Positions 1-64,000 of a stretch of 64,000 nt of DNA are shown here, one piece after another. The stretch lies in the sequence record PV577657; one strand, given 5' to 3'. The notes below the pieces were generated by a model, which was given only the letters and a program-made list of their open reading frames with translations, did no database searches and was not told where the DNA came from. Each line of letters starts with the position of its first letter. Position 1 is the stretch's first letter. This DNA is from Escherichia phage vB_EcoS_MM-1. The translations under genes were made by a program, and so were the position numbers.

Positions 1-123
1 GTCCAGTGGGTCGGGGGAGAATACTTAGTCTGCTAACCGCCACCCCCCGTTACTATTATCATGGTAATTGTTTCACCCTGCAATTAAAATGGTTGCAGGG
101 TGAAACAATTTCAACTTTAATTA

Positions 124-858
124 TTACGCAACTTTTAATTTCTCGATATATTGTTGCGGGCTGCAACTATATTCTGCGCGTTCTTCCTCGGTCATACCTT
201 CCCAACATAATTTCAAACGATCAGCTAGGAATTGATAATCATTATCATCATCGAGGGATTCATCAATAAAGGTTTCACCTATCAATGCCACGCCGATTGA
301 TAGAATATCGTTAACGGCTTGCGCGTCCAGCGTTTTAAATCCGTATGATGCCGCCGCTGATAGTACACCCTTATGATCATCAATCATTGTAAAATCAGCG
401 TTCGGATATAACTGTTTAAATAATTCAAAATAATAAGATTTATAAACTGCGTCTTTGCTGTGGTATATCTCGCTAACTTTATCAGCCTCAAAATATTTAT
501 GCAGTGTATCGCGAGAAAACACGCGGATATTACTATCACCACGACCGCGCAAGCCTTGTTTGCGCAAATAATAATAGTCCGACTTGCTCATTAGTCGAGC
601 GGTACAAATAATGTTTAAAGTATTTGCGTCATTCATGCACTGGCGCATATATGTAACAAGGGGCAATAAAGTATCTTGCATTATTAAATCATGTTTGCAG
701 GCTTCATTTTTATACTTATTTAAATCTAAATTGCCCTCGCTATCAAAGCAAGGCGCTACACGATGGAAAGAATTAATGATAGTGCCGTCCAGATCCCAAA
801 TCATGACGCGGGAAATATGCGGGAAATTACGGGTAATATTCATTTTAACTTGATTCAT
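124..858 (-). CDS. dmp: HAD-superfamily 5'-deoxyribonucleotidase-like (dmp-like)
   Basis: HAD motif I 'MIWDLDGTI' near N-terminus; start moved to ATG after GGAGAA RBS (244 aa); position at left end matches T5 dmp. Confidence 0.6.
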   Translation of the reverse strand: MNQVKMNITRNFPHISRVMIWDLDGTIINSFHRVAPCFDSEGNLDLNKYKNEACKHDLIMQDTLLPLVTYMRQCMNDANTLNIICTARLMSKSDYYYLRKQGLRGRGDSNIRVFSRDTLHKYFEADKVSEIYHSKDAVYKSYYFELFKQLYPNADFTMIDDHKGVLSAAASYGFKTLDAQAVNDILSIGVALIGETFIDESLDDDNDYQFLADRLKLCWEGMTEEERAEYSCSPQQYIEKLKVA

Positions 859-938
859 TTTGTTACGTTCTCCATTAAAGGGATTTAGTTTATCCAGCAT
901 TACCCGCTATTTATAAGCGGGTAATAATAAATCAACTA

Positions 939-1331
939 TTAAAGACCATAAGCCAACGCATCAGCGATAAAACTAACATCCTCACCGGATACGCTAGAAC
1001 GAATCCCCGCGCAGGTGTATACCTTTGCGCTCGCTAGCTGATCATCAAGGCAAGCGGGGCAAGGCGCGACAACTGCAAAGGCTAGACCAGATTTTACCGC
1101 GTCAATAATGATTGTTTCTTGTTTCATCGTGTCAACATAAACGCCTTTTGCTTTAATATGGCTGGTTAGTTTGCCTTGCGTATAGGCAAAGGTAGTAACC
1201 TGTAAAGCGTCATTGAAATCTAATAATTCATCAATAACGTGCCCCGCCTCGACGTGGTAACGTTCACCATTAGAATAAACCAGAACAATGGAAGACTGAG
1301 CGCGATCGAATGGAATATTTTGCTTTTTCAT
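939..1331 (-). CDS. hypothetical pre-early protein with HxE and PCxxC motifs
   Basis: 130-aa ORF; 'HVEAGH' and 'PCPAC' are reminiscent of zinc deaminase ligands but spacing is atypical. Confidence 0.45.
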   Translation of the reverse strand: MKKQNIPFDRAQSSIVLVYSNGERYHVEAGHVIDELLDFNDALQVTTFAYTQGKLTSHIKAKGVYVDTMKQETIIIDAVKSGLAFAVVAPCPACLDDQLASAKVYTCAGIRSSVSGEDVSFIADALAYGL

Positions 1332-1370
1332 ACTTATAAAACTCCAATTAGTTTAATATAGGGATTTAAT

Positions 1371-1661
1371 TTATTTGATAATAATCTGCATCTGGTACGG
1401 CGTTAATTCACCGTTTACGGGTAAATTATTATCGCTTAGCCACTCATAAAAAGCGCCATCATCATCAAAAGGAACAACATCATTATCACGATAATCGATG
1501 GAAATAATGCCATCCGTATTAGTTTTGGCGGCTAGGATAGGCCCAAAGCTGTAAACTTTATCGGATTCCATTTCATCCGGTGAGATGAATGCTTTTTCGT
1601 CCAATGTTTTGGGTAATGTAACTTTCATTTTTTGACTCCTGTAATAGCGGCTATATTTCAA
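1371..1661 (-). CDS. hypothetical protein
   Basis: 96-aa ORF packed between neighbours on same strand. Confidence 0.45.
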   Translation of the reverse strand: MKYSRYYRSQKMKVTLPKTLDEKAFISPDEMESDKVYSFGPILAAKTNTDGIISIDYRDNDVVPFDDDGAFYEWLSDNNLPVNGELTPYQMQIIIK

Positions 1662-1681
1662 GCCGCTAGGGGATAATTTAA

Positions 1682-3346
1682 TTACGCGAAAAATTTACCG
1701 TTTTTAAAGTCAATCAAAGTGCGCTGACCGTTTGCATAGGTAATTAAATGCGTTTGCGTCCAGCTTGACGCGCCAACGTTGTAACCCATATCCAGACTAC
1801 CAGCTACGCCAGCGGTATAAACGCCACCGTAAATGCTAGCGGTATGGGTGTGTCCCGTGTTTAGCTTGCCCAATTTCTTAAACTGTTTAGGATTGCCACG
1901 ACTGCCGTTAATGCCGTTGTGACCGTGTACGCCGCACTCAATGCCTGCAATCTTGAAAGATTGATCAGTGGTTAGGAAAATGGCGTTAAACTCACAACCT
2001 GCAACCTTGCGCAGCGCATAATCTAGCACGTTAAAAGTATCATCATGATCACTGATCGCCGCGTAAATTGCAGCATTCAGGCGGTGATATAGTTCGGCGT
2101 TGGCTGGATCGTCTTTGATGTTAGCATTACGATCATCTAACCAGCGGGATAGCGCCAAATCGTGATTAGATTCAACAATGATTGTTTGAGAGAAATCACG
2201 TTCCATTGATTCCAGCACGCGCCCCGTATCGATAAGATCATCCAGAACTTTATCACGTCCAGCGGCATACTGTTTTGCTAGGAATACACCGGATGCACGG
2301 TTATGATGATTGCGCGATGTAAAATCATGCACGTCATGGATAAACTGATATTTTGGTTTAAGAATATCAAGCAAGCTATTTTCGCCAGCCCATGACGCAA
2401 CGGCACAATCATCATCTAATTTTTCCGCATGAATATCGCCATACTGCAAGCCTAAAACATGCCCCGATGTTTCATAGCATCCGGCAGGAGTAGCGCAAAC
2501 ATTCAGATCATAAAACACCCCGCTTTCGTCCATTGTTTCAAGCTGGCGAACAAAAAATTCCCCGTCCTCGTCGAACTCAACAATCAGCGCGCCGAAGTTA
2601 TGCAGAGCTTCCGCTTTTTGTCCTGCTTTCTGCTGAATATAGTTTTTAAGCGTTGCCGTTCCGGTTGAATACATACGGCGCACTACTTCACCTTTTAAAG
2701 CTGGCACGCTTTCAGCGGTGATTTTAGCGTGACCAATTGCCAGCCCCTCAATATTGAGCGCCGTTGCAGTTTCTGCAAATCCTGAAAGCGGGTAATCTGC
2801 GGTTGGCAAAACATTAATTTCAGCCATGAAAGCAAAACGGCGGTTATTTAAAAACACGTTTTTGCTGCAAATATATTTATCAAATGCGGGATCGTATTTG
2901 ATACCGTCTGCACCTTCTTCATTCTGGAAGCCATTTTTATTATAAATATACTTAGAAACAAGCAAATCAGCACCGATATATTCAGCGAATTTTTCCAGAC
3001 TTGCTAAAAAGTTTTTATGCGGGAAAGTATTATTTTGAATCGACGTAATAATAAAGCGTTTACCCTGTTTTACTTCCCATTGCTCAACCGTACTAGAAAC
3101 AATTCCCGCCGCTTCTGGGCGCTCATCGTTTTTAATGGCTTTTGCTACTTTTGCCGCTTTCGGTTTAGCTGGTTTATTTGCTTCCAGCCAGTCGCAGATA
3201 GCGGTTGAATGCTTCGTTGTATCGTAGACCGCTTTTGATATATCGTCGCAGACTTCCAGTTTAGTAGCGCGCAGACGTTTACCATAGAAATTAAAGTCAG
3301 CGGCCATTTTCAGGATAACGGTTTGTTTTTCTGCGGAAATAATCAT
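1682..3346 (-). CDS. A1: A1-like pre-early protein, calcineurin-like metallophosphoesterase/nuclease fold
   Basis: 554 aa; motifs GDIH, SNHD, GHTH in phosphoesterase order; size and position match T5 A1. Confidence 0.6.
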   Translation of the reverse strand: MIISAEKQTVILKMAADFNFYGKRLRATKLEVCDDISKAVYDTTKHSTAICDWLEANKPAKPKAAKVAKAIKNDERPEAAGIVSSTVEQWEVKQGKRFIITSIQNNTFPHKNFLASLEKFAEYIGADLLVSKYIYNKNGFQNEEGADGIKYDPAFDKYICSKNVFLNNRRFAFMAEINVLPTADYPLSGFAETATALNIEGLAIGHAKITAESVPALKGEVVRRMYSTGTATLKNYIQQKAGQKAEALHNFGALIVEFDEDGEFFVRQLETMDESGVFYDLNVCATPAGCYETSGHVLGLQYGDIHAEKLDDDCAVASWAGENSLLDILKPKYQFIHDVHDFTSRNHHNRASGVFLAKQYAAGRDKVLDDLIDTGRVLESMERDFSQTIIVESNHDLALSRWLDDRNANIKDDPANAELYHRLNAAIYAAISDHDDTFNVLDYALRKVAGCEFNAIFLTTDQSFKIAGIECGVHGHNGINGSRGNPKQFKKLGKLNTGHTHTASIYGGVYTAGVAGSLDMGYNVGASSWTQTHLITYANGQRTLIDFKNGKFFA

Positions 3347-3436
3347 AGTAATAAAACTCCATTAAAGGGATTAGATTAATAACGGCAATATTGCCAAATA
3401 TAACGCCTCAAATAATAGGCGTTATAATTTGCAACA

Positions 3437-3634
3437 TTAATTTAAAGGCACTAGGCTAGAACTAACACCACAAGCAACGGCAGCGATAAAACAAAGCAAG
3501 CCCAAACGTTTTGCTAATTTAGATTTACGTTTAAAATAATATGAATCTAAATCATTTTGAAAATAAGCGAACAATAACGAGGGCGCCATAATAAACAAGC
3601 CTAGAATTAATGATTCAGTAGGATAAAAGATCAT
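3437..3634 (-). CDS. small membrane protein
   Basis: 65 aa with two hydrophobic segments. Confidence 0.4.
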   Translation of the reverse strand: MIFYPTESLILGLFIMAPSLLFAYFQNDLDSYYFKRKSKLAKRLGLLCFIAAVACGVSSSLVPLN

Positions 3635-3728
3635 TTTAAAAACTCCTGATTTAAGGGAAGAAAATAACTATCGCTAAACAGTTATATTATTGCCCCCTCA
3701 CTAAAAAAAGGGGGGCAAGGTATAACTA

Positions 3729-4136
3729 TTATTCGCCTGCGGCTTGTTTTACTTCCTCGGCAACGCCTAACAATTGCGCTACTGCGTCCAGCGTTTCAAG
3801 TTTTGCACTTTCAAGGCTTGCCAGATCATCGGCATCTTTGATAATGCCGGAATCGATAGCGTGTTTTGCAATAACGCGTACATAATGAGCTTTGCGGATT
3901 GAACTACCGCCGCCAACTTTGCGGGGCTTACCGCTTTTTTGATATGCTTTTGCGCTGGTCAATTTTGACCGAACGGATACGGGAGAAGCCGCGCCTACTG
4001 CTTTTGCAATCTCTTTCAGGCCGTCGCTATTTGCGAAATCTAAACCGTTTTCATTAATTAACTGTTGATACATGGAAACAGCTTTCTGAGTGTTTTCTTC
4101 ATTCCATGCGAATTTTGCGGTTTTAGCGTTAGTCAT
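3729..4136 (-). CDS. A2: A2-like pre-early protein
   Basis: 135 aa, immediately downstream of A1-like gene; assignment by size and synteny only. Confidence 0.4.
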   Translation of the reverse strand: MTNAKTAKFAWNEENTQKAVSMYQQLINENGLDFANSDGLKEIAKAVGAASPVSVRSKLTSAKAYQKSGKPRKVGGGSSIRKAHYVRVIAKHAIDSGIIKDADDLASLESAKLETLDAVAQLLGVAEEVKQAAGE

Positions 4137-4232
4137 GATGTAACTCCTATTAGTTTAATTTAAGGGATTAGATTAACTTAATGTTAATCGTTATATCCCC
4201 CTGAAATAAGGGGATATAAAGTTAACACTAAT

Positions 4233-4484
4233 TTACAATACAGCTTCCCATTTTTCGTTGCGTTGAACAACCTTTACAACATCGCCGGATTTAACGCGAA
4301 CGCTAAAAACGGGCTTGCCGTTGTTACTACGTTCATTTTCAGCGTATACCGCGTCGATTGTATCGAACGGCATAAGCGCCGCACCTTTAATACGTTCGGC
4401 CTTTCCGGTTAATTCATCCGTTTTAGTAACGAAAGGAATGAAGACGAATTGACCAACTTTCGGCGCGGTAATAACGTTTTGCAT
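4233..4484 (-). CDS. hypothetical protein
   Basis: 83-aa ORF. Confidence 0.45.
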   Translation of the reverse strand: MQNVITAPKVGQFVFIPFVTKTDELTGKAERIKGAALMPFDTIDAVYAENERSNNGKPVFSVRVKSGDVVKVVQRNEKWEAVL

Positions 4485-4519
4485 AATATAAACTCCTAGT
4501 TATTTGGGGATTGTTCCGC

Positions 4520-4549
4520 ATTACCTGCTAGAAAGTAACAGCAGGTAAT
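4520..4549. other. 10-bp stem hairpin (attacctgct / agcaggtaat)
   Basis: perfect inverted repeat with 10-nt loop; no flanking U-run on either strand. Confidence 0.5.
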
Positions 4550-4714
4550 AAGTAACAATCCGCTCGCCAATATAATCAATTTTAAAGAACTCCACGTAGG
4601 CCGCTATATCCCGTTAGGGGGCGGGATGCATTATGGTAAGCACCGACCGTCAAATTTTATCAAGTTATCGCTCTTATCGAACTGGGTACATCTTAAAACC
4701 TATCGGCTAGGTTG

Positions 4715-4918
4715 TCAAACAATTTTTTGCAATTTTTTATGATTTTCTTTTAGGTCAATCATAATATTTCGCCAGATCATTTCCAGACCTTGCTGGCGAC
4801 CTTTCTTGTACTGCGTGAATCTATATCTTACTGATCTTTGAGCTACTGTCAACAAATTTTTTGTTTTGCTATCTAGTGCCTTAATAGGCTTGCCAGTGAT
4901 CAAAAGCGTTTGTTTCAT
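4715..4918 (-). CDS. small basic protein
   Basis: 67 aa, Lys/Arg-rich; AAGGAA RBS upstream of ATG. Confidence 0.4.
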   Translation of the reverse strand: MKQTLLITGKPIKALDSKTKNLLTVAQRSVRYRFTQYKKGRQQGLEMIWRNIMIDLKENHKKLQKIV

Positions 4919-5365
4919 ATCGTCGATTCCTTATAATGAATAAGTTTACCGCCGATAGGCTTTAAGATGTACCCAATTTTTAAAGAGCGTGGCGGTAAAC
5001 TTCCCGCCGTGTAGTTCGTCATTGCCGCCCTACGAGATAAATAATAGGGGATTCCCGAAAATGGCGCAACCTTATTTTTGTAAAGAAATGTAAAGGTAAA
5101 ACTCACCGGACACCGTGCGGCGACGGCCTAAAATTAAAAGAAACGGGCGCGCGAATACCACAAAATAAAGCAAATAGGCAAGTAATTTTTTCATTTATAT
5201 TTGCTTTGCCCTACTTGACAAAATCTAAAAAGCTCGTGGTAACGATAAACGGCTTATCCCCTTATGATGGGATGGCTAAAAACTTTATTGCGTTCTGGAG
5301 CGTTTTAGGCGCATTCTAGCCTTGTTGATAACTTATCCCCAAAAGCAAAAATGAAATTTTCCTAG

Positions 5366-5398
5366 TTATCCACTTGACTTTTATTTTCCAGTGGATAA
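5366..5398. promoter_or_regulatory. inverted pair of DnaA-box-like 9-mers
   Basis: TTATCCACT and its reverse complement AGTGGATAA separated by 15 bp (consensus TTATCCACA). Confidence 0.5.
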
Positions 5399-5662
5399 CT
5401 ACTTATTTTATGAAATAAATTAATTGACTTTTATTTGTTAGTATGCATCGGAAAGATAGCAGACTAATAATTGCTAGAATGATAATCATGCTGGTGGATT
5501 GTAACGACCTGAATTATTAGCAGACTATTAATCACGGAAAAATCTCATTAGCCAACTAACTATTTCATGATATATAATATACATATAAATTAATGAGAAA
5601 TAATAACTATAAGAAATCATCTAGCTAAGTGAGAACCACTATCATTTAAGTTATACACAAAG

Positions 5663-5671
5663 TTATCCACA
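5663..5671. promoter_or_regulatory. DnaA box, perfect consensus
   Basis: TTATCCACA. Confidence 0.5.
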
Positions 5672-6025
5672 GCACTTTTTGACTTGACACGATAGGCGGC
5701 GATATAAGGACTTTTACACAGACTTATCTACAGGTTATTCCACTGTATAAATATACAGGGTAAAAAGGTAGTGTTAACAACTGCAATCAATTTTAAGCGG
5801 CTTAAATCGCATTCTAACGAGCTAAACGCTGCGGGGTAATATTAAAGTAAAGCCTTAATGCGTCGCCCTGGTGGCTTCGCCGTGGTTTGCTCTTTATTGC
5901 ACCGCTGCGCGGTTAGCATAAAAATAGGCGCTAGGCAAGGAAAATAAAAAGGTAAAATAATATTTGCCTATGCTAGAAATTTACCTTTATCATTCACTCA
6001 CCGATTAACGAGGGAGGCCGAACAA

Positions 6026-6805
6026 ATGAGGCTTTATAAACCTGATAATGCCACCGTTTTAAAAGGTGCATTGCGCAACCTGCTGGATGGTAGCAAGTCA
6101 ACCAGCATTAAACATTTTATTAACAAGATTGAAACTATTCATCAAAACTTTTTTGATGATTATGACGCTTATGATATGGATAGTTTTCTACCCTTATATA
6201 GACAAGGGGCAACGCTAGTTTTATATAATCGGGATTGCCATATCTTTACAGGCAGGGGAGCGGGGCCGGATACCGATTTTATTGTTGCGCAGGGTAATAA
6301 TATTGTTGCGTATCATAGCAATTCAGGCCGTCAATCATTTAATATAAATAGTTTTGAGCTTATTGGACTTGATCTGATAAATGGACTTTCTAGCATTGAG
6401 GGATTTTTAGATGTTATCTGGAAGTATTTACCCGCTGGATGGCATAAGCCGGATAACGACGGATCTCAATATACCGGTATAATGGCTTTTGATGGCGACG
6501 GTAATTTTTTGTTACCACGGGAGCTATACCCATATATTTATGATGGGGATATAGAAAGCGCTGGTTTTTCTTTCTGGAAAGATGAAGATCAGATTATTGA
6601 CAGCGTAGAAAACCATGCTGTAAATTCTAACACTCAAAGCGTTAACACTCAAACTACTGAAAACAAAGGAAAAAACACTATGACCAAGATTGCTAACATC
6701 GTTGCCGCTAATAAATCCGCCGTTGTAAATGCTGCAAAACTGGAAGCGGGTAAAATTGCACTGACTCAAATCACGAAAGTAGCGGCTAAAAAGCACCGTT
6801 CATGA
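6026..6805 (+). CDS. hypothetical protein
   Basis: 259 aa; GAGGGAGG RBS 8 nt upstream. Confidence 0.6.
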   Translation: MRLYKPDNATVLKGALRNLLDGSKSTSIKHFINKIETIHQNFFDDYDAYDMDSFLPLYRQGATLVLYNRDCHIFTGRGAGPDTDFIVAQGNNIVAYHSNSGRQSFNINSFELIGLDLINGLSSIEGFLDVIWKYLPAGWHKPDNDGSQYTGIMAFDGDGNFLLPRELYPYIYDGDIESAGFSFWKDEDQIIDSVENHAVNSNTQSVNTQTTENKGKNTMTKIANIVAANKSAVVNAAKLEAGKIALTQITKVAAKKHRS

Positions 6806-7035
6806 TTAAAGGCTATATTGATACGCCGATTGGTCGAGTAGTGATTGCTAACCTGCTAAGTGTAGCGGTTGACCAGTACGCACCGACTAACCAGAAAGCG
6901 AAAGCGGTAGCAGGGGCGGCTATGGAAGCGGCAATGCTGGAAATGGTGCAAAGTTTTAACATCGCTGAAATGATTGATGAAATGGTGAAAGGTATTGATA
7001 TTTCTACTTTTACCACTAGCACCGAAATCGAGTAA
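6802..7035 (+). CDS. hypothetical protein
   Basis: 77 aa; ATGA start/stop overlap with upstream gene. Confidence 0.45.
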   Translation: MIKGYIDTPIGRVVIANLLSVAVDQYAPTNQKAKAVAGAAMEAAMLEMVQSFNIAEMIDEMVKGIDISTFTTSTEIE

Positions 7036-7100
7036 TAATATTTAGTGGGGATTATTTCCCCACTTTACTACTCCCTTGTTAATTAATAGGAGGCTAACTA

Positions 7101-7595
7101 ATGGCTGAGGAAAAATACGGCTTCTCGCTAGGAGAAGTGAGCACGGCTAAACATGATATGATCATTTTAGTCGATTGTCATACTGGCTATTGCGGAGAAG
7201 GGAACACCGAAGAATACTTTGTTCCTGCTGGTACGGATCTGGACGCTTTCGCTCATGAAATGGCTATTGATAATGCTTCTCGTTTTGGTAGCGATGGCTA
7301 TGAAGACGAAGAAACTGGCGAATGGTATGAAAATGAAAACGTATATGCAAGCCTTTATCATTATCAGCTAAGTAAATCCGGCACATATGTAAACGGCGGC
7401 GATCCTATTAATTCCGTCATGAAATTAATTATTAAATATGGTGGCGTCGAGATAATTGATAACAAAGCGGTAATATACGCAAACCGATTAAAACAGCTTG
7501 TTTATATTCCTGATAGTACCCGATGGGATGAATACGCTGTTTTGCATGACGAATTGAAACGATGTTTCAATATTGAATCCCTGCAAGTAGTCTAA
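7101..7595 (+). CDS. hypothetical acidic protein
   Basis: 164 aa; AGGAGG RBS. Confidence 0.6.
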   Translation: MAEEKYGFSLGEVSTAKHDMIILVDCHTGYCGEGNTEEYFVPAGTDLDAFAHEMAIDNASRFGSDGYEDEETGEWYENENVYASLYHYQLSKSGTYVNGGDPINSVMKLIIKYGGVEIIDNKAVIYANRLKQLVYIPDSTRWDEYAVLHDELKRCFNIESLQVV

Positions 7596-7608
7596 TGTAA
7601 AGTTTTGT

Positions 7609-7638
7609 AAAGGTCGCCTTTTATGGTGGCCTTTTTTG
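7609..7638 (+). terminator. rho-independent terminator
   Basis: 9-bp stem (two G-U pairs) followed by TTTTTTGTT. Confidence 0.55.
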
Positions 7639-7700
7639 TTATAATGCTTTTACACCAAAACGGTGGATTGAAAATTTTCCCAAAAATTTGGAGGCTTAAA

Positions 7701-7931
7701 ATGGTTGCTTATTCTTCTGCTAGTCATCTGTTTACCGCGCAAGGCTGGGTATCTAATCGTGCTGTCATCTATGAAATGGTGCAGGAGTTCGGCATTGCTA
7801 AAACTTATAATACCATTCAGGAACTATATAACGCCGATAAAATCGATCAGCAAACGGCTGGCTTTTTACTGGATACCCTGAAAGCTGAACATTGCACTAA
7901 AAAACAAGCCGCTAAAATTGTTTTAATGTAA
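7701..7931 (+). CDS. hypothetical protein
   Basis: start moved from track 7623 to ATG after GGAGG RBS, because the 7623 extension runs through the upstream terminator. Confidence 0.5.
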   Translation: MVAYSSASHLFTAQGWVSNRAVIYEMVQEFGIAKTYNTIQELYNADKIDQQTAGFLLDTLKAEHCTKKQAAKIVLM

Positions 7932-7980
7932 TTAATAACGGGGCGTTACTTTCGCCCCGATAACTAGGAGGCTATCACAA

Positions 7981-8130
7981 ATGGTTATTTTTCGATCTAT
8001 TTTAGCGGGTATCTTGGGCGCTATTTTATCGTTATTTGCGATAGCTTTCGGCGTTCACGCTGTTATTATTGGCGCTGGCATTGCTGCGTTTTCTTATCTG
8101 CTGGGCTGCATGACTAGTAAAGGAGAATAA
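7981..8130 (+). CDS. small hydrophobic membrane protein
   Basis: 49 aa, below ORF-track cutoff; AGGAGG RBS; Gly/Ala-rich TM segment. Confidence 0.4.
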   Translation: MVIFRSILAGILGAILSLFAIAFGVHAVIIGAGIAAFSYLLGCMTSKGE

Positions 8131-8132
8131 AA

Positions 8133-8345
8133 ATGATCCGCAACGTTTCCCTTGCACGTTCGAAAGGCTTTAAGCTGGTGGATGTTAACACGTTCGAGTG
8201 GGAAGATTGTAAAATCGAATATGTAGCACGTAACAAAAATGCCTTTCGTGTTACCGAGAAAAAATTTGATAAGCGCGGCAACGTGATAGCTGAAACAGTT
8301 AAACATTTTGCCACCTTTTACGCTGCTTTCCGTGGGGTATTATGA
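8133..8345 (+). CDS. hypothetical protein
   Basis: 70 aa; AAGGAGAA RBS. Confidence 0.5.
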   Translation: MIRNVSLARSKGFKLVDVNTFEWEDCKIEYVARNKNAFRVTEKKFDKRGNVIAETVKHFATFYAAFRGVL

Positions 8346-8460
8346 TTCAGCAAATTAAAACGGCTTTTCGTTTTTGGGGCGTCCTGCCTTCAATTGGTTT
8401 TATTCTGATAATTATTAGTCAGCTAATGATCATCGGCGGAACTATTTGGGAGCTATGCAA

Positions 8461-8805
8461 ATGATAATTTATGAAGGCAATCGCTTTGTTGCTAATTGCC
8501 GTCCGGCATTATTAGCAAACTATTTAAACCAGCTTTCCCCAGCTTATAAGGGCGTTATTAATATTTATGAGGGAAAGGCGCATTATAAAATTAATGCGGT
8601 CGTTGCCCGTGAACTAGCATTTCAATTTTTGACCTTTGCATCTTGTGACGTTCAGGTTATGGGTGAGGCATTAATCGCGGAAAATGAAGAGGATTTTATT
8701 AATATTTTCCGTAAGGTATGCACTGAGCGCTTGATAATGAAAGGCGCGTATATTCAATCAACTGCGGAAAGTATTGAAACAGCATTTCGAAAGGTGGCGC
8801 AATGA
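8461..8805 (+). CDS. hypothetical protein
   Basis: ORF track 8446..8805; ATG at 8461 gives ATGA coupling with upstream small ORF. Confidence 0.5.
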   Translation: MIIYEGNRFVANCRPALLANYLNQLSPAYKGVINIYEGKAHYKINAVVARELAFQFLTFASCDVQVMGEALIAENEEDFINIFRKVCTERLIMKGAYIQSTAESIETAFRKVAQ

Positions 8806-9028
8806 GATTATATATTTTCGTTGGTAATGTTAAGGCAGCTAATGATTCCGCTGGTGGCGACAACGTTCGCCACCATTGGCAAAAATATATTTACTAGGAG
8901 TTATTATGTCTGGTTTAATGTTTACCTTATTAGTAGTTTATAGCATAATTACGGCAGGAATAGTAACTTATGTTACTAGTAAAATTTGGCCGGGAATATA
9001 TGGTAATTTTTAATAACGGAGCGTTATT

Positions 9029-9232
9029 ATGAGCAATAAAATTATTGTAACCAAAATCAGTACAATGGTTGATGTTTTTTACGTGCCAGATACGCCGGAG
9101 AATCGGCAAGCGGTCGAGCGGGGCGAATATGATAAAGTGATTTATGATCACGATGGTTATTATCAGTATTTGGTGGATTCCTACGGGGAGGAGGAGAAGA
9201 TCACGCATCGACTACCGGAGGAGGGTTTATGA
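9029..9232 (+). CDS. hypothetical acidic protein
   Basis: 67 aa; GGAG RBS. Confidence 0.5.
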   Translation: MSNKIIVTKISTMVDVFYVPDTPENRQAVERGEYDKVIYDHDGYYQYLVDSYGEEEKITHRLPEEGL

Positions 9233-9381
9233 AACGATGGTTTAATCACTGGTACAAGCGGTTTTTAGTACGCCGTCGCAAGTCTAGGCATCAAGATGAG
9301 TGGCGGGAGTGGGCAAAGCGTAACGGTTGCCCGCTACTATAATAATCACGGGGCGCAACTATCGGGAAGTGCCCCCAATTC

Positions 9382-9406
9382 TCAAATGAGAATCATTCTC
9401 ATTTGA
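9382..9406. repeat. 25-bp perfect palindrome
   Basis: tcaaatgagaat-c-attctcatttga, 12-1-12. Confidence 0.9.
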
Positions 9407-9626
9407 CCGCGCCCGCGATGGTTAGCCTGCTAATGATTAGGGTGTTACGTGTCGCCTTGTGTGATCGTTAGCGAGCTAACTAATTTTCAAGCCTCCTCCA
9501 ATTTTGCCCTTGTTTTAGTATCTCCACCAAAATTAAACGCGTTAGAATGCGATCTAGGACGTTTTAACGCTATATTAGAATTATTCACTGCGTAGGAATA
9601 CTGTATATTTATACAGTAGGATAAGC

Positions 9627-9708
9627 TGTGGATAAGTCTGTTAATAACACCCCAAAATGGCTAGGATTCTGTCAAGTCAAATCGTGCTGTTAATAAGTCT
9701 GTGGATAA
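9627..9708. promoter_or_regulatory. two DnaA boxes in direct orientation
   Basis: TGTGGATAA at 9627-9635 and 9700-9708, each beside a ctgttaataa motif. Confidence 0.5.
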
Positions 9709-9719
9709 CTTAAATAATA

Positions 9720-9910
9720 GTGTTTCTCACTTCCGTTCTTAAATACGAATCACTATCATTTGCGTTCCACTTTCTAAATGAGAATCATTCTGCTTTTTAA
9801 AGGAGAATCGTTTCACTTCCTGAATAATTCTCACTTCCATTCTTAAATGCGAATTATTATCATTCTCATTCCGCTTTTTAAATGAGAATCATTCTCATTA
9901 TCATTCGCAT
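9720..9910. repeat. array of direct and inverted repeats
   Basis: repeated cttccgttcttaaatacgaat and aaatgagaatcattctcatt units; ORF-free. Confidence 0.8.
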
Positions 9911-9941
9911 TCAGGCGAGCAGGGCAATTGCCCTGCGCTTT

Positions 9942-10542
9942 TGTGCAAATCCGACATTGCTCCACGGGTGTTACGTGCGGGCGTGTATGTGCGAATCCGA
10001 CAATTTTTGGTAGTGTGCAAATCCGACCCGAAAAATTTTTATAGTGTGCAAATCCGACAATGAATTTTCCTAAAAACTCCAGCAATCACGAACTGCGTTC
10101 GAATCCTGTGGGGTATGTGCAAATCCGACACGGTTTTTCTAGGATTAAGATGTGCGAATCCGACAAGATTTTTGTGACTTCGATTGGAGGGTGTGTGATT
10201 GTGTGAGTTTGGGGAGAAGTTGAGAGAGCGAGAAAAATTTGAGGGAACTGCGGGAGGGGCGCATGTTTGGTGCGGAGCACCTGATTTGCGGGGATTTTGG
10301 GGAAGAGTTGAGAAGATTTGGGTTAATTTGAGATTAGTGCAGAAAAAGTAAAATTTTATTAGCTAAATGGAGCAAAATAGCTTGACAAGTGAAAATTCTT
10401 GTGGCTCTAAAAACTCAGGCAATCATGGGCCTTCGGCCCGAAATAATGCTGCCATTTTCAGGAGATTATGTGTCCATGAAAACTTAGGCAATTGTGCAAA
10501 TCCGACCAGTTTTTAAACTTATGTCAGTGTGCAAATCCGACA
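9942..10542 (+). repeat. eight direct copies of 15-mer TGTGC(A/G)AATCCGAC(A/C)
   Basis: copies at 9942, 9988, 10014, 10045, 10116, 10151, 10493, 10528; same orientation, irregular spacing, each followed by a T-run. Confidence 0.9.
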
Positions 10543-10564
10543 GTAATTTCTGGAAATGTGTTTT

Positions 10565-10640
10565 GGAAAAATGCCCTCTAGAAATAACCGCCCTCCCAAT
10601 AACCGCCCTGTATTAAACCGCCTAGTATATGTTCCTAGAA
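10565..10640. repeat. AACCGCCCT and CTAGAAA short direct repeats
   Basis: four AACCGCC(C)T copies within 75 bp. Confidence 0.7.
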
Positions 10641-10986
10641 ACTTAAGAGAACCGCCCTAGAAAGAGGGAGTATTTCGTGAGAACTCTGGAGTTTCTAGGA
10701 AAGTGTTGTGCCATCCTAGCAGAAGAGCGGCAACCGGTGTATCATCTTGAACACAAATATTGCCTTTAAATATTTTTAGTTATTTAAAAGTAAATATACC
10801 CCCATTTCATGTGAGATTCCTCGTGGGGCGCGTGAGTATTACGGAAGAACTCTAATATTGGCCCGCGCTAAGACTAGCCGCTATAGCACAGACGCAAATA
10901 GAGTTGTAATAATCATCGCCCCTAGAGTTCACAATAAGAGTTATTGTTAATCTATGAGATTATTATAACATACATTTTTAATAACG

Positions 10987-11742
10987 TCAAGAAGATTTTA
11001 CTAATGTTTTTGGATTCTTCTTGGCTTTGAGATATATCCCTTTAGATGCTAGATAGATATATGTTGCTAGAAATGAAGATTCTGATCCCGATTCCTCATA
11101 GGTTAACGTACCTCTAGGGTATTTATTTGTTTTAGGAGCATAGTTAAGCACAGCCGCAGTTAATGACCCTAATCCTAGAACATCTGCAAGACGTCTAAAG
11201 GTATTCTCTTCATCATGGATAGCATAAAGAATGTTATCTTCAATATCCGTTAATGGAATTTTACGGGTATGAGATACTGCAATCCGTGCTATCATAGCTC
11301 CAATTGTTTTATTAATATCCTCGAAAGAAACACTCTCCATATATTTTAGAGGGGGAAGATGGTCATATTTACATTTCTTAGGTGGAATAAGAAGTTGTTC
11401 AGGATAAGCCTCTAGTGCCTGACGAACGTTTGCTTCTGGATATGTTGGTAAAGGTTCATCTATAATAACATGTAAGAAATTAGCTCTGTGCCCCTTAGCA
11501 GTTGGATCTAAAGACTTCAATATTTTGTTCATATCCACGTATGAATACGCTAGATCTGCTTGAGGAGCATTAATATCAAACTTAATCTTCTTACCTTCCC
11601 ATTTAGCAGGGAACATCTCACAAACAAACATTACTGCATGTTTAACATCTGGCTCTAGCTCTGATAGACATTTGTGATCTGCTGTTACTGCTAAAGCGAG
11701 TATATTCTTAAATTTATTAGCTTCTTCAATCATATATCCCAT
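10987..11742 (-). CDS. hypothetical protein, AT-rich island
   Basis: 251-aa ORF. Confidence 0.55.
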   Translation of the reverse strand: MGYMIEEANKFKNILALAVTADHKCLSELEPDVKHAVMFVCEMFPAKWEGKKIKFDINAPQADLAYSYVDMNKILKSLDPTAKGHRANFLHVIIDEPLPTYPEANVRQALEAYPEQLLIPPKKCKYDHLPPLKYMESVSFEDINKTIGAMIARIAVSHTRKIPLTDIEDNILYAIHDEENTFRRLADVLGLGSLTAAVLNYAPKTNKYPRGTLTYEESGSESSFLATYIYLASKGIYLKAKKNPKTLVKSS

Positions 11743-12071
11743 GCCTGCTGACTATTATCACTAACTTGTGTCTTTTTCTTTCTTTGTGGTTTAAAAGCTC
11801 CTTTAGTATTGCTTCTATTAGGCTCTAATTTATACCACAGCATTCCTAGCTGGTTAACCATATGAGCAACATTTCTAGGAGTCAATGGTGGTAGAAATTC
11901 GCAGTTTGATATTTCCACTAATATATTAAGTAACTCTGTCTCTTTAGCTTTACTGTTTACTACCACCACGTATTCTAATGTTTCTACCTCGGAATCCTCG
12001 TCTTTATAGTAGAGGCTAAGAGTAATTAAATTGTCACCAGCAGGAGTTATTTTTGTTTTACCAAATATCAT
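11730..12071 (-). CDS. hypothetical protein
   Basis: 113 aa. Confidence 0.5.
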   Translation of the reverse strand: MIFGKTKITPAGDNLITLSLYYKDEDSEVETLEYVVVVNSKAKETELLNILVEISNCEFLPPLTPRNVAHMVNQLGMLWYKLEPNRSNTKGAFKPQRKKKTQVSDNSQQAWDI

Positions 12072-12670
12072 TAATTACCTCTCTTATCTTCATTAATAGC
12101 AGCTCCCAACGCCTCCATAATAGCATCCTCTAAACTTCCATGTTTACCAGGATTATTAAAATGAATAGTACAAACAGAACTCCTAGAAACTCCAGCATCC
12201 GCAGGTGCTACGCTTCGCATATCAGATTCAAAAGCTTCTTGAGTATGTTTCAACTGCACAGAAGGGCCGTAATCTTCACCAACTCGATAAGATTGATTAG
12301 ACGACAGCGTACCACCGCATGGAACATTGTGCAAATCCGATGATTTATTTAACAGTGCAATACCGCCTTTTGACCACGGGTCACTAACAGTGGTACTGGG
12401 ACGATTTACCTCAGTCTTCACAAGTTTGTACTCTGCATCGATTAATGCGTTAATTAGATTATCAGCTGGGATGCGAGCCTTACCAAAAATCTTACGAGCG
12501 TCTTCAAGCTTACCTTCAAAATCTTTACACGCTCTAAGGTCGGTGTGTGCAAATGTTAGTTTCATAGACTTGAACTGTACAGTAGCAGTTAAATCTTTAA
12601 AGCTATAATCCCACGTATTCAATTCATGGTCTGGTACTACTTGAATAGATTGTTGCGCATTAAAAGTCAT
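12071..12670 (-). CDS. hypothetical protein
   Basis: 199 aa; contains a 13-nt partial copy of the 15-mer repeat at 12329-12341. Confidence 0.55.
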   Translation of the reverse strand: MTFNAQQSIQVVPDHELNTWDYSFKDLTATVQFKSMKLTFAHTDLRACKDFEGKLEDARKIFGKARIPADNLINALIDAEYKLVKTEVNRPSTTVSDPWSKGGIALLNKSSDLHNVPCGGTLSSNQSYRVGEDYGPSVQLKHTQEAFESDMRSVAPADAGVSRSSVCTIHFNNPGKHGSLEDAIMEALGAAINEDKRGN

Positions 12671-12855
12671 TATTTATTCTCCAGTTTGTCTAACAGTTTA
12701 TGGGCTGCGATGTTATATTGTTTAATTTCACGGTTAAGGATTTGGTTCTCACACTTTAGCTCTAGATTCTTATTATTAAGAATATTGCAGATTAGTAGGA
12801 GTGCTAGTATTAGTAACAGAGAACCTACGAGCATTAAAAGAAAAAGAGTTTCCAT
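12670..12855 (-). CDS. small membrane protein
   Basis: 61 aa, one TM. Confidence 0.4.
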   Translation of the reverse strand: METLFLLMLVGSLLLILALLLICNILNNKNLELKCENQILNREIKQYNIAAHKLLDKLENK

Positions 12856-13088
12856 TATTTTATCTCCATGTAACGTTTGAGATATATGATGAAGTCCTCT
12901 GCTGTATGCTCTACGCTACCTTGAGCTACGAATAGCTTGAGAGCTTCACGTTGTAGTTTGAGAGCAGCCAACTCACCACGCAATTTTATTAGATCTTCTG
13001 CTAGTTCTCTAGCTCTATGCATAATAGCAAAAGATACAAGTACTACGATGAATAACATAACTACTAAGATACTTGCTATGATTTCCAT
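12855..13088 (-). CDS. small membrane protein
   Basis: 77 aa, N-terminal TM and coiled coil. Confidence 0.4.
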   Translation of the reverse strand: MEIIASILVVMLFIVVLVSFAIMHRARELAEDLIKLRGELAALKLQREALKLFVAQGSVEHTAEDFIIYLKRYMEIK

Positions 13089-13366
13089 ATTAACATCCAG
13101 CTTTTATCACACATTTGGGCATGATATATCAGTTCATTCATTGATGTGTTGTTATCATAAATGCACTCTAGTATATACTTTCTGTCAAATTCGTCAACCA
13201 AATATTCTACATTATTTATTACTACTTTATACAGATCTGGGACTAGAGAGCATGTATTTGGTACGGGGCGACTGCTTAAGTCTATTTCATTATAGCCCCA
13301 TGTTGTTTTAAATAGTTTGTTACTAAGTGCTGCTAATGGATTTGACCATATAATATAGCTACTCAC
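13076..13366 (-). CDS. hypothetical protein
   Basis: 96 aa. Confidence 0.45.
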   Translation of the reverse strand: MSSYIIWSNPLAALSNKLFKTTWGYNEIDLSSRPVPNTCSLVPDLYKVVINNVEYLVDEFDRKYILECIYDNNTSMNELIYHAQMCDKSWMLIWKS

Positions 13367-13907
13367 TATTTATCTCCATTCTTAACTTTGAAAACTTATT
13401 ATACCAAACTATATGATTATCGTCAATTACAAATTTATGATAACATGCTGGTACGGTATAAGTTCCATAATCCGTGACACGCTGCACAACCTTGTGTGCA
13501 CACAGTCGACAACCGTGCCCTTCTAAATGAGATCTAGCCGTTTGCCAGTAATAACCATCATGATCCGGACAATAGATCTCGACTTGCTGTTGCATTGTTT
13601 TATAATTTACACGCTCATACCCAAAGAAAGCTCCATGAGCTGCAACAGCTTTCTTGATAAATATAAGGTTTAGTGCTTCTTGCTGAAAGTCGGGATGTAG
13701 CTGCTTAATCTTATTTCTATTAATAGATCCATCAGATTTGATAAACCTATTTATTGGGAAGTTGTTAGCTTCCTCGATTAATAATTCATTTACTTTTTCT
13801 CTCATATTAGATATTCTCACAGCTAAGGTAGAAGCATTCGTAAGCATCACCAGTAAACTCTTTATCTTGTAGTATACACTTAGCCTGGTCTTGTGGTACT
13901 CCGGCAT
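13359..13907 (-). CDS. hypothetical Cys/His-rich protein
   Basis: 182 aa; 'CPDHDGYYW...HLEGHGCRLCAH' looks like a metal-binding cluster. Confidence 0.5.
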   Translation of the reverse strand: MPEYHKTRLSVYYKIKSLLVMLTNASTLAVRISNMREKVNELLIEEANNFPINRFIKSDGSINRNKIKQLHPDFQQEALNLIFIKKAVAAHGAFFGYERVNYKTMQQQVEIYCPDHDGYYWQTARSHLEGHGCRLCAHKVVQRVTDYGTYTVPACYHKFVIDDNHIVWYNKFSKLRMEINSE

Positions 13908-14031
13908 CTAATAATTGTTGTTTACTTGGCTTTTCAGCGAATACTTTTACAAAATATTCGCCATCCTGATTATACTCATTTATATCTCTAGTAAGGACAT
14001 ATACTTGCATTTGAAGTTCCTTGAAACACAA
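13807..14031 (-). CDS. hypothetical protein
   Basis: 74 aa; overlaps upstream ORF, start uncertain. Confidence 0.35.
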   Translation of the reverse strand: MCFKELQMQVYVLTRDINEYNQDGEYFVKVFAEKPSKQQLLDAGVPQDQAKCILQDKEFTGDAYECFYLSCENI

Positions 14032-14048
14032 AAGGCCAGAACAATTAA
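14015..14048 (-). terminator. rho-independent terminator
   Basis: aggccag / ctggcct stem followed by U-run on minus strand. Confidence 0.5.
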
Positions 14049-14064
14049 GTCCTGGCCTCTAGAA

Positions 14065-14502
14065 TTAATGAAGTTGTTTACCACTTCTTAAAATAGTGGC
14101 CGTTTCCATAAGATTTAACGTTGTATCACGCTTTTTGATTTGTTTGTCCAGTTCATCGGTACGTTTGCCAATGTAAGCGTTAATAGCCATATTCATAGCT
14201 GAGGCAAGATCTTCTTTGGTTATCTCTTCATTATCTAAAGCTAATTTAGCTAAAGAATCGAAAGTACTAGAAAGGCCTATAAGATCTGAGGTTTCACTGG
14301 CCAAAATAGGGTTAATATTATCTATTGTTACTTCTAACATAGAGTTAACAATATCTTCTCCGTCTACTAGACCAGATTCAATATTACTCTCCCATTCCTT
14401 CATCTGCTCCAGCAAGGGATTTTTCTTTTCTGTCATGGTAGAGATTTCCTGTGTCAGTTGGTAAGAAGGATGATTGCGTTTTAGGTGGATGTTGTTTAGC
14501 AA
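14065..14502 (-). CDS. hypothetical acidic protein
   Basis: 145 aa; start may be internal. Confidence 0.45.
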   Translation of the reverse strand: MLNNIHLKRNHPSYQLTQEISTMTEKKNPLLEQMKEWESNIESGLVDGEDIVNSMLEVTIDNINPILASETSDLIGLSSTFDSLAKLALDNEEITKEDLASAMNMAINAYIGKRTDELDKQIKKRDTTLNLMETATILRSGKQLH

Positions 14503-14845
14503 TCCAGTTAAGAATCAGCACACGACTAGGAACAATATCAGTGTTGTACCAGAAATCGTGAACCCATTGACGAGCATCCTCAAACTTACCAAATTTATAC
14601 GCTTTCTTAAACAATTCAAACCCAAAACAATCTGGTGTAAAGTCTACTTCACGATACTGAATTACTTTAGAACCAGTTAGGTCTTGGATCGCTGCATTAA
14701 TTTCTGTATGCGAGAATTTTGTTTCGTGAAACTTGTTAAAGAATCGGTAGTTGAAGCGTCCGTTCGTTTCGACAAACAACTGGATGAAGAGATCGTTAAA
14801 TTGGTTATCAAACCAGTAATTCTGTAGTTGTTGTAGTGCTGTCAT
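14384..14845 (-). CDS. hypothetical protein
   Basis: 153 aa, aromatic-rich. Confidence 0.45.
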   Translation of the reverse strand: MTALQQLQNYWFDNQFNDLFIQLFVETNGRFNYRFFNKFHETKFSHTEINAAIQDLTGSKVIQYREVDFTPDCFGFELFKKAYKFGKFEDARQWVHDFWYNTDIVPSRVLILNWIAKQHPPKTQSSFLPTDTGNLYHDRKEKSLAGADEGMGE

Positions 14846-15141
14846 TTACGAACTCCGTTAATCGCCACGATGATGCCTTCGTACATAAAAGGAAGTAGTT
14901 CAGAAGTGTAGAAGATATTTTCCGTTATTCCTAGATGTAGAAAAAGTATATTAAATAATGCTGTTAGAAATACAATCTGAGGCAGTAATACAAAATACTC
15001 AGTTACAATCTTTGGTGCCTGATAAACAAGACGTTTTATCATTGTTTTTAAGTCTCCTTATTACTTTGGCCTGCTCCACAATAATAAAAACTGCGAGCAC
15101 TAATAGTGCTATTAGCCCAGCAGTAATTGGTACTAAATCAA

Positions 15142-15468
15142 TCATGGGAGACGCCATACGTAATTAGCTGTCTGTAGAGTCTTAGGAGTATTACCTTTAT
15201 GCATTACTACAGACTCCGGTGAATAACTATTAGCTAGTTCTTTACGAATCAGCTCACATTCTTCACCAGTATCGATATTTTTAACTATCACTTTCATATT
15301 AAGAGGTGTTAATACAGAAAGTGGCTTCCAGGAGTCCTCAATCTCAATTCCTACCTTTTTATCAATTATCATGAGAACTTCTAATGTATCATCCGGAATA
15401 CTAATATTATTATTCACAAACTGTAATATCTCATGTAAGGTATTTAATTCATTAAAATTAAGCTTCAT
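15142..15468 (-). CDS. hypothetical protein
   Basis: 108 aa. Confidence 0.45.
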   Translation of the reverse strand: MKLNFNELNTLHEILQFVNNNISIPDDTLEVLMIIDKKVGIEIEDSWKPLSVLTPLNMKVIVKNIDTGEECELIRKELANSYSPESVVMHKGNTPKTLQTANYVWRLP

Positions 15469-15703
15469 CTTTAATAATATCCTCTACCATATCACAAGAC
15501 TGTTGCAATTCATCAGCAATACGTTTAACATCGGTTTTTGTTACTTTACCAATTAGCATTACCAGTAACATAGAGAAGATAATAAAAGGTACTGGAATAA
15601 CAAATAAAGCTACCTTAGCTACATTCTTTGGTGTCCATGTGTGGTATTTAGTAACTAGTACACCAACCACAACTAAATAAAATGCGAGAATAAACATCAT
15701 CAT
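15458..15703 (-). CDS. membrane protein
   Basis: 81 aa, two TM. Confidence 0.45.
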   Translation of the reverse strand: MMMFILAFYLVVVGVLVTKYHTWTPKNVAKVALFVIPVPFIIFSMLLVMLIGKVTKTDVKRIADELQQSCDMVEDIIKDEA

Positions 15704-15981
15704 TTTTTAATCTCCGTAATTATCTGCGCACGCATTACTTTAGCAGGTAATTTATTATTTCCAACTATTACTTCAATATTATTTAACTTTTCTTTAAGAA
15801 TATCTGAGCGTCTTTGGGCCAGTTCAATATCTTGTTCTTGCTCTAGTAAACGGTGGTGCAACCCGCTGTTAGTAATGCGCATACCTTCCATATTTTTTCG
15901 TATGCTTACAATACCAATAATTCCACCAATCGCTGCTAGTGTCATAAGCACTAGCAGTCCAATAAGAATTTCTATAATCAT
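15700..15981 (-). CDS. membrane protein
   Basis: 93 aa, N-terminal TM then coiled coil. Confidence 0.45.
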   Translation of the reverse strand: MIIEILIGLLVLMTLAAIGGIIGIVSIRKNMEGMRITNSGLHHRLLEQEQDIELAQRRSDILKEKLNNIEVIVGNNKLPAKVMRAQIITEIKK

Positions 15982-16403
15982 TTGTCCGTTACTCCATTAC
16001 TACACTTAATGTAGGGGCTTACAGTTTCGTAGAATTTAATCTTGACTAAAGATCCGTTAACTGCTCTACAAAATCTCTTACCCTCTTCAATTTGAAGTTT
16101 GGCCTCAATTGAATCTTCCATTTTGTAGGCATCTACTACTTCAACCCCAGAATCTTTAGATAAGGCTTCATCTAGTTTTATTTGCTTGAGCACAAGGTCT
16201 GCTTCTGCAAGCATTATTTTATGTTTTGATAGTAACTTATTGCTTTCTGCCCTAGCTTTAATTTCTGGACTGATATGTTCCTCTATTACAACTTCCTTCA
16301 CTTCGTCACGTTGATTAAGTATATAGTCGGTAACACCAATCGATATTGCTAAAGAAAGCAGCGAGTTAACTGATATAGTATAGAAAAATTGGCCATTAGT
16401 CAT
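15978..16403 (-). CDS. membrane protein
   Basis: 141 aa, N-terminal TM. Confidence 0.45.
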   Translation of the reverse strand: MTNGQFFYTISVNSLLSLAISIGVTDYILNQRDEVKEVVIEEHISPEIKARAESNKLLSKHKIMLAEADLVLKQIKLDEALSKDSGVEVVDAYKMEDSIEAKLQIEEGKRFCRAVNGSLVKIKFYETVSPYIKCSNGVTDK

Positions 16404-16654
16404 TATTTCTTACCTTTCAGTTGCTTAACTTCACGTTCAAAAGATGCTGCACGACGTTCGGCAGTTGCCTGATGCTCTTTAGCAAAACGTGCTTCTTGTT
16501 TTGCAAGGTTGAATGCCATAGCATTCTTGTTAAGAGAATCGTACATCTTTTTCATTGCCGGAATAGACATCTTCATGAGCTGGCCCTCAAAACCCTGCAT
16601 ATCGAGGAGAATTGCCAGAACGTTAGCCATTTCATTTTTAGTCATGTTTTCCAT
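16403..16654 (-). CDS. hypothetical protein
   Basis: track start 16672 lies inside the conserved leader; moved to the ATG after the GAGGA RBS. Confidence 0.45.
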   Translation of the reverse strand: MENMTKNEMANVLAILLDMQGFEGQLMKMSIPAMKKMYDSLNKNAMAFNLAKQEARFAKEHQATAERRAASFEREVKQLKGKK

Positions 16655-16656
16655 TA

Positions 16657-16726
16657 GAATTTCCTCTCTCATTAATTTATGAACTTATTATACAGAATTT
16701 TAAGGCTTAAAGCAACTGAATTTTTT
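16657..16726 (-). promoter_or_regulatory. conserved early promoter plus leader
   Basis: TTGCTT-like -35, TATAAT -10, leader aaattaatgagagagg. Confidence 0.6.
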
Positions 16727-16732
16727 AATTAC

Positions 16733-17164
16733 TTACCAATCGTTAACAACGCCGGAGAACTCAGAAGCAAAAACTTTTTCAAATTTTTCTGCAATTTCAG
16801 GATGATCTTTACAGATTAACTCAATACATGCTTCTGGAGCCATTCCTTCGTCTTCAGGATCACCATAATACTTGTCCCAAAGATCATCTGGGATGATGTG
16901 TTCTGCTAAATCTTGAAAAGAGATTAACTGATAACGTTCTGCTTCCTCGGGGATAAGGATTTCACAAAGATCTTTATCTATATCACTACGATAATCAGCA
17001 ATTAGCAGGGCATTACAAGCATGACACTCCCAGACCATCAAGCGTTCAGAAATAGGATTAGACTTATCCTGAATGTAGGACTGAAACAGGGTTCGGAAAG
17101 TAGCTTTAACTTGTTCAAACTTATCTGCTGCTGCGAAAACTAGAGCTTTATCAACTTTGTTCAT
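16733..17164 (-). CDS. hypothetical acidic protein
   Basis: 143 aa. Confidence 0.5.
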   Translation of the reverse strand: MNKVDKALVFAAADKFEQVKATFRTLFQSYIQDKSNPISERLMVWECHACNALLIADYRSDIDKDLCEILIPEEAERYQLISFQDLAEHIIPDDLWDKYYGDPEDEGMAPEACIELICKDHPEIAEKFEKVFASEFSGVVNDW

Positions 17165-17331
17165 TTTGTCTCCTTCTCATCAATTTATAAAGTAATTATA
17201 CAGAAACTTAGGCATTTTAGCAAATAAAACTTTTAATTAAAATGCCTAGTCCTGTACCAACAGCAATACAAATGATTATAAGTATTGCTACTGTTTGTAT
17301 GATTCGTTTAATAATAGCCTCAGCTATATAC

Positions 17332-17955
17332 TTAGACATTTATATCACCACGCAATACGGCAGCTACATCTTCCCCTATTTGTAATACTTCACCAGTAGT
17401 GCAGTTGACCACTCTATCATAGCTAGTAAACTTACCTGATACAATATCTTCTAGAGGAATAGGAGTTTTGCTCATCTCAAATGAGACATTGATGTAACGA
17501 GGGTCACGTAGAGAAGTAGTATGTACGTGTCCGTGAATATTTAACTTGCCCCGAAGTTCATTGGGGTGCAAAGGACAATGAGATAGCCAAAACTTTTTGC
17601 CACCACCAGTCTGTTTACCTAGAGCCTGAATATCATCGTAAACTTCTACTAAATCTTTAATACAGAGTCCTTGACGTTCCGCATCGTGGTTGCCCATAAT
17701 AAGTTGATTAGGAACATTGTGGATAACCGACTTTAGCTTGGCCAAGCCTTCACGACCTACTGCAATGTCTCCTAACAAGATGAGTTTAGTACGCTTGCCA
17801 ATGTGCTTGGAGAGAGTATCCAGAATGTACTCGTCATGTTCTTTCATATTCTTAAACCACGGACGGAAACGTAATGCCCCAGGATGATCTAAGTGCAAAT
17901 CCGACCAAAATTTAACTTTCATTATTCTTTCCTTTATTCCGAATAATATTATCAA
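17332..17955 (-). CDS. calcineurin-like metallophosphoesterase
   Basis: motifs SDLHLD, GDIAVGR, GNHD, GHVH; likely true start at internal MKVKF; contains a 14-nt partial copy of the 15-mer repeat. Confidence 0.6.
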   Translation of the reverse strand: MIILFGIKERIMKVKFWSDLHLDHPGALRFRPWFKNMKEHDEYILDTLSKHIGKRTKLILLGDIAVGREGLAKLKSVIHNVPNQLIMGNHDAERQGLCIKDLVEVYDDIQALGKQTGGGKKFWLSHCPLHPNELRGKLNIHGHVHTTSLRDPRYINVSFEMSKTPIPLEDIVSGKFTSYDRVVNCTTGEVLQIGEDVAAVLRGDINV

Positions 17956-18202
17956 CCCAAGTAGTTAATACTCTAGCTTTAAACTCTTCGGGAGTTTCTG
18001 TTTTCTTAAAGGCCTCCTCATTAAGGAGGAAAATACTAAGTCTTGTTTCTACCTCTATCTCAGTAGGGGAGTCAAAACAAAAATTGGCTGATACTCCAGA
18101 GTACCATACTCCAGTATCCCCCTTACTGAAGGCATTAACTAGTGCCCTCCAACGAAGGGCATCAAGATGTGTTGAACTTGATTGTTCTTGTTTACTATCC
18201 AT
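17912..18202 (-). CDS. hypothetical protein
   Basis: 96 aa. Confidence 0.4.
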   Translation of the reverse strand: MDSKQEQSSSTHLDALRWRALVNAFSKGDTGVWYSGVSANFCFDSPTEIEVETRLSIFLLNEEAFKKTETPEEFKARVLTTWVDNIIRNKGKNNES

Positions 18203-19077
18203 TAAAGAATCCTCTGTATGCCACAGCTATCTTCTCGAAGCGTGGTAAATGTTGCGATTTTCCCAGTTTCATCATTAACCTGCGCAATCGTCAACTGCCC
18301 ATTGAAAACACCGCCAGTATCAAGATAAACACGGTTTTTATAAAGAAGCGGGTAAGGTACTCCAGTATGTCCGTGAAACACGAAATCTACTCCTTTAACT
18401 TCTGGCACTTCTACCATGTATTTTTCTTTAAACCCAGAATAACGCTGGAAATAGGGGTGTTCCTCACCATTTTTAGACAAGTGGAAGCCTATCTCTTGGA
18501 TTACATCTCGATCCCATAAATATGGTTCAACATAGTATCCAGGATGGTCATGTGGGTCTTCCTTAGCTGCTTCTACTTGTGTAATAAGGTTATCCCATAC
18601 TGGGGTTTCCACTTCGTTACCGCATTCTTTGTACGTAAAAGGTACACCACCATGAACAACACCATATTTCTTGCCACGATGCAGCACAGTCAGAAATACT
18701 GGAAGTTTTTCAGCCATGTCTTCGGCAATATTTTTAATGGTATCTGCATCTAGTTCATTCATAGCCCACATACCACCGTTATACATCCAGTTAGCCCAAT
18801 CTCCTACAATCATAAACTGGTCATGATTTCCACGGACACTGATAAAGCGTGGGTTATACAGGAATTTAGCTAGAACTTGTAGATTCTGCGTGCCTCGGTC
18901 AATTAAATCCCCTACACATACAACGCAATCTTTCTTGCCGTTATATCCAGCTAATTTCAACGCATCTTCTAGCAAATCATTGCATCCATGAATATCACCA
19001 ACGAAAAACAAGTTGGCGTCATCCGGCACTACTAGAGTTTTATGTACATTAAATTCTTTTTTCATAATTATTCCCAA
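18202..19077 (-). CDS. serine/threonine protein phosphatase (PPP family)
   Basis: GDIHGC, GDLIDRG, GNHD motifs. Confidence 0.7.
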   Translation of the reverse strand: MGIIMKKEFNVHKTLVVPDDANLFFVGDIHGCNDLLEDALKLAGYNGKKDCVVCVGDLIDRGTQNLQVLAKFLYNPRFISVRGNHDQFMIVGDWANWMYNGGMWAMNELDADTIKNIAEDMAEKLPVFLTVLHRGKKYGVVHGGVPFTYKECGNEVETPVWDNLITQVEAAKEDPHDHPGYYVEPYLWDRDVIQEIGFHLSKNGEEHPYFQRYSGFKEKYMVEVPEVKGVDFVFHGHTGVPYPLLYKNRVYLDTGGVFNGQLTIAQVNDETGKIATFTTLREDSCGIQRIL

Positions 19078-19313
19078 ATAACAGTTAAAATAGTTGTGCC
19101 ATAATCATTAGATAGTTGGAGAGTATAACCCTCTTTATAGAGGGCTTTTATAGCTTCATAACTAATTTCATCACGATTAAACTGTACAAAAGAACCTCCA
19201 ATCTCCACAGAAGAAACTATTCTCTTTTTAACATACTTATATGGTTTCTTTCTGCTATTAAAAAGTGCAGCTCTGTTTATCCTGGCTAAACGTTTTGCTT
19301 GTTCCGCTAACAT
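19068..19313 (-). CDS. hypothetical protein
   Basis: 81 aa. Confidence 0.4.
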   Translation of the reverse strand: MLAEQAKRLARINRAALFNSRKKPYKYVKKRIVSSVEIGGSFVQFNRDEISYEAIKALYKEGYTLQLSNDYGTTILTVIWE

Positions 19314-19370
19314 TTAATCCTCCAATCAATTTATATAAGTATTATACCAAAATTTTTAGCAAAAAGCAAG

Positions 19371-19402
19371 TAAAATAAAAGCCTGATCAGCTAAGATCAG
19401 GC
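19371..19402 (-). terminator. rho-independent terminator
   Basis: gcctgatc / gatcaggc stem, U-run on minus strand. Confidence 0.55.
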
Positions 19403-19410
19403 TTTGTTTA

Positions 19411-19701
19411 TTAGTCCTCTGGATTATCATCCAGGAAATTTTTAATAGCTTCGTGCATAGTTTCTTTACGAAGCTGACGTCCAATCAAAATATGGTTAGC
19501 TTCTACTCGACCATTAGGTAAGCGATCCGCTAGAACTACTACAGGAACTTGGCGTACACCAAATTTCTGCATTAATTCTGTATTATCAGTCTCTTTATGG
19601 ACTTCCAAATTATAGTCATTGACTACTTTATCAAATACTGGCTCAAACATTTTGCAAGGATTGCAAGTAGAACCTTTCAATAGATATACTAATTTACTCA
19701 T
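19411..19701 (-). CDS. thioredoxin/glutaredoxin-like protein
   Basis: 96 aa with CNPC (CxxC) near N-terminus. Confidence 0.5.
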   Translation of the reverse strand: MSKLVYLLKGSTCNPCKMFEPVFDKVVNDYNLEVHKETDNTELMQKFGVRQVPVVVLADRLPNGRVEANHILIGRQLRKETMHEAIKNFLDDNPED

Positions 19702-20125
19702 AGTTATTAATGGCCTCTAAGAAGTTTTTCATAGTTTTTACGGTTGCGGTGCTCAGATCAAGATTTACACCCAAACACTCGGTTAATGCTTCCTGATAAG
19801 GAGCCTTTAATCTGCCTTCTGGGACTTCAACCTTCTTATATTCTTTATTTTTGACCTTTTTAATCATAGTCTCTAGTACAAGAAGTGGTAATTTAGCACC
19901 TTCAATATCAGTACCCAAAAGTTCAGTTAAAATTTTATTAAGATCAAGACGAGTTAACTTTTTGCCTTTAGACATAGGAGCACCTACCTTTGTATCAATA
20001 GATTTTTCCGCTTTCTTTTCGAGCTTTTTGTACTCAGGAGAGTCATGATCACGGAGTGCAATGTTTAGCTCGTAATGTGGTATACGAAAATGTTCCGCCA
20101 TTTGAGTGTAGAAACGATCAGACAT
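19694..20125 (-). CDS. hypothetical protein
   Basis: 143 aa. Confidence 0.5.
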   Translation of the reverse strand: MSDRFYTQMAEHFRIPHYELNIALRDHDSPEYKKLEKKAEKSIDTKVGAPMSKGKKLTRLDLNKILTELLGTDIEGAKLPLLVLETMIKKVKNKEYKKVEVPEGRLKAPYQEALTECLGVNLDLSTATVKTMKNFLEAINNYE

Positions 20126-20200
20126 AATATATACCTCTCTTAACTAATTTATGTATATATTATATAATAACTAGGGCTAAAAGTCAACTACTTTTTTATC

Positions 20201-20617
20201 TTAATCTACTGCATGTATAAATCTTTTCCTAACTAGATACATAGTTATTGGGTAAATTGAGTACATAAGTATCGGGGAGAAAAGGGTGAAATACGCTGTA
20301 ACTCCCCCAGCTAACATCAAAGGTATTAATGCTAGAGTAAGGGCCATAAGAATCATACCGAATGAAACAGCCAAAGCTATGGATATGGGATTCTCTAGTT
20401 CCATCCATAACCAACAATATTTCGTATTTCTATGGCAATTGCATTTACAAACGCCGAATGAACCCATAATTATATACTCTAGTCCGTGAATAACCTTTAT
20501 TAATAAGCTATTTCGGGTAGTTAATGCAATGATAGTAAAGACTATCATTAAAACGAATACTACTAGACTTATTTTCCAGATACCTAGCAGCATCATAGTG
20601 AATAGTTCTGCAAACAT
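20201..20617 (-). CDS. multi-pass membrane protein
   Basis: 138 aa, about four hydrophobic segments. Confidence 0.45.
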   Translation of the reverse strand: MFAELFTMMLLGIWKISLVVFVLMIVFTIIALTTRNSLLIKVIHGLEYIIMGSFGVCKCNCHRNTKYCWLWMELENPISIALAVSFGMILMALTLALIPLMLAGGVTAYFTLFSPILMYSIYPITMYLVRKRFIHAVD

Positions 20618-20694
20618 GGCTTTCTCCTATCTTCAAAAATTATTAAAGCCCCCTTTGCCTAAAAAGGCGGGAATATTCCCGCCTAAGTTATTAA

Positions 20695-21108
20695 TTAAAC
20701 TAGTTCTACATGACCGCCATCATAGGTACCACGTTTTATTTCATCGTGATAGTCTCCCGAAGCATTCCAATCAGCACCAAAACGAAGTTTAATGCCTAGT
20801 TCTTTACCAGCTTGTTCAAAAGCCTTTTTAACTGCCCAAAATGCTTCTAAGTCATTCCAATCAATTTTGCCATTAATATATGGAGCAAAATCAATAGCAT
20901 CCCCAGTAATATGTTTGCTTTTACTAGGATCTTTTAGAAATGAAGTACCATTAGCAATGTTCTGGGCACTTTGTGCTACTGTACGAATACCTTGCACGAT
21001 TGTGAAATCATACGGAGATAATTCTAAAGCCCTACGAGCTACTTTTTGTAGTTCGGGCTTAACGGTTGCTAATTGTTTTTCGCTATTTTTACCAAATTTA
21101 AAACTCAT
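20695..21108 (-). CDS. lys: endolysin, L-alanyl-D-glutamate peptidase (M15 family)
   Basis: 137 aa; zinc-ligand pattern H...D...H ('DGGHVEL'); same length as T5 endolysin. Confidence 0.7.
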   Translation of the reverse strand: MSFKFGKNSEKQLATVKPELQKVARRALELSPYDFTIVQGIRTVAQSAQNIANGTSFLKDPSKSKHITGDAIDFAPYINGKIDWNDLEAFWAVKKAFEQAGKELGIKLRFGADWNASGDYHDEIKRGTYDGGHVELV

Positions 21109-21815
21109 ATTGACCTACCTAAAGATCTCTGTTGTGGAGAACAGAGCTTTGCTAAATATTCCTTGAACTGTTCAGAATCAGCTGTATCTACCGGATTATC
21201 TTTCCAAGCAATACCAATGTACCCAGCATAGATATTTTTTAGATTGAAGTATGGACAAGTGTATATGTAATTAAAAGTAACGTTTTTAAACGCAGGTATA
21301 TTTAACCCCATATATTTATTTACTTTTACACTTAAATCCGATGCGTAGTTAAAGCCCTCTAAATGACGTCTGTATAATTCAGACGTTTTATTTACCGCTT
21401 TATCGGCCAAGTCAGCCCTATCTAATTGCGCATTACTTTCCCATGCAATAATATTGGAATAATCATTGATAGCATCTGGTTTATACTTGACTACAAAAAC
21501 AGCATCTGCACCCGTCTGAGAGAAGAGAACCATGCTCTTTTCCCTCGCCACATTAGGGAAGTTATCTATCCTCTGGGTTTGTAAATCCTGTAAAACTGCA
21601 GACGTGGAAAAAGTCTTTAAGAATGACATCACTTCACTAGTATTACTAACAAATAAGAAAATAATGACAGCAACTAAGATAGTTAGCAGACGTTTAAGAA
21701 GCGATGCTGGGTCTTTCGCTTCTTGGAGCAGTACTGTTAATAATTGTAAGAACTTTTCCAATTTGTAACCTCCTCTAACCAGTACCATTATACTAATTTT
21801 GGAGGAAAATTTCAA
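21105..21815 (-). CDS. membrane protein, putative holin
   Basis: TM segment; sits immediately upstream of endolysin; start uncertain. Confidence 0.4.
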   Translation of the reverse strand: MKFSSKISIMVLVRGGYKLEKFLQLLTVLLQEAKDPASLLKRLLTILVAVIIFLFVSNTSEVMSFLKTFSTSAVLQDLQTQRIDNFPNVAREKSMVLFSQTGADAVFVVKYKPDAINDYSNIIAWESNAQLDRADLADKAVNKTSELYRRHLEGFNYASDLSVKVNKYMGLNIPAFKNVTFNYIYTCPYFNLKNIYAGYIGIAWKDNPVDTADSEQFKEYLAKLCSPQQRSLGRSI

Positions 21816-21917
21816 TGGGTTTTTAAATGTTACACTTGGAGCACAAAATTATGTCGTTGTCAAGAAGAATTTTAGATAAAAGAAAAGCCAGGGTACTTAA
21901 CCCTGGCTTAAAATTAC

Positions 21918-22517
21918 TTACTCTTCGTTGTGCTCCTCGGATTGAGGTAACTGGGCTTTACTATATTGCTCAGATCGATATTTTGCCAAGATTTCAATAC
22001 GCTTATGGATTTCCTTGCTATCTAGATAGATATTTTTGTTGTCTTTTACCATCTCGTCGATTTCATCTATTGAGAAGAACGGATAGTAGACATCTAGCAT
22101 CATATCTTCTACGAACTTGTTGTAAGATTCATAGGCTTTCTTGATTTCTTGACCTTTCTCACAGAACCCACCAGAGAACGTGTGTCCCATTAGCGTAGCA
22201 TGTGGATGTACTACCCATCCATGACAAGATAGGAAAATCGTGCAATAAGCAGAAGCACTAGGACCAATCAGGTGTCCTATAACTGTTCCACGGCAATTAG
22301 CAATTAAGTTAGATAACTGTGCAGCGGTATCAACATAGCCACCAGGGCCATTAATCATCAGATTAATTTCGTCGTCCTCATTTGCCTGCATAAGTACCAT
22401 TGATAAATCACGGTATTCATCCGGCGGACCAAGTTCTTCATCAAAGAAAAAGGTATACTCGTTAGATTGGCGAATGGAGTGGAACAGGTTAGTCTTTTCT
22501 TCTTTTTTATTAGTCAT
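21918..22517 (-). CDS. ClpP-like serine protease
   Basis: 199 aa; 'NGPGGYVDTA' resembles the ClpP active-site region. Confidence 0.55.
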   Translation of the reverse strand: MTNKKEEKTNLFHSIRQSNEYTFFFDEELGPPDEYRDLSMVLMQANEDDEINLMINGPGGYVDTAAQLSNLIANCRGTVIGHLIGPSASAYCTIFLSCHGWVVHPHATLMGHTFSGGFCEKGQEIKKAYESYNKFVEDMMLDVYYPFFSIDEIDEMVKDNKNIYLDSKEIHKRIEILAKYRSEQYSKAQLPQSEEHNEE

Positions 22518-22529
22518 AGCGATCCTTGA

Positions 22530-23282
22530 TTATCCAACTAGTGGTTCTAGCTCTAAGTCACAGAAGTTATACACTTCTAGTTTAAGGTTATTGATACCCT
22601 CGAATTTATTAACTAATTCGTGAGTGATATATTTTGCAGGAATACCACTTTCAGATGGATGATCTGATTTAATAGTGAACTTCTGCTCAGCGGGTACTAC
22701 ATTTACTATCAAAGAATCCATATCTAAATGATTTGTTTCTCTGAGTAACTCTCCTTCATTGGGGAATCTAACATCTGTTATTACGGCGACATCTGGGTCG
22801 TCTTTAGCGATGGATTGCTCCAGAATTATGAGCCAAATGCGTTCATGCACCAGCTGCCTTCCTAGCTCTGTCCCTACGAGCTGTAACATTTTTCTCGGAG
22901 AAATAAATAAACTATAAAGTCCGTCTTCTTTATTCTCTGAGATAAGTTGTTGAGGATTAAGATATTTTTCCTCAAAAATAGGCCAAACGTACGAGAAGTC
23001 TTCAAACTTATCGATACCATACTTAAACCACACATCTCTGGCTCGCTCCAATTGAGATTGTGTGACCGTAAACCATTGGTCAACCTCTTTTCCCTTGCGC
23101 TCTCCTAGAAACTCTGGAGTTACACCGAGGATTACGGATGCAAGTTCATAAACGGGCTTAGCAAAACTGTAACGACGGGGTAAACACGTTGGATACGTGT
23201 CATTACACCAATCGATAATTAGTTTTGCAACAGTGTCTTTTCCAGAACCAGCCTCACCATGCAGACCTACTAATACTGACAT
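22530..23282 (-). CDS. dnk: deoxynucleoside monophosphate kinase
   Basis: 250 aa; P-loop GEAGSGKDT at N-terminus. Confidence 0.65.
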   Translation of the reverse strand: MSVLVGLHGEAGSGKDTVAKLIIDWCNDTYPTCLPRRYSFAKPVYELASVILGVTPEFLGERKGKEVDQWFTVTQSQLERARDVWFKYGIDKFEDFSYVWPIFEEKYLNPQQLISENKEDGLYSLFISPRKMLQLVGTELGRQLVHERIWLIILEQSIAKDDPDVAVITDVRFPNEGELLRETNHLDMDSLIVNVVPAEQKFTIKSDHPSESGIPAKYITHELVNKFEGINNLKLEVYNFCDLELEPLVG

Positions 23283-23635
23283 TAATCTTTCCTATTGTTA
23301 ATGGGTGGATAGTAAACTAAGCAACGTTTTTCTTGTAAATCTTGGCGATAGAAGCAAACCATACTAGTCAATCGTGAGATATATGAATATTCTGCCTCCC
23401 GGCATTTTGCCAACATATTCCAATCTTTATATGGTACAACAACTACTACGCCATCTTCGCCATTTGTAGCTAATTTCTTTTCGAATTTGAAATCAAAGCT
23501 ACAAGGCTGAAGTCCTTTAGGCCAATCCACATGGGCTGTTGGTAGCTCATGTGTAGGTTCTGGCTTTATTTCTTGTGCACAGCCTGTGATTGTGATTGTG
23601 GCTGCGAGCAGTATTCCAAGTTTCCAGTTAAACAT
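23282..23635 (-). CDS. lipoprotein, possible o-spanin
   Basis: signal peptide with lipobox ITGC; 5' end overlaps the upstream TM/coiled-coil ORF by 70 nt. Confidence 0.45.
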   Translation of the reverse strand: MFNWKLGILLAATITITGCAQEIKPEPTHELPTAHVDWPKGLQPCSFDFKFEKKLATNGEDGVVVVVPYKDWNMLAKCREAEYSYISRLTSMVCFYRQDLQEKRCLVYYPPINNRKD

Positions 23636-24009
23636 GCTAATCTTTCCTCGAACTCCTTACTCTGCTTTTTAGCAATTAATGTAACCAATCCAGGCTTTGC
23701 AGCTATAATATCTTGACGACTAAGTGCTTTATCAAGCTGGGAGATCTTCTTATCAAGATCTTGTTGAGAAATATTATTCATTGTGAAATACTGATTCATT
23801 CTAGTCTCACGAAGTTCACTTTCAGCTTTCACCTTATTAAGGGAAGTCTCTAGAGAAGAAATCTTTTTAGTAGCTACCGCAAGATCTCCCGCTAAAGTCT
23901 CCACTTTATCTACTAAGTGATAAGCACCGAATCCGATGCCTATCGCTAGACCTGCTCCCAGGATATACATCTTGTTATTCCAAACAAAGTCTACAAACCA
24001 TTTTCGCAT
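23566..24009 (-). CDS. TM plus coiled-coil protein, possible i-spanin
   Basis: N-terminal TM then long coiled coil; overlapped-pair architecture with the lipoprotein. Confidence 0.45.
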   Translation of the reverse strand: MRKWFVDFVWNNKMYILGAGLAIGIGFGAYHLVDKVETLAGDLAVATKKISSLETSLNKVKAESELRETRMNQYFTMNNISQQDLDKKISQLDKALSRQDIIAAKPGLVTLIAKKQSKEFEERLACLTGNLEYCSQPQSQSQAVHKK

Positions 24010-24506
24010 TAGCCTGTACTCGCAAACTCACCGTGGAGTTCTTTGAGTTTGGTATCCCGCCATTTTATAGCCTCTTCCAAACTCTTAAGTGTTTTCGAAA
24101 CTTGCTTACCATGTTTGGTAATTCTTACTTGGTAAGTCCCATTTGTTTTTCTATGGATATTTTTAACGCCTAAATGGTTATCACTTCTTACTTTTTGGTT
24201 ACAAGCATTATCAGATCTTGTAGCAGGCCTTAGATTCTCAAATCTATCATTAGTTGAGTCTTTGTCCTTGTGATCAACTATTTCAGGCCATTCTCCAGTA
24301 TGCCATGCATAGATTAATCTATGTGCCCCTATAGCTATGGAACCATTATATAGTTCAACTACTCTATGCCCTGTACTTTGTCTAGATCCTGCTACTGTTC
24401 CGGCGAATATCTTATTAAAATGTTCGTCCCCTTCCCTGGGTTTCCAGATAAGATTACCATCTTCTTGGTAATCGAACATTCTTCTTAGCTCTTCCTTACT
24501 GATCAT
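24009..24506 (-). CDS. HNH homing endonuclease
   Basis: 'HKDKDSTNDRFENL' His-Asn-His motif. Confidence 0.6.
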   Translation of the reverse strand: MISKEELRRMFDYQEDGNLIWKPREGDEHFNKIFAGTVAGSRQSTGHRVVELYNGSIAIGAHRLIYAWHTGEWPEIVDHKDKDSTNDRFENLRPATRSDNACNQKVRSDNHLGVKNIHRKTNGTYQVRITKHGKQVSKTLKSLEEAIKWRDTKLKELHGEFASTG

Positions 24507-25201
24507 CTTTTCATATTCCTAAAAGAAGTAACAGTATCAAATCCATGTGCAGCTAAGCGATCCTTATCGGAAATCGTAATAGTATTTGGTTCACCGGTTC
24601 CTAACACGCCCCAGATATATTGCTCGATCATCTGGTGTAAACGGTATAAGTTACTTTCAATTTCCTGCCACGGAATACCTGACTGATGGAAACGAATGTT
24701 AGTCTGAATCACGAAGTTACGAACATCATCGTTATCGTTCTTTTTAATACCTTTCACATATGCAATCGGTACACGCAGTTCGGATAAGATACGTTCTGCT
24801 TTAGGTTTTGCTTCAGCGAGCAAATCACGCATTGTTTCACGAACATCTCCGCGACTCTTATCCATTAAATAAGAGCGGGCATGCAATCCCATCTCTTCCA
24901 TTTTATCGAACATAGTGTCGAGGTTGAACGTTTTGAAGCTAAATGCCGGATGCCAGCAGTACAGCTCGTGCAACCAGTAAACTTCACCTGCAACAAATAG
25001 TGGATTTACAAAATATTCGAAATCACCACGAAAAGATAGCGAGCCATCACGAAATACCTGGCGAGTATGCACAATGTTCTTTTCTGCATCATCGGTTACT
25101 TTAACCAGCAACTCTTCAGTTTTACGCTCCCAAACACGATCTGGGTCGAACAGACTGTTTTGCAAATCATACACATCGGCGAACTTAGAAATAATCCTCA
25201 T
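24503..25201 (-). CDS. hypothetical protein
   Basis: 232 aa. Confidence 0.5.
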   Translation of the reverse strand: MRIISKFADVYDLQNSLFDPDRVWERKTEELLVKVTDDAEKNIVHTRQVFRDGSLSFRGDFEYFVNPLFVAGEVYWLHELYCWHPAFSFKTFNLDTMFDKMEEMGLHARSYLMDKSRGDVRETMRDLLAEAKPKAERILSELRVPIAYVKGIKKNDNDDVRNFVIQTNIRFHQSGIPWQEIESNLYRLHQMIEQYIWGVLGTGEPNTITISDKDRLAAHGFDTVTSFRNMKR

Positions 25202-25267
25202 ATTTAATCCTCTTGCCTCAATCTATAAACATATTATACAAAAGTTTGGGCATCTAAGCAACTAAAA

Positions 25268-25311
25268 TTTTATTATAAAAATAGCCCAGTCGCAAAAGTG
25301 CAGGCTGGGCT
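25268..25311 (-). terminator. rho-independent terminator
   Basis: agcccag / ctgggct stem, U-run on minus strand. Confidence 0.5.
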
Positions 25312-25355
25312 TTGTCATTATTTGCTTTTGCTAGTAAGTTGATTTAGTATCAATC

Positions 25356-25736
25356 TTATGTAATATTAGTTTCTCTAGCTTTGCGTAGTACCCCTGCATT
25401 TCTCCACAATTTGATGTCAGCAACTGTTTCTTTATATGGAGCAATGGTAGAACCAATTGGGCCAGCAACTAATAGTCCAAAGAACCCTACAATACGCATG
25501 TAGAACAAGCATTCTTTGGCTGTCATATTATTTACTGCTTTTTTCTGCTTTTCATCTTTAAACTTCTGTTCTTGATCATCAATACGTAGATACTTAACAA
25601 ACCATTCAGCAGAATGTTCATCCAAATGTCTAATAATAGCTATCGCATATACAGCACCGATTAAAAACCAAGTTGTAACAAGAATTAGTAATATAGTCAT
25701 ATTATCTCCAGTTAGGGCTGGCAGCCACCTCACCAC
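25356..25736 (-). CDS. membrane protein
   Basis: 126 aa, two TM. Confidence 0.45.
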   Translation of the reverse strand: MVRWLPALTGDNMTILLILVTTWFLIGAVYAIAIIRHLDEHSAEWFVKYLRIDDQEQKFKDEKQKKAVNNMTAKECLFYMRIVGFFGLLVAGPIGSTIAPYKETVADIKLWRNAGVLRKARETNIT

Positions 25737-25810
25737 TTACCGCACTAAGGGGCACGACTCCCTTATCCGTAACAGTTGCAGGTGACGCAACTCGGTCCTA
25801 CGCGAGTTCT

Positions 25811-26095
25811 TTAGGTATTCTGCATTTCAGCTTTAAATTTTTTCATATTACGAGTCTTTCTATAAAAGAAAAACACAGATGTTGGGCCTAGAAGAATATC
25901 CACAATAAATATCATAGATCTAGCACATCTGAGTAATGTTTTATCATCAAGAGGGGGCAGATCTAACGGTCGAGTTTTATGTATAACGTATAATATTACA
26001 TCTTTATTCTTAGAAATATACAGATCATCAACCAAGCTGTAAATAGCTACTATAGATCCAATGACGAACCAAAGAGCAAATGGAGAGATAATCAT
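25811..26095 (-). CDS. membrane protein
   Basis: 94 aa, two TM. Confidence 0.4.
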   Translation of the reverse strand: MIISPFALWFVIGSIVAIYSLVDDLYISKNKDVILYVIHKTRPLDLPPLDDKTLLRCARSMIFIVDILLGPTSVFFFYRKTRNMKKFKAEMQNT

Positions 26096-26388
26096 TTCAG
26101 ATCCTTTTCATTAATTAGAATATTAGTAAACAGTGGAGTAACTCCTAGACTCATAGTAGGTCCAAACGTATTCATGGCTACCCACAATTGCATAGTGATC
26201 ATCCCATCTTTAATCTCTGGATCTTTATATTCTTCGATACGTTTTTTGGCAAAGGCAACTACATCTGGAATACTACCGTTCTTTACAACATGATCATGCC
26301 AAAACTGAGCGTTTTCACTTCGTAGGAATGTTAAAACATCCTTAGTTGCTGGAATCTGCACTGTGCTATTGATGTTTAGTTTTTTCAC
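26092..26388 (-). CDS. hypothetical protein
   Basis: 98 aa. Confidence 0.45.
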   Translation of the reverse strand: MKKLNINSTVQIPATKDVLTFLRSENAQFWHDHVVKNGSIPDVVAFAKKRIEEYKDPEIKDGMITMQLWVAMNTFGPTMSLGVTPLFTNILINEKDLK

Positions 26389-26773
26389 GTTCTTCTCTCC
26401 GACGTTTAGATTCTTTCATCATATGAGCTGCTACAACTTCGTGGTAGTAGTCATTAATGTTATCTTCTGGCAAGAAATGCTTAATAGTCTCTAGCTGACA
26501 AATAACTCGATGAAGATGGTTATTTGGTAGACACAATTTTATACCTGCAACAAATCCAGAGAAGCCTGGAACACTGAACATGGGTTGGGCTTCTACTCTG
26601 CCTTCAGAGTTGATATTAAGCTCAATTGAGATACCCATTTTCATACTATAAAGCTGGCAATATTCTCCATTACCAGACCTTGACCAAACAGTGAAGTCCT
26701 CATCAATTTGATCTTGGATTTCTGTAATTGCAAATTTAATTCTAGGGTCTAAATTATTCATCTTCACCTTCAA
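26366..26773 (-). CDS. hypothetical protein
   Basis: 135 aa. Confidence 0.45.
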   Translation of the reverse strand: MKVKMNNLDPRIKFAITEIQDQIDEDFTVWSRSGNGEYCQLYSMKMGISIELNINSEGRVEAQPMFSVPGFSGFVAGIKLCLPNNHLHRVICQLETIKHFLPEDNINDYYHEVVAAHMMKESKRRREEREKTKHQ

Positions 26774-27086
26774 AGTCGCAATTATAACGACAAGTAAAAG
26801 AACCGGAGCTATTAGTACGTTGAGTGGTTATTTCACCGTGTTTGCTAATAGTAACGGCTGGAGTAGAGAAGTTTTTATTAGTATAGATTTCTACCTTACC
26901 ATTACGTTCTTTAACATCACGAACTTTACCATACTCGGTAATAATGCCGTTCTGTTGGACTTTAACATTACCATTTTTCATAGAAACTTTGGTAGACGCC
27001 AGAGAACCGAAACTAACTGCGGAGATCATCAGTGCAATAATAAACTTATTCATCTTCATCCTCCCCACTACACCACTGATTACCAT
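26754..27086 (-). CDS. secreted protein with signal peptide
   Basis: 110 aa, N-terminal hydrophobic signal. Confidence 0.45.
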   Translation of the reverse strand: MVISGVVGRMKMNKFIIALMISAVSFGSLASTKVSMKNGNVKVQQNGIITEYGKVRDVKERNGKVEIYTNKNFSTPAVTISKHGEITTQRTNSSGSFTCRYNCDFEGEDE

Positions 27087-27146
27087 CCCATGCGGTAATG
27101 ATCATAACACCATTACTCATGATCTTTTCTGTAAAAGTAATCCTCA

Positions 27147-27440
27147 TTATAGCAACTCGTCTAAGCAAGAGGTATATTTAAGTTTACCATCTTTATCTAC
27201 TTTGATTTCGACTTCCGCTCGTGGTACTTGACGAACTACACCATGAATCATCTTATAGCGAATGCCTTTAGCTGGTTCATGCTCTTTTGGAAATACTTGC
27301 TTAACCGTTACTACCTTAAAACCCTCACGCGGTGTTAACACTACTACTTGATCACCTTCTTTGATCTTCCAAGAGCCAGGAAATTCATAGGTATAGCGTT
27401 GACCACCAGTTTGGAACACAACAGAAAGATAACGTTTCAT
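27147..27440 (-). CDS. hypothetical protein
   Basis: 97 aa; conserved promoter/leader directly upstream. Confidence 0.5.
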   Translation of the reverse strand: MKRYLSVVFQTGGQRYTYEFPGSWKIKEGDQVVVLTPREGFKVVTVKQVFPKEHEPAKGIRYKMIHGVVRQVPRAEVEIKVDKDGKLKYTSCLDELL

Positions 27441-27689
27441 TTGGCTTCCCTCTCATTAATTTATATAAATATTATAACAATAAATAAGAGAGAAAGCAAA
27501 TGAATTTTTAATAAAGTTTAGTCACTTCATAAACTATACTACGAGATTCTTTATTACGTTCTATTAAATTAGAATATGCTTTTTCAGCTTCATTTTTAGT
27601 ATTAAAGTCTATAACGTGGGAGGTATTCGCTCTATTTGATTGACTATACCAGATAACTACTAATAATTTAAACATAATAGTCCTTAAGT

Positions 27690-27776
27690 TGGTGCTGGGC
27701 ACAGGATTCGAACCTGTAACGGGATTACTCCTCCTGATTACAAATCAGGTGCATTCAACCATTCTGCCAACCCAGC
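27690..27776 (-). tRNA. tRNA, type II (long variable arm), anticodon loop UUUGUAA (anticodon UGU)
   Basis: 7-bp acceptor GCTGGGT/GCCCAGC, Ser-like D-loop GGTTGAA, T-loop TTCGAAT, encoded CCA; anticodon and body type do not match a standard isotype. Confidence 0.5.
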
Positions 27777-27784
27777 AGAACCCG

Positions 27785-27949
27785 TTATTTCAACGGGATT
27801 TCTTTTTCAATAACAGGAGACTTATCAGTCATAACCGCCATTGCCATTTGTTGTAGAAATTCAAAGGTGAAGGCTACACGTTCTTCACCAATCTCTACTT
27901 CTACACGTTTCTTTTGTTTATCGATCTTGACTTTTAGGTTATCAGCCAT
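27785..27949 (-). CDS. small hypothetical protein
   Basis: 54-aa ORF below track cutoff. Confidence 0.3.
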   Translation of the reverse strand: MADNLKVKIDKQKKRVEVEIGEERVAFTFEFLQQMAMAVMTDKSPVIEKEIPLK

Positions 27950-28193
27950 TAGAGAGTACAGTACTGGTAGTTGGCAATACTACAGATGAAGCAACAGTGT
28001 TTAAATGCTTTCCCCAGTCTAGGTTAAATTGTTTTCGAAACTCTTCATAAGGTTCTTCTGGATAAAAGCTAAAACCTCCTTTCTCATCATTCAGGATAAC
28101 AGAGCCGTCAGTTTGTTCGTATGCTCGGTATGTTTCTCCAATAACAATAACTCGTTTTTCGGTACTTTTATTACGAAACTCAAAAACGTGCAT
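27942..28193 (-). CDS. hypothetical protein
   Basis: 83 aa. Confidence 0.4.
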   Translation of the reverse strand: MHVFEFRNKSTEKRVIVIGETYRAYEQTDGSVILNDEKGGFSFYPEEPYEEFRKQFNLDWGKHLNTVASSVVLPTTSTVLSNG

Positions 28194-28209
28194 AATGTTT
28201 CCTTAAAGT

Positions 28210-28285
28210 TGGAGCGGCTAGAGGGAATCGAACCCTACTCAGCGAGGCTTGGAAGGCCTGCGGCACAACCCGTGTGCTTAACCGC
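28210..28285 (-). tRNA. tRNA-Gly (UCC)
   Basis: acceptor GCGGTTA/TAGCCGC, anticodon loop CUUCCAA, T-loop TTCGATT, discriminator U, CCA encoded. Confidence 0.65.
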
Positions 28286-28293
28286 TTATTGTT

Positions 28294-28369
28294 TGGCTGG
28301 AGAAGGAGGAATCGAACCTACCATTAACGGAGTCAAAGGCCGTTGTGCTAACCGTTACACTACTCTCCA
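28294..28369 (-). tRNA. tRNA-Gln (UUG)
   Basis: U1-A72 acceptor, anticodon loop CUUUGAC, discriminator G. Confidence 0.65.
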
Positions 28370-28375
28370 ATTATT

Positions 28376-28451
28376 TGGCTGGGATGCCACGGATCGAACG
28401 TGGAACCTTCGGAGTCAGAGGCCGACGATCTGCCAATTGATCTACATCCCA
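28376..28451 (-). tRNA. tRNA-Gln (CUG)
   Basis: U1-A72, anticodon loop CUCUGAC, same architecture as the neighbouring Gln. Confidence 0.65.
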
Positions 28452-28463
28452 ATAATTTTTATT

Positions 28464-28658
28464 CTACGGAAAAATTGTTGTTGGCTCAGATTCTTCCAAA
28501 CGTTTGCCTTCATGATCAACACGAATAACGCCGCATCCTTCGCAAATCACAACTGCACCATAACCTTCTTTGACCTCAGCTTCTGTAATCAAACCAGAAA
28601 GATCACCAGTATCTTTACCCCACATATCAATGGAGCATTGTTTGCAGAAATCAGCCAT
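28464..28658 (-). CDS. small Cys-containing protein
   Basis: 64 aa with CxxC pairs. Confidence 0.35.
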   Translation of the reverse strand: MADFCKQCSIDMWGKDTGDLSGLITEAEVKEGYGAVVICEGCGVIRVDHEGKRLEESEPTTIFP

Positions 28659-28683
28659 ATTTTATTTCCTATTTAAGTTAATT

Positions 28684-28760
28684 TGGGGTGGCTAGTGAAA
28701 TTCGAATCCACATAGGCCTGATTCACAATCAGGATCATTAACCAATTATGATATAGCCAC
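28684..28760 (-). tRNA. tRNA-His (GUG)
   Basis: 5' GTGGCTA, anticodon loop UUGUGAA, 3' end AGCCACCCCA. Confidence 0.7.
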
Positions 28761-29126
28761 AATTGAAAACTCGCAGGGTTAGCGAAACCTTCCTCAATTA
28801 GCATGTTCTAGAATACTAATCAAGTTATCTCCTATTGCACGCAGCTCAAGACGAGTACGAATTTTCAATTGTGGCGGCTCTCAGAAACTCTTCTACTCTA
28901 GTCTTAGCAGCTTACTCCCGAACGCATGTCGGGGAAGTCTTACTAAGCGCATCAAATAGCACCGTTACACTTTGAGCCATTGGTGTATCAAGAAGCAGAA
29001 GGACTTGAACCTTCACGAGATAGACCATTTATCTCAGCCGCTTTATGAGGTATGTTGCAGGGAGTGGATGTTCCCTATAAACCTTTTAGGCAGCCCCGTC
29101 TACCGATTCCGGCATACTTCAGGATT

Positions 29127-29221
29127 TGGAGGTAGGTAAGGGGATCGAACCCTTACACCGTATCACTACGATCAACCGATTTCAAGTCGGAGTCCAGCGC
29201 CAGCCATTGGATTGACCTACC
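29127..29221 (-). tRNA. tRNA-Ser (UGA)
   Basis: 95 nt, long variable arm with 6-bp stem, anticodon loop CUUGAAA. Confidence 0.55.
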
Positions 29222-29233
29222 ATATAAATTGTT

Positions 29234-29324
29234 TGGCGGAAGAGGAGAGATTTGAACTCTCAAGCCGTTTTACCAGTCAGCCACTTTCCAAGCGGTTTTC
29301 GTCACCAATTCGATTTGCTCTTCC
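29234..29324 (-). tRNA. tRNA-Ser (GGA)
   Basis: 91 nt type II, anticodon loop UUGGAAA, discriminator G. Confidence 0.6.
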
Positions 29325-29436
29325 AATAACAAGATGATGCCTCTATCACACCAGGCAGTTACGCCTCGCTGGGATTCGAACCCATTAAAACAGCTCAACC
29401 GAGATAGTAGGTTTAATTTACTCTGACCATCAAATT

Positions 29437-29513
29437 TGGTGCGTGACAAGGGATTCGAACCCTCAAAACCCGACTTCTAAGGACGGTATGTATGCCAATT
29501 CCATCAATCACGC
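29437..29513 (-). tRNA. tRNA, anticodon loop CUUAGAA (UAG, Leu-type) with short variable arm
   Basis: good acceptor and T-arm; anticodon stem has one U-U mismatch; type I body is unusual for Leu. Confidence 0.45.
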
Positions 29514-29518
29514 GTATT

Positions 29519-29597
29519 TGGTGGAGAATAACGGAATCGAACCGTTCTGATGTCCTCGGTGCAAGCGAGGTGTCCACTCCATGCAGACCCATTCCCC
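29519..29597 (-). tRNA. tRNA-Ala (UGC)
   Basis: G3-U70 pair in acceptor, anticodon loop CUUGCAC, discriminator A. Confidence 0.65.
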
Positions 29598-29810
29598 AAA
29601 TTATTTAGTTTACTAAGGCTATTAGCTCGGCGTAACTACAGCACCTTCGCTTCGAGCGGAAGGAACCGCGTCATCTCGCAAACCCGATACACTATTCAGT
29701 TGCCACTGAATCTAGTGGACTAATCTAGAACTTCTCCCGAATCGTAGGGATCGTGCTTTTTGGCAGCCAGTCCTAGGTCGAACTAATACCTTAGTGAACT
29801 ATGATGAGGA

Positions 29811-29880
29811 TTTCTCCTCATCAATTTATATAAATATTATAACAAGAAATTAAGCATTAAGCAACTGCGTTTTTCTTGAA
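29811..29880 (-). promoter_or_regulatory. conserved early promoter reading into tRNA genes
   Basis: TTGCTT -35, TATAAT -10, conserved leader; no ORF follows. Confidence 0.55.
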
Positions 29881-29882
29881 AT

Positions 29883-29961
29883 TGGTAGATCGCCTGGGAC
29901 TCGAACCCAGAACCTTCCGATTAAAAGTCGGATGCTACTAAACCTATTGAGCTAGCGATCT
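29883..29961 (-). tRNA. tRNA-Lys (UUU)
   Basis: anticodon loop CUUUUAA, T-loop TTCGAGT. Confidence 0.65.
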
Positions 29962-29962
29962 A

Positions 29963-30130
29963 TTAGTAACCATTATACACTTCTTTAATAGAGTGGACTT
30001 TTAAGTAAGGGTGATTAGTACTAAACTCTACCATTACTTCATCCCAATTTTTACCATAATGAGCGAGTAAGGATTTTGATGTATTCTTACCTAACCGTTT
30101 GTCACTTACTACTAATCGAAATACTTTCAT
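29963..30130 (-). CDS. small hypothetical protein
   Basis: 55-aa ORF with GAGGA RBS, between tRNA genes. Confidence 0.3.
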   Translation of the reverse strand: MKVFRLVVSDKRLGKNTSKSLLAHYGKNWDEVMVEFSTNHPYLKVHSIKEVYNGY

Positions 30131-30150
30131 TTCGAAATCCTCTATTAAAA

Positions 30151-30228
30151 TGGAAGCGGGTGCAGGAATCGAACCTACCTCTTTCTAGCTTATGAGACTA
30201 GCGATCTCTACCAGAGATCTAACCCGCA
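30151..30228 (-). tRNA. tRNA-Met/Ile2-type (CAU)
   Basis: anticodon loop CUCAUAA; position 1-72 reads as U-U mismatch. Confidence 0.5.
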
Positions 30229-30234
30229 ATTGTT

Positions 30235-30310
30235 TGGTCAGTGCGGCAGGACTCGAACCTGCGACCCGAAGCATCCAAGGCTCCCACGCTACCAACTGCG
30301 CTACGCACTG
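30235..30310 (-). tRNA. tRNA-Pro (UGG)
   Basis: C1-G72, anticodon loop CUUGGAU, discriminator A. Confidence 0.65.
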
Positions 30311-30319
30311 TTAATTCTT

Positions 30320-30517
30320 TTATTGTGGAGGAATATTAATAATTCGTCCGTCTACACAATAAACGGTACTAGGAATTGTACTATATATGTAGAAATTCTT
30401 TATATTACTCTCTCCGCCACAGAAATTTTTAGCAAATTCATACTCTTTATTAATGGTTGAGTCAAGTTTAAAACAACCAGTAAGTAGGAATACAGACAGC
30501 AGTAAAACTTTTTTCAT
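30320..30517 (-). CDS. small lipoprotein
   Basis: 65 aa; signal peptide with lipobox LLTGC. Confidence 0.45.
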   Translation of the reverse strand: MKKVLLLSVFLLTGCFKLDSTINKEYEFAKNFCGGESNIKNFYIYSTIPSTVYCVDGRIINIPPQ

Positions 30518-30727
30518 TTTGCTTTCCTTCTCAACACTTTATAAGGTATATTATACAGAGAATTAAGCATAATAGCAAATGAATTTTTAATAAATTTACT
30601 TATTGTGTAGGCCACCTGGAGGCTACCAACCCCACGGCTGACAAAGAAGTTTGCGAGACCTCTCTTAAGTGCCAGAATAGACCCGCCGATCTATCGGAAC
30701 CTACATAATAAGTAAACTTTATAGTGT

Positions 30728-30848
30728 CATTCTAGACAGGACTCGAACCTGTTATCACTTGTGCGGACTTACGAGAACCATTCTTTCACTCGAATCGAAC
30801 GAGCTTCTGCCCTCGCCAAGCTGGTTTCCCCATCAACCACGCTAGAAT
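30728..30848 (-). ncRNA. 121-nt tRNA-like element
   Basis: perfect 7-bp terminal helix (attctag / ctagaat), canonical T-arm and a D-arm-like stem, about 45 nt of extra internal sequence. Confidence 0.3.
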
Positions 30849-30970
30849 GTTTGATTGTTTTCAGTGCAAGAGTCCGAGTCTTGGACACGACCGCTTCGCA
30901 AGTACATAGGCAGCTTATCATGAGTCAGCACTTCCGAATTGCTAGCTCCGTGTTCTGCACTGAAATTTTA

Positions 30971-31318
30971 TTAGTTTAACCGTAAAGTATTATCTACTTC
31001 ACCATTAATTGTTCGGCATTCTTCTGGGATTGCTGGTGTAGCCTTATATTCCCACCATTCAGAACCGTCGTATTCACCACGTTCTAACCAAGTTCCATCA
31101 GTAAACCACACGTTACCATAAAGCAATTGCCCACCGAAACCAGAATCATATTTAAAGTCTAGATTATTTAGAAAATCTTCAATATCTTTTTCTGTATAAC
31201 CTACGGGTAACACCCAAACTTCTTTGTCCCCATAATAACCGAATTCTATCTTAATACACTTAACTTCAGAATTAATATTCTTTAAGGCAAGTAACAATTC
31301 TTCTTTAGCATTAATCAT
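30971..31318 (-). CDS. hypothetical protein
   Basis: 115 aa. Confidence 0.5.
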   Translation of the reverse strand: MINAKEELLLALKNINSEVKCIKIEFGYYGDKEVWVLPVGYTEKDIEDFLNNLDFKYDSGFGGQLLYGNVWFTDGTWLERGEYDGSEWWEYKATPAIPEECRTINGEVDNTLRLN

Positions 31319-31344
31319 AGCATATTTCTCGTACTAGTTTAATT

Positions 31345-31421
31345 TGGCGCGACCGATGGGATTTGAACCCACATTCCCTCCCGTGACAGAGGAGTACCAT
31401 TACCAAGCCAGCCCCGGTCGC
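31345..31421 (-). tRNA. tRNA-Asp (GUC)
   Basis: anticodon loop CUGUCAC, discriminator G. Confidence 0.65.
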
Positions 31422-31430
31422 ATAATTCAT

Positions 31431-31616
31431 TTACTCAGCTTTGAGTTTTTCAATAGCTGCATTAAGTTCTTTAAGAAACTTTTTTCGTACATTAAGACGG
31501 TTGAGACTTACTAGTATATCATGTTTAAGTTCTTCGATGTATTTCTTCTCAACTTCAATATTGTTGATAGTGCTATCACGATGAACTTCTAGCTGTGCAA
31601 TTACATTCTTGGACAT
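31431..31616 (-). CDS. small coiled-coil protein
   Basis: 61 aa. Confidence 0.35.
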   Translation of the reverse strand: MSKNVIAQLEVHRDSTINNIEVEKKYIEELKHDILVSLNRLNVRKKFLKELNAAIEKLKAE

Positions 31617-31718
31617 GCTTGTTTCCTCAGTTATTAATGAAAATGGTATCTGTGACTGAATTCGATGTCAGCAATGATAGCTGGTTGGCTACCGGTTTAC
31701 TTAACTCTACACAGAATT

Positions 31719-31800
31719 TGGCGGGCCGTGTAGGATTCGAACCTACGTTGTCTTTCGACATGGATTAACAGTCCACCGCCAAACCGCTTGGCTAACGACC
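31719..31800 (-). tRNA. tRNA-Asn (GUU)
   Basis: anticodon loop CUGUUAA; variable region about 13 nt. Confidence 0.55.
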
Positions 31801-31953
31801 CTAAATTTATATTGCTGACTAGGATTTTCACCTAGACGGAGTTAGCACCGTAGCGTGTAGCGGCATACCTCTCCAAACCGTGCCTCATCTTTCAATTACG
31901 GAGACAGTGTTCCTACGCGTGCCTGAATTGATTTAACAACTCTTTCAGCAAAT

Positions 31954-32029
31954 TGGACGACCGCATGAGATTTGAACTCACATAAAAAGGATTTGCAATC
32001 CTTCGCCTAAGCCATTCAGCCAACGGTCG
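31954..32029 (-). tRNA. tRNA-Cys (GCA)
   Basis: anticodon loop UUGCAAA, discriminator U. Confidence 0.65.
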
Positions 32030-32098
32030 ATTTATCTTGTTCTGTCATGTTGCTTCTCCAGTTCAATTTATGTAATTATTATACAGAACTTTTGGAAA

Positions 32099-32386
32099 CT
32101 AAGCAACTACATTTTTTAAAAATTTGATGCCTTTCTTTTTCTTCTTATATTTCCACGTTAAGGGATTCTGTCGATTATGAACGCTTGAGATCTTTGTCTC
32201 GTCAAAGTTCTTCAATATCATGTAATCACAGGATAATTGTTCTAATGGAATGTGATCACCGTCAAAAGCGTATACATAAGGCTGTTGACTAGCACGATAA
32301 TGATAGACTTTGTTAATTCTACGTTTCAGCAACTTATCCGCGCAGTAAATAAAGAAGTTTTCAGGATGCATCAGCAGCTCCCTCAA
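32099..32386 (-). CDS. hypothetical protein
   Basis: 95 aa; conserved promoter/leader upstream. Confidence 0.45.
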   Translation of the reverse strand: MRELLMHPENFFIYCADKLLKRRINKVYHYRASQQPYVYAFDGDHIPLEQLSCDYMILKNFDETKISSVHNRQNPLTWKYKKKKKGIKFLKNVVA

Positions 32387-32469
32387 TTTGGTGCACCCTG
32401 TTCGTATCGAACGAACCTCTCAAGCTCTTCAGGCAAGCGCTAATCCATCTCAGCTAAAGGTGCAAATTT

Positions 32470-32546
32470 TGGCAAACCTACTAGGACTTGAACCTAGACC
32501 GTACGGTTTTGGAGACCGACATGCTGTCCAGTAACACTCTAGGAAT
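32470..32546 (-). ncRNA. tRNA-like, Trp-type anticodon arm (CCA); possible pseudo-tRNA
   Basis: T-arm and anticodon loop CUCCAAA present but acceptor stem has two adjacent U-U mismatches. Confidence 0.35.
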
Positions 32547-32553
32547 GCAGGAT

Positions 32554-32630
32554 TGGCGTCCTGTGCGGGGATCGAACCCACAAATCCTACCTTGAAAGGG
32601 TAGTGACTTTACCAGTTTGTCTAACAGGAC
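32554..32630 (-). tRNA. tRNA-Glu (UUC)
   Basis: 5' GTCCTGT, anticodon loop CUUUCAA, 3' ACAGGACGCCA. Confidence 0.65.
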
Positions 32631-32637
32631 TTAAATT

Positions 32638-32728
32638 TGGTGTTGGATGATGGAGTCGAACCACCCGAGACCCTTCCGAGTCGGCAGATTTACAGTCTGC
32701 TTCGCTACCTCTACGATACTAATCCAAC
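32638..32728 (-). tRNA. tRNA-Tyr (GUA)
   Basis: 91 nt type II, anticodon loop CUGUAAA, discriminator A. Confidence 0.65.
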
Positions 32729-32856
32729 ATATTTAAAAGTATTCAAATACTAGTTTAAACACTTTTAGATATGTTTCCAAATTAGATAACTATTATATCA
32801 AGTTTTATGGCACTGAGCAAGTCAAATTTTAAAGAACTTGCTCAGTGCTGTATTAG

Positions 32857-33132
32857 TTAGTCGAACTTAGGAGCGACAGTTAAGGAGAATGGAAGTTCGA
32901 AAACTTCTTCGCCCTCATCACTAACAGTAATTACACGACCTTTAAGTTCAGACATTGAAATATCAATATCAGCTTTTGCATCTGGAGCCATGCCAGCTTC
33001 AATACATTTAGCTTTAACTTCCGGCAGAAGTTCTACATCGTAGAAATAAAGCCATTCAATCTCACCTTCCCAGCCTTCCCAGGATTTACAGATTGCACTT
33101 TCAATACCAGTTGCTATAACACGATTTTGCAT
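32857..33132 (-). CDS. hypothetical acidic protein
   Basis: 91 aa. Confidence 0.5.
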   Translation of the reverse strand: MQNRVIATGIESAICKSWEGWEGEIEWLYFYDVELLPEVKAKCIEAGMAPDAKADIDISMSELKGRVITVSDEGEEVFELPFSLTVAPKFD

Positions 33133-33222
33133 TCGTTAACTCCTTCATCAATTTATATAACTATTATACCAGAAATTTAAAGCAAAAGGCAAGTACATTT
33201 TTAAAAATTCTGTTTGGAGGAG

Positions 33223-33429
33223 CTAAACTCCAGATTCTTCAGCTAAGTCTAGGCTAATAAGAGATATAGCCATAATTGCTGCTCCGTGTTCTCTTTCTCC
33301 TGTCTCTTTAGCTAGGGTTATAATATCAAGAAATTGCTTATGAAAGTCTGCAACCTCTTGAGTCATACCTGCCTCAGCAATCATGCCTTTAAGCATGAAA
33401 CGTTGTGCGGTAATTTCGGGATTAGCCAT
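33223..33429 (-). CDS. hypothetical protein
   Basis: 68 aa. Confidence 0.45.
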   Translation of the reverse strand: MANPEITAQRFMLKGMIAEAGMTQEVADFHKQFLDIITLAKETGEREHGAAIMAISLISLDLAEESGV

Positions 33430-33587
33430 GTTGTTTCTCCAGTTTCATGTTTAATAGTCTACAAATAAAATCAATGTCTTCATCTGTGCCTAGATCTCTA
33501 TCTTCAAGAGTTGCCTTGAAGTTTTTCGTCAATTCCATGAGGATAACTTCTCTAGAACGACGTGTTGGCGGAGGTGGATGTCTATAC
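33423..33587 (-). CDS. small hypothetical protein
   Basis: 54 aa, AAGGA RBS; stop overlaps next start. Confidence 0.3.
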
Positions 33588-33604
33588 ATCTTATTTCCTT
33601 AAGT

Positions 33605-33681
33605 TGGTAGGGGTGGTGGGATTCGAACCCACAAAACCTGAATTTTAAGTCCAGTACCTATGCCAATTCGATTACACCCCC
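33605..33681 (-). tRNA. tRNA, anticodon loop CUUAAAA (UAA, Leu-type) with short variable arm
   Basis: G1-U72 acceptor, T-loop TTCGAAT; type I body is unusual for Leu. Confidence 0.45.
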
Positions 33682-33782
33682 ATGTAATCAGTTTATTAGT
33701 TGATACATATTATAGCCTAGTGAAAATCCTACTACTAGTCCCACAAACCAACCAATATAATAATCTTTTAGTTTCACAGGTA

Positions 33783-33968
33783 TTATCCTCGTTCAATATC
33801 TAGGGAAACACCGCAGTTAGGATTAATACCTGTACCGTTGCAATTTGAACAAATCCAGATATTGCAAAAAGTATCTCCTGCTTCTGCATCAGAACTTTCA
33901 CCAATTCCCCTACACTCAGGGCAGGCACATTCTTCTAGCTCTTGCTTGAGTTCTTGAAACTTGGACAT
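33783..33968 (-). CDS. small Cys-rich zinc-ribbon-like protein
   Basis: 61 aa with CxCPEC and CSNCNGTG clusters. Confidence 0.45.
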   Translation of the reverse strand: MSKFQELKQELEECACPECRGIGESSDAEAGDTFCNIWICSNCNGTGINPNCGVSLDIERG

Positions 33969-33977
33969 ATAGTCTCC

Positions 33978-34166
33978 TTAGTCAATTACTTTTGAGGCTT
34001 CAAGGGAGTCGATATAGTATACGTTTTCTACCATAATCATATAATCTGCCACTTTATCCATAGCTTGGGCCTCAGAGGTAGCTCTGGCTAACCTATATCC
34101 TTTTTTATATTCATCCGGGTATTCTCTATCTTGAATAAATACAACATAAACTATGTATAATTCCAC
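33978..34166 (-). CDS. small hypothetical protein
   Basis: track ORF 33978..34313 overlaps two tRNAs; trimmed to GTG start after AGGGGA RBS. Confidence 0.3.
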   Translation of the reverse strand: MELYIVYVVFIQDREYPDEYKKGYRLARATSEAQAMDKVADYMIMVENVYYIDSLEASKVID

Positions 34167-34186
34167 TTGTAATCCCCTAATTAAGT

Positions 34187-34264
34187 TGGTGGCTCCCCGA
34201 GGATTCGAACCTACGTACCTTCCGGTTATGAGCCGGGTGCTCATACCATATGAGCTTGAGAACC
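34187..34264 (-). tRNA. tRNA-Met (CAU)
   Basis: anticodon loop CUCAUAA with G-C-rich anticodon stem, D-stem GCTC/GAGC, discriminator A. Confidence 0.55.
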
Positions 34265-34270
34265 AGAATT

Positions 34271-34359
34271 TGGCGGAAGAAGTGGGAATCGAACCCACAA
34301 GGCTATATTTCAAACCGACAGATTAGCAATCTGCTGCAATACCGTTATGCTATTCTTCC
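34271..34359 (-). tRNA. tRNA-Ser (GCU)
   Basis: 89 nt type II, anticodon loop UUGCUAA, discriminator G. Confidence 0.6.
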
Positions 34360-34380
34360 GAATTTATAAGATATATTATA

Positions 34381-34899
34381 TTAGAAATTTAGCTTCATAG
34401 CAAGAAAATTTTTCAAGTTTTCGGTAGACATCTCATCCACATCTACGGGAGAAACAAAGCCGTTTAATTTTCTAGCAAATTTTTCACCCGCAGGATCGTT
34501 GTCTCCGACAGCTACCAATTTAAAAGGTAATAATTTCAGTTGCTTTAATAACGCTTTTCCTGGAGAAGAACCTAACATTGCCAGGGCTGGATAACCAGCG
34601 TTATGTAGCGCAACTGCCTTAAATACAGATTCAGCGATCAATACTACTTTTTCATCTCCATTGAGAGTTTCTAGTCCCCATACACACTGGGTAGTAGAAT
34701 AAGTAAAATATTTAGCTTCAAAGGGACACTTACCATGACCTTTTGGAGCAGAAGGATTATACGTCTGATAGCCTCGCAACATCCCGGAGAAGTCATACAA
34801 CGGGACTGTTAGCCATCCTTCCGGACTTAACCAGCAATGATATTTATCTGTATCAAATCCTCTGGATAAGAGGTGCTGTGTTAGCTCATCAACATTCAT
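34381..34899 (-). CDS. Toprim-domain protein
   Basis: 'LIAES' and 'VAVGDNDPAGEKFA' (E and DxD Toprim motifs); start moved to the ATG after the conserved leader. Confidence 0.45.
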   Translation of the reverse strand: MNVDELTQHLLSRGFDTDKYHCWLSPEGWLTVPLYDFSGMLRGYQTYNPSAPKGHGKCPFEAKYFTYSTTQCVWGLETLNGDEKVVLIAESVFKAVALHNAGYPALAMLGSSPGKALLKQLKLLPFKLVAVGDNDPAGEKFARKLNGFVSPVDVDEMSTENLKNFLAMKLNF

Positions 34900-35074
34900 A
34901 TTTGGTTCCTCTCTCAAATTTATAGATATATTATACAGAGAATTTAGCATTCAAGCAATCAAATTTTTTAACTTTTTAGAGGAAAATCATAGGGCACTTA
35001 AGGGTAGCAGATAAGTGGGGAGGACCAAAATTTGTGACCCCACTAAAAATCCGGGGGCAATTTTTAAAGACCCC

Positions 35075-35103
35075 TTGACATTTTCGCTGGGGTAGTGTAA
35101 AGT
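35075..35103 (+). promoter_or_regulatory. sigma70-type promoter
   Basis: TTGACA, 17-bp spacer, TAAAGT; differs from the conserved early promoter motif. Confidence 0.5.
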
Positions 35104-35165
35104 ATATGTTATGGATGAGTGATCAAAGAGACACACATTTTCTATATACTAGGAGGTGTCAAAAT

Positions 35166-36155
35166 ATGACAGAAGAAGTAGCTAAGAGTCCTGAGACCGT
35201 CGCTAGCGTTGCAGCAGAACTGCACCGTCACGAGGAATCAGATAAGAAAAAGTGGGAGAAGGTCAGAGCCTACGAAGAAAAACATCGTGAACACGATGAT
35301 GAAGAAGAAGATGACGATGATGAACATTGTCATAAATATGGAAAACATAAAATGCAAGAACCAGTAAACGTATTCACTAGTGGCTTCCCTGGCCTACTGG
35401 GTGGTTACCCAGCAAACGCAGGTGCTTTCGGTGGTGAAGGTATGGGACTATTCGGAGCTATCCTAATCGGTGCTCTATTAACCGGCGGATTCGGTGGTTT
35501 CGGTGGATTCGGTGGACGTGGTGTAGTTGGTGAAGGTACCGCAGTTGATGCAGTACTTCAGAACCAAGATACCGCTAGTATTCTAGCAGCTATCAACACT
35601 ACTCGTACAGAGGCTAACCAGGGTACTGGAGCTGTTTTAAGCGCAGTTAACAATGGTTTTAGCCAGACAACCCAAAACCAGAGCCGTGATACTCAGTCTG
35701 TACTAACTACGATCTACGGTACAGATGCTAATCTGTCTAATCAGATCTGCCAGGAAACTCGCAACGTTATTCAGGGTCAGTTCGATCTTTCTCGCCAGAT
35801 TGATCAATCTTTCGCAGCTAACCAGATAGCTCGTGCACAAGATAAGTTTGATTCTGCACAGATCGCTTTCCAGCAGACTTTACAAACTAATAACCAGTTT
35901 GCCGCTGTTCAGGCTCAGATGTGTGCTAACCAGAACTCTCTGGAACGTCAGATCGCTGAATGTTGCTGTGAACTTCAGACTGCGATCGCTGGTGTAACTA
36001 CTGCGCGTATCCAGGATGAGTTAGACGCATGTCGCCTACGTGAAGCAATCGCTGCGGGTAGCGGTGCTAACGGTCAGGTAATTAATCAAATCGCTTTAAG
36101 TCTTGGTGCTATCACTCAGACTCTGGCTGGTCTGCAGGCTAAACTGCCGGCTTAA
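35166..36155 (+). CDS. glycine-zipper membrane protein with acidic/His-rich N-terminus and Gln/Asn-rich C-terminus
   Basis: AGGAGG RBS; 'GLFGAILIGALLTGGFGGFGGFGGRG'; low-complexity Q/N/T C-terminal half with Cys. Confidence 0.55.
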   Translation: MTEEVAKSPETVASVAAELHRHEESDKKKWEKVRAYEEKHREHDDEEEDDDDEHCHKYGKHKMQEPVNVFTSGFPGLLGGYPANAGAFGGEGMGLFGAILIGALLTGGFGGFGGFGGRGVVGEGTAVDAVLQNQDTASILAAINTTRTEANQGTGAVLSAVNNGFSQTTQNQSRDTQSVLTTIYGTDANLSNQICQETRNVIQGQFDLSRQIDQSFAANQIARAQDKFDSAQIAFQQTLQTNNQFAAVQAQMCANQNSLERQIAECCCELQTAIAGVTTARIQDELDACRLREAIAAGSGANGQVINQIALSLGAITQTLAGLQAKLPA

Positions 36156-36176
36156 TATTAAGGGGAGGAGCCCATT

Positions 36177-36593
36177 ATGAGTAAATATGGTTTTGTAAAT
36201 AACGGACTTAATCAAAGTATGGGCTCCCAGCAGCCCATTCCGGGTCTGGATAACCCCTACTTACAACAGTTGCAACAGCGTTTAGCAGAAGCGCAACAGA
36301 TGCAGCAACAACTCCAGCAAAACCCTGGAAGTGTGAGTCCTATGCAAATGATGCAGCAAATGAGCGGGCAGTCGCAAATGCCTCAACAAATGCAGCAACA
36401 GGTGCCTCAGCAGCAAGTTCAGCAACAAACCCAACAACCGCAGGTTTCTGCGGAAGGACAGGCAGTACTAGCCCTTTTCGAAGACTTCGCAAAGACAGAG
36501 GATGGGAAACAGCTTGTATCACTTATGGGTAAGTTTAATAGCTTCTGCCAAAGCCAAGTTGCAAAAGCTCAAAATGGGGGTAGTAACTCCTAA
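36177..36593 (+). CDS. glutamine-rich protein
   Basis: 138 aa, long Q runs; GGGAGGAG RBS. Confidence 0.5.
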   Translation: MSKYGFVNNGLNQSMGSQQPIPGLDNPYLQQLQQRLAEAQQMQQQLQQNPGSVSPMQMMQQMSGQSQMPQQMQQQVPQQQVQQQTQQPQVSAEGQAVLALFEDFAKTEDGKQLVSLMGKFNSFCQSQVAKAQNGGSNS

Positions 36594-36602
36594 GGAGGAA
36601 AT

Positions 36603-36797
36603 ATGTGTTGCAGAAAATCTGTTTCGTGCTGCCCAGTGCCTGTAGCACGTTGTTGCTCTCCAGCAATGTTTACGCAAATACCGGCGTTCAATCCCTTTGC
36701 CTTTAAGCCTACTCTTATCCTGCCCCCTAGAGTAGATTTTCAGTCAAGATTGGCCTCCCGTATGGGTGGTTGCTGTACACCGAGAGTATGGTTCTAA
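36603..36797 (+). CDS. small protein with four Cys-Cys doublets
   Basis: 64 aa; AAGGAGGA RBS. Confidence 0.45.
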   Translation: MCCRKSVSCCPVPVARCCSPAMFTQIPAFNPFAFKPTLILPPRVDFQSRLASRMGGCCTPRVWF

Positions 36798-36806
36798 ACC
36801 AAAAAC

Positions 36807-36840
36807 AAAAGCCCCTGCCGAAAGGTAAGGGGCTTTTTCT
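36807..36840 (+). terminator. rho-independent terminator of plus-strand cassette
   Basis: gcccct / aggggc stem then TTTTTCTTTT. Confidence 0.7.
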
Positions 36841-36846
36841 TTTGCC

Positions 36847-36887
36847 TTAAATACAGAAAAGCCCGCGCTCTCGTAGGAAACGCGGGC
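36847..36887 (-). terminator. rho-independent terminator of SPFH gene
   Basis: gcccgcg / cgcgggc stem, U-run on minus strand. Confidence 0.6.
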
Positions 36888-36912
36888 TTGGTTCGAAGAT
36901 TACGTGTAACTA

Positions 36913-37860
36913 TTACTTGTTACGCATATCCATGATCATTTGACCATCGTAGCCAGTACCTACCACAGTCTGAGGTACACCACCTTGATACTTCTGAGCA
37001 CGGATCATTTCAACTTCCAGTTGTTTCCAACGAATCATTTCAGGAGTAATGGTACGTTGCAATGCGGCGTTAGCTTCAGCTTCTTTCTTAGCTGCGTACA
37101 GTTTAGCATCTGCGTCACGTTCATTAGCAATAGCTTGGTTGTTACGAGCTTCACGATCTGCTTCTGCTTGTTTAACTTTTTGCTGTGCTTCCTGTTCAAC
37201 GCGAGCAAGTTCAGCTTTCGCAGCATTAACTTGCTCTTCACGAACTTTGGTATTCTGTACCTGTTCCATGATTACTGGCGGCAAGGTAATATCCTGAAGG
37301 AATACCTGCTTAACTGTGTAACCATATGGGCGCGCATACTCTTCAACTTCCTGTTGAATTGCAGTTTGCAATTGAGCCTGAATTTTAGCATCAAATAAAT
37401 CTTGTGCTTTAGGTACAGACTTACCAAACTCACGAATAGTAGACAGTAATTTTTCAGTTACATACTTGTCTAGTGCCTGATCCTGAGTACCTGCGTTAAT
37501 ACGGTTAATCGGTGCTTTAGAACCATCAAACTGCAACATAACAGTCAGGTCAACAGTGGATTTAAACTTATCCTGGCTAGGAACCTGAAGTTTATCTAAT
37601 TTTACAGCAATATCTTTTGTACTAAAAGTATCGAAAGATGCAAACGGGTTTACAAGATGGAAGCCCGGCAATACTGGATTAGGGTCTACTTTACCCAGGA
37701 ATGTTTGGGTTTTAACCGTACCATCAGAAACAATAGTATATGAATTAAAAGCTAGGATTAAACCTGCTAAACCAACTACAGCACCAATACCCCAACGTTT
37801 AATAGTACGAATTACTTTCTGCTCAGAAGTCAGTTCTTTCATATTTTTAGTAGCAAACAT
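36913..37860 (-). CDS. SPFH/Band-7 (stomatin/prohibitin-like) membrane protein
   Basis: N-terminal TM, SPFH-like core, C-terminal Ala/Glu/Gln-rich coiled coil. Confidence 0.6.
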   Translation of the reverse strand: MFATKNMKELTSEQKVIRTIKRWGIGAVVGLAGLILAFNSYTIVSDGTVKTQTFLGKVDPNPVLPGFHLVNPFASFDTFSTKDIAVKLDKLQVPSQDKFKSTVDLTVMLQFDGSKAPINRINAGTQDQALDKYVTEKLLSTIREFGKSVPKAQDLFDAKIQAQLQTAIQQEVEEYARPYGYTVKQVFLQDITLPPVIMEQVQNTKVREEQVNAAKAELARVEQEAQQKVKQAEADREARNNQAIANERDADAKLYAAKKEAEANAALQRTITPEMIRWKQLEVEMIRAQKYQGGVPQTVVGTGYDGQMIMDMRNK

Positions 37861-37894
37861 ATATTTCCTTTGTTTTAGTTACAGTTAATAAAAT

Positions 37895-37969
37895 TGGCCG
37901 AGGTGACAGGATTCGAACCTGCATAAAGGAATTTAGAAGACTCCTGCCTCTCCCTTAGACTACACCCCG
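37895..37969 (-). tRNA. tRNA-Arg (UCU)
   Basis: anticodon loop CUUCUAA, T-loop TTCGAAT. Confidence 0.6.
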
Positions 37970-38803
37970 TTTAAGTATTTTTAAGAACTCTCGTAAAAAC
38001 TCTTAAAAATACAGACGATACCGGGAGAGTCATAAGTCTCACTCATTAAGTATTTCAAGACAAAATACAGTAACGTCTATTATTTTCCAGTTTAAGTCAG
38101 GGTGACTTAGTGGTTATGTCCTGCGGTATATTGAGGACTCGGTTAGGCTTGGGGTCATGACTTCCCACCTTTTGCTGCTACTCAACAGGAGTTATCGCGA
38201 ATTACCTGTGCTATTGTGCACCATTAGTGACATCTCTCATGTCAGCATTTCCCACTTTGTGGATAGCTTGAAAAACTACTCCGATATGGAGAAAGAACTT
38301 CACTATCCTAGAATACCTTCTAAAGTTCTTCTTTAGCCTGGACATAGTTAAATCGTAATAAAACTATTCAGCAGACTGGTTGGTTAGTCTGGAACCAACT
38401 ACCGCGTGGTTTAGGCAGTGCGCAACTAACCTCGGAAGCTTTTATGTTAAAAGCATCAGTTATCCAGTTCTTACCGACCGTAGGATTCGAACCTACATCT
38501 TCCACCAGTTACGGCTTGATAATACCAATTATACTAGGACGGCAGTGTTACTACATAAGTGATTTCCACACCCCACTATTTATAAATCAGAGAAGAGTTT
38601 AGGGGAGAGGTTTCAGACGCCTCATTTTACACGTTCTAGCCACTAACCGGGATTGCCGCCCCCTGTGTACTAGTTTTACAACTAACCCACCGACTCTATT
38701 CAATGCGCTCCGGTTGGGATTCTGCACTCAGCGTAATCGGCTCGCTGTTCCCTAATTTATGAATATATTATACAGAATTTATAAGCATTTAGCAAATGAA
38801 TTT

Positions 38804-39238
38804 TTAGAAAAATTCACTAGCAATCAAAGCAGTTGTTTTACCGTCATAACGTCCGGGAAATTCTGCCTTAATAGTTTTCATTAATAGAGCTTTGGTAATA
38901 CCTGGGTTTAATTTAACCAGTTCTGCAAAATACTCACGAATCTGAACCTCAGTCAGTTGACTTGGCTGATACTCTTGCAGCATGGAATAAAGCAGTTGCT
39001 CATAGTCTACATCAGTAGGAACTTCCATACCAACTTTAATAGCGCGTTGTTTTGCATTTTCTAGAGCCTTAATCTGAGCTTTCAGATAGGCTACGAACTC
39101 GGTTCGAGTAACAATGTCTTTATCAATACGTTGCAGATCACCAATCATGGTCTGAAGATTAAGTGCCCGTTCCTTATCACCGTGAGTACGTGCTAGACTA
39201 AGTAGTGCACGAAGGGTCATTAGAATATTTTCACCCAT
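38804..39238 (-). CDS. hypothetical protein
   Basis: 144 aa. Confidence 0.45.
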   Translation of the reverse strand: MGENILMTLRALLSLARTHGDKERALNLQTMIGDLQRIDKDIVTRTEFVAYLKAQIKALENAKQRAIKVGMEVPTDVDYEQLLYSMLQEYQPSQLTEVQIREYFAELVKLNPGITKALLMKTIKAEFPGRYDGKTTALIASEFF

Positions 39239-39408
39239 TATTTCATCCCCAATGCTTGGTTAAAAGATTGTTCTGTCATAACTGCTGAGACTTTGGCGAA
39301 ATCAAACTTTTTAGGGTTCGTAGTTATTTCAGCAACGTTAGAAGTTTTAACAGTTTTCGTAGTACGAATACCGCGAGTGTTAACACCAATAATTACAACT
39401 GATTTCAT
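39238..39408 (-). CDS. small basic protein
   Basis: 56-aa ORF after conserved leader; TAATG overlap with downstream gene. Confidence 0.4.
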   Translation of the reverse strand: MKSVVIIGVNTRGIRTTKTVKTSNVAEITTNPKKFDFAKVSAVMTEQSFNQALGMK

Positions 39409-39476
39409 ATTTCGCTTCCTCTCATTAATTTATGAAAGTATTATACAGAAATTTAAGTAGCTAAGCAAGTAAATTT

Positions 39477-39944
39477 TTAAGTTTTAGTGACAACAGGTTT
39501 ATAGAATGTATGTCCCTTAATCTTAGTTGTTTTCTTAAACTTCTTTGTCCAGTAAGGTTTATCTTTACCACTATGGAAGTATAGTGCTCCATATGTAGGA
39601 TCTTGTGGTAAATCAACGTAGTATATCACTCTAGCTAAATTCTTAGCGGTTTGCCAAGCCTCATCAGTTTTATCAACTTTTGGTCTCTTAGATACCCAAG
39701 AGAACTGGTTAGACTGATATACTACTTTACAGTAGGAATCTGGGAATTTACCGGAGTTTACACGGTTTTTAGTAACATGTGCAATCGCCGTCATTCCCTT
39801 TATGCCCTCACCACGACTTTCGAAATAGATATTTTTAGCAATGCAATCTATTTCTTTTGCATCGTGCGATGCCTGACTACTAAAGCTGAAGGTAAGGGCA
39901 GCTACTAAAAGCAAAGCTGCCTTCATTCTTTTTACTCCTGCCAA
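39477..39944 (-). CDS. secreted SleB-like cell-wall hydrolase
   Basis: signal peptide; 'AIAHVTKNRVNSGKFP', 'QFSWVS', 'GALYFH', 'PYW' match SleB/Hydrolase_2 pattern. Confidence 0.55.
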   Translation of the reverse strand: MAGVKRMKAALLLVAALTFSFSSQASHDAKEIDCIAKNIYFESRGEGIKGMTAIAHVTKNRVNSGKFPDSYCKVVYQSNQFSWVSKRPKVDKTDEAWQTAKNLARVIYYVDLPQDPTYGALYFHSGKDKPYWTKKFKKTTKIKGHTFYKPVVTKT

Positions 39945-40249
39945 TCATATTCAACACGATTGGGATTTTCTTTATACCCTAAGTCAAGCAAATCATTACG
40001 CATATTTTGCTTAGCTACTGGGTTCGAGGTTACTAGTACCACTTTCTTTGGTCTCTGCCCAAATTCTAAGAGTAAACGAAGAATTTGATAACCTTCCATA
40101 CCATCTACAGCCAAGTCATTATCCATATAAACGAAATGGCCGGTGGTATCAGTTTTATTCAGAAACTCTACAGCGGCTTCTGGGGTTCGAATGATAATGT
40201 CCATTCCGTGAAGATTACGCACATCATCAATCAAAATATGAAAAGTCAT
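39932..40249 (-). CDS. hypothetical protein, receiver-like fold possible
   Basis: 105 aa. Confidence 0.4.
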   Translation of the reverse strand: MTFHILIDDVRNLHGMDIIIRTPEAAVEFLNKTDTTGHFVYMDNDLAVDGMEGYQILRLLLEFGQRPKKVVLVTSNPVAKQNMRNDLLDLGYKENPNRVEYDWQE

Positions 40250-40691
40250 AATAGCCTCGTTTCATCAATTTAAAAATATATTATACAGATAACTTAGTAA
40301 ATTAGCAAATACATTTTTAAATTGTGAAACTAGTAAACCGATAAACAGCCTAGAGGCGCCACAGGCCATATCTTATGAGCCATGTACCTTTGATCTAGGG
40401 TTTGAATCATCAACGAATACTTTGCATCTTTTAGCTTTAGAAGTTTAGAAGTTTGAGTTCTTTAAACTTTTCAGCTTTCATACTTAAATGTTGATCTTTG
40501 AAGTTGTGTCGGTAATATCAACGACGCTTTGTTCTTACGTGTCAGCTTAAAAGGCTGGTGTAATAAACATAATCTCCAATAGATTATACTTTATAGTATG
40601 GTCAGCGGTCTTATTTAACCTCGTATTTCAACCGCTGCTGCGAGGTAAGATGCTTGGGCTTTCGTCTACCGATTTACTAGCTTTTAAATTA

Positions 40692-41330
40692 TTACTCTAC
40701 TTCAATGAAGGTAGAGGCGTTAGACTCGGACAGAACAAAATCAACATTTGTTGCAAAGTCCTGGTATTCCTCGTCATGCTGCTTAATCAGCTTCTCCAGT
40801 TCCAGCGGATCAATCAAGAATGGAGTATTCTTGAGTTCCAGCAGGTTGAGCTGCATTTTAACTTCATCTTCGGAAGTTTTCTTATCGCGGGTAGCCATGC
40901 TATCCTGCAAACGCTCATATTTAGCATCAAACTGTGCTTTCTGCGTATTAAACTTAACCGTGGCGGCATGGAACTGCTTACGCATGTTAGCCAGCAGTTG
41001 GGCTTTAAGTTCCATAGAACGCTTAGCTTCAATTGCTTCCGCAACAGTCATTTTACGAGAGCCTATCTCAACGATCGTTTCTGCATTGCTCTTAATCAGA
41101 GCAGCTTTGATACGATCACGCTGGGACATCATATCCAGCAGGGACTGGAAATCTGTCTTAATACGCTCAGATAAATCATCTACTTCGATTGCAGCGCCAA
41201 CTACAACCTTATTTTTATCCTTACCTTCACCAACAGCGATCAGAAGCTGTTGTTCAGTAGCTTTACGGATTTTAGCTTCCAGAGATTTGATAGTTGCCAG
41301 AGCGCGAGTTTTAGAGATACGAGTAGTCAT
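40692..41330 (-). CDS. coiled-coil protein
   Basis: 212 aa, heptad-rich. Confidence 0.5.
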   Translation of the reverse strand: MTTRISKTRALATIKSLEAKIRKATEQQLLIAVGEGKDKNKVVVGAAIEVDDLSERIKTDFQSLLDMMSQRDRIKAALIKSNAETIVEIGSRKMTVAEAIEAKRSMELKAQLLANMRKQFHAATVKFNTQKAQFDAKYERLQDSMATRDKKTSEDEVKMQLNLLELKNTPFLIDPLELEKLIKQHDEEYQDFATNVDFVLSESNASTFIEVE

Positions 41331-41383
41331 TATTTGCTTCCTTATATGAAGTTTGAGATTTGAATTTGTTTAAAGTTGGTCTA

Positions 41384-41566
41384 TTACAGACCAATTGCCA
41401 GCAGAGTGCGCAGAACAGTATCGTTACTGTTATCAATTTTAGGATTAGCACGATTTAGCAGATCAAAGATTTTCTGGATACCTGATTGACGTTCAGCCAT
41501 ACGACGGATACCCAGATTACGAGTAGCTTTCTTACCATTTTTACGAACATTTTTAGATACTGGCAT
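41384..41566 (-). CDS. small basic protein
   Basis: 60 aa. Confidence 0.35.
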   Translation of the reverse strand: MPVSKNVRKNGKKATRNLGIRRMAERQSGIQKIFDLLNRANPKIDNSNDTVLRTLLAIGL

Positions 41567-41636
41567 ATTTGTTTTCCTTTTATTGTTTTCTCAAATTTAT
41601 GAATATATTATACAGAATTTTGGAGCCGGAAGCAAA

Positions 41637-42338
41637 TCAAATTTTCATTTTTTCGATCATAGCTGCAACACAATAGCTCTCAACTAAGGCATCAAATGCT
41701 GGGTCGTGCTTAACCGGATAGATCCCATAACGAATGGTGTCCATCTTCTCCATTTTAGCTATTGCCCAGCTAATACCTTCGGTCTCTAGAGCTTTATAAC
41801 TGTATCCAGCTTGCATCCAGAGGTTACGAAGAGATCGAACATTACCCAAATTCCAGAATTTCCACGGAACTACCTCTTCATTGGTTCCAGCATGGAACGT
41901 GTTTGCAGAGTAGATAGTCATATCAAACTCTGGACCGTTTCCATAATACAAAGCATTTTCGCCTAAAGCCAACTCCATAATATTTTTAGCCATAGAGTAG
42001 GCAGCATAGTTAGAGCCGAGTTTATTAGTGCAATGATGTTTACCATTTTGGAAGGCAATCAGTTTTGGATTACGTTCCTTCATAGCTTCCATAATGTGGA
42101 TAGCAGACGGGCTATTTTTAGCTTGATCCATCCAGAATGCTAGAGTAGATGCTGTAACTTTGGCACCAGAATTAAGTTGATCTTGTACATCCAAAGTAAC
42201 AAATATTAGATCAGGGTCTTTATCAATTCCATGCATAGCCACAAAAGCGAAAGAAGGCATTGCGATATGAGTAGTACCACAATCTCCTGGAGTTCCCAGA
42301 GATTCAATATCTAGCATACCAAATGGTTTTACTTTCAT
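41637..42338 (-). CDS. DEDDh-type 3'-5' exonuclease-like protein
   Basis: 'MLDIESLG' (Exo I D-x-E), 'HDPAFD' (H-x4-D). Confidence 0.5.
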   Translation of the reverse strand: MKVKPFGMLDIESLGTPGDCGTTHIAMPSFAFVAMHGIDKDPDLIFVTLDVQDQLNSGAKVTASTLAFWMDQAKNSPSAIHIMEAMKERNPKLIAFQNGKHHCTNKLGSNYAAYSMAKNIMELALGENALYYGNGPEFDMTIYSANTFHAGTNEEVVPWKFWNLGNVRSLRNLWMQAGYSYKALETEGISWAIAKMEKMDTIRYGIYPVKHDPAFDALVESYCVAAMIEKMKI

Positions 42339-42366
42339 AACTTATCCTTTATTGTGTAGAAAACTA

Positions 42367-42603
42367 TTAAAGAGACAGCTCTTTAATAGACTCCCACTTC
42401 TTGGGGTCTTTAAAACCAGGAAGCATATCCTCACTGACATCCCAGTTCTCTTCCATAGAGAAGTCGGGCCACTCATTCCAGCTACCTTCCAGCTCTTCAT
42501 AACAGGTATCCATTACCTCATGACTAGAAAGTCGTGTATAATCTCTAGCGGACTTATGAGTGCTAGCACGGTTAAAATCATTCTTTGCTACAAAATTACG
42601 CAT
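42367..42603 (-). CDS. hypothetical acidic protein
   Basis: 78 aa. Confidence 0.4.
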   Translation of the reverse strand: MRNFVAKNDFNRASTHKSARDYTRLSSHEVMDTCYEELEGSWNEWPDFSMEENWDVSEDMLPGFKDPKKWESIKELSL

Positions 42604-42644
42604 AGTTTCTCCAAATAAGAGGGGCTTTCGCCCCCTGATTTAAA

Positions 42645-42860
42645 TCATTTGCCCAGCAGTTTAAGGATATTTTCCATAATAGTTTGGGCAGATTTTTCAC
42701 TCTTGTTGGTTTCAGTCAACTTTAAAGCGAGTTCTTCCTGCTGTTTCTGAATATCAGCAGCGATTTTTTGATCAGCCTCAATACGAGCTTGAAGCTCATC
42801 AGTGATAGTGGTAAAGGAAGCAACGATTTCAGTAACGGAACGTGGTTTCTTAGAGAACAT
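42645..42860 (-). CDS. hypothetical protein
   Basis: 71 aa; hairpin downstream. Confidence 0.4.
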   Translation of the reverse strand: MFSKKPRSVTEIVASFTTITDELQARIEADQKIAADIQKQQEELALKLTETNKSEKSAQTIMENILKLLGK

Positions 42861-42923
42861 AAAAGTATCCTTGATTAGTTAGAGAATCAGTAGATTGTAG
42901 GGGCTTCTGCCCCTATTTATCTA

Positions 42924-43439
42924 TTACTTCGCTTTACGTTTGCGAGCTGGTTTAGCAGATTTACGAGCGGAATCACCCGTGAACTTAATGCCTACGCCGT
43001 AACACAGAGCACGAACATTATCTTTACTATACTCTACGCCAAAGATATTTGGCTTAACAGAACCAAACTGTCCACGAGTATCACGCAATACATCTGCTGT
43101 TGGTTTACGCTTCTGGTTAACTGCCTTCTCATAGTCTTTCATAGACATACCATTACGAGAGAACAATTCAGCCCCAGCGTTGAAGCTCAGGGAAACTGGG
43201 ACAGATTTGTGGCCGTAATTTTCTACATACATAACCATTTTGTAGGATTTACGGGTGGCATTTTTAGCTTTAGGCTTCTGACGAATCGGAGCCGGATTAT
43301 TCAGTGCTTGCGCAGCCTGAGCATCAGTAGGATGCTTACGCAGGTGACGTTCCAGACGAGCTTTGCGATTAGCCTCAGTCTTCGGGAAAGTTTTAACTGC
43401 CGGAGCTGCTTGAGTTTTTGCGTTTTTCTGCTTAGCCAT
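42924..43439 (-). CDS. basic protein, possibly nucleic-acid binding
   Basis: 171 aa, Lys/Arg-rich termini. Confidence 0.5.
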   Translation of the reverse strand: MAKQKNAKTQAAPAVKTFPKTEANRKARLERHLRKHPTDAQAAQALNNPAPIRQKPKAKNATRKSYKMVMYVENYGHKSVPVSLSFNAGAELFSRNGMSMKDYEKAVNQKRKPTADVLRDTRGQFGSVKPNIFGVEYSKDNVRALCYGVGIKFTGDSARKSAKPARKRKAK

Positions 43440-43514
43440 TATTTGTTTTCCTTTTTGTTTATCAATTTATGAAGTATATTATACGAGAATTTGAAGCGTT
43501 TAGCAAATGAATTT

Positions 43515-43964
43515 TTAATTTATTAACTGTAAGCTTCTTTTAATTTCAGACCTTACTTGCATCAAAAGGACTCCTAAAGTATTATCCCCGATGCCTCGGC
43601 AAACACCCCAATATGTATCTCCCCAGGTATTTCCTTCGATCAAAGTTGCATTTTCTGTTGCTAACAGTTTATCTCTTAAATCAGGAATTGCAAACTTTAA
43701 TCGTAAAAGCTCTAGCATTACATCATCTTTTACTTTATCCCAGTCAGAGCGTAGGGTTAATTTACGTCCTATACGTTTAGCAACTCCTGCATTTAGGGAG
43801 CGAAGTACATGAGCTACATCATCTTTTTGGTCGGATTTCATAGCCTGAAAAGCATGTTCTACAGTATCAGCATGCCATATCTCATTTAGATATTCGAAAG
43901 TAATTGGTGATAAATAAAAGTTAGATAAGAAACTATAAGTACCTTTAAATTCAGTAATCTTCAT
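43515..43964 (-). CDS. NADAR (YbiA-like) domain protein
   Basis: 'SFLSNFY', 'EHAFQAMK', 'LELLRLKF', 'DTYWG', 'GDNTLGVLLMQVR' align with the YbiA/NADAR pattern. Confidence 0.6.
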   Translation of the reverse strand: MKITEFKGTYSFLSNFYLSPITFEYLNEIWHADTVEHAFQAMKSDQKDDVAHVLRSLNAGVAKRIGRKLTLRSDWDKVKDDVMLELLRLKFAIPDLRDKLLATENATLIEGNTWGDTYWGVCRGIGDNTLGVLLMQVRSEIKRSLQLIN

Positions 43965-44245
43965 TTTTTACGCCCCGCATCTTTAGCCTCCTCGGCTGTA
44001 TAGATATACTGATAAGCCCCTTTGGAGTAGGCTGGAGCAGTACACATTTTCTTACGCTCAATCTCTTCTTGAGCTTTTCTTTCGCGTTCCGCTAATTCTT
44101 CGTCCAAATAAACTAAACGTTGTTCTGGAGGAGGTGGAAGACGTGTTTCTGGCTCGCCAATATTAGCCTTTCTTATTTGACGAGGTGATTGTGCACGTTT
44201 TCTCAATGGTTTAAATCCTAATGAATTTGAGTTATAGATCCGCAT
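43961..44245 (-). CDS. hypothetical protein
   Basis: 94 aa. Confidence 0.45.
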   Translation of the reverse strand: MRIYNSNSLGFKPLRKRAQSPRQIRKANIGEPETRLPPPPEQRLVYLDEELAERERKAQEEIERKKMCTAPAYSKGAYQYIYTAEEAKDAGRKK

Positions 44246-44322
44246 AAAGCCCTCCTCACTTTCAATACGAATATTATACTAAATTATAGGGCTTTAAGCA
44301 AGAGAATTTTTTAATTTATTTA

Positions 44323-44799
44323 TCACATCTCAGCCATTTCAGCTTCAGTAATAACTGTATTACATAAGGCGTCTACAGCTTCATTACCACTAATACCAGA
44401 GTGCCCTTTAACCTTAATAAAGGTAGGATTAGTATTATGAAAGTTGATATACTGTTGTGTTAATTTAAATGCTTCCTGCCAAAGTTCTAGATTAAGAGGA
44501 ACTTCACCATCTGCTTTCTTCCAGCCTTTCCTTTGCCAAGAAAACATCCAACTTTCCATGCCATTTTTGCAATAAGCAGAGTCAGTATAGATAGCAATTG
44601 GTCTATTATCTTTTTTAACAGACCAACGTAGAGCTTCTACAATAGCTGTGAGTTCCATCTCATTATTTGTAGTTTTAGGATTATAACCAGATTTAGAACC
44701 TAAACGATCGTCGTTATCATCATAGACAATAAAACCCCAAGCACCCGGACCTGGGTTAGACTTACAAGCACCATCTGTATAAATGTGGAAAACCGACAT
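44323..44799 (-). CDS. rnh: ribonuclease H
   Basis: 'IYTDGAC...GPGAWG' N-terminus; start moved to the ATG after GGGAGG RBS. Confidence 0.7.
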   Translation of the reverse strand: MSVFHIYTDGACKSNPGPGAWGFIVYDDNDDRLGSKSGYNPKTTNNEMELTAIVEALRWSVKKDNRPIAIYTDSAYCKNGMESWMFSWQRKGWKKADGEVPLNLELWQEAFKLTQQYINFHNTNPTFIKVKGHSGISGNEAVDALCNTVITEAEMAEM

Positions 44800-45080
44800 T
44801 ATACCTCCCAACTAATTTTAAGACCCATGTCTACAAAGGCGGCTTCTCGGTAGTATTGTGAGAGATGATACCCCTTATCCGATAAGGTTTTTAGTACTGA
44901 TTTAGCTGCTCCTGGCATTTCTCTAGGATTATATAGCCACCTAGCGTAAGGATTATCTCGAATAATTACTTCTGTATTTCCAGACTTAGCAGCTTCTACA
45001 ATCTTTTCTTCTATAAACTTTAGAAATGCGGGTACTTCTGTTAATCCTGCAAGTTCTTGGGCTTCTTTGGCTGAAATCAT
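44799..45080 (-). CDS. hypothetical protein
   Basis: 93 aa. Confidence 0.45.
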   Translation of the reverse strand: MISAKEAQELAGLTEVPAFLKFIEEKIVEAAKSGNTEVIIRDNPYARWLYNPREMPGAAKSVLKTLSDKGYHLSQYYREAAFVDMGLKISWEV

Positions 45081-45280
45081 GGCTTTTCACCTTCTGCTAC
45101 ACTTCTGGTTTTTGGTGGGATGGGAGGGTTAGGTTTTATAGCCGCTAATTCCCTATCTAAGAATTCCTCTATTGCTCTATCTACAAAGTAGTCATAGGGT
45201 AAATGATAATGTTCTGATAGAGTAAGAAGTTTGTGCTCTTGGCTTTCTGTTAAATAAACTTTCTTTCTAAAGAGTCCCAT
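45077..45280 (-). CDS. hypothetical protein
   Basis: 67 aa. Confidence 0.4.
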   Translation of the reverse strand: MGLFRKKVYLTESQEHKLLTLSEHYHLPYDYFVDRAIEEFLDRELAAIKPNPPIPPKTRSVAEGEKP

Positions 45281-45374
45281 ATGTGTATCTCCAATTTATA
45301 AAATATATTATATTTAAATTTCACTAAATAAGCAAATGAAATTTAAATATAATAGCCCCGAAGGGCTATTTAAA

Positions 45375-46229
45375 TTACACAGTGAATGGATATGCAATAG
45401 CAGGATGGTGTTCGTAACCACGAACAGTAAAATCATCCTTATTTACCCAGGTCAATACATCCTCCAGAGTTCGGATATTTGGATTGATTTCTAGAGTAGG
45501 AGGTGCAAAGGGTTCACGATCAAATTGCTTATGCTCCATCAAAACATTATACTGATCCTCATAGATATGAAGATTGATAATCTTCTGGCGTGCAATCCCT
45601 GGTTTAAGGCCTGTAATCTGTGCCATTAATGCTAGAAGCGTATAGCACTGAACCATGTTAAATACTTGGCCTAACAGGAAGTCATTAGATCTCTGGAAAG
45701 AGTTCAGATATAATGTATCTCCCAAAATAGAGAACTGATGAGTATGCATACATGGACGTAAGCAACCCTTTGAGAACTCCCCCGGATTCCAGAAGGTTAG
45801 AATTTCCCCACGATCATCAATGCCCTTTTTCAGATTATGATAAATCTTGGCTAGTTGGTCAAACATAAGACCATCGGAATTAGTCCACTGACGTCCTTGA
45901 ACACCATAGACTCGTCCCATATCATCCTCACCTTTACGGTATGGATTGTCTAGCCAAGCTAAGTTTTCATTTGCATTAGCATTCCATGTGTTAACACCAA
46001 TAGCGCGGAATTGTGCTGCTGAATCATACCCACGTAGATACCCAATCATTTCCATTATTGCTTGTTTTGCAAACGCCTTACGAGTAGTAATAAGTGGGAA
46101 TTCACCTGCACCTACGTTAAAAGTAAAATCTGCATCAATAATGGTGAGGCAACGAACCCCTGTTCTGGGATTCGTTACCCACTGACCTTCTGATAGAATA
46201 CGTTTTCCAACTTCTATATACTGATCCAT
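45375..46229 (-). CDS. thyA: thymidylate synthase
   Basis: 284 aa; N-terminus and C-terminal 'NLHIYEDQ' region align with ThyA. Confidence 0.8.
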
Positions 46230-46762
46230 TAATAAGTAACCAATTCCTGTACAAATCGCAGGCTGTTATCACTGTTTGCGCCAGTTGCGTAAACTAAACG
46301 AGTAGATTCATAGTTGTAATCTAGAATCGTATTATCCAGATATACATCTGCCTCTAGTTTTTGATTACTAAAGATTGTGGATACAAAAGCACTTTCAATA
46401 TGACCATATTGATACATTTCTAGAAGAAGGTTAGCACCACCTAGAACTACTGTCTGCTGATCTTTCAGAAATGTAGGTAAAGCATCCCCAATCTTAGAAA
46501 TTGGGGTGTAAATATCATGTGTAATATCATCTGGCAGTGGACGATCAGCACGAATAAATAGGTCAGAAGCTCCAATCATACGTTCTCTAACGGCGTATGG
46601 AAGAGCTAAATAAGTACCCGCACCAATGATGATGTTATCTGGATTCAACACGTCCAGTTGAGAATAGAAAGCATCTAGTTCTTCTTTGAAGGAACCCCAT
46701 GGAAGTTTACCGCGGAGGCCGAACTCCCCATTCGGCCCAACTGCATACATTGCTGTAATCAT
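46229..46762 (-). CDS. frd: dihydrofolate reductase
   Basis: 177 aa; 'GLRGKLPW' motif; overlaps thyA start. Confidence 0.7.
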
Positions 46763-47904
46763 AAGAAATCTCCAAATTCATTACCCAGATCTTTCAGAGT
46801 ATCAGTAGAGGTCTCAGTTACCTGACCTACACGGTAGGCTGCACCAATCTGGATTTCTTGTGGAGCAGGCTGTAGAGAAGTAGTATCCAACCAGTTCATA
46901 ATCCACGGAATAGGGTTTTTGGTGATTACTGGTAAATGACTAGGCCATTCTACACCGATGTGCATAAATGCATTACGTCCCACAAAATACAGATATTCTT
47001 CTAGAAGTTCTGCATTCAAGCCAATCAGACTACGACCTTTGAAAATGAAATGACCCCATTCAATTTCAGTTTTCAGAGTTTTCAGGAGCTGTGCTGGTGC
47101 TTTAGCCACTGCTTCATCTACCAGATCTTTGTCAAATTGCTGAAACATAATCTGGATGATTGCTTTGGACATCTGAGTGTGCAGAGCTTCATCTTTAGCG
47201 ATTAATTGCAGATTTTTAGCAATACCTTGCAGAATATCGTTCTCTGCTAATGCAAAGGTACATGCAAAGGATGCGTAAAACTGCATTGCTTCCAGACCAT
47301 AGATCGCAAAGTAAGCGTCTAATAGTTTAGCCTGAGTTTCACGTTTAACTTCAGGGAACTCAGTTTCTGGATATGTATTGTCGCCACGATGATCGCGTAC
47401 TGCGATGAAATACTGACCTAACTGGTACAGTTCATCGAATAGTTCAACAGAATCAGCGATGCGCGCGAATGCTTCTTGGTTTTTGGTTACAGAATCAATA
47501 AATTCTGCTGGATCAGTCAGCACATTACGAATAATATTGCTATAAGCACGACTATGCAGGTCTTCAAAATAGCTCCACTGTTTGAGCATACCTTCCAATT
47601 CTGGACGACTTACAAGCGGCATAATAGCTGCTTCAGGGGCACGACTGATAAAGGAATCAGTTTGAGTTTGCCATGCTAAGTTCAGGAGTGTAATTTCCTG
47701 AATTTCTCGTGGGAGATTAGGCCATTGTTTCTTATCTGCTTCCAGACTGATTTCAGTTTCAGTCCAAAATTGAGAGCGCTGCAGAAGTGCCAGACGTTCT
47801 AGTTCTGGATGTGCTACACGTACATAATCTGCGATACCGAGAGAATCTCCCAGGAAAAGGTCGGCGTTAGTATGATCCCAATTCAGGTTTAGTAAAGTAG
47901 TCAT
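46759..47904 (-). CDS. nrdB: ribonucleotide reductase class I small subunit
   Basis: 381 aa; TTGCTA-N17-TATAAT promoter at 47905-47975. Confidence 0.8.
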   Translation of the reverse strand: MTTLLNLNWDHTNADLFLGDSLGIADYVRVAHPELERLALLQRSQFWTETEISLEADKKQWPNLPREIQEITLLNLAWQTQTDSFISRAPEAAIMPLVSRPELEGMLKQWSYFEDLHSRAYSNIIRNVLTDPAEFIDSVTKNQEAFARIADSVELFDELYQLGQYFIAVRDHRGDNTYPETEFPEVKRETQAKLLDAYFAIYGLEAMQFYASFACTFALAENDILQGIAKNLQLIAKDEALHTQMSKAIIQIMFQQFDKDLVDEAVAKAPAQLLKTLKTEIEWGHFIFKGRSLIGLNAELLEEYLYFVGRNAFMHIGVEWPSHLPVITKNPIPWIMNWLDTTSLQPAPQEIQIGAAYRVGQVTETSTDTLKDLGNEFGDFL

Positions 47905-47975
47905 TGATTTTCCTCTTTCTCACTATTTCAGGAATATTATAGCAAATCTGGTAGCGATTAGCAAGTAAAATTTCA
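47905..47975 (-). promoter_or_regulatory. early promoter of nrdB operon
   Basis: TTGCTA, 17-bp spacer, TATAAT, leader with GAGGAAAA RBS. Confidence 0.6.
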
Positions 47976-48010
47976 AAGAAAAAGGAGACCCGAAGATCTC
48001 CTTGTTTTTA

Positions 48011-50341
48011 TTAAATAGTACAACCGCCTGATGCACAACCAGCTGCTTCTTCTCCAGCACCACCACCATTTGCGGTGTTGAAGTTAGCATAATACCAAGT
48101 TTTCCACCCGTATTTAACAGCAGTCATGAAATCACGAACTACTACTGGGCCAGGAATAATTTCATTCTCAAACTTGGTGTAGTCGTAGTACATATTAGTA
48201 CTAACAGACTGGCTGAAGAATTTCTGCATAGTTGCTACCCATTTGATCCACTCGATACGATCTACATCATAAGCCAATTTATAGCTCATTAACGTTTCCC
48301 AATCGGTTGCACCTGGAGCAATTGCAATTACTTTATTTACTGCACTACCCTTGATAGATACAATCTTACGAGGTGGTTCGATAGAGTTAGTAACACCTAA
48401 CAGAACAGAAGAACTTTCTCCCGGCATCTGAGCAGTCAGAACAGAGTTACGCATACCATATTTCAGAATATCTGCACGCAGAGACTCCCAGTCCATTTCT
48501 AGACCTACGGATACCAGCTCATCAACAGTTTTCTTGTACGTGTCGATTACCAGAATTCCTTTAGATGGTTTAGTACGATCAAACCACTCACATGCACCCT
48601 GTTCCTTAGCCAGGCGTACAGAGGCTTTATGCAGGAAGTAAGACAGTTTTTCAGCCTCACGGTGGATCCAGTTACGAGCTTCAATACCTTCGTAAGCCAG
48701 ACCTTCTGCTGCCATTGCACCTGCTGCGTTCATTAGGCCAATACCGACATTACGACGTTTCTTGGCCGTATATTCCATAGTTGGGAACGGATAATCCTGA
48801 ATTTCAATAATTGTATCAACAAACTTCAGAAGGATGTAGCAAGTTTTTTCCCACTCAGCCAGAGATTCCATGCGTCCAAGTACAACACCACCTAAGTTAC
48901 ACAGAGATACTTCACCAATATCCTCCGGCTTCATTTGATCAAGCTGCTCTTTTGTCTTATACAGCTCTGTGATATGATGGAACGGGCGAGTAGGCTGAGT
49001 AATTTCAACACAAAGGTTTGTCATACGGATCGGATCAAGGAAATTACCGTGACGATTAGATTCCCCGATGTGATGAGCATACATACGTCCTGTTTCCATT
49101 CGGATACGTAGCCAAGTATCTAGAATTTCTTTTGCAGAGACTTTAGGAGCTGCTGGAACTGTTTTTCCTTCATGGTCGATCTTTGTAAGAGATGCCACAC
49201 GTTTCTCCGCTGCCACGTAGATTTCTTCAAATTTAGCCTCGTCATCACTATAAAACGCTTCATGAACTTCTGGAGCATAGAAGTATGACATTAGCGTAAT
49301 ATCTTCATTTTTCAGATAACGTTTTAACAAAAGATTGTTGAAGCTCAGAGAATAATCCATCTTATCGATTTTATTCTCATCTGTAGCACGTTGTTGCTTA
49401 ACCTGCATCAATTGAATGATTTCAGGATCGAAATACGGATAAGACACTGTAGCAGAACCACCACGAGTTTGCTGAGTATTGGCCTTTACTGAGCGGTCAA
49501 TGTGTCGATAATATGGCAGTTTTCCGGAATGCGGGAATGCCCCATTTCGCACCGGATCAGCAATTGATCGGCTTTCAAGATGATACCCGATTCCCGCTCT
49601 GGCTGCGACCATTTTGAAGACGATGTGCTCGGCGGTGTCGATTGAATCCAACGTGTCAGTGGAATCCACGAGGCAGCAACTAGCAAATCCACGGTCACTA
49701 GAGCGCAGGCCAACCAGTGGCGGCGTAGGAACGTTGATTTTGTGGAGCGACATTGCGTTGTAGAGGTCGATTGCATCTAAAATTGTCCAATTAGGTTGAG
49801 ATAACATCGCCATTGCCATACCCATGTAGGCAAACTGCGGGGTTTCATAAATTTCACCAGTGGCTATATTACGACGGGAATACTTATCAAAGAACTGCTT
49901 CAGCCCACCACTAGTAAAAAGACGGTCACGATCATGGTCGATAACCTGATTCAGAGCTTCAAATTGCTCATCGGTAATCCATGCACTCATATCTTCCCAT
50001 GCACCTACACTAACCATGTGGTCATGGAAGAAGCGTAGAGAAGGTGGTTCGAAAGAATCATAAAGACGTTTACGCATTTGCGCAAGACGTAATTCCTTTG
50101 CTGGCACATCGTATGCTGGGTTATCTTTGATAAGACTTTCAGCAGCTTTAATTAATGCGTCCATCAGAGTGTCGGAATCTACAACCCCTTTAGGTAGAGT
50201 TTTTTGAGCAGCCATAGTAATGGCTGACCAGCTTACATCAACTGTTTTGCAACCATACTCTGCCCAACCATTGAGTTTTTCAGGAGCAAAGTCTTCTACA
50301 GTACCGTCACGTTTAATTACTTTTTCAATGCGATGGCTCAT
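48011..50341 (-). CDS. nrdA: ribonucleotide reductase class I large subunit
   Basis: starts 'MSHRIEKVIKRDGT' like NrdA; track's 35-aa N-terminal extension rejected because it spans a terminator hairpin. Confidence 0.8.
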   Translation of the reverse strand: MSHRIEKVIKRDGTVEDFAPEKLNGWAEYGCKTVDVSWSAITMAAQKTLPKGVVDSDTLMDALIKAAESLIKDNPAYDVPAKELRLAQMRKRLYDSFEPPSLRFFHDHMVSVGAWEDMSAWITDEQFEALNQVIDHDRDRLFTSGGLKQFFDKYSRRNIATGEIYETPQFAYMGMAMAMLSQPNWTILDAIDLYNAMSLHKINVPTPPLVGLRSSDRGFASCCLVDSTDTLDSIDTAEHIVFKMVAARAGIGYHLESRSIADPVRNGAFPHSGKLPYYRHIDRSVKANTQQTRGGSATVSYPYFDPEIIQLMQVKQQRATDENKIDKMDYSLSFNNLLLKRYLKNEDITLMSYFYAPEVHEAFYSDDEAKFEEIYVAAEKRVASLTKIDHEGKTVPAAPKVSAKEILDTWLRIRMETGRMYAHHIGESNRHGNFLDPIRMTNLCVEITQPTRPFHHITELYKTKEQLDQMKPEDIGEVSLCNLGGVVLGRMESLAEWEKTCYILLKFVDTIIEIQDYPFPTMEYTAKKRRNVGIGLMNAAGAMAAEGLAYEGIEARNWIHREAEKLSYFLHKASVRLAKEQGACEWFDRTKPSKGILVIDTYKKTVDELVSVGLEMDWESLRADILKYGMRNSVLTAQMPGESSSVLLGVTNSIEPPRKIVSIKGSAVNKVIAIAPGATDWETLMSYKLAYDVDRIEWIKWVATMQKFFSQSVSTNMYYDYTKFENEIIPGPVVVRDFMTAVKYGWKTWYYANFNTANGGGAGEEAAGCASGGCTI

Positions 50342-50410
50342 TTGGCTTTCCTTTTTATAGTTATCAGGATTTAAGGAATATTCTACTTTATTATCGGTCA
50401 TTAGGCAAAT

Positions 50411-50456
50411 AAAATTTTCTGATAGAAAAGGCCCGAGTATTTTCATACCCAGGCCT
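50411..50456 (-). terminator. rho-independent terminator
   Basis: aggcc / ggcct stem, U-run on minus strand. Confidence 0.45.
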
Positions 50457-50482
50457 GTATATTACCAGTCTAGCTTTTTAGC

Positions 50483-50704
50483 TTATTCAATTACTTTAGC
50501 TCTAGCTACTTCTTTTAATAGAATATCTATGGAGGTGCTCAGCTCGTTATAATTGAATGGTTTATTTGGATTTGAGGTTACAATTTTCCACGCTAGGGTT
50601 GTCTTAGGACTTTCTTCCCCTTCCTTACGTGTAATCATATTAGCAGCACTCAGTGAAGTACGATGTATTTTAGTTTTACGGCTCAGATGAACGACGTTTC
50701 CCAT
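50483..50704 (-). CDS. hypothetical protein
   Basis: start trimmed to ATG 1 nt after phoH stop, GGAAGG RBS. Confidence 0.35.
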   Translation of the reverse strand: MGNVVHLSRKTKIHRTSLSAANMITRKEGEESPKTTLAWKIVTSNPNKPFNYNELSTSIDILLKEVARAKVIE

Positions 50705-50705
50705 A

Positions 50706-51467
50706 TTACACCTTCCCCATGTCTTTAAAAATATCATAGAATGCTTTAGACTCAACAGAACGAACGTTATCAATCAATTCGATCATTGAGAATGGGGCAT
50801 TTTCGTATCTCTCATAGACTTCCATAAGGAGTGCTAGACCTGAGTCACCTTTAATGTCTTTCTGAGCTATATCTCCGCAGATAATTAAACGGCAGTCTTG
50901 TCCTACACGAGTTAGGAGACAAATCATTGCCTCAACGGAAATATTCTGAGCTTCATCGACAATTACATAGGAGTTGTTGAAAGTTCTGCCACGAGCATGT
51001 TCGATAGCCAAAAATTTAATTTTCTGACGTTCGACATATCCCTTATAGGCATGTTCGCCGATGGCCCATTTCATACCATCAGCTATTGGCTCCAACCAAG
51101 GCTCTAGCTTTTCTGCTAGATCACCAGGAAGCATACCAAGAGACTTACCTAGAGGTTCATTAGGACGTACGAGAATCACTTGCTCAATATCTGAGTGAAT
51201 GTCTACGAGTTCCTGAGCTGCAAGAACGGACGGAATAAAGGTTTTACCAGTACCTGGCTCACCGATACCCACAGTCACTGTGTTGTTCTTGATCATATTG
51301 ATATATGATTTTTGCTCGCGGTTTTTACCTACTAGGGATTTAGCAACTGGGTTAGCGTAATCATTAGAAAAATCAGCCTGAATTACGTTATTCTCATATT
51401 TGTTGCCACGCTTTCTTGAACCATTGCGGTTCTCTCTTTTTTGACGTGCTTTTCCCATAAATAACAC
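50706..51467 (-). CDS. phoH: PhoH-like ATPase
   Basis: Walker A 'GEPGTGKT', 'VIVDEAQN' Walker B. Confidence 0.7.
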   Translation of the reverse strand: MLFMGKARQKRENRNGSRKRGNKYENNVIQADFSNDYANPVAKSLVGKNREQKSYINMIKNNTVTVGIGEPGTGKTFIPSVLAAQELVDIHSDIEQVILVRPNEPLGKSLGMLPGDLAEKLEPWLEPIADGMKWAIGEHAYKGYVERQKIKFLAIEHARGRTFNNSYVIVDEAQNISVEAMICLLTRVGQDCRLIICGDIAQKDIKGDSGLALLMEVYERYENAPFSMIELIDNVRSVESKAFYDIFKDMGKV

Positions 51468-51752
51468 TCCTATAGTGTACTTCGCTAACAGAGGATCAAC
51501 AAAAAGATCTTGTTTATCAACTTACAAATATATTATACCAATATATACAGTAAAAAGCAACTACAATTTTAAATAAGCCTATGATATTGCATTTAAATAA
51601 AAAATTTGCTTGCTTTTAACGTGAGATGTGTGATACTAGATAATCATTTTATATCGCGTGTACGAGTGCGTGATTATACAATTTTTAATAGAGATTGGCA
51701 AATAAAATTTTTTGACTCAGATCATGTTACAGAACTTTATAGTAAAATATTG

Positions 51753-51781
51753 TTGACATCCGCCCTCGAATGAGTTATAAT
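51753..51781 (+). promoter_or_regulatory. promoter of nrdD
   Basis: TTGACA, 17-bp spacer, TATAAT. Confidence 0.6.
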
Positions 51782-51810
51782 AGTAGTCTTAGTTAGAGAA
51801 GGAGAGTATA

Positions 51811-53685
51811 ATGAATCGCAATGAAGAACTAAAGTATAAAGAAATGCAGGCGTTAATTAGAAACTGCAAAGAGATTATCGAAGGGTCAGCAGATGAAGAG
51901 CTGCTGTTTAATAATGCCAATAAACCCTCAGAACGTTTCCCTACTCAGAGGGATATGCTTGCAGGTGAATTGAGTAAGTATCTGATTCTAGAAGAAATGC
52001 CAATTCAGATTCGAAATGCTCATATGATTGGGGATATTCATTTCCATGATGCTGATTATGCTGCATTAGGCATGACTAATTGTTGTCTGGTAGCTCTGGA
52101 AGATATGTTGAAGAATGGTATGAAGGTTGGTAATGCTGAAATTAGCCCTCCAAACTCTATCACTACTGCAGCGGCTATTACTGCTCAGATTATCACTCAA
52201 GTTAGCTCCCATCAGTATGGTGGCACTTCCGTGGATCGCCTTGATGAAGTATTAGCTCCTTATGTTCGTAAATCCTATGACAAAAATCATGCGTTTGCAA
52301 AACGTTGGACTAAGGATGAGGCCAAAGCATCAGTAATGGCTACGGAGATGACTGAAAAAGAAGTCTATGATGCTTGTCAGGGTCTAGAGTATGAAATCAA
52401 TACGATGTTCAACTCTAATGGTCAGAGTCCATTTATTACCTTTGGTTTTGGTCTAGGAACTTCTTGGGAAGCACGTCTAGTACAGAAAGCAATACTGAAA
52501 GTACGCATGGATGGTTTAGGTATCAATAAACGTACAGCTATCTTCCCGAAACTGGTATTTGTACTTCGTGATGGCGTAAATATGAAACCAGGAGATGTTA
52601 ATTATGACATCAAGAAGTTAGCTATGAAATGTACTGCTGAACGTATGTATCCAGATTATATCAGCTATGACAAGGTTGTAGAAGTTACTGGAGACTATAA
52701 AGTTTCTATGGGCTGTCGTTCATTCCTAGCTGCTACAGAAGATGGTGAAACTGCCGGTCGTAATAACTTAGGTGTTGTTTCTGTAAACTTGCCTAGAATT
52801 GCTATCGAAGCTGAAGGAAATATTGATCTATTCTTTGATTTGCTTGAGCTACGTGTGGATACAGCGTTAAAAGCATTGGAGTGGAGAGTTGATCGCTTAA
52901 AATACATCCAAGCTAAAGCTGCACCTATCCTCTATATGTCAGGAGCCTTTGGTTTACGCTTGGAGCCTGATGAATATGTATTCGATCATTTCTATAACCG
53001 TGCTTCTGTATCTCTAGGGTATATTGGTTGTCATGAAATGCTACAGTTCATGTTTGGCAAAGATGTAGACACAATGTCCGAGACCTGCATCAAGTTTGTT
53101 CAGCGTGTATTGCAGTATATGCGAGATAGAGTCGATCAAAAGAAGGAAGAGACTAAGTTAGGTTATAGCCTATATGCTACACCATCAGAATCCCTATGTG
53201 ACCGGTTTTGTCGTCTAGACCGTGAATATTTTCCAGAGCATGAAGATATTCTGTCCAAAGGATACTATACTAACTCTCACCACCTTGATGTGGAACGTAA
53301 AGTTGCTCCTAACGTGAAATTTGATTATGAATCTAACTTTACTCCGATTGCTTCTGGTGGGTGTATTTCCTATGTAGAACTACCGGATATGAAACGATTC
53401 CCAGATGCACTGGAATGGGTTATTAATTATGCTGCTAGTAAGGTTCACTACTTCGGTATTAATACTCCAGTAGATTCTTGTGGTAAATGTGGATTCTTAG
53501 GTGAAACAATAGCATCCGAAGATGGATTTAAGTGCCCTATCTGTGGCAACCATGACCCCGAAACTCTTGAAGTGACTCGTCGAGTTTGTGGGTATCTTGG
53601 AAATCCAGGTGCTCGTCCATTTAACCCAGGCAAACAGCATGAGGTTATGAGCAGGGTGAAACATCAGGATATTCGAGCTAAATAA
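51811..53685 (+). CDS. nrdD: anaerobic ribonucleoside-triphosphate reductase
   Basis: 624 aa; C-terminal glycyl-radical motif 'RVCGYLG'. Confidence 0.8.
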   Translation: MNRNEELKYKEMQALIRNCKEIIEGSADEELLFNNANKPSERFPTQRDMLAGELSKYLILEEMPIQIRNAHMIGDIHFHDADYAALGMTNCCLVALEDMLKNGMKVGNAEISPPNSITTAAAITAQIITQVSSHQYGGTSVDRLDEVLAPYVRKSYDKNHAFAKRWTKDEAKASVMATEMTEKEVYDACQGLEYEINTMFNSNGQSPFITFGFGLGTSWEARLVQKAILKVRMDGLGINKRTAIFPKLVFVLRDGVNMKPGDVNYDIKKLAMKCTAERMYPDYISYDKVVEVTGDYKVSMGCRSFLAATEDGETAGRNNLGVVSVNLPRIAIEAEGNIDLFFDLLELRVDTALKALEWRVDRLKYIQAKAAPILYMSGAFGLRLEPDEYVFDHFYNRASVSLGYIGCHEMLQFMFGKDVDTMSETCIKFVQRVLQYMRDRVDQKKEETKLGYSLYATPSESLCDRFCRLDREYFPEHEDILSKGYYTNSHHLDVERKVAPNVKFDYESNFTPIASGGCISYVELPDMKRFPDALEWVINYAASKVHYFGINTPVDSCGKCGFLGETIASEDGFKCPICGNHDPETLEVTRRVCGYLGNPGARPFNPGKQHEVMSRVKHQDIRAK

Positions 53686-53727
53686 GCTAATCAGCCGGGT
53701 TGCTAGTCGACCTGGCTTTTATTTTAT

Positions 53728-53756
53728 TTGCTTTCAGCCAAAAATTTATATATAAT
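53728..53756 (+). promoter_or_regulatory. early promoter
   Basis: TTGCTT, 17-bp spacer, TATAAT, conserved leader tttgagaggag. Confidence 0.55.
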
Positions 53757-53784
53757 AGATTTATAAATTTGAGAGGAGAAAGAT

Positions 53785-54165
53785 ATGGAATTAAAGCCCT
53801 ATATAGTTGAATCTACATGTGGTAGTTTCCATCTGGGTGTAGATGATATTGCTGAGGCTGTCTTTGCTGCCACAGGTGATTACTCGCATATAGAGGGTGT
53901 TGCATATCCTACTATTATTGGCGATTGGGTGGGAACAAATCTAGATGTATCACCTTATAATCCATATTGCTTGTTTGATGAAGACAGAGATGAAGTAAAA
54001 TGTAATCTTGAATTTGTGTATAATAGAGTGCTAAAAGTATACCAACGTAGCCCCCATGGGTACGAAGATATTACTTGGAGTATTAAACAATATCTTAAAG
54101 ATGTATACTCTAGTTTTTCTGATGAAGACCTAGAAACAGTTGCAGTGGAGTTTAATAATGACTAA
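53785..54165 (+). CDS. hypothetical acidic protein
   Basis: 126 aa. Confidence 0.5.
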   Translation: MELKPYIVESTCGSFHLGVDDIAEAVFAATGDYSHIEGVAYPTIIGDWVGTNLDVSPYNPYCLFDEDRDEVKCNLEFVYNRVLKVYQRSPHGYEDITWSIKQYLKDVYSSFSDEDLETVAVEFNND

Positions 54166-54364
54166 GAATGTGAAACACCTTAAATATCGCTTAATTTACA
54201 ACGGACGTATGGAAACGGAAGACCTGGCCAAATTAGCTATTAACTCTAATGAGGTTACAGTGCGTGCGCTGGCAATTGAAAAGTTGCGTGCCTCTTATGA
54301 AAATCGTGTTATGGAACTAGAGGAGAAACTTTATGGCATTCTCGAAGCCGATGCTACCAGATAA
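54158..54364 (+). CDS. hypothetical protein
   Basis: ATG after GGAG RBS; overlaps upstream stop. Confidence 0.4.
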   Translation: MTKNVKHLKYRLIYNGRMETEDLAKLAINSNEVTVRALAIEKLRASYENRVMELEEKLYGILEADATR

Positions 54365-54554
54365 GGGTTTAAACGCCGCTTTGGAAAACGCATTAATGCA
54401 GCACTGGGAAACTGGCTATAAGGATGGTGTTGAATCCTGCGCTACTATGCTAGAAGTTATTGCTAATACCTTAATGGAGAAAGGCAATAAAGAATTAGCT
54501 GAGCTATTAGACAGTATTGGGCAAAACTTCAGAGAACAGGTGAAAAATGCGTAG
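54333..54554 (+). CDS. hypothetical protein
   Basis: 73 aa. Confidence 0.4.
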   Translation: MAFSKPMLPDKGLNAALENALMQHWETGYKDGVESCATMLEVIANTLMEKGNKELAELLDSIGQNFREQVKNA

Positions 54555-55383
54555 ATTAATTATTATTAGCGGTGCAGGTTTGAGTGTTGAAAGTGGTGTA
54601 CGAGCTTTTCGTACTGATACTGCTAGTGGTAAAGCATTGTGGGATGACTATGATCTAGAAGAAGTATGTAATATTCATGCCTTTCGTGGTAATTTTTATC
54701 ATAAAACCCACATGTTTTACAACAAGCGTCGTGAAGAGCTAAAAACTGTTGAACCCAATCTTGCGCATTTGCGTATTGGTGAATGGTATAAACAATATCC
54801 AGGTCAAGTAGTAAACTTGACTACCAACGTTGATGACCTTATTGAGCGTGCTGGCGTCCCACATAGTGACATTCTGCACATTCACGGATATTTAAAAGAG
54901 GTTGTTGTAGCTGATAGCTACAATAGTAGCAATAAACGGATTATTGATGTAGGATACAATTCTATTGATCCAGATGATTATAAATGGGTTAAACCTAATG
55001 TAATCTTCTTTGGAGAGCATGCTCCTGCATACGCAGAAATGTATAATGTTTTTGATGGTATTACCAGTCAAGATATGATCATTGTGGTTGGTTGCTCTAA
55101 CCAAGTAATTAACTTCTACTGGGAATTATTTCCTGTTCTTAATTTGACTGCTGCGAAACTTATGGTTGTTAACTACTATGATAGTGCCCTCGCAGCGGAA
55201 CCGGTCTATCAAGGTATGACTCGTAGTGAGATGTACCAGCTGGAGGAACGCGGTATCCCTTACTGGAGTAAAGGTGCGGTAGATGCTTTCAGTGACCCTG
55301 ATTTTATTGCTCGTGTAGAAGCTCATTTAGAGGGTAGACCTTATGTGTCGAGAAGCAAGAGAAACAGGTATGTCCATAGTTAA
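54547..55383 (+). CDS. Sir2-family (sirtuin-like) protein without Zn-ribbon
   Basis: 'GAGLSVESGVRAFR', 'TTNVDDLIERAG', 'HIHG'; no CxxC...CxxC pair. Confidence 0.65.
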   Translation: MRRLIIISGAGLSVESGVRAFRTDTASGKALWDDYDLEEVCNIHAFRGNFYHKTHMFYNKRREELKTVEPNLAHLRIGEWYKQYPGQVVNLTTNVDDLIERAGVPHSDILHIHGYLKEVVVADSYNSSNKRIIDVGYNSIDPDDYKWVKPNVIFFGEHAPAYAEMYNVFDGITSQDMIIVVGCSNQVINFYWELFPVLNLTAAKLMVVNYYDSALAAEPVYQGMTRSEMYQLEERGIPYWSKGAVDAFSDPDFIARVEAHLEGRPYVSRSKRNRYVHS

Positions 55384-55552
55384 ATCTGTATATACACATC
55401 CCGACGATATATTTGTATGGGCAGATGGTAGTTGGTGCTATCGCTGTGAGCTGTGGGAGATGGACTATAAATCCGATGACTATGGTGTTATATATGTTGA
55501 TACGGTTGAGTATGATACGTTCTTAGAAAGGAACAAAAATGGAAATAAGTAA
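55343..55552 (+). CDS. hypothetical protein
   Basis: 69 aa; start uncertain. Confidence 0.35.
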   Translation: MCREARETGMSIVKSVYTHPDDIFVWADGSWCYRCELWEMDYKSDDYGVIYVDTVEYDTFLERNKNGNK

Positions 55553-56045
55553 TACTCCAATTATTTTTCTAGATATTGATGGGGTGCTCAATTCGAGCAT
55601 CTCCCACCATCATGCACCTGATGACGAAAAGATTTTCTTTGGAAGTGACTGGGTTTTCAAGCCGCTTCTCAAGGCTTTTCAGGACTTTATTCGTCCTTCT
55701 CCAATAATGATTGTTGGAGTATCATCTTGGTTCTCTGTCAGAAATGAGATGGAGAACGTTCAGATTATGACCGGATTAGGTCTTATCGATCGTTTTCTTG
55801 GTACAACGGATTTTACTGGGGGTGGGTTATCTAGGGGTAATTCTGTCCTTCGCTTCGTTGAAAAGCATAAGCTCAAACATTGGTGTGTTCTGGATGACGC
55901 TGGTGCTATGATGTATCAGTATCCAACGGTTATAGTCAACGGTAGAACTGGAATAAATCTTCAAGATTTAATGGCTGTTAGCTATATGTTAGAGTTTAGT
56001 CCAGATCTTGAAATGTGTAAATCCTTACAACAATTTAAGGTGTAA
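55539..56045 (+). CDS. HAD-superfamily hydrolase-like protein
   Basis: motif I 'FLDIDGVLN', later 'VLDDAG'. Confidence 0.5.
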   Translation: MEISNTPIIFLDIDGVLNSSISHHHAPDDEKIFFGSDWVFKPLLKAFQDFIRPSPIMIVGVSSWFSVRNEMENVQIMTGLGLIDRFLGTTDFTGGGLSRGNSVLRFVEKHKLKHWCVLDDAGAMMYQYPTVIVNGRTGINLQDLMAVSYMLEFSPDLEMCKSLQQFKV

Positions 56046-56047
56046 AT

Positions 56048-56476
56048 ATGTTCAATAATGTATTCTCTAAAGAAGCTAACCCAATTTTGGTTAACTTTTG
56101 GCGTACTCTCCCAGCTAGCCTGTATAATGAGGCTATTAACTCCTTGAAAATATGGTGTGAGAATAACGAAATCTCCTTTGCTTTTAAAGATGATATTGAT
56201 GAGGCCCCCTGTATTGGTTTAATTGTGCAGGTAGAGGATGGTCTTGAAGAGATTGTCGGCTGGAAAGAGTTAGATGAAATGGGCTTAATTTTTGCGTTAA
56301 ACTATAAGCTGTTTATGCCTGCTAAGCATCGCCTAGTTGTTAACTATAAAACTAGTGAATCTCCTGGTTTTCAGGTTAATGAACGTTATGGTTGGTCTTA
56401 CTCACCGGAAGAAGTAAATGAGGGGATTCAGAAACTTCGACGTTTCGGGTATATGATCCCAGGTTTAACTGCTTAA
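56048..56476 (+). CDS. hypothetical protein, paralog A
   Basis: 142 aa; shares 'PCIG...GWKELDEMGLIFALN...PGL' pattern with the next gene. Confidence 0.5.
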   Translation: MFNNVFSKEANPILVNFWRTLPASLYNEAINSLKIWCENNEISFAFKDDIDEAPCIGLIVQVEDGLEEIVGWKELDEMGLIFALNYKLFMPAKHRLVVNYKTSESPGFQVNERYGWSYSPEEVNEGIQKLRRFGYMIPGLTA

Positions 56477-56485
56477 GGAGGCAGA

Positions 56486-56877
56486 ATGGAACAAGTATAT
56501 TGGCGTCAGATTGACCCTAGTTTGGTGAAACGTGCGGAGAAGCTGCTACAACGTTGGTTGTGGGTAAGACAAGCCTCCTTCACTTTTCCGAGCAGCAAAC
56601 AGATGATCCCTGTATTGGTGTTTTCCTATCCGGCTACGCCGGGGAATGGGAATTGGATTGGAATGAATTGTCTGCTATGGGTTTAATTGTTGCCCTAAAT
56701 TTCTCTTTGTTCCATCCACGTGGGTTGGCCATACGTCGTGTGCCGGGTGATGGTTGTTCGCCCCATTTTTTACAGGTGGAAGATGATATTTGGGAGTACA
56801 CTCCAGATATTCTCGCAGAAGCTAAAGAACAATTAAATCGTGTTGGGATTTATGTTCCAGGCCTAAATGATGAATGA
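56486..56877 (+). pseudogene. paralog B with an internal frameshift
   Basis: N-terminal homology in the frame starting 56486, remainder in the frame starting 56554; switch near 56555-56575. Confidence 0.4.
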
Positions 56878-57016
56878 TTTTTATTAGCTGAAATTTGTAA
56901 TCCGGGCTATTAGTGCTCGGATTATTACATAATCTTTTCAGTCGATTGACAGTCAAAATAAATTGTCGTTGACAATTTGGATGGATTATGTAATAATATA
57001 TGTATTGGAGGTGAGG

Positions 57017-57469
57017 ATGTCATTCACACAGCAAGAACTTTTAGATAACTTCCGATATGAAGATGGTAAGTTATTTAGAACTACAGGAAGAAATGCAGGG
57101 AAAGAATGTTGTGTTTCTACAGGTAACGGATATTATCGTATATCTCTAGGGAATAGGACTATGCTTCGGCATAGAGCAATATTTTTAATGCATCATGGAT
57201 ACTTACCTGATTTAGTAGATCATGTGAATACTATAAAAGGTGATGATCGTATTGAAAATCTTAGAGAGCAGACAGTATCCGGTAATCTAAGAAATATCAA
57301 ATATAAGAAAGGAATGCATGTTTACCCTTCTGGTAGTAAGAACTGGCAAGTGGTATTTACTATTAACCGTAAACGTATAGTTAAAGGAACATATGACAAC
57401 TATGAGGTTGCATGTTCTATGGCCAAGATGTTTAGAGGTCAATTATACGGTAGGGAATCAATCCAGTAA
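57017..57469 (+). CDS. HNH homing endonuclease
   Basis: 'HHGYLPDLVDHVNTIKGDDRIENL'; GGAGGTGAGG RBS. Confidence 0.55.
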   Translation: MSFTQQELLDNFRYEDGKLFRTTGRNAGKECCVSTGNGYYRISLGNRTMLRHRAIFLMHHGYLPDLVDHVNTIKGDDRIENLREQTVSGNLRNIKYKKGMHVYPSGSKNWQVVFTINRKRIVKGTYDNYEVACSMAKMFRGQLYGRESIQ

Positions 57470-57479
57470 AATTTCATTT

Positions 57480-57509
57480 GCAAGGGAGTATTATTTTATA
57501 GTATAATAT
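57480..57509 (+). promoter_or_regulatory. early-type promoter
   Basis: TTGCAA, 18-bp spacer, TATAAT, then conserved leader without an ORF. Confidence 0.45.
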
Positions 57510-58004
57510 TCCCATAAATGAGAGACATTAGTAAAAATTGATTTTGCTAATTTTTCTTGTTTACAATCCGCGATACGGAACAGTTAGGCTGCCCCATTAA
57601 GGGTTGTTTTAACTGTTACGTGTTAGTTTTTAAACAAATAGTTAATAGAATACTTAGCGATCTACATCCCGTAGGAACCCTGGTAAGGCCTCGAAGCAAC
57701 CTAGTGTGAGGTGGTTGTGAAGTGAGACGGGAAGAGTGAAAAACTCTGAGAAGTGATGACGTAAGGTATACTGCATCTAGTATGAGCTAGTACATGAAGC
57801 ATTAGGTGAGCAAATCTGGCTTAGCGGCCATCCTCAAGGATTTGTGCGGTATAGTGAAGCGGCAGTGTAGCGTGAAAGGGGAAGTTGCCACCCCCCTTCA
57901 GTATTTGCGATTAATTTGTTGAGAAATTGACAGTAACAGTTGTTCTATTCTTTCTGAATAGTCCTAAAGAAAACTTATTTCATTTCCAACACAGGAGTAT
58001 TGTT

Positions 58005-60791
58005 GTGTTCTCAATCCTACAAGGTCATGCAGGATTTCATCGCGATTTAGCCACAGGCATTTGGCGAGAAGTTAAAGCAGAAGACTATCTTTTTGCTAAA
58101 AGATTTTCCTCAAAGCATCCTGAAGGTAAACCAGCTTCAATGCCCTTCAAGTTTGATGTAATTGATGAAGTTGATCCTCAAACCCTAGTAGAAATGCTCC
58201 CTCTTATGAGACGTTTAACGTCTGACCCTCATATCGTTGCGGTACGAGGTCGATGTCTTGCACCCAAAAATAATGTGCGGCGTAAGAAGGGCAACTTTAA
58301 TGTATCTAACCCAAGTCATATAATTGCAATGGACGTGGATGGTATTGTAGATACAGGTGGTTGTAACAAGTTTGATCTTGTTGGCATGGCTCGACATATT
58401 ATTAGAATGTTAAATAGTATTAGTGAGGATATGTTTCCTCTTGATGCAGGGTTTATTGCTCATGCATCGTCTTCGGCTGGGCTAAAACCAGGTATCCGAA
58501 TGCACTTAATACTAGAATCTAATGTTAAAGTAACTCAGGGTCAAATCAAATTCTTATTTACATCTATCAATGAAAGTAGTAGACAAAAGTATGGCTTTGA
58601 TATTGCCGACTTAGCTTATTACTCTTCCGTACAGCTCCATTATTTTGCAGATCCGTTATTTACCGATGGTATAGTAGATCCGTTTAAGGCGGAGGGTGCT
58701 TCACGTCTGGTATTTGTTAAGGGTTCTAAAGTAAACTTACCTAATAATCTGGTTGACTATGAAACAACTAGAGGTGAGTTTAAGGAGGAGTTTTACTCTT
58801 TACTCGATCAAATTAAAGGTAAAAAAGCTGCCTCCGATAAAGTAGAGGAAACTATCAGCGAACTAGAAGAAGCTGAGGATGGAGTGTATCTACGTATCAT
58901 ACCTAAACTCTATCACAGAGCTTTAGAGGATGGTGTTGATTTTGCATGGCTAGAAAAAGAAATCCGTCCAGCCTTATCAGAATATATTGCAACCAAAGAT
59001 AATAGTCGTAATATTCAAGATTACTTTAATAACGGTCGTAAACAGGCTCTGAAAGCATTTGTTAATAATTCTAAACGCGATATACCTGATGTTTTAAAAG
59101 GTATTCCACTTAAAAAGCTAGAAACTAACTCTCTAGAAACTGATAACTTCTTGAAATTAAATACTGTACCACCAGAAGGTTATATGACTTTTGTAAAAGC
59201 AAGTCTAGGTACAGGTAAAACTACGGCGGTTGTGCGTTGGTTAGATTCAGGAGTTATTAAAGGTAATTTCTTAGCAATTACCAATACTCGAGCACTGGTA
59301 TCTTCAAATGCTAAGAAATTTAGTGCAGGACAATATGATAAGTCTGTAGATATGCTTAATTTTAAGCGTGGTGCTATTGACCGTATGTCCACAACTATTC
59401 ACTCTTTGCATAAGTTCAAGAGTTTTATTGGTCAAATCGATGCAATCTTTATAGATGAATGTGATGCTGTAATGAATGACCTATTATTCGCCCCGGTTGT
59501 TAAACAACGTCGTGAATGTATTCAGGTTCTTCGGGATATTCTTGCAACTGCAAAAATCATTATATTATCTGATGGGGATATTAGTGCAGAAACAATTGAA
59601 GCATATGGTTCTTTAATTGAGTTTGATAAACCGGTTGCATTTTATAATCATCACCGAAAAATGCTATCAAAAGCTCATGCCTACGAGTTCCCTGATGAAT
59701 CCAGTATTTGGGTTGCACTTCAGACTTCTCTAGAGATGGGTGAGAAATCTATCCTAGTATCTGACTGTGGGCCGGATGAACTGAATGAGAAGGGCATGGC
59801 GTTGCGTCGTAATACGGGTGCGTTAGTTAAGGAAATCCACTCAAACTCTACGTCTGATGTAGATATTCGACGTATTCTGGATTACACAACTAATGAGTTA
59901 ATTGACCAACAAATTGATTGCTTATTATGTAGTCCATCCGTAACGAGTGGTGTTGACTTCAACTATTTTGATAACGTATTCGTTATTACTAGAACCAGTA
60001 ACCAAGCGCCAAACATGCGTTTTCAAGCAATCAGGCGCGACCGTGGTGCTCAGAACATTTATTATTTTATTGATAAATCTACGAGTGGATTCTCCGCAGG
60101 CTCTGAACAATATAATATTGATGAAGGTTGGCTGGAGTTAGCACAGCAATTATACGCACGTCGTAGGGAGCTGGAGTCTAGGAACTATACTAGTACTTTA
60201 CGTTATTACTTGCTTGATCAGGGTGCAACTATTGATATTTTCAGTGAAAGCTGGGGAACTATCGAAGGTGCAGGTAAAGAGTATACAGAAGAGCGAATCA
60301 AAGCCATTTTGTATTCAACTCCTGATTATTGTGCTCCACGCCATGCAGATGCATATGAAGCTAAACTACTTCTTGTTCGCTATTATCATCTTGAGTCTAT
60401 TAAAGATGTAACAGTTGAGCATGTTGAGCAATACATTAAGGATAAACCGAATGATCGAGCGGCATTCTTCCATAAAATGCACGAGATGTTCTGGGAAGAT
60501 ATTAAGAAGTGTTCAAATGTCACTATCAAACCATTCATAGAAGCTCTGAAAGGCAAGAAGAAAGATTTCTTCCTTAAAACAGGTCAGAGTGCTAACCCAA
60601 AATATGCCAGAATGTATCTTGGTATGATGGGTATTGGCAAGGATATGAACACGGAGAATATTGTAGACTGGTACAGAACTTATTGTAAAATCGAGTGTAT
60701 GCCAATTCCTTTCAAATTCATGACAGAGGAAGAGAAGGCTATGGCAGAAGAAGTACTGTCCGAACTTGGAGCAACTAATGAAGACGCATAA
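58005..60791 (+). CDS. P-loop NTPase, helicase-like replication protein
   Basis: Walker A 'GTGKTT' (59208-59225), Walker B 'IDECD' (59454-59465); GTG start after AGGAG RBS preferred over track start 57927. Confidence 0.55.
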   Translation: MFSILQGHAGFHRDLATGIWREVKAEDYLFAKRFSSKHPEGKPASMPFKFDVIDEVDPQTLVEMLPLMRRLTSDPHIVAVRGRCLAPKNNVRRKKGNFNVSNPSHIIAMDVDGIVDTGGCNKFDLVGMARHIIRMLNSISEDMFPLDAGFIAHASSSAGLKPGIRMHLILESNVKVTQGQIKFLFTSINESSRQKYGFDIADLAYYSSVQLHYFADPLFTDGIVDPFKAEGASRLVFVKGSKVNLPNNLVDYETTRGEFKEEFYSLLDQIKGKKAASDKVEETISELEEAEDGVYLRIIPKLYHRALEDGVDFAWLEKEIRPALSEYIATKDNSRNIQDYFNNGRKQALKAFVNNSKRDIPDVLKGIPLKKLETNSLETDNFLKLNTVPPEGYMTFVKASLGTGKTTAVVRWLDSGVIKGNFLAITNTRALVSSNAKKFSAGQYDKSVDMLNFKRGAIDRMSTTIHSLHKFKSFIGQIDAIFIDECDAVMNDLLFAPVVKQRRECIQVLRDILATAKIIILSDGDISAETIEAYGSLIEFDKPVAFYNHHRKMLSKAHAYEFPDESSIWVALQTSLEMGEKSILVSDCGPDELNEKGMALRRNTGALVKEIHSNSTSDVDIRRILDYTTNELIDQQIDCLLCSPSVTSGVDFNYFDNVFVITRTSNQAPNMRFQAIRRDRGAQNIYYFIDKSTSGFSAGSEQYNIDEGWLELAQQLYARRRELESRNYTSTLRYYLLDQGATIDIFSESWGTIEGAGKEYTEERIKAILYSTPDYCAPRHADAYEAKLLLVRYYHLESIKDVTVEHVEQYIKDKPNDRAAFFHKMHEMFWEDIKKCSNVTIKPFIEALKGKKKDFFLKTGQSANPKYARMYLGMMGIGKDMNTENIVDWYRTYCKIECMPIPFKFMTEEEKAMAEEVLSELGATNEDA

Positions 60792-61296
60792 ACCAATGCC
60801 TCCTATGGCATTTATCCTAGAAAAGCTTAGGTATGACGAAAGTACTGGGGACTTAATTTGGTTATCTGGCCCAAGGAAGGGAAAGGTAGCGGGCTCCAAA
60901 ATGAAAACTGGGAGACAGCTAGAGTTTATGATAAATGGGGGGCGGACAGCTTACTTAGCCCATAGAATAATCTGGTTTATAAAGACAGGTGAAGATCCTG
61001 GAGATAAAACTATTGACCATAAAGACGGTGATAGTTTAAACAACTTGTGGGATAATTTACGTAAGGCTACCTATTCCGAAAATGGAAAGAATAAGAAGTG
61101 TTCTACTAATTCTACCGGATTCACTGGAGTTGTAAAACGAGGTAATAGGTATATGGCCTACGCTTACTGCGATGGAAAGCAACATATTTTTGGTAGACGA
61201 GATACCCCGGAAGAAGCCCATCAGCTATACCTTAGGGGAGTTAAAGAGCTGTTTGGTGAATTTAATCCCTCGGAGAGATATGACAGTGAAGAATAA
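60778..61296 (+). CDS. HNH homing endonuclease
   Basis: 'IDHKDGDSLNNLWDNL'; ATG after GGAG RBS. Confidence 0.55.
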   Translation: MKTHKPMPPMAFILEKLRYDESTGDLIWLSGPRKGKVAGSKMKTGRQLEFMINGGRTAYLAHRIIWFIKTGEDPGDKTIDHKDGDSLNNLWDNLRKATYSENGKNKKCSTNSTGFTGVVKRGNRYMAYAYCDGKQHIFGRRDTPEEAHQLYLRGVKELFGEFNPSERYDSEE

Positions 61297-61513
61297 AAAA
61301 TGGGAAACAAGGAAGTTTCCAGTAAAAGAACGTAAAGTTCCTGTTTATGATACTTCGGAGAAGCTATGTAGGGTGGTACCGCACAGATTAGCTGGCATCC
61401 CTAACATATCCGAGTGGTTACTTAAACAACGGAGGACTAGCGTATCCCTTCGCATAGGGTTTGAGTTAGATAAAGTATATGCTGAACTTTCTTCTTTGCT
61501 CAAGGAATCGTAA
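61280..61513 (+). CDS. hypothetical protein
   Basis: 77-aa internal-start version of track ORF 61172..61513. Confidence 0.35.
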   Translation: MTVKNKKWETRKFPVKERKVPVYDTSEKLCRVVPHRLAGIPNISEWLLKQRRTSVSLRIGFELDKVYAELSSLLKES

Positions 61514-61581
61514 AAATTTATTTGCATAGTGCAAAAAATTTCTGTATAATAGATTCATAAATTTGAGAGAGGAGTTTAAAT

Positions 61582-62286
61582 ATGGCTGGTTCTCGTAGAA
61601 AGAAACATATCCATGAAATCCCGGATGAAGTCTTTAAAAAGGTTATAGAGCATCTGGAGAACGGTGGTACTAAGAAAGCAGCATGTGAAATGCTCGGCGT
61701 ATCATCCAATCCAACTATGGAAAGGATGATTGAAGAATGGCAAGACCGCCAGATTCAAGTTGCCGAAATGAAGAAAAAGAAACGTGGCACACTCATTGAA
61801 GGCATTGAGTTAGCTAACGTTATTGAGCAGTATTTATCTGGTGATTCTTTTGAAGAAATTGCCGATCGTAATTACCGCTCTGTAGCAATGGTTAAATCTG
61901 TTCTGGAACGATATGGTGCTCTACTTCGTTTGAACGATATTGTAGATCCATTGAATCCTCCAATTATTCCTGATGATGCTGTAGCAGAAGAATTTGCAGT
62001 TGGTGAGCTTGTTTGGGTTCCTGGATACCAGTGTATCGGTGAAATCAAAAAAGCAATGGATAATCCTGTTGGTTGCTACCGTGTATGGCTTCTATCCGAA
62101 GGCAAACAACAGAACGTTCATTATATGAATTACGAGCTGGCTTCTGTTAAACATCTGGAAAAGTTAGGGGTAGACGTAAAATCTCTAGGGTATAAGTGGA
62201 CTCGTGAAGAAATTATTACGTTGATTAACGAAGCTGTTAAGGCTGCTCTGAAACTTGATAAAGAAAAAGGAAAACGCCGTGAGTAA
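61582..62286 (+). CDS. hypothetical protein
   Basis: 234 aa; conserved promoter/leader upstream. Confidence 0.55.
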   Translation: MAGSRRKKHIHEIPDEVFKKVIEHLENGGTKKAACEMLGVSSNPTMERMIEEWQDRQIQVAEMKKKKRGTLIEGIELANVIEQYLSGDSFEEIADRNYRSVAMVKSVLERYGALLRLNDIVDPLNPPIIPDDAVAEEFAVGELVWVPGYQCIGEIKKAMDNPVGCYRVWLLSEGKQQNVHYMNYELASVKHLEKLGVDVKSLGYKWTREEIITLINEAVKAALKLDKEKGKRRE

Positions 62287-62530
62287 GCTAACAGATTTGC
62301 TTAAGGATGGTGAAACAAAAACCGTGTATCGTAGAAGCTGGGATAATGACAATAATGGCTTAGTGTTACTAACTTTAGACGCTGACTCAGATGTAGCTAC
62401 CCAACATACCTGGGTAGCTGGTAATTATCCCTATAGTGAGGTTGTTACGTTAACAGTATGCGAAGCTATTGCCGACGATTGGGAGATTGCCAGCATTGAT
62501 GATATGCTTGCTGTTGGCCTGGTGGAGTAA
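62278..62530 (+). CDS. hypothetical protein
   Basis: GTG start after AAGGAAAA RBS; track start 62255 also possible. Confidence 0.4.
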
Positions 62531-62633
62531 CTACTGAAAAATTTCAGTTGCTTAATCCTATAATTCTTGATATAATATTCTCATAGTTTGAAAGAACTAT
62601 TCTGTTTAATTCTTAATTAAGGAAATATAAAAT

Positions 62634-63044
62634 ATGACTACTCCAACTCAGTGGACTGATGAACTGTTCGAAAAAATGTCTTCCGAATACGTTGCTCGTA
62701 TGGAGCAATTCCCAGAGGATGAACGTCCGGGTGTTAGCATGGAAATTGTTAGCGAAATTGCCCAGGAAAATGGTGTAACTCCGAACGGTTTTCGTATGAA
62801 GCTGACTAAAGCAGGTTTGTATATCAAGAAAGCTGCTGGCTCTGCTTCTAAATCTAGCGCATCTACTGGAGAAAAGGCTTCTGGTGGTTCTCGTACCTCC
62901 AAAGCTCAAGCTCATGCCGATCTTCGTTCAGCATTCTCTGATGCTGGCTTAGCACCGGATTTTCTGGATGATGCAATTATCGATAAACTGACCGGTAAAG
63001 CGGCTGCTCATCTGGCAGAAGCAATCCGAGCTATCACTAAGTAA
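62634..63044 (+). CDS. hypothetical protein
   Basis: 136 aa. Confidence 0.55.
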   Translation: MTTPTQWTDELFEKMSSEYVARMEQFPEDERPGVSMEIVSEIAQENGVTPNGFRMKLTKAGLYIKKAAGSASKSSASTGEKASGGSRTSKAQAHADLRSAFSDAGLAPDFLDDAIIDKLTGKAAAHLAEAIRAITK

Positions 63045-63080
63045 TTTTTAGATAAATCCACCAACAAAAGGAACACAGTT

Positions 63081-63377
63081 ATGACCAAAGCTGAAATTAT
63101 CGCACAATGTGAAAAATTTGGTGAGTTTTATCTTCATTACGAGAAACTTCGTCAGAAAGGAACCACGTATCTTCAGGGTACGATGGAATTTGATCCAGCC
63201 CAAGATAAATATCTAGCTGAGCGTATTAAACGTGAACGTATTCGTAAAGCGAAAGATGATGAGATCCTTGTCTTCTCTCGTACTAATGATAGCTTCCGTT
63301 TTATTCCTGTCGAAAAAGTCCGTCGTGTGACTAGCCTCCAATCAGAGTTAGATCGTGCTTCTCCAGTAGGCCGATAA
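63081..63377 (+). CDS. hypothetical protein
   Basis: 98 aa; AAAGGAA RBS. Confidence 0.55.
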   Translation: MTKAEIIAQCEKFGEFYLHYEKLRQKGTTYLQGTMEFDPAQDKYLAERIKRERIRKAKDDEILVFSRTNDSFRFIPVEKVRRVTSLQSELDRASPVGR

Positions 63378-63427
63378 GAAACCAATTAGCCCCTATATGG
63401 GGCTTTTTGTGTATTTGGGATATGTAA

Positions 63428-63736
63428 ATGAGCGAACAGGTAAATCAAAACTATGAAGGACACGTTGATGACCAGTCCATCATACTTTGGGAGAAGGAGG
63501 GAGAACAAGTAAGATTAACAGTATCTGAATTTCGTGGGAATCTATACATGGGTATTCGTTACTGGCTTCTTGATATTAATGATGAGTGGTTTCCAACGAA
63601 ATCTGGCTTCTCTTTTCCTTACACCCTAGAAACAACATCACAGCTTTTCTATGCGTTTACACAGATTCTTAGCGAATCTGAGGTTTTACATGAAGTACAG
63701 AAACGAGCTGAAGAACTCAAAGCCAAGAATGCCTAG
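63428..63736 (+). CDS. hypothetical protein
   Basis: 102 aa. Confidence 0.55.
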   Translation: MSEQVNQNYEGHVDDQSIILWEKEGEQVRLTVSEFRGNLYMGIRYWLLDINDEWFPTKSGFSFPYTLETTSQLFYAFTQILSESEVLHEVQKRAEELKAKNA

Positions 63737-63822
63737 TTCTTGGCTTTTTCTTTATAAATGTACTTGCTTTCAACTCAGTTTTGTTATATAATATTTATAT
63801 AAATTAATGAGAGGGTTGCAAA

Positions 63823-64000
63823 GTGAAAAAGATAAGTATAAGTACACTTAAACCTTTCCCGTACATCGGACAGCCTCTTATACTTATGTGGGAGGAGAAG
63901 ATTAATGGGGAAAAGTATACTAAAACTAGAAGTGGGTATAAGCTGACTTCACTTCATTACGAAAAAGAAGTATTAGTAGCTGAAATATACTCTCCGTTGT
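63823..64000 (+). CDS. hypothetical protein, 5' partial at window edge
   Basis: GTG after GAGAGGG RBS; frame stays open to the end of the window. Confidence 0.3.
   Translation, partial: MKKISISTLKPFPYIGQPLILMWEEKINGEKYTKTRSGYKLTSLHYEKEVLVAEIYSPL

What the first reader, a model, noticed from the sequence alone, without database searches (positions are those of the whole stretch)
57470..58004. About 530-bp ORF-free structured leader with its own early promoter, between an HNH gene and the helicase-like gene
An early-type promoter and the conserved leader motif are followed by no start codon. Instead there is roughly 400 nt of moderately GC-rich sequence with several strong local helices (for example acagtta...taactgt around 57580-57620 and gaaagggg...cccccttc near 57880-57905). 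It could be a regulatory 5' UTR, a stable ncRNA or an origin-like element. The adjacent free-standing HNH gene raises the group I intron question, but no split host gene is visible.
Basis: seen in the sequence. Interest (0 to 1): 0.5.

Follow-up and report, generated by a model that had tools for sequence, protein, structure and literature searches.

The report
Structured RNA upstream of T5 helicase D2
The gap holds no missed gene or intron but a promoter-driven, about 430-nt intricately folded non-coding RNA that T5-like phages keep just upstream of their replication-initiator helicase D2; it matches no Rfam family and was unannotated as RNA in the records inspected.

Summary
The window is a T5-like phage, 100% identical over this stretch to Escherichia phage MM-2. 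Positions 57470-58004 contain a T5 early-type promoter and the usual CATAAATGAGAGA start motif. About 490 nt then follow with no conserved ORF before the GTG start of D2, the UL9/CyRepA1-like initiator helicase.

The region is a conserved RNA fold on the + strand. It has a 5' hairpin, an invariant 26-nt block and a roughly 40-bp AT-rich stalk. The stalk closes a core of constant size (218-224 nt) with about nine helices and an invariant GGCUUAGCGGCC loop. Covariation is strong: 89.7% of cells paired against 37-49% in slid controls, and 40 pairs changed on both sides. Covariance models built from one lineage recover Klebsiella, Pectobacterium and Providencia phages at the same position.

There is no Rfam match, and it is neither a group I intron nor RNase P RNA. 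The RNA core and the first ~530 codons of D2 form one hypervariable block that never separates in 28 genomes.

Best guess (0.35): an origin-associated or pre-primer RNA recognised by D2, as in ColE1 RNA II or pSYSA. Main rival: a translational or processing leader for D2. Function is inferred, not shown.

The parts
57478..57507 (+). Early-type sigma-70 promoter: -35 TTGCAA at 57478-57483, -10 TATAAT at 57502-57507
   Evidence: It scores 10 of 12 in the consensus scan. T5 annotates a promoter at the homologous place. The -10 box is invariant in six lineages.
57513..57525 (+). Transcript start region, CATAAATGAGAGA. This is the T5 early-leader motif without its Shine-Dalgarno sequence or start codon.
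   Evidence: The full motif ATAAT..CATAAATTTGAGAGAGGAG occurs at four other promoters in the window. The start site itself is inferred, not mapped.
57520..57558 (+). 5' hairpin H1: GAGAGAC/UUUUCUU lower stem and UUAGUAAAA/UUUUGCUAA upper stem
   Evidence: It appears in the MFE folds of the window and of T5. Helix 2 has four pairs changed on both sides.
57572..57597 (+). Invariant single-stranded block J: GAUACGGAACAGUUAGGCUGCCCCAU
   Evidence: It is nearly invariant between subfamilies whose leaders are otherwise about 50-60% identical. There is no synonymous-type variation. Its GGCUGC could pair with GCGGCC in the Ph loop; that pairing is inferred.
57610..57654 (+). 5' strand of the long AT-rich stalk
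   Evidence: It pairs with 57900-57942 as about 39 bp in four segments. Duplexes of -27 to -40 kcal/mol form in all eight representatives, with different sequences. Helices 7 and 9 are 92-95% paired, with nine pairs changed on both sides.
57657..57873 (+). Core domain closed by helix Pa: GCG..CUACAU at 57657-57667 with GUGUAG.CGU at 57865-57873
   Evidence: Helix 10 is 97.9% paired and six of its nine pairs change on both sides. Core length is 218-224 nt in all five deep lineages.
57668..57747 (+). Core sub-domain Pb(Pc,Pd)+Pe. Pb is 57668-72/57727-31, Pc 57679-81/57686-88, Pd 57690-93/57723-26 plus 57696-701/57713-18, and Pe 57733-37/57743-47.
   Evidence: Model R3, built only from lineage A, finds DU_PP_V (E=1.8e-10) and My1 (E=4.7e-5) at the syntenic place. 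Many compensatory pairs are listed. This half is not recognisable in T5-type or Klebsiella-type cores.
57748..57755 (+). Conserved junction GAGAAGUG
   Evidence: It is conserved in lineages A, C, C' and D (GAGAAGUG or AAGAAGUG).
57758..57863 (+). Three-way junction Pf/Pg/Ph. Pf0 is 57758-61/57860-63, Pf 57767-74/57846-53, Pg 57775-80/57802-07, and Ph 57810-17/57838-45.
   Evidence: Models R1 and R2 recover lineages B, C, C' and D and the Providencia phages here. On the model-fitted alignment, 92.7% of cells pair against 33-46% when slid, and 26 of 33 pairs change on both sides.
57818..57829 (+). Invariant Ph loop GGCUUAGCGGCC, which can form a GGCU/GGCC mini-hairpin with a UAGC tetraloop
   Evidence: It is invariant or nearly so in every lineage. 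My1 carries the double change GACU/GGUC, which keeps the mini-stem (pair 334-343).
57876..57898 (+). Hairpin Pi: AAGGGG, loop AAGUUGCCACC, CCCCUU.
   Evidence: A hairpin sits at this position in every lineage. T5 has AUAUGA/UCAUAU and the Klebsiella phage has GAGG/CCUC.
57900..57942 (+). 3' strand of the long stalk
   Evidence: The 9-nt perfect arm 57933-57941 pairs with 57611-57619 (repeat I7).
57945..57961 (+). 3' hairpin H3: CUAUUC UUUCU GAAUAG
   Evidence: It covaries. DU_PP_V has CUUUCC/GGAAAG and the Klebsiella phage has CUAUC/GAUAG. It is not followed by a U-tract, and no terminator was found.
57991..58013 (+). D2 translation initiation region: ACAGGAG Shine-Dalgarno at 57991-57997 and the GTG start at 58005. 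It is a predicted partner of the 5' pyrimidine tract 57554-57560 and of the 5' GAGAG.
   Evidence: The nine-sequence RNAalifold consensus pairs them. Helices 1 and 3 are 96-98% paired, but only one pair changes on both sides, so the covariation evidence is weak.
58005..60791 (+). D2 gene: a bipolar SF2 helicase and presumed replication initiator, and the functional partner of the RNA
   Evidence: Pfam Herpes_ori_bp, E=3e-7. NCBIfam CyRepA1, E=4.7e-35, below that model's curated cut-off. Wong et al. 2013 (PMC3632103). Nucleotides 1-1600 co-segregate with the RNA core type.

Best explanation
**What is shown.** A strong early promoter drives a leader of about 490 nt. Roughly 430 nt of it fold into one elaborate structure:
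- a 5' hairpin;
- an invariant 26-nt single-stranded block;
- a stalk of about 39 bp;
- a three-way junction carrying a core of constant size (about 220 nt) with an invariant GGCUUAGCGGCC loop, plus a small side hairpin.

The fold is conserved, with many compensatory changes, in T5-like phages of Escherichia, Salmonella, Klebsiella, Pectobacterium and Providencia. It always lies directly upstream of D2, on the same strand.

**What is inferred.** I propose that the RNA is the cis-acting partner of the replication initiator D2, that is, an origin-associated pre-primer or activator RNA.
- Heavy early transcription through this G-rich structured segment would open or prime the template next to the initiator gene.
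- D2's lineage-specific N-terminal half would recognise the folded core, as RNA or as the displaced + strand.
- The long stalk would serve as a double-strand-specific (RNase III-type) processing site that separates the folded core from the D2 message.

The closest working analogues are ColE1 RNA II and the pSYSA plasmid. In pSYSA a highly transcribed RNA locus lies immediately upstream of the D2-like CyRepA1 gene, is needed together with CyRepA1 for replication, and probably primes it.
For: **Transcription and fold.**
- Promoter and start motif.
- The region is non-coding.
- On the 32-sequence alignment, 89.7% of cells pair against 37-49% in slid controls. Forty pairs change on both sides against 15-20, and 0 of 500 shuffles reach the observed values.
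- On the model-fitted alignment, the junction sub-domain is 92.7% paired and 26 of 33 pairs change on both sides.
- Compensatory pairs in the Pb-Pe half are listed.

**Strand.** The consensus fold is -40.6 kcal/mol with 87 pairs on the + strand, against -24.5 with 52 pairs on the - strand. G-U pairs are abundant in the + strand fold.

**Independent recovery.** Models built from lineage A alone find the other lineages at the syntenic position. My1, which was not in the training set, scores E=8e-7.

**Size constraint.** The core is 218-224 nt in all five deep lineages, and a long stalk is present in all eight representatives.

**Link to D2.**
- An ORF-poor gap of 430-830 nt precedes the D2 orthologue in most Demerecviridae loci inspected; two metagenomic D2 lineages lack it.
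- Window against T5: flanks are 93-97% identical, the RNA core 48-55%, D2 nt 1-1600 76-88%, and the D2 3' half 91-97%.
- The RNA core type and the D2 5' type are perfectly linked in 28 genomes, while every flanking segment is reshuffled.

**D2 as initiator.**
- Pfam Herpes_ori_bp and NCBIfam CyRepA1.
- D2 amber mutants make no DNA, and D2 has been proposed as the initiator (PMC3632103).
- The pSYSA precedent is PMC9978351.

**Separability from the D2 message.** Proteus phage Stubb has a second perfect 12/12 promoter 36 nt before D2, downstream of its structured region. There, D2 can be expressed without the leader.

**Composition.** G is well in excess of C in the RNA strand: skew reaches 0.50 at 57700-57799.
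Against: - No replication origin of T5 has been mapped to sequence in anything I could read. The only statement available is 'multiple internal origins'.
- The GC-skew turning point lies near 51 kb, not at 57.5 kb. It probably reflects the switch in gene orientation there.
- No antisense promoter of the ColE1 RNA I or pSYSA asRNA1 type is predicted inside 57513-58004.
- Core-D2 linkage could be mere physical proximity, since only about 100 nt separate them.
- D2 orthologues in two metagenomic lineages (L075, L084) and in Serratia phage Slocum lack a recognisable copy. The RNA is therefore not indispensable to every D2.
- Homology to the Vibrio-phage gaps could not be shown.
- Stubb's membership is weak (E=0.37).
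- No tool here shows that the RNA is stable, processed, or bound by D2.
Confidence: 0.35

Rival explanations
1. **Cis-regulatory 5' leader of the D2 mRNA.** The folded leader would set how much D2 is made. The 5' GAGAG and the pyrimidine tract UUCUUGU pair with the start-codon region and the Shine-Dalgarno ACAGGAG. Folding, RNase III cutting of the stalk, or binding of a phage protein (possibly D2 itself, as with T4 gp32 and gp43 autoregulation) would open or close the ribosome site.
For: - It lies on the same strand, between the promoter and the D2 Shine-Dalgarno, with no terminator.
- RNAalifold closes the whole leader by pairing the 5' end with the initiation region. Those helices are 96-98% paired in 32 sequences (helices 1 and 3).
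- Strict synteny with D2 and co-segregation with the D2 5' half would fit autoregulation.
Against: - The Shine-Dalgarno pairing is a low-information purine/pyrimidine match, with only one pair changed on both sides.
- Known phage translational operators are tens of nucleotides long, not a 430-nt multi-helix fold of fixed size.
- Stubb places a perfect promoter between the structured region and D2, which would bypass such control.
- The Providencia phages have an extra stretch of about 100 nt between the stalk and D2.
Confidence: 0.3
2. **Independent trans-acting non-coding RNA.** The core would be released from the leader by cleavage in the stalk. It would then act elsewhere, for example as a decoy or scaffold for a host or defence protein, like other large ornate phage-associated RNAs.
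For: - The fold is complex, of constant size, and has invariant loops.
- A stalk of about 39 bp flanks the core like an rRNA-precursor processing stalk.
- Stubb has its own D2 promoter.
- A strong early promoter drives it.
Against: - Strict adjacency to D2 and co-inheritance with the D2 N-terminal half are not predicted unless D2 is the partner.
- No terminator defines a 3' end.
- There is no similarity to any Rfam family.
- There is a single copy in the window.
Confidence: 0.2
3. **DNA-level element only.** On this view the inverted repeats would work in the DNA, as a cruciform or hairpin origin or a protein-binding site, and the transcript fold would be incidental.
For: - Long inverted repeats lie next to an initiator gene.
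- HSV UL9, a D2 homologue, recognises a hairpin form of its origin (my own knowledge, not tested here).
Against: - The consensus fold is much better on the + strand than on the - strand.
- Many conserved pairs are G-U, which become A-C mismatches on the other strand.
- A promoter is conserved at the 5' edge in every lineage.
- The many short internal helices look like an RNA tertiary fold, not a binding-site array. No iterons were found.
Confidence: 0.08
4. **Group I or II intron, or a remnant of a mobile element brought in by the neighbouring HNH endonuclease.**
For: - A free-standing HNH_3 gene lies directly upstream.
- A 97-nt insertion with a TTTTTCTT duplication sits after H1 in SP3-type and DT571/2-type phages. 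The leader therefore does accept insertions.
Against: - No intron model matches even at E<=10.
- No gene is interrupted.
- T5, Stitch, DU_PP_V, My1, the Klebsiella phages and the Providencia phages keep the RNA without the HNH gene.
Confidence: 0.02

Closest known systems
ColE1 RNA II pre-primer, and the pSYSA ssr7036 RNA with CyRepA1 (PMC9978351)
   Same: - A strongly transcribed, structured RNA of several hundred nucleotides sits at the replication-control region.
- In pSYSA it lies immediately upstream of a 958-aa primase-helicase Rep gene. D2's helicase half matches that Rep family (NCBIfam CyRepA1, E=4.7e-35).
- In pSYSA the RNA locus and the Rep gene are needed together for replication.
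   Different: - No antisense regulator promoter is predicted here.
- The pSYSA RNA encodes a small protein; this one has no conserved ORF.
- Priming is unproven for T5.
- There is no sequence or structure similarity to RNA II. The CyRepA1 match is below that model's curated cut-off.
Transcription-activated phage origins: T4 oriF/oriG R-loop origins and the T7 primary origin (my own knowledge)
   Same: A phage promoter sits directly upstream of an untranslated stretch whose transcript starts DNA synthesis, within an early replication-gene cluster.
   Different: As far as I know, those origins rely on an AT-rich unwinding element and show no conserved, covarying multi-helix RNA fold. Here the conserved feature is the fold.
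HSV-1 oriS with the UL9 origin-binding protein
   Same: D2 is a UL9 homologue (Pfam Herpes_ori_bp; PMC3632103). Inverted repeats flank an AT-rich segment next to the initiator's target.
   Different: The UL9 boxes are short DNA motifs. Here pairing is conserved while the sequence is not, and the + strand is favoured.
RNase III processing stalks of rRNA precursors and T7 early mRNAs (my own knowledge)
   Same: A long, imperfect double-stranded stalk is formed by sequences that flank a structured RNA, inside a longer transcript.
   Different: Cleavage has not been tested here. This stalk is AT-rich and about 39 bp long.
Large ornate phage-associated RNAs: GOLLD, ROOL, OLE, raiA
   Same: They are of similar size, have many helices and conserved loops, are found in phage genomes, and have unknown biochemical function.
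   Different: No covariance-model match was found. This RNA is fixed in a 5' leader next to one particular gene and is found only in Demerecviridae.

Membership tests
Group I intron | Match to the Rfam group I intron covariance model (conserved P3-P7 core) | tested here: not met
   No hit at gathering score in the window. No hit at E<=10 in 57300-58200.
Group I intron | It interrupts a host gene whose exons rejoin into one ORF | tested here: not met
   The flanks are complete genes: HNH, or T5.107 in T5, and D2. T5 has a terminator and a promoter here, not exons.
Group I intron | The endonuclease gene is embedded in, and co-inherited with, the RNA | tested here: not met
   The HNH gene lies upstream of the promoter. 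It is absent from T5, Stitch, DU_PP_V, the Klebsiella phages, My1 and PR1, all of which keep the RNA.
Bacterial RNase P RNA | Match to the Rfam RNase P models | tested here: not met
   There was no RNase P hit at E<=10 in the window region or in Vibrio phage VCPH, and none at E<=1 in eight loci.
Bacterial RNase P RNA | P4 helix between a GGAAAGUCC-like strand and the ...GGCUUA strand, maintained across species | tested here: not met
   Inspection of the sequences: AAG(G)CC/GGCUU can be drawn in the window and in DU_PP_V. The GACUUA of My1 and the AGCUUA of the Klebsiella phage have no matching change in the putative partner.
ColE1 / pSYSA-type pre-primer RNA | Untranslated structured transcript of several hundred nucleotides from a strong promoter | tested here: met
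ColE1 / pSYSA-type pre-primer RNA | Adjacent Rep or initiator gene of the same family as in pSYSA (CyRepA1) | tested here: inconclusive
   D2 residues 393-722 match CyRepA1 at E=4.7e-35 (121.6 bits), but the curated cut-off is 200 bits. D2's N-terminal half has no family match.
ColE1 / pSYSA-type pre-primer RNA | Overlapping antisense RNA that controls the primer | tested here: not met
   No - strand consensus promoter lies within 57513-58004. The scan is simple, so absence is weak evidence.
ColE1 / pSYSA-type pre-primer RNA | The RNA 3' end or an R-loop is used to start DNA synthesis at this site | not testable with these tools
   This needs origin mapping and RNA-DNA junction mapping.
Riboswitch or translational leader | Located in the 5' UTR of the regulated gene, on the same strand | tested here: met
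Riboswitch or translational leader | Expression platform: a terminator, or a conserved helix that sequesters the Shine-Dalgarno sequence | tested here: inconclusive
   No terminator was found. The Shine-Dalgarno/pyrimidine-tract helix is 97.8% paired but has only one pair changed on both sides. The switch-like repeat 57575-86/57610-21 is not conserved in DU_PP_V or My1.
Riboswitch or translational leader | Aptamer belonging to a known class | tested here: not met
   No Rfam match.
RNase III processing stalk | Imperfect RNA duplex of at least about 20 bp formed by sequences flanking a structured RNA | tested here: met
   About 39 bp in the window, with equivalents in all eight representatives. 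Covariation is shown.
RNase III processing stalk | Cleavage by RNase III in vivo | not testable with these tools
   This needs 5'/3' end mapping in wild-type and rnc hosts.
GOLLD / ROOL / OLE / raiA and every other Rfam 15 family | Covariance-model match | tested here: not met

The most novel reading that the evidence does not exclude
The RNA would be the specificity partner of a UL9/CyRepA-type initiator. On this reading, a dsDNA phage defines or fires its replication origin through a large folded RNA that the initiator's variable N-terminal domain recognises. RNA core and protein domain would then co-evolve as interchangeable 'replicon types', A and B within T5-like phages. That would give the first sequence-defined origin for T5, and an RNA-guided mode of origin recognition.
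Probability: 0.25. Interest if true: 0.85.

Novelty: new member of a known kind. Interest (0 to 1): 0.65.

Why it matters
T5 is a classic model phage, and its relatives are widely used in phage therapy and food safety. None of the genome records inspected here annotates this stretch as an RNA. Several list small 'hypothetical proteins' or nothing.

A 430-nt RNA with this much covariation, fixed next to the essential initiator helicase D2, is a concrete and testable handle on two open questions. The first is where and how T5 starts replication. The second is what the uncharacterised N-terminal half of D2 recognises.

It also adds a well-supported candidate family to the short list of large structured phage RNAs. 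In addition, it corrects spurious ORF calls such as MM-2 CDS0144 and CDS0145.

Tried and rejected
1. **Rfam.** The whole window at gathering score returned only tRNAs. Permissive scans of the region, of eight related loci and of the VCPH leader returned only noise.

2. **RNase P idea.** It was prompted by GGCUUA, ACAGAAC-like and CCUGGUAAGGCC strings. No model hit was found, and the would-be P4 helix does not covary.

3. **Group I intron.** Rejected, as set out above.

4. **Sequence profile (nhmmer).** A profile from five lineages, run against the Proteus, Serratia, Providencia and Vibrio leaders, found nothing significant. Only structure-aware models reached Providencia.

5. **Vibrio phages and distant metagenomic lineages.**
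   - There is no model hit, even with filters off. Homology of their ORF-poor gaps of roughly 600-730 nt stays open.
   - VCPH folds with z=-2.4, no better than the window's -2.2.

6. **Wider collections.**
   - The metagenome scan with the D2 alignment returned only five loci.
   - The genome-collection pattern scan returned four hits in unrelated MAGs. That is about the number expected by chance, and the model does not confirm them.

7. **Host origin.** No match was found in 5,426 E. coli genomes.

8. **GC skew as an origin marker.** The turning point is near 51 kb, where gene orientation changes, not at the element.

9. **D2 N-terminal domain.**
   - There was no PDB, Pfam or PHROG function.
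   - The large protein search returned only two fragments.
   - My impression of AEP-primase-like DxD and sxH motifs is therefore untested.

10. **MAFFT alignments of sub-domains across lineages.** They were too poor to build models from directly. I built from lineage A and iterated instead.

11. **Literature.** No paper in the library describes this RNA or maps T5 transcripts or origins to sequence. Bourguignon et al. 1976 could not be read.
Full report
**What the locus is.** The window is a T5-like phage (Tequintavirus). Positions 57400-58100 are 100% identical to Escherichia phage vB_EcoS_MM-2, and 440 phage records match. The finding lies between a free-standing HNH_3 endonuclease gene (57017-57469) and a 928-codon gene starting at GTG 58005. 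That gene is T5 D2, also annotated T5.108 'replication origin binding'.
- It is a biochemically characterised bipolar SF2 helicase with homology to HSV UL9.
- Its amber mutants make no DNA (PMC3632103).
- Here it matches Pfam Herpes_ori_bp.
- It also matches the plasmid Rep family CyRepA1 (E=4.7e-35), below that model's curated cut-off.

**Check of the observation.**
- A sigma-70 promoter is present: TTGCAA, 18 nt, TATAAT at 57478-57507. T5 annotates a promoter at the same place, and the -10 box is invariant in six lineages.
- The transcript would begin with CATAAATGAGAGA. This is the truncated form of the T5 early leader ..CATAAATTTGAGAGAGGAG, which occurs before four other genes in the window. 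Here no Shine-Dalgarno sequence or start codon follows.
- The two mini-ORFs that MM-2 annotates are destroyed by stops, frameshifts or loss of the start codon in the other lineages. They have no family match.
- G+C rises to 0.44-0.54 in 57650-57900.

**Comparative anatomy.** An ORF-poor gap of 430-830 nt precedes the D2 orthologue in most Demerecviridae loci I fetched; two metagenomic lineages lack it (see Breadth). The loci were T5, Stitch, Pectobacterium DU_PP_V and My1, a Klebsiella phage, Proteus Stubb, Serratia Slocum, Providencia PR1 and PSTCR5, and four Vibrio phages.

Five deep lineages could be aligned:
- A, the window type;
- B, the T5 and Stitch type;
- C, DU_PP_V;
- C', My1;
- D, Klebsiella.

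They are only about 45-65% identical overall. They nevertheless share two invariant blocks, GAUACGGAACAGUUnGGCUGC (57572-57597) and GGCUUAGCGGCC (57818-57829), at constant spacing.

**The fold** (coordinates and the duplex).
- 5' hairpin H1, 57520-57558.
- Single-stranded block J.
- A stalk of about 39 bp: 57610-57654 with 57900-57942. It has different sequences in every lineage, at -27 to -40 kcal/mol.
- A three-way junction carries hairpin Pi (57876-57898) and a core closed by Pa (57657-57667 with 57865-57873).
- The core is 218-224 nt in all five lineages. It contains Pb(Pc,Pd), Pe, a conserved GAGAAGUG, and a Pf/Pg/Ph three-way junction. The Ph loop is the invariant GGCUUAGCGGCC.
- A 3' hairpin, 57945-57961.
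- The D2 ribosome site.

**Is the fold more than chance?**
- On the 32-sequence MAFFT alignment, using a structure from RNAalifold, 89.7% of cells pair against 37-49% when partners are slid.
  - Forty pairs change on both sides against 15-20.
  - The covariation score is 0.312 against 0.06-0.12.
  - None of 500 shuffles reaches the observed values.
- Closely related phages also show compensatory changes, for example CCCG/CGGG to CCCA/UGGG and AGAGU/ACUCU to GGAGU/ACUCC.
- A covariance model built only from lineage A (57745-57875) found the other lineages, always at the syntenic place and on the + strand.
  - Lineage D scored E=1e-5 and lineage C 3e-5.
  - Lineage B scored 0.08-0.5 and the Providencia phages 0.5-3.
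- The rebuilt model found My1, which was not in its training set, at 8e-7.
- A lineage A model of the Pb-Pe half found DU_PP_V (2e-10) and My1 (5e-5).
- On the model-fitted alignment, 92.7% of cells pair and 26 of 33 pairs change on both sides. That figure carries the usual caveat that the alignment was fitted to the model.

**Strand.** The + strand consensus fold is far better than the - strand one: -40.6 kcal/mol with 87 pairs against -24.5 with 52 pairs. G-U pairs are frequent in it. The functional form is therefore + strand single-stranded nucleic acid. Given the conserved promoter, that most simply means RNA.

**What it is not.**
- Nothing in Rfam 15 matches, even permissively.
- It is not a group I intron. 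There is no model hit and no split gene. The HNH gene is a separate insertion that most relatives lack.
- A resemblance to RNase P strings did not survive testing.
However, its 3' arm is the base of the conserved stalk. In DU_PP_V and My1 block J stays invariant while that arm changes. At best it is a lineage-specific alternative pairing.

**Link to D2.**
- Window against T5: flanking genes are 93-97% identical, the RNA core 48-55%, D2 nt 1-1600 76-88%, and the rest of D2 91-97%.
- In 28 T5-like genomes the core type (13 A, 15 B) is perfectly linked to the type of D2's first ~1600 nt.
- The promoter/HNH variant, H1+J, a 97-nt insertion and the D2 3' half all assort independently.
- One genome (L071) even has a converted patch in the 70-nt tail between core and D2, without separating them.
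- This looks like a co-adapted module, although tight physical linkage is an alternative explanation.
- The lineage A core is closer to the Pectobacterium phage cores than to T5's own. Cores therefore seem to have been exchanged or to have diverged as alleles.

**Separability from the D2 message.** Proteus phage Stubb has two perfect 12/12 promoters. One sits at the start of its 700-nt structured region. The other is 36 nt before D2. Its region gives only a weak model hit (E=0.37), though that hit includes a GCCUUAGCGGGU-loop hairpin at the expected place.

**Breadth.**
- Serratia Slocum has a shorter, unrecognisable leader.
- Two metagenomic D2 lineages have none.
- Vibrio phages have long structured gaps of unproven homology.

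**Mechanism (inferred).** The closest working precedent I found is plasmid pSYSA.
- A highly transcribed RNA locus lies immediately upstream of the D2-like primase-helicase CyRepA1.
- It is required together with CyRepA1 for replication.
- It is thought to prime replication in a ColE1-like way (PMC9978351).

I therefore rank first (0.35) an origin-associated pre-primer or activator RNA recognised by D2's variable N-terminal half, with the stalk as a likely RNase III site.

The main rival (0.30) is a translational or processing leader. The 5' GAGAG and pyrimidine tract can pair with the start codon and the Shine-Dalgarno sequence, but that pairing carries little information.

A trans-acting RNA released from the leader (0.20) and a purely DNA-level element (0.08) follow.

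Against the origin reading:
- there is no mapped T5 origin;
- the skew switch is at about 51 kb;
- there is no antisense promoter;
- some D2 orthologues lack the RNA.

**Novelty and verdict.** I found no description of this RNA in the searchable literature, and it has no Rfam family. It is a new, strongly supported family of large structured leader RNA in a model phage group. Its function is unproven. Interest is moderately high (0.65), because it offers a direct experimental route to the T5 origin and to the role of D2's N-terminal domain.

Noticed in passing
window 56880-57470 (HNH gene 57017-57469; promoter 56969-56997): The HNH_3 endonuclease gene, with its own 11/12 promoter, is an insertion relative to T5 and Stitch. 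It replaces T5's terminator and the sequence upstream of the leader promoter. Phages with the variant start TTCCCATAAATGAGAGAC occur with both RNA core types. A 25-nt direct repeat (57471-57495 and 57977-58001, 76% identical) brackets the whole leader.
   Followed up: partly
window 60766-61296: A second HNH-type gene overlaps the end of D2. It is present in T5 but absent from the Stitch-type phage L060, where the alignment has a gap at about 60700-61250. It is another free-standing homing-endonuclease insertion flanking D2.
   Followed up: no
L044:3410-3510, and the same place in L062 and L072 (SP3-type and DT571/2-type phages): A 97-nt insertion lies directly after hairpin H1 and is flanked by a TTTTTCTT duplication. 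It occurs in phages with both type A and type B cores and looks like a small mobile or duplicated structured insert.
   Followed up: partly
window 56486-56877: The homologue of T5.107 has a 1-nt deletion relative to T5, at alignment column 104. The 130-codon ORF is therefore split, and MM-2 annotates two 'hypothetical proteins'. This is a probable pseudogene or a sequencing frameshift.
   Followed up: partly
L006 (Proteus phage Stubb) 705-733 and 1435-1464: Two perfect 12/12 sigma-70 promoters lie in one intergenic region. One is at the start of the 700-nt structured gap and the other is 36 nt before D2. The record's small ORFs in this gap are flagged as doubtful by the annotators themselves.
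   Followed up: partly
L011 (Vibrio phage PG07) about 950-1100; also L088 and L089: The gap upstream of D2 in PG07-type Vibrio phages contains a direct repeat of 42-64 nt, two copies about 113 nt apart, each with its own hairpins. This is an iteron-like arrangement, different from the T5-type fold.
   Followed up: no
window 27690-38543: A cluster of tRNA genes lies on the - strand. ARAGORN and Rfam each list 19 but disagree on three. ARAGORN alone calls His (28684-28760) and Ala (29519-29597). Rfam alone calls a tRNA at 38472-38543.
   Followed up: no
window about 50000-52000: Cumulative GC skew reaches its minimum here. On the - strand side lies the tRNA cluster (27.7-38.5 kb). On the + strand side lie the early replication genes (from about 53.4 kb).
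   Followed up: no
window 59050-59200 (D2 codons about 350-400): This is the most divergent patch of D2 between the window and T5 (63-71% DNA identity). It lies just before the helicase Walker A motif and is a candidate specificity segment if D2 recognises the RNA core.
   Followed up: no
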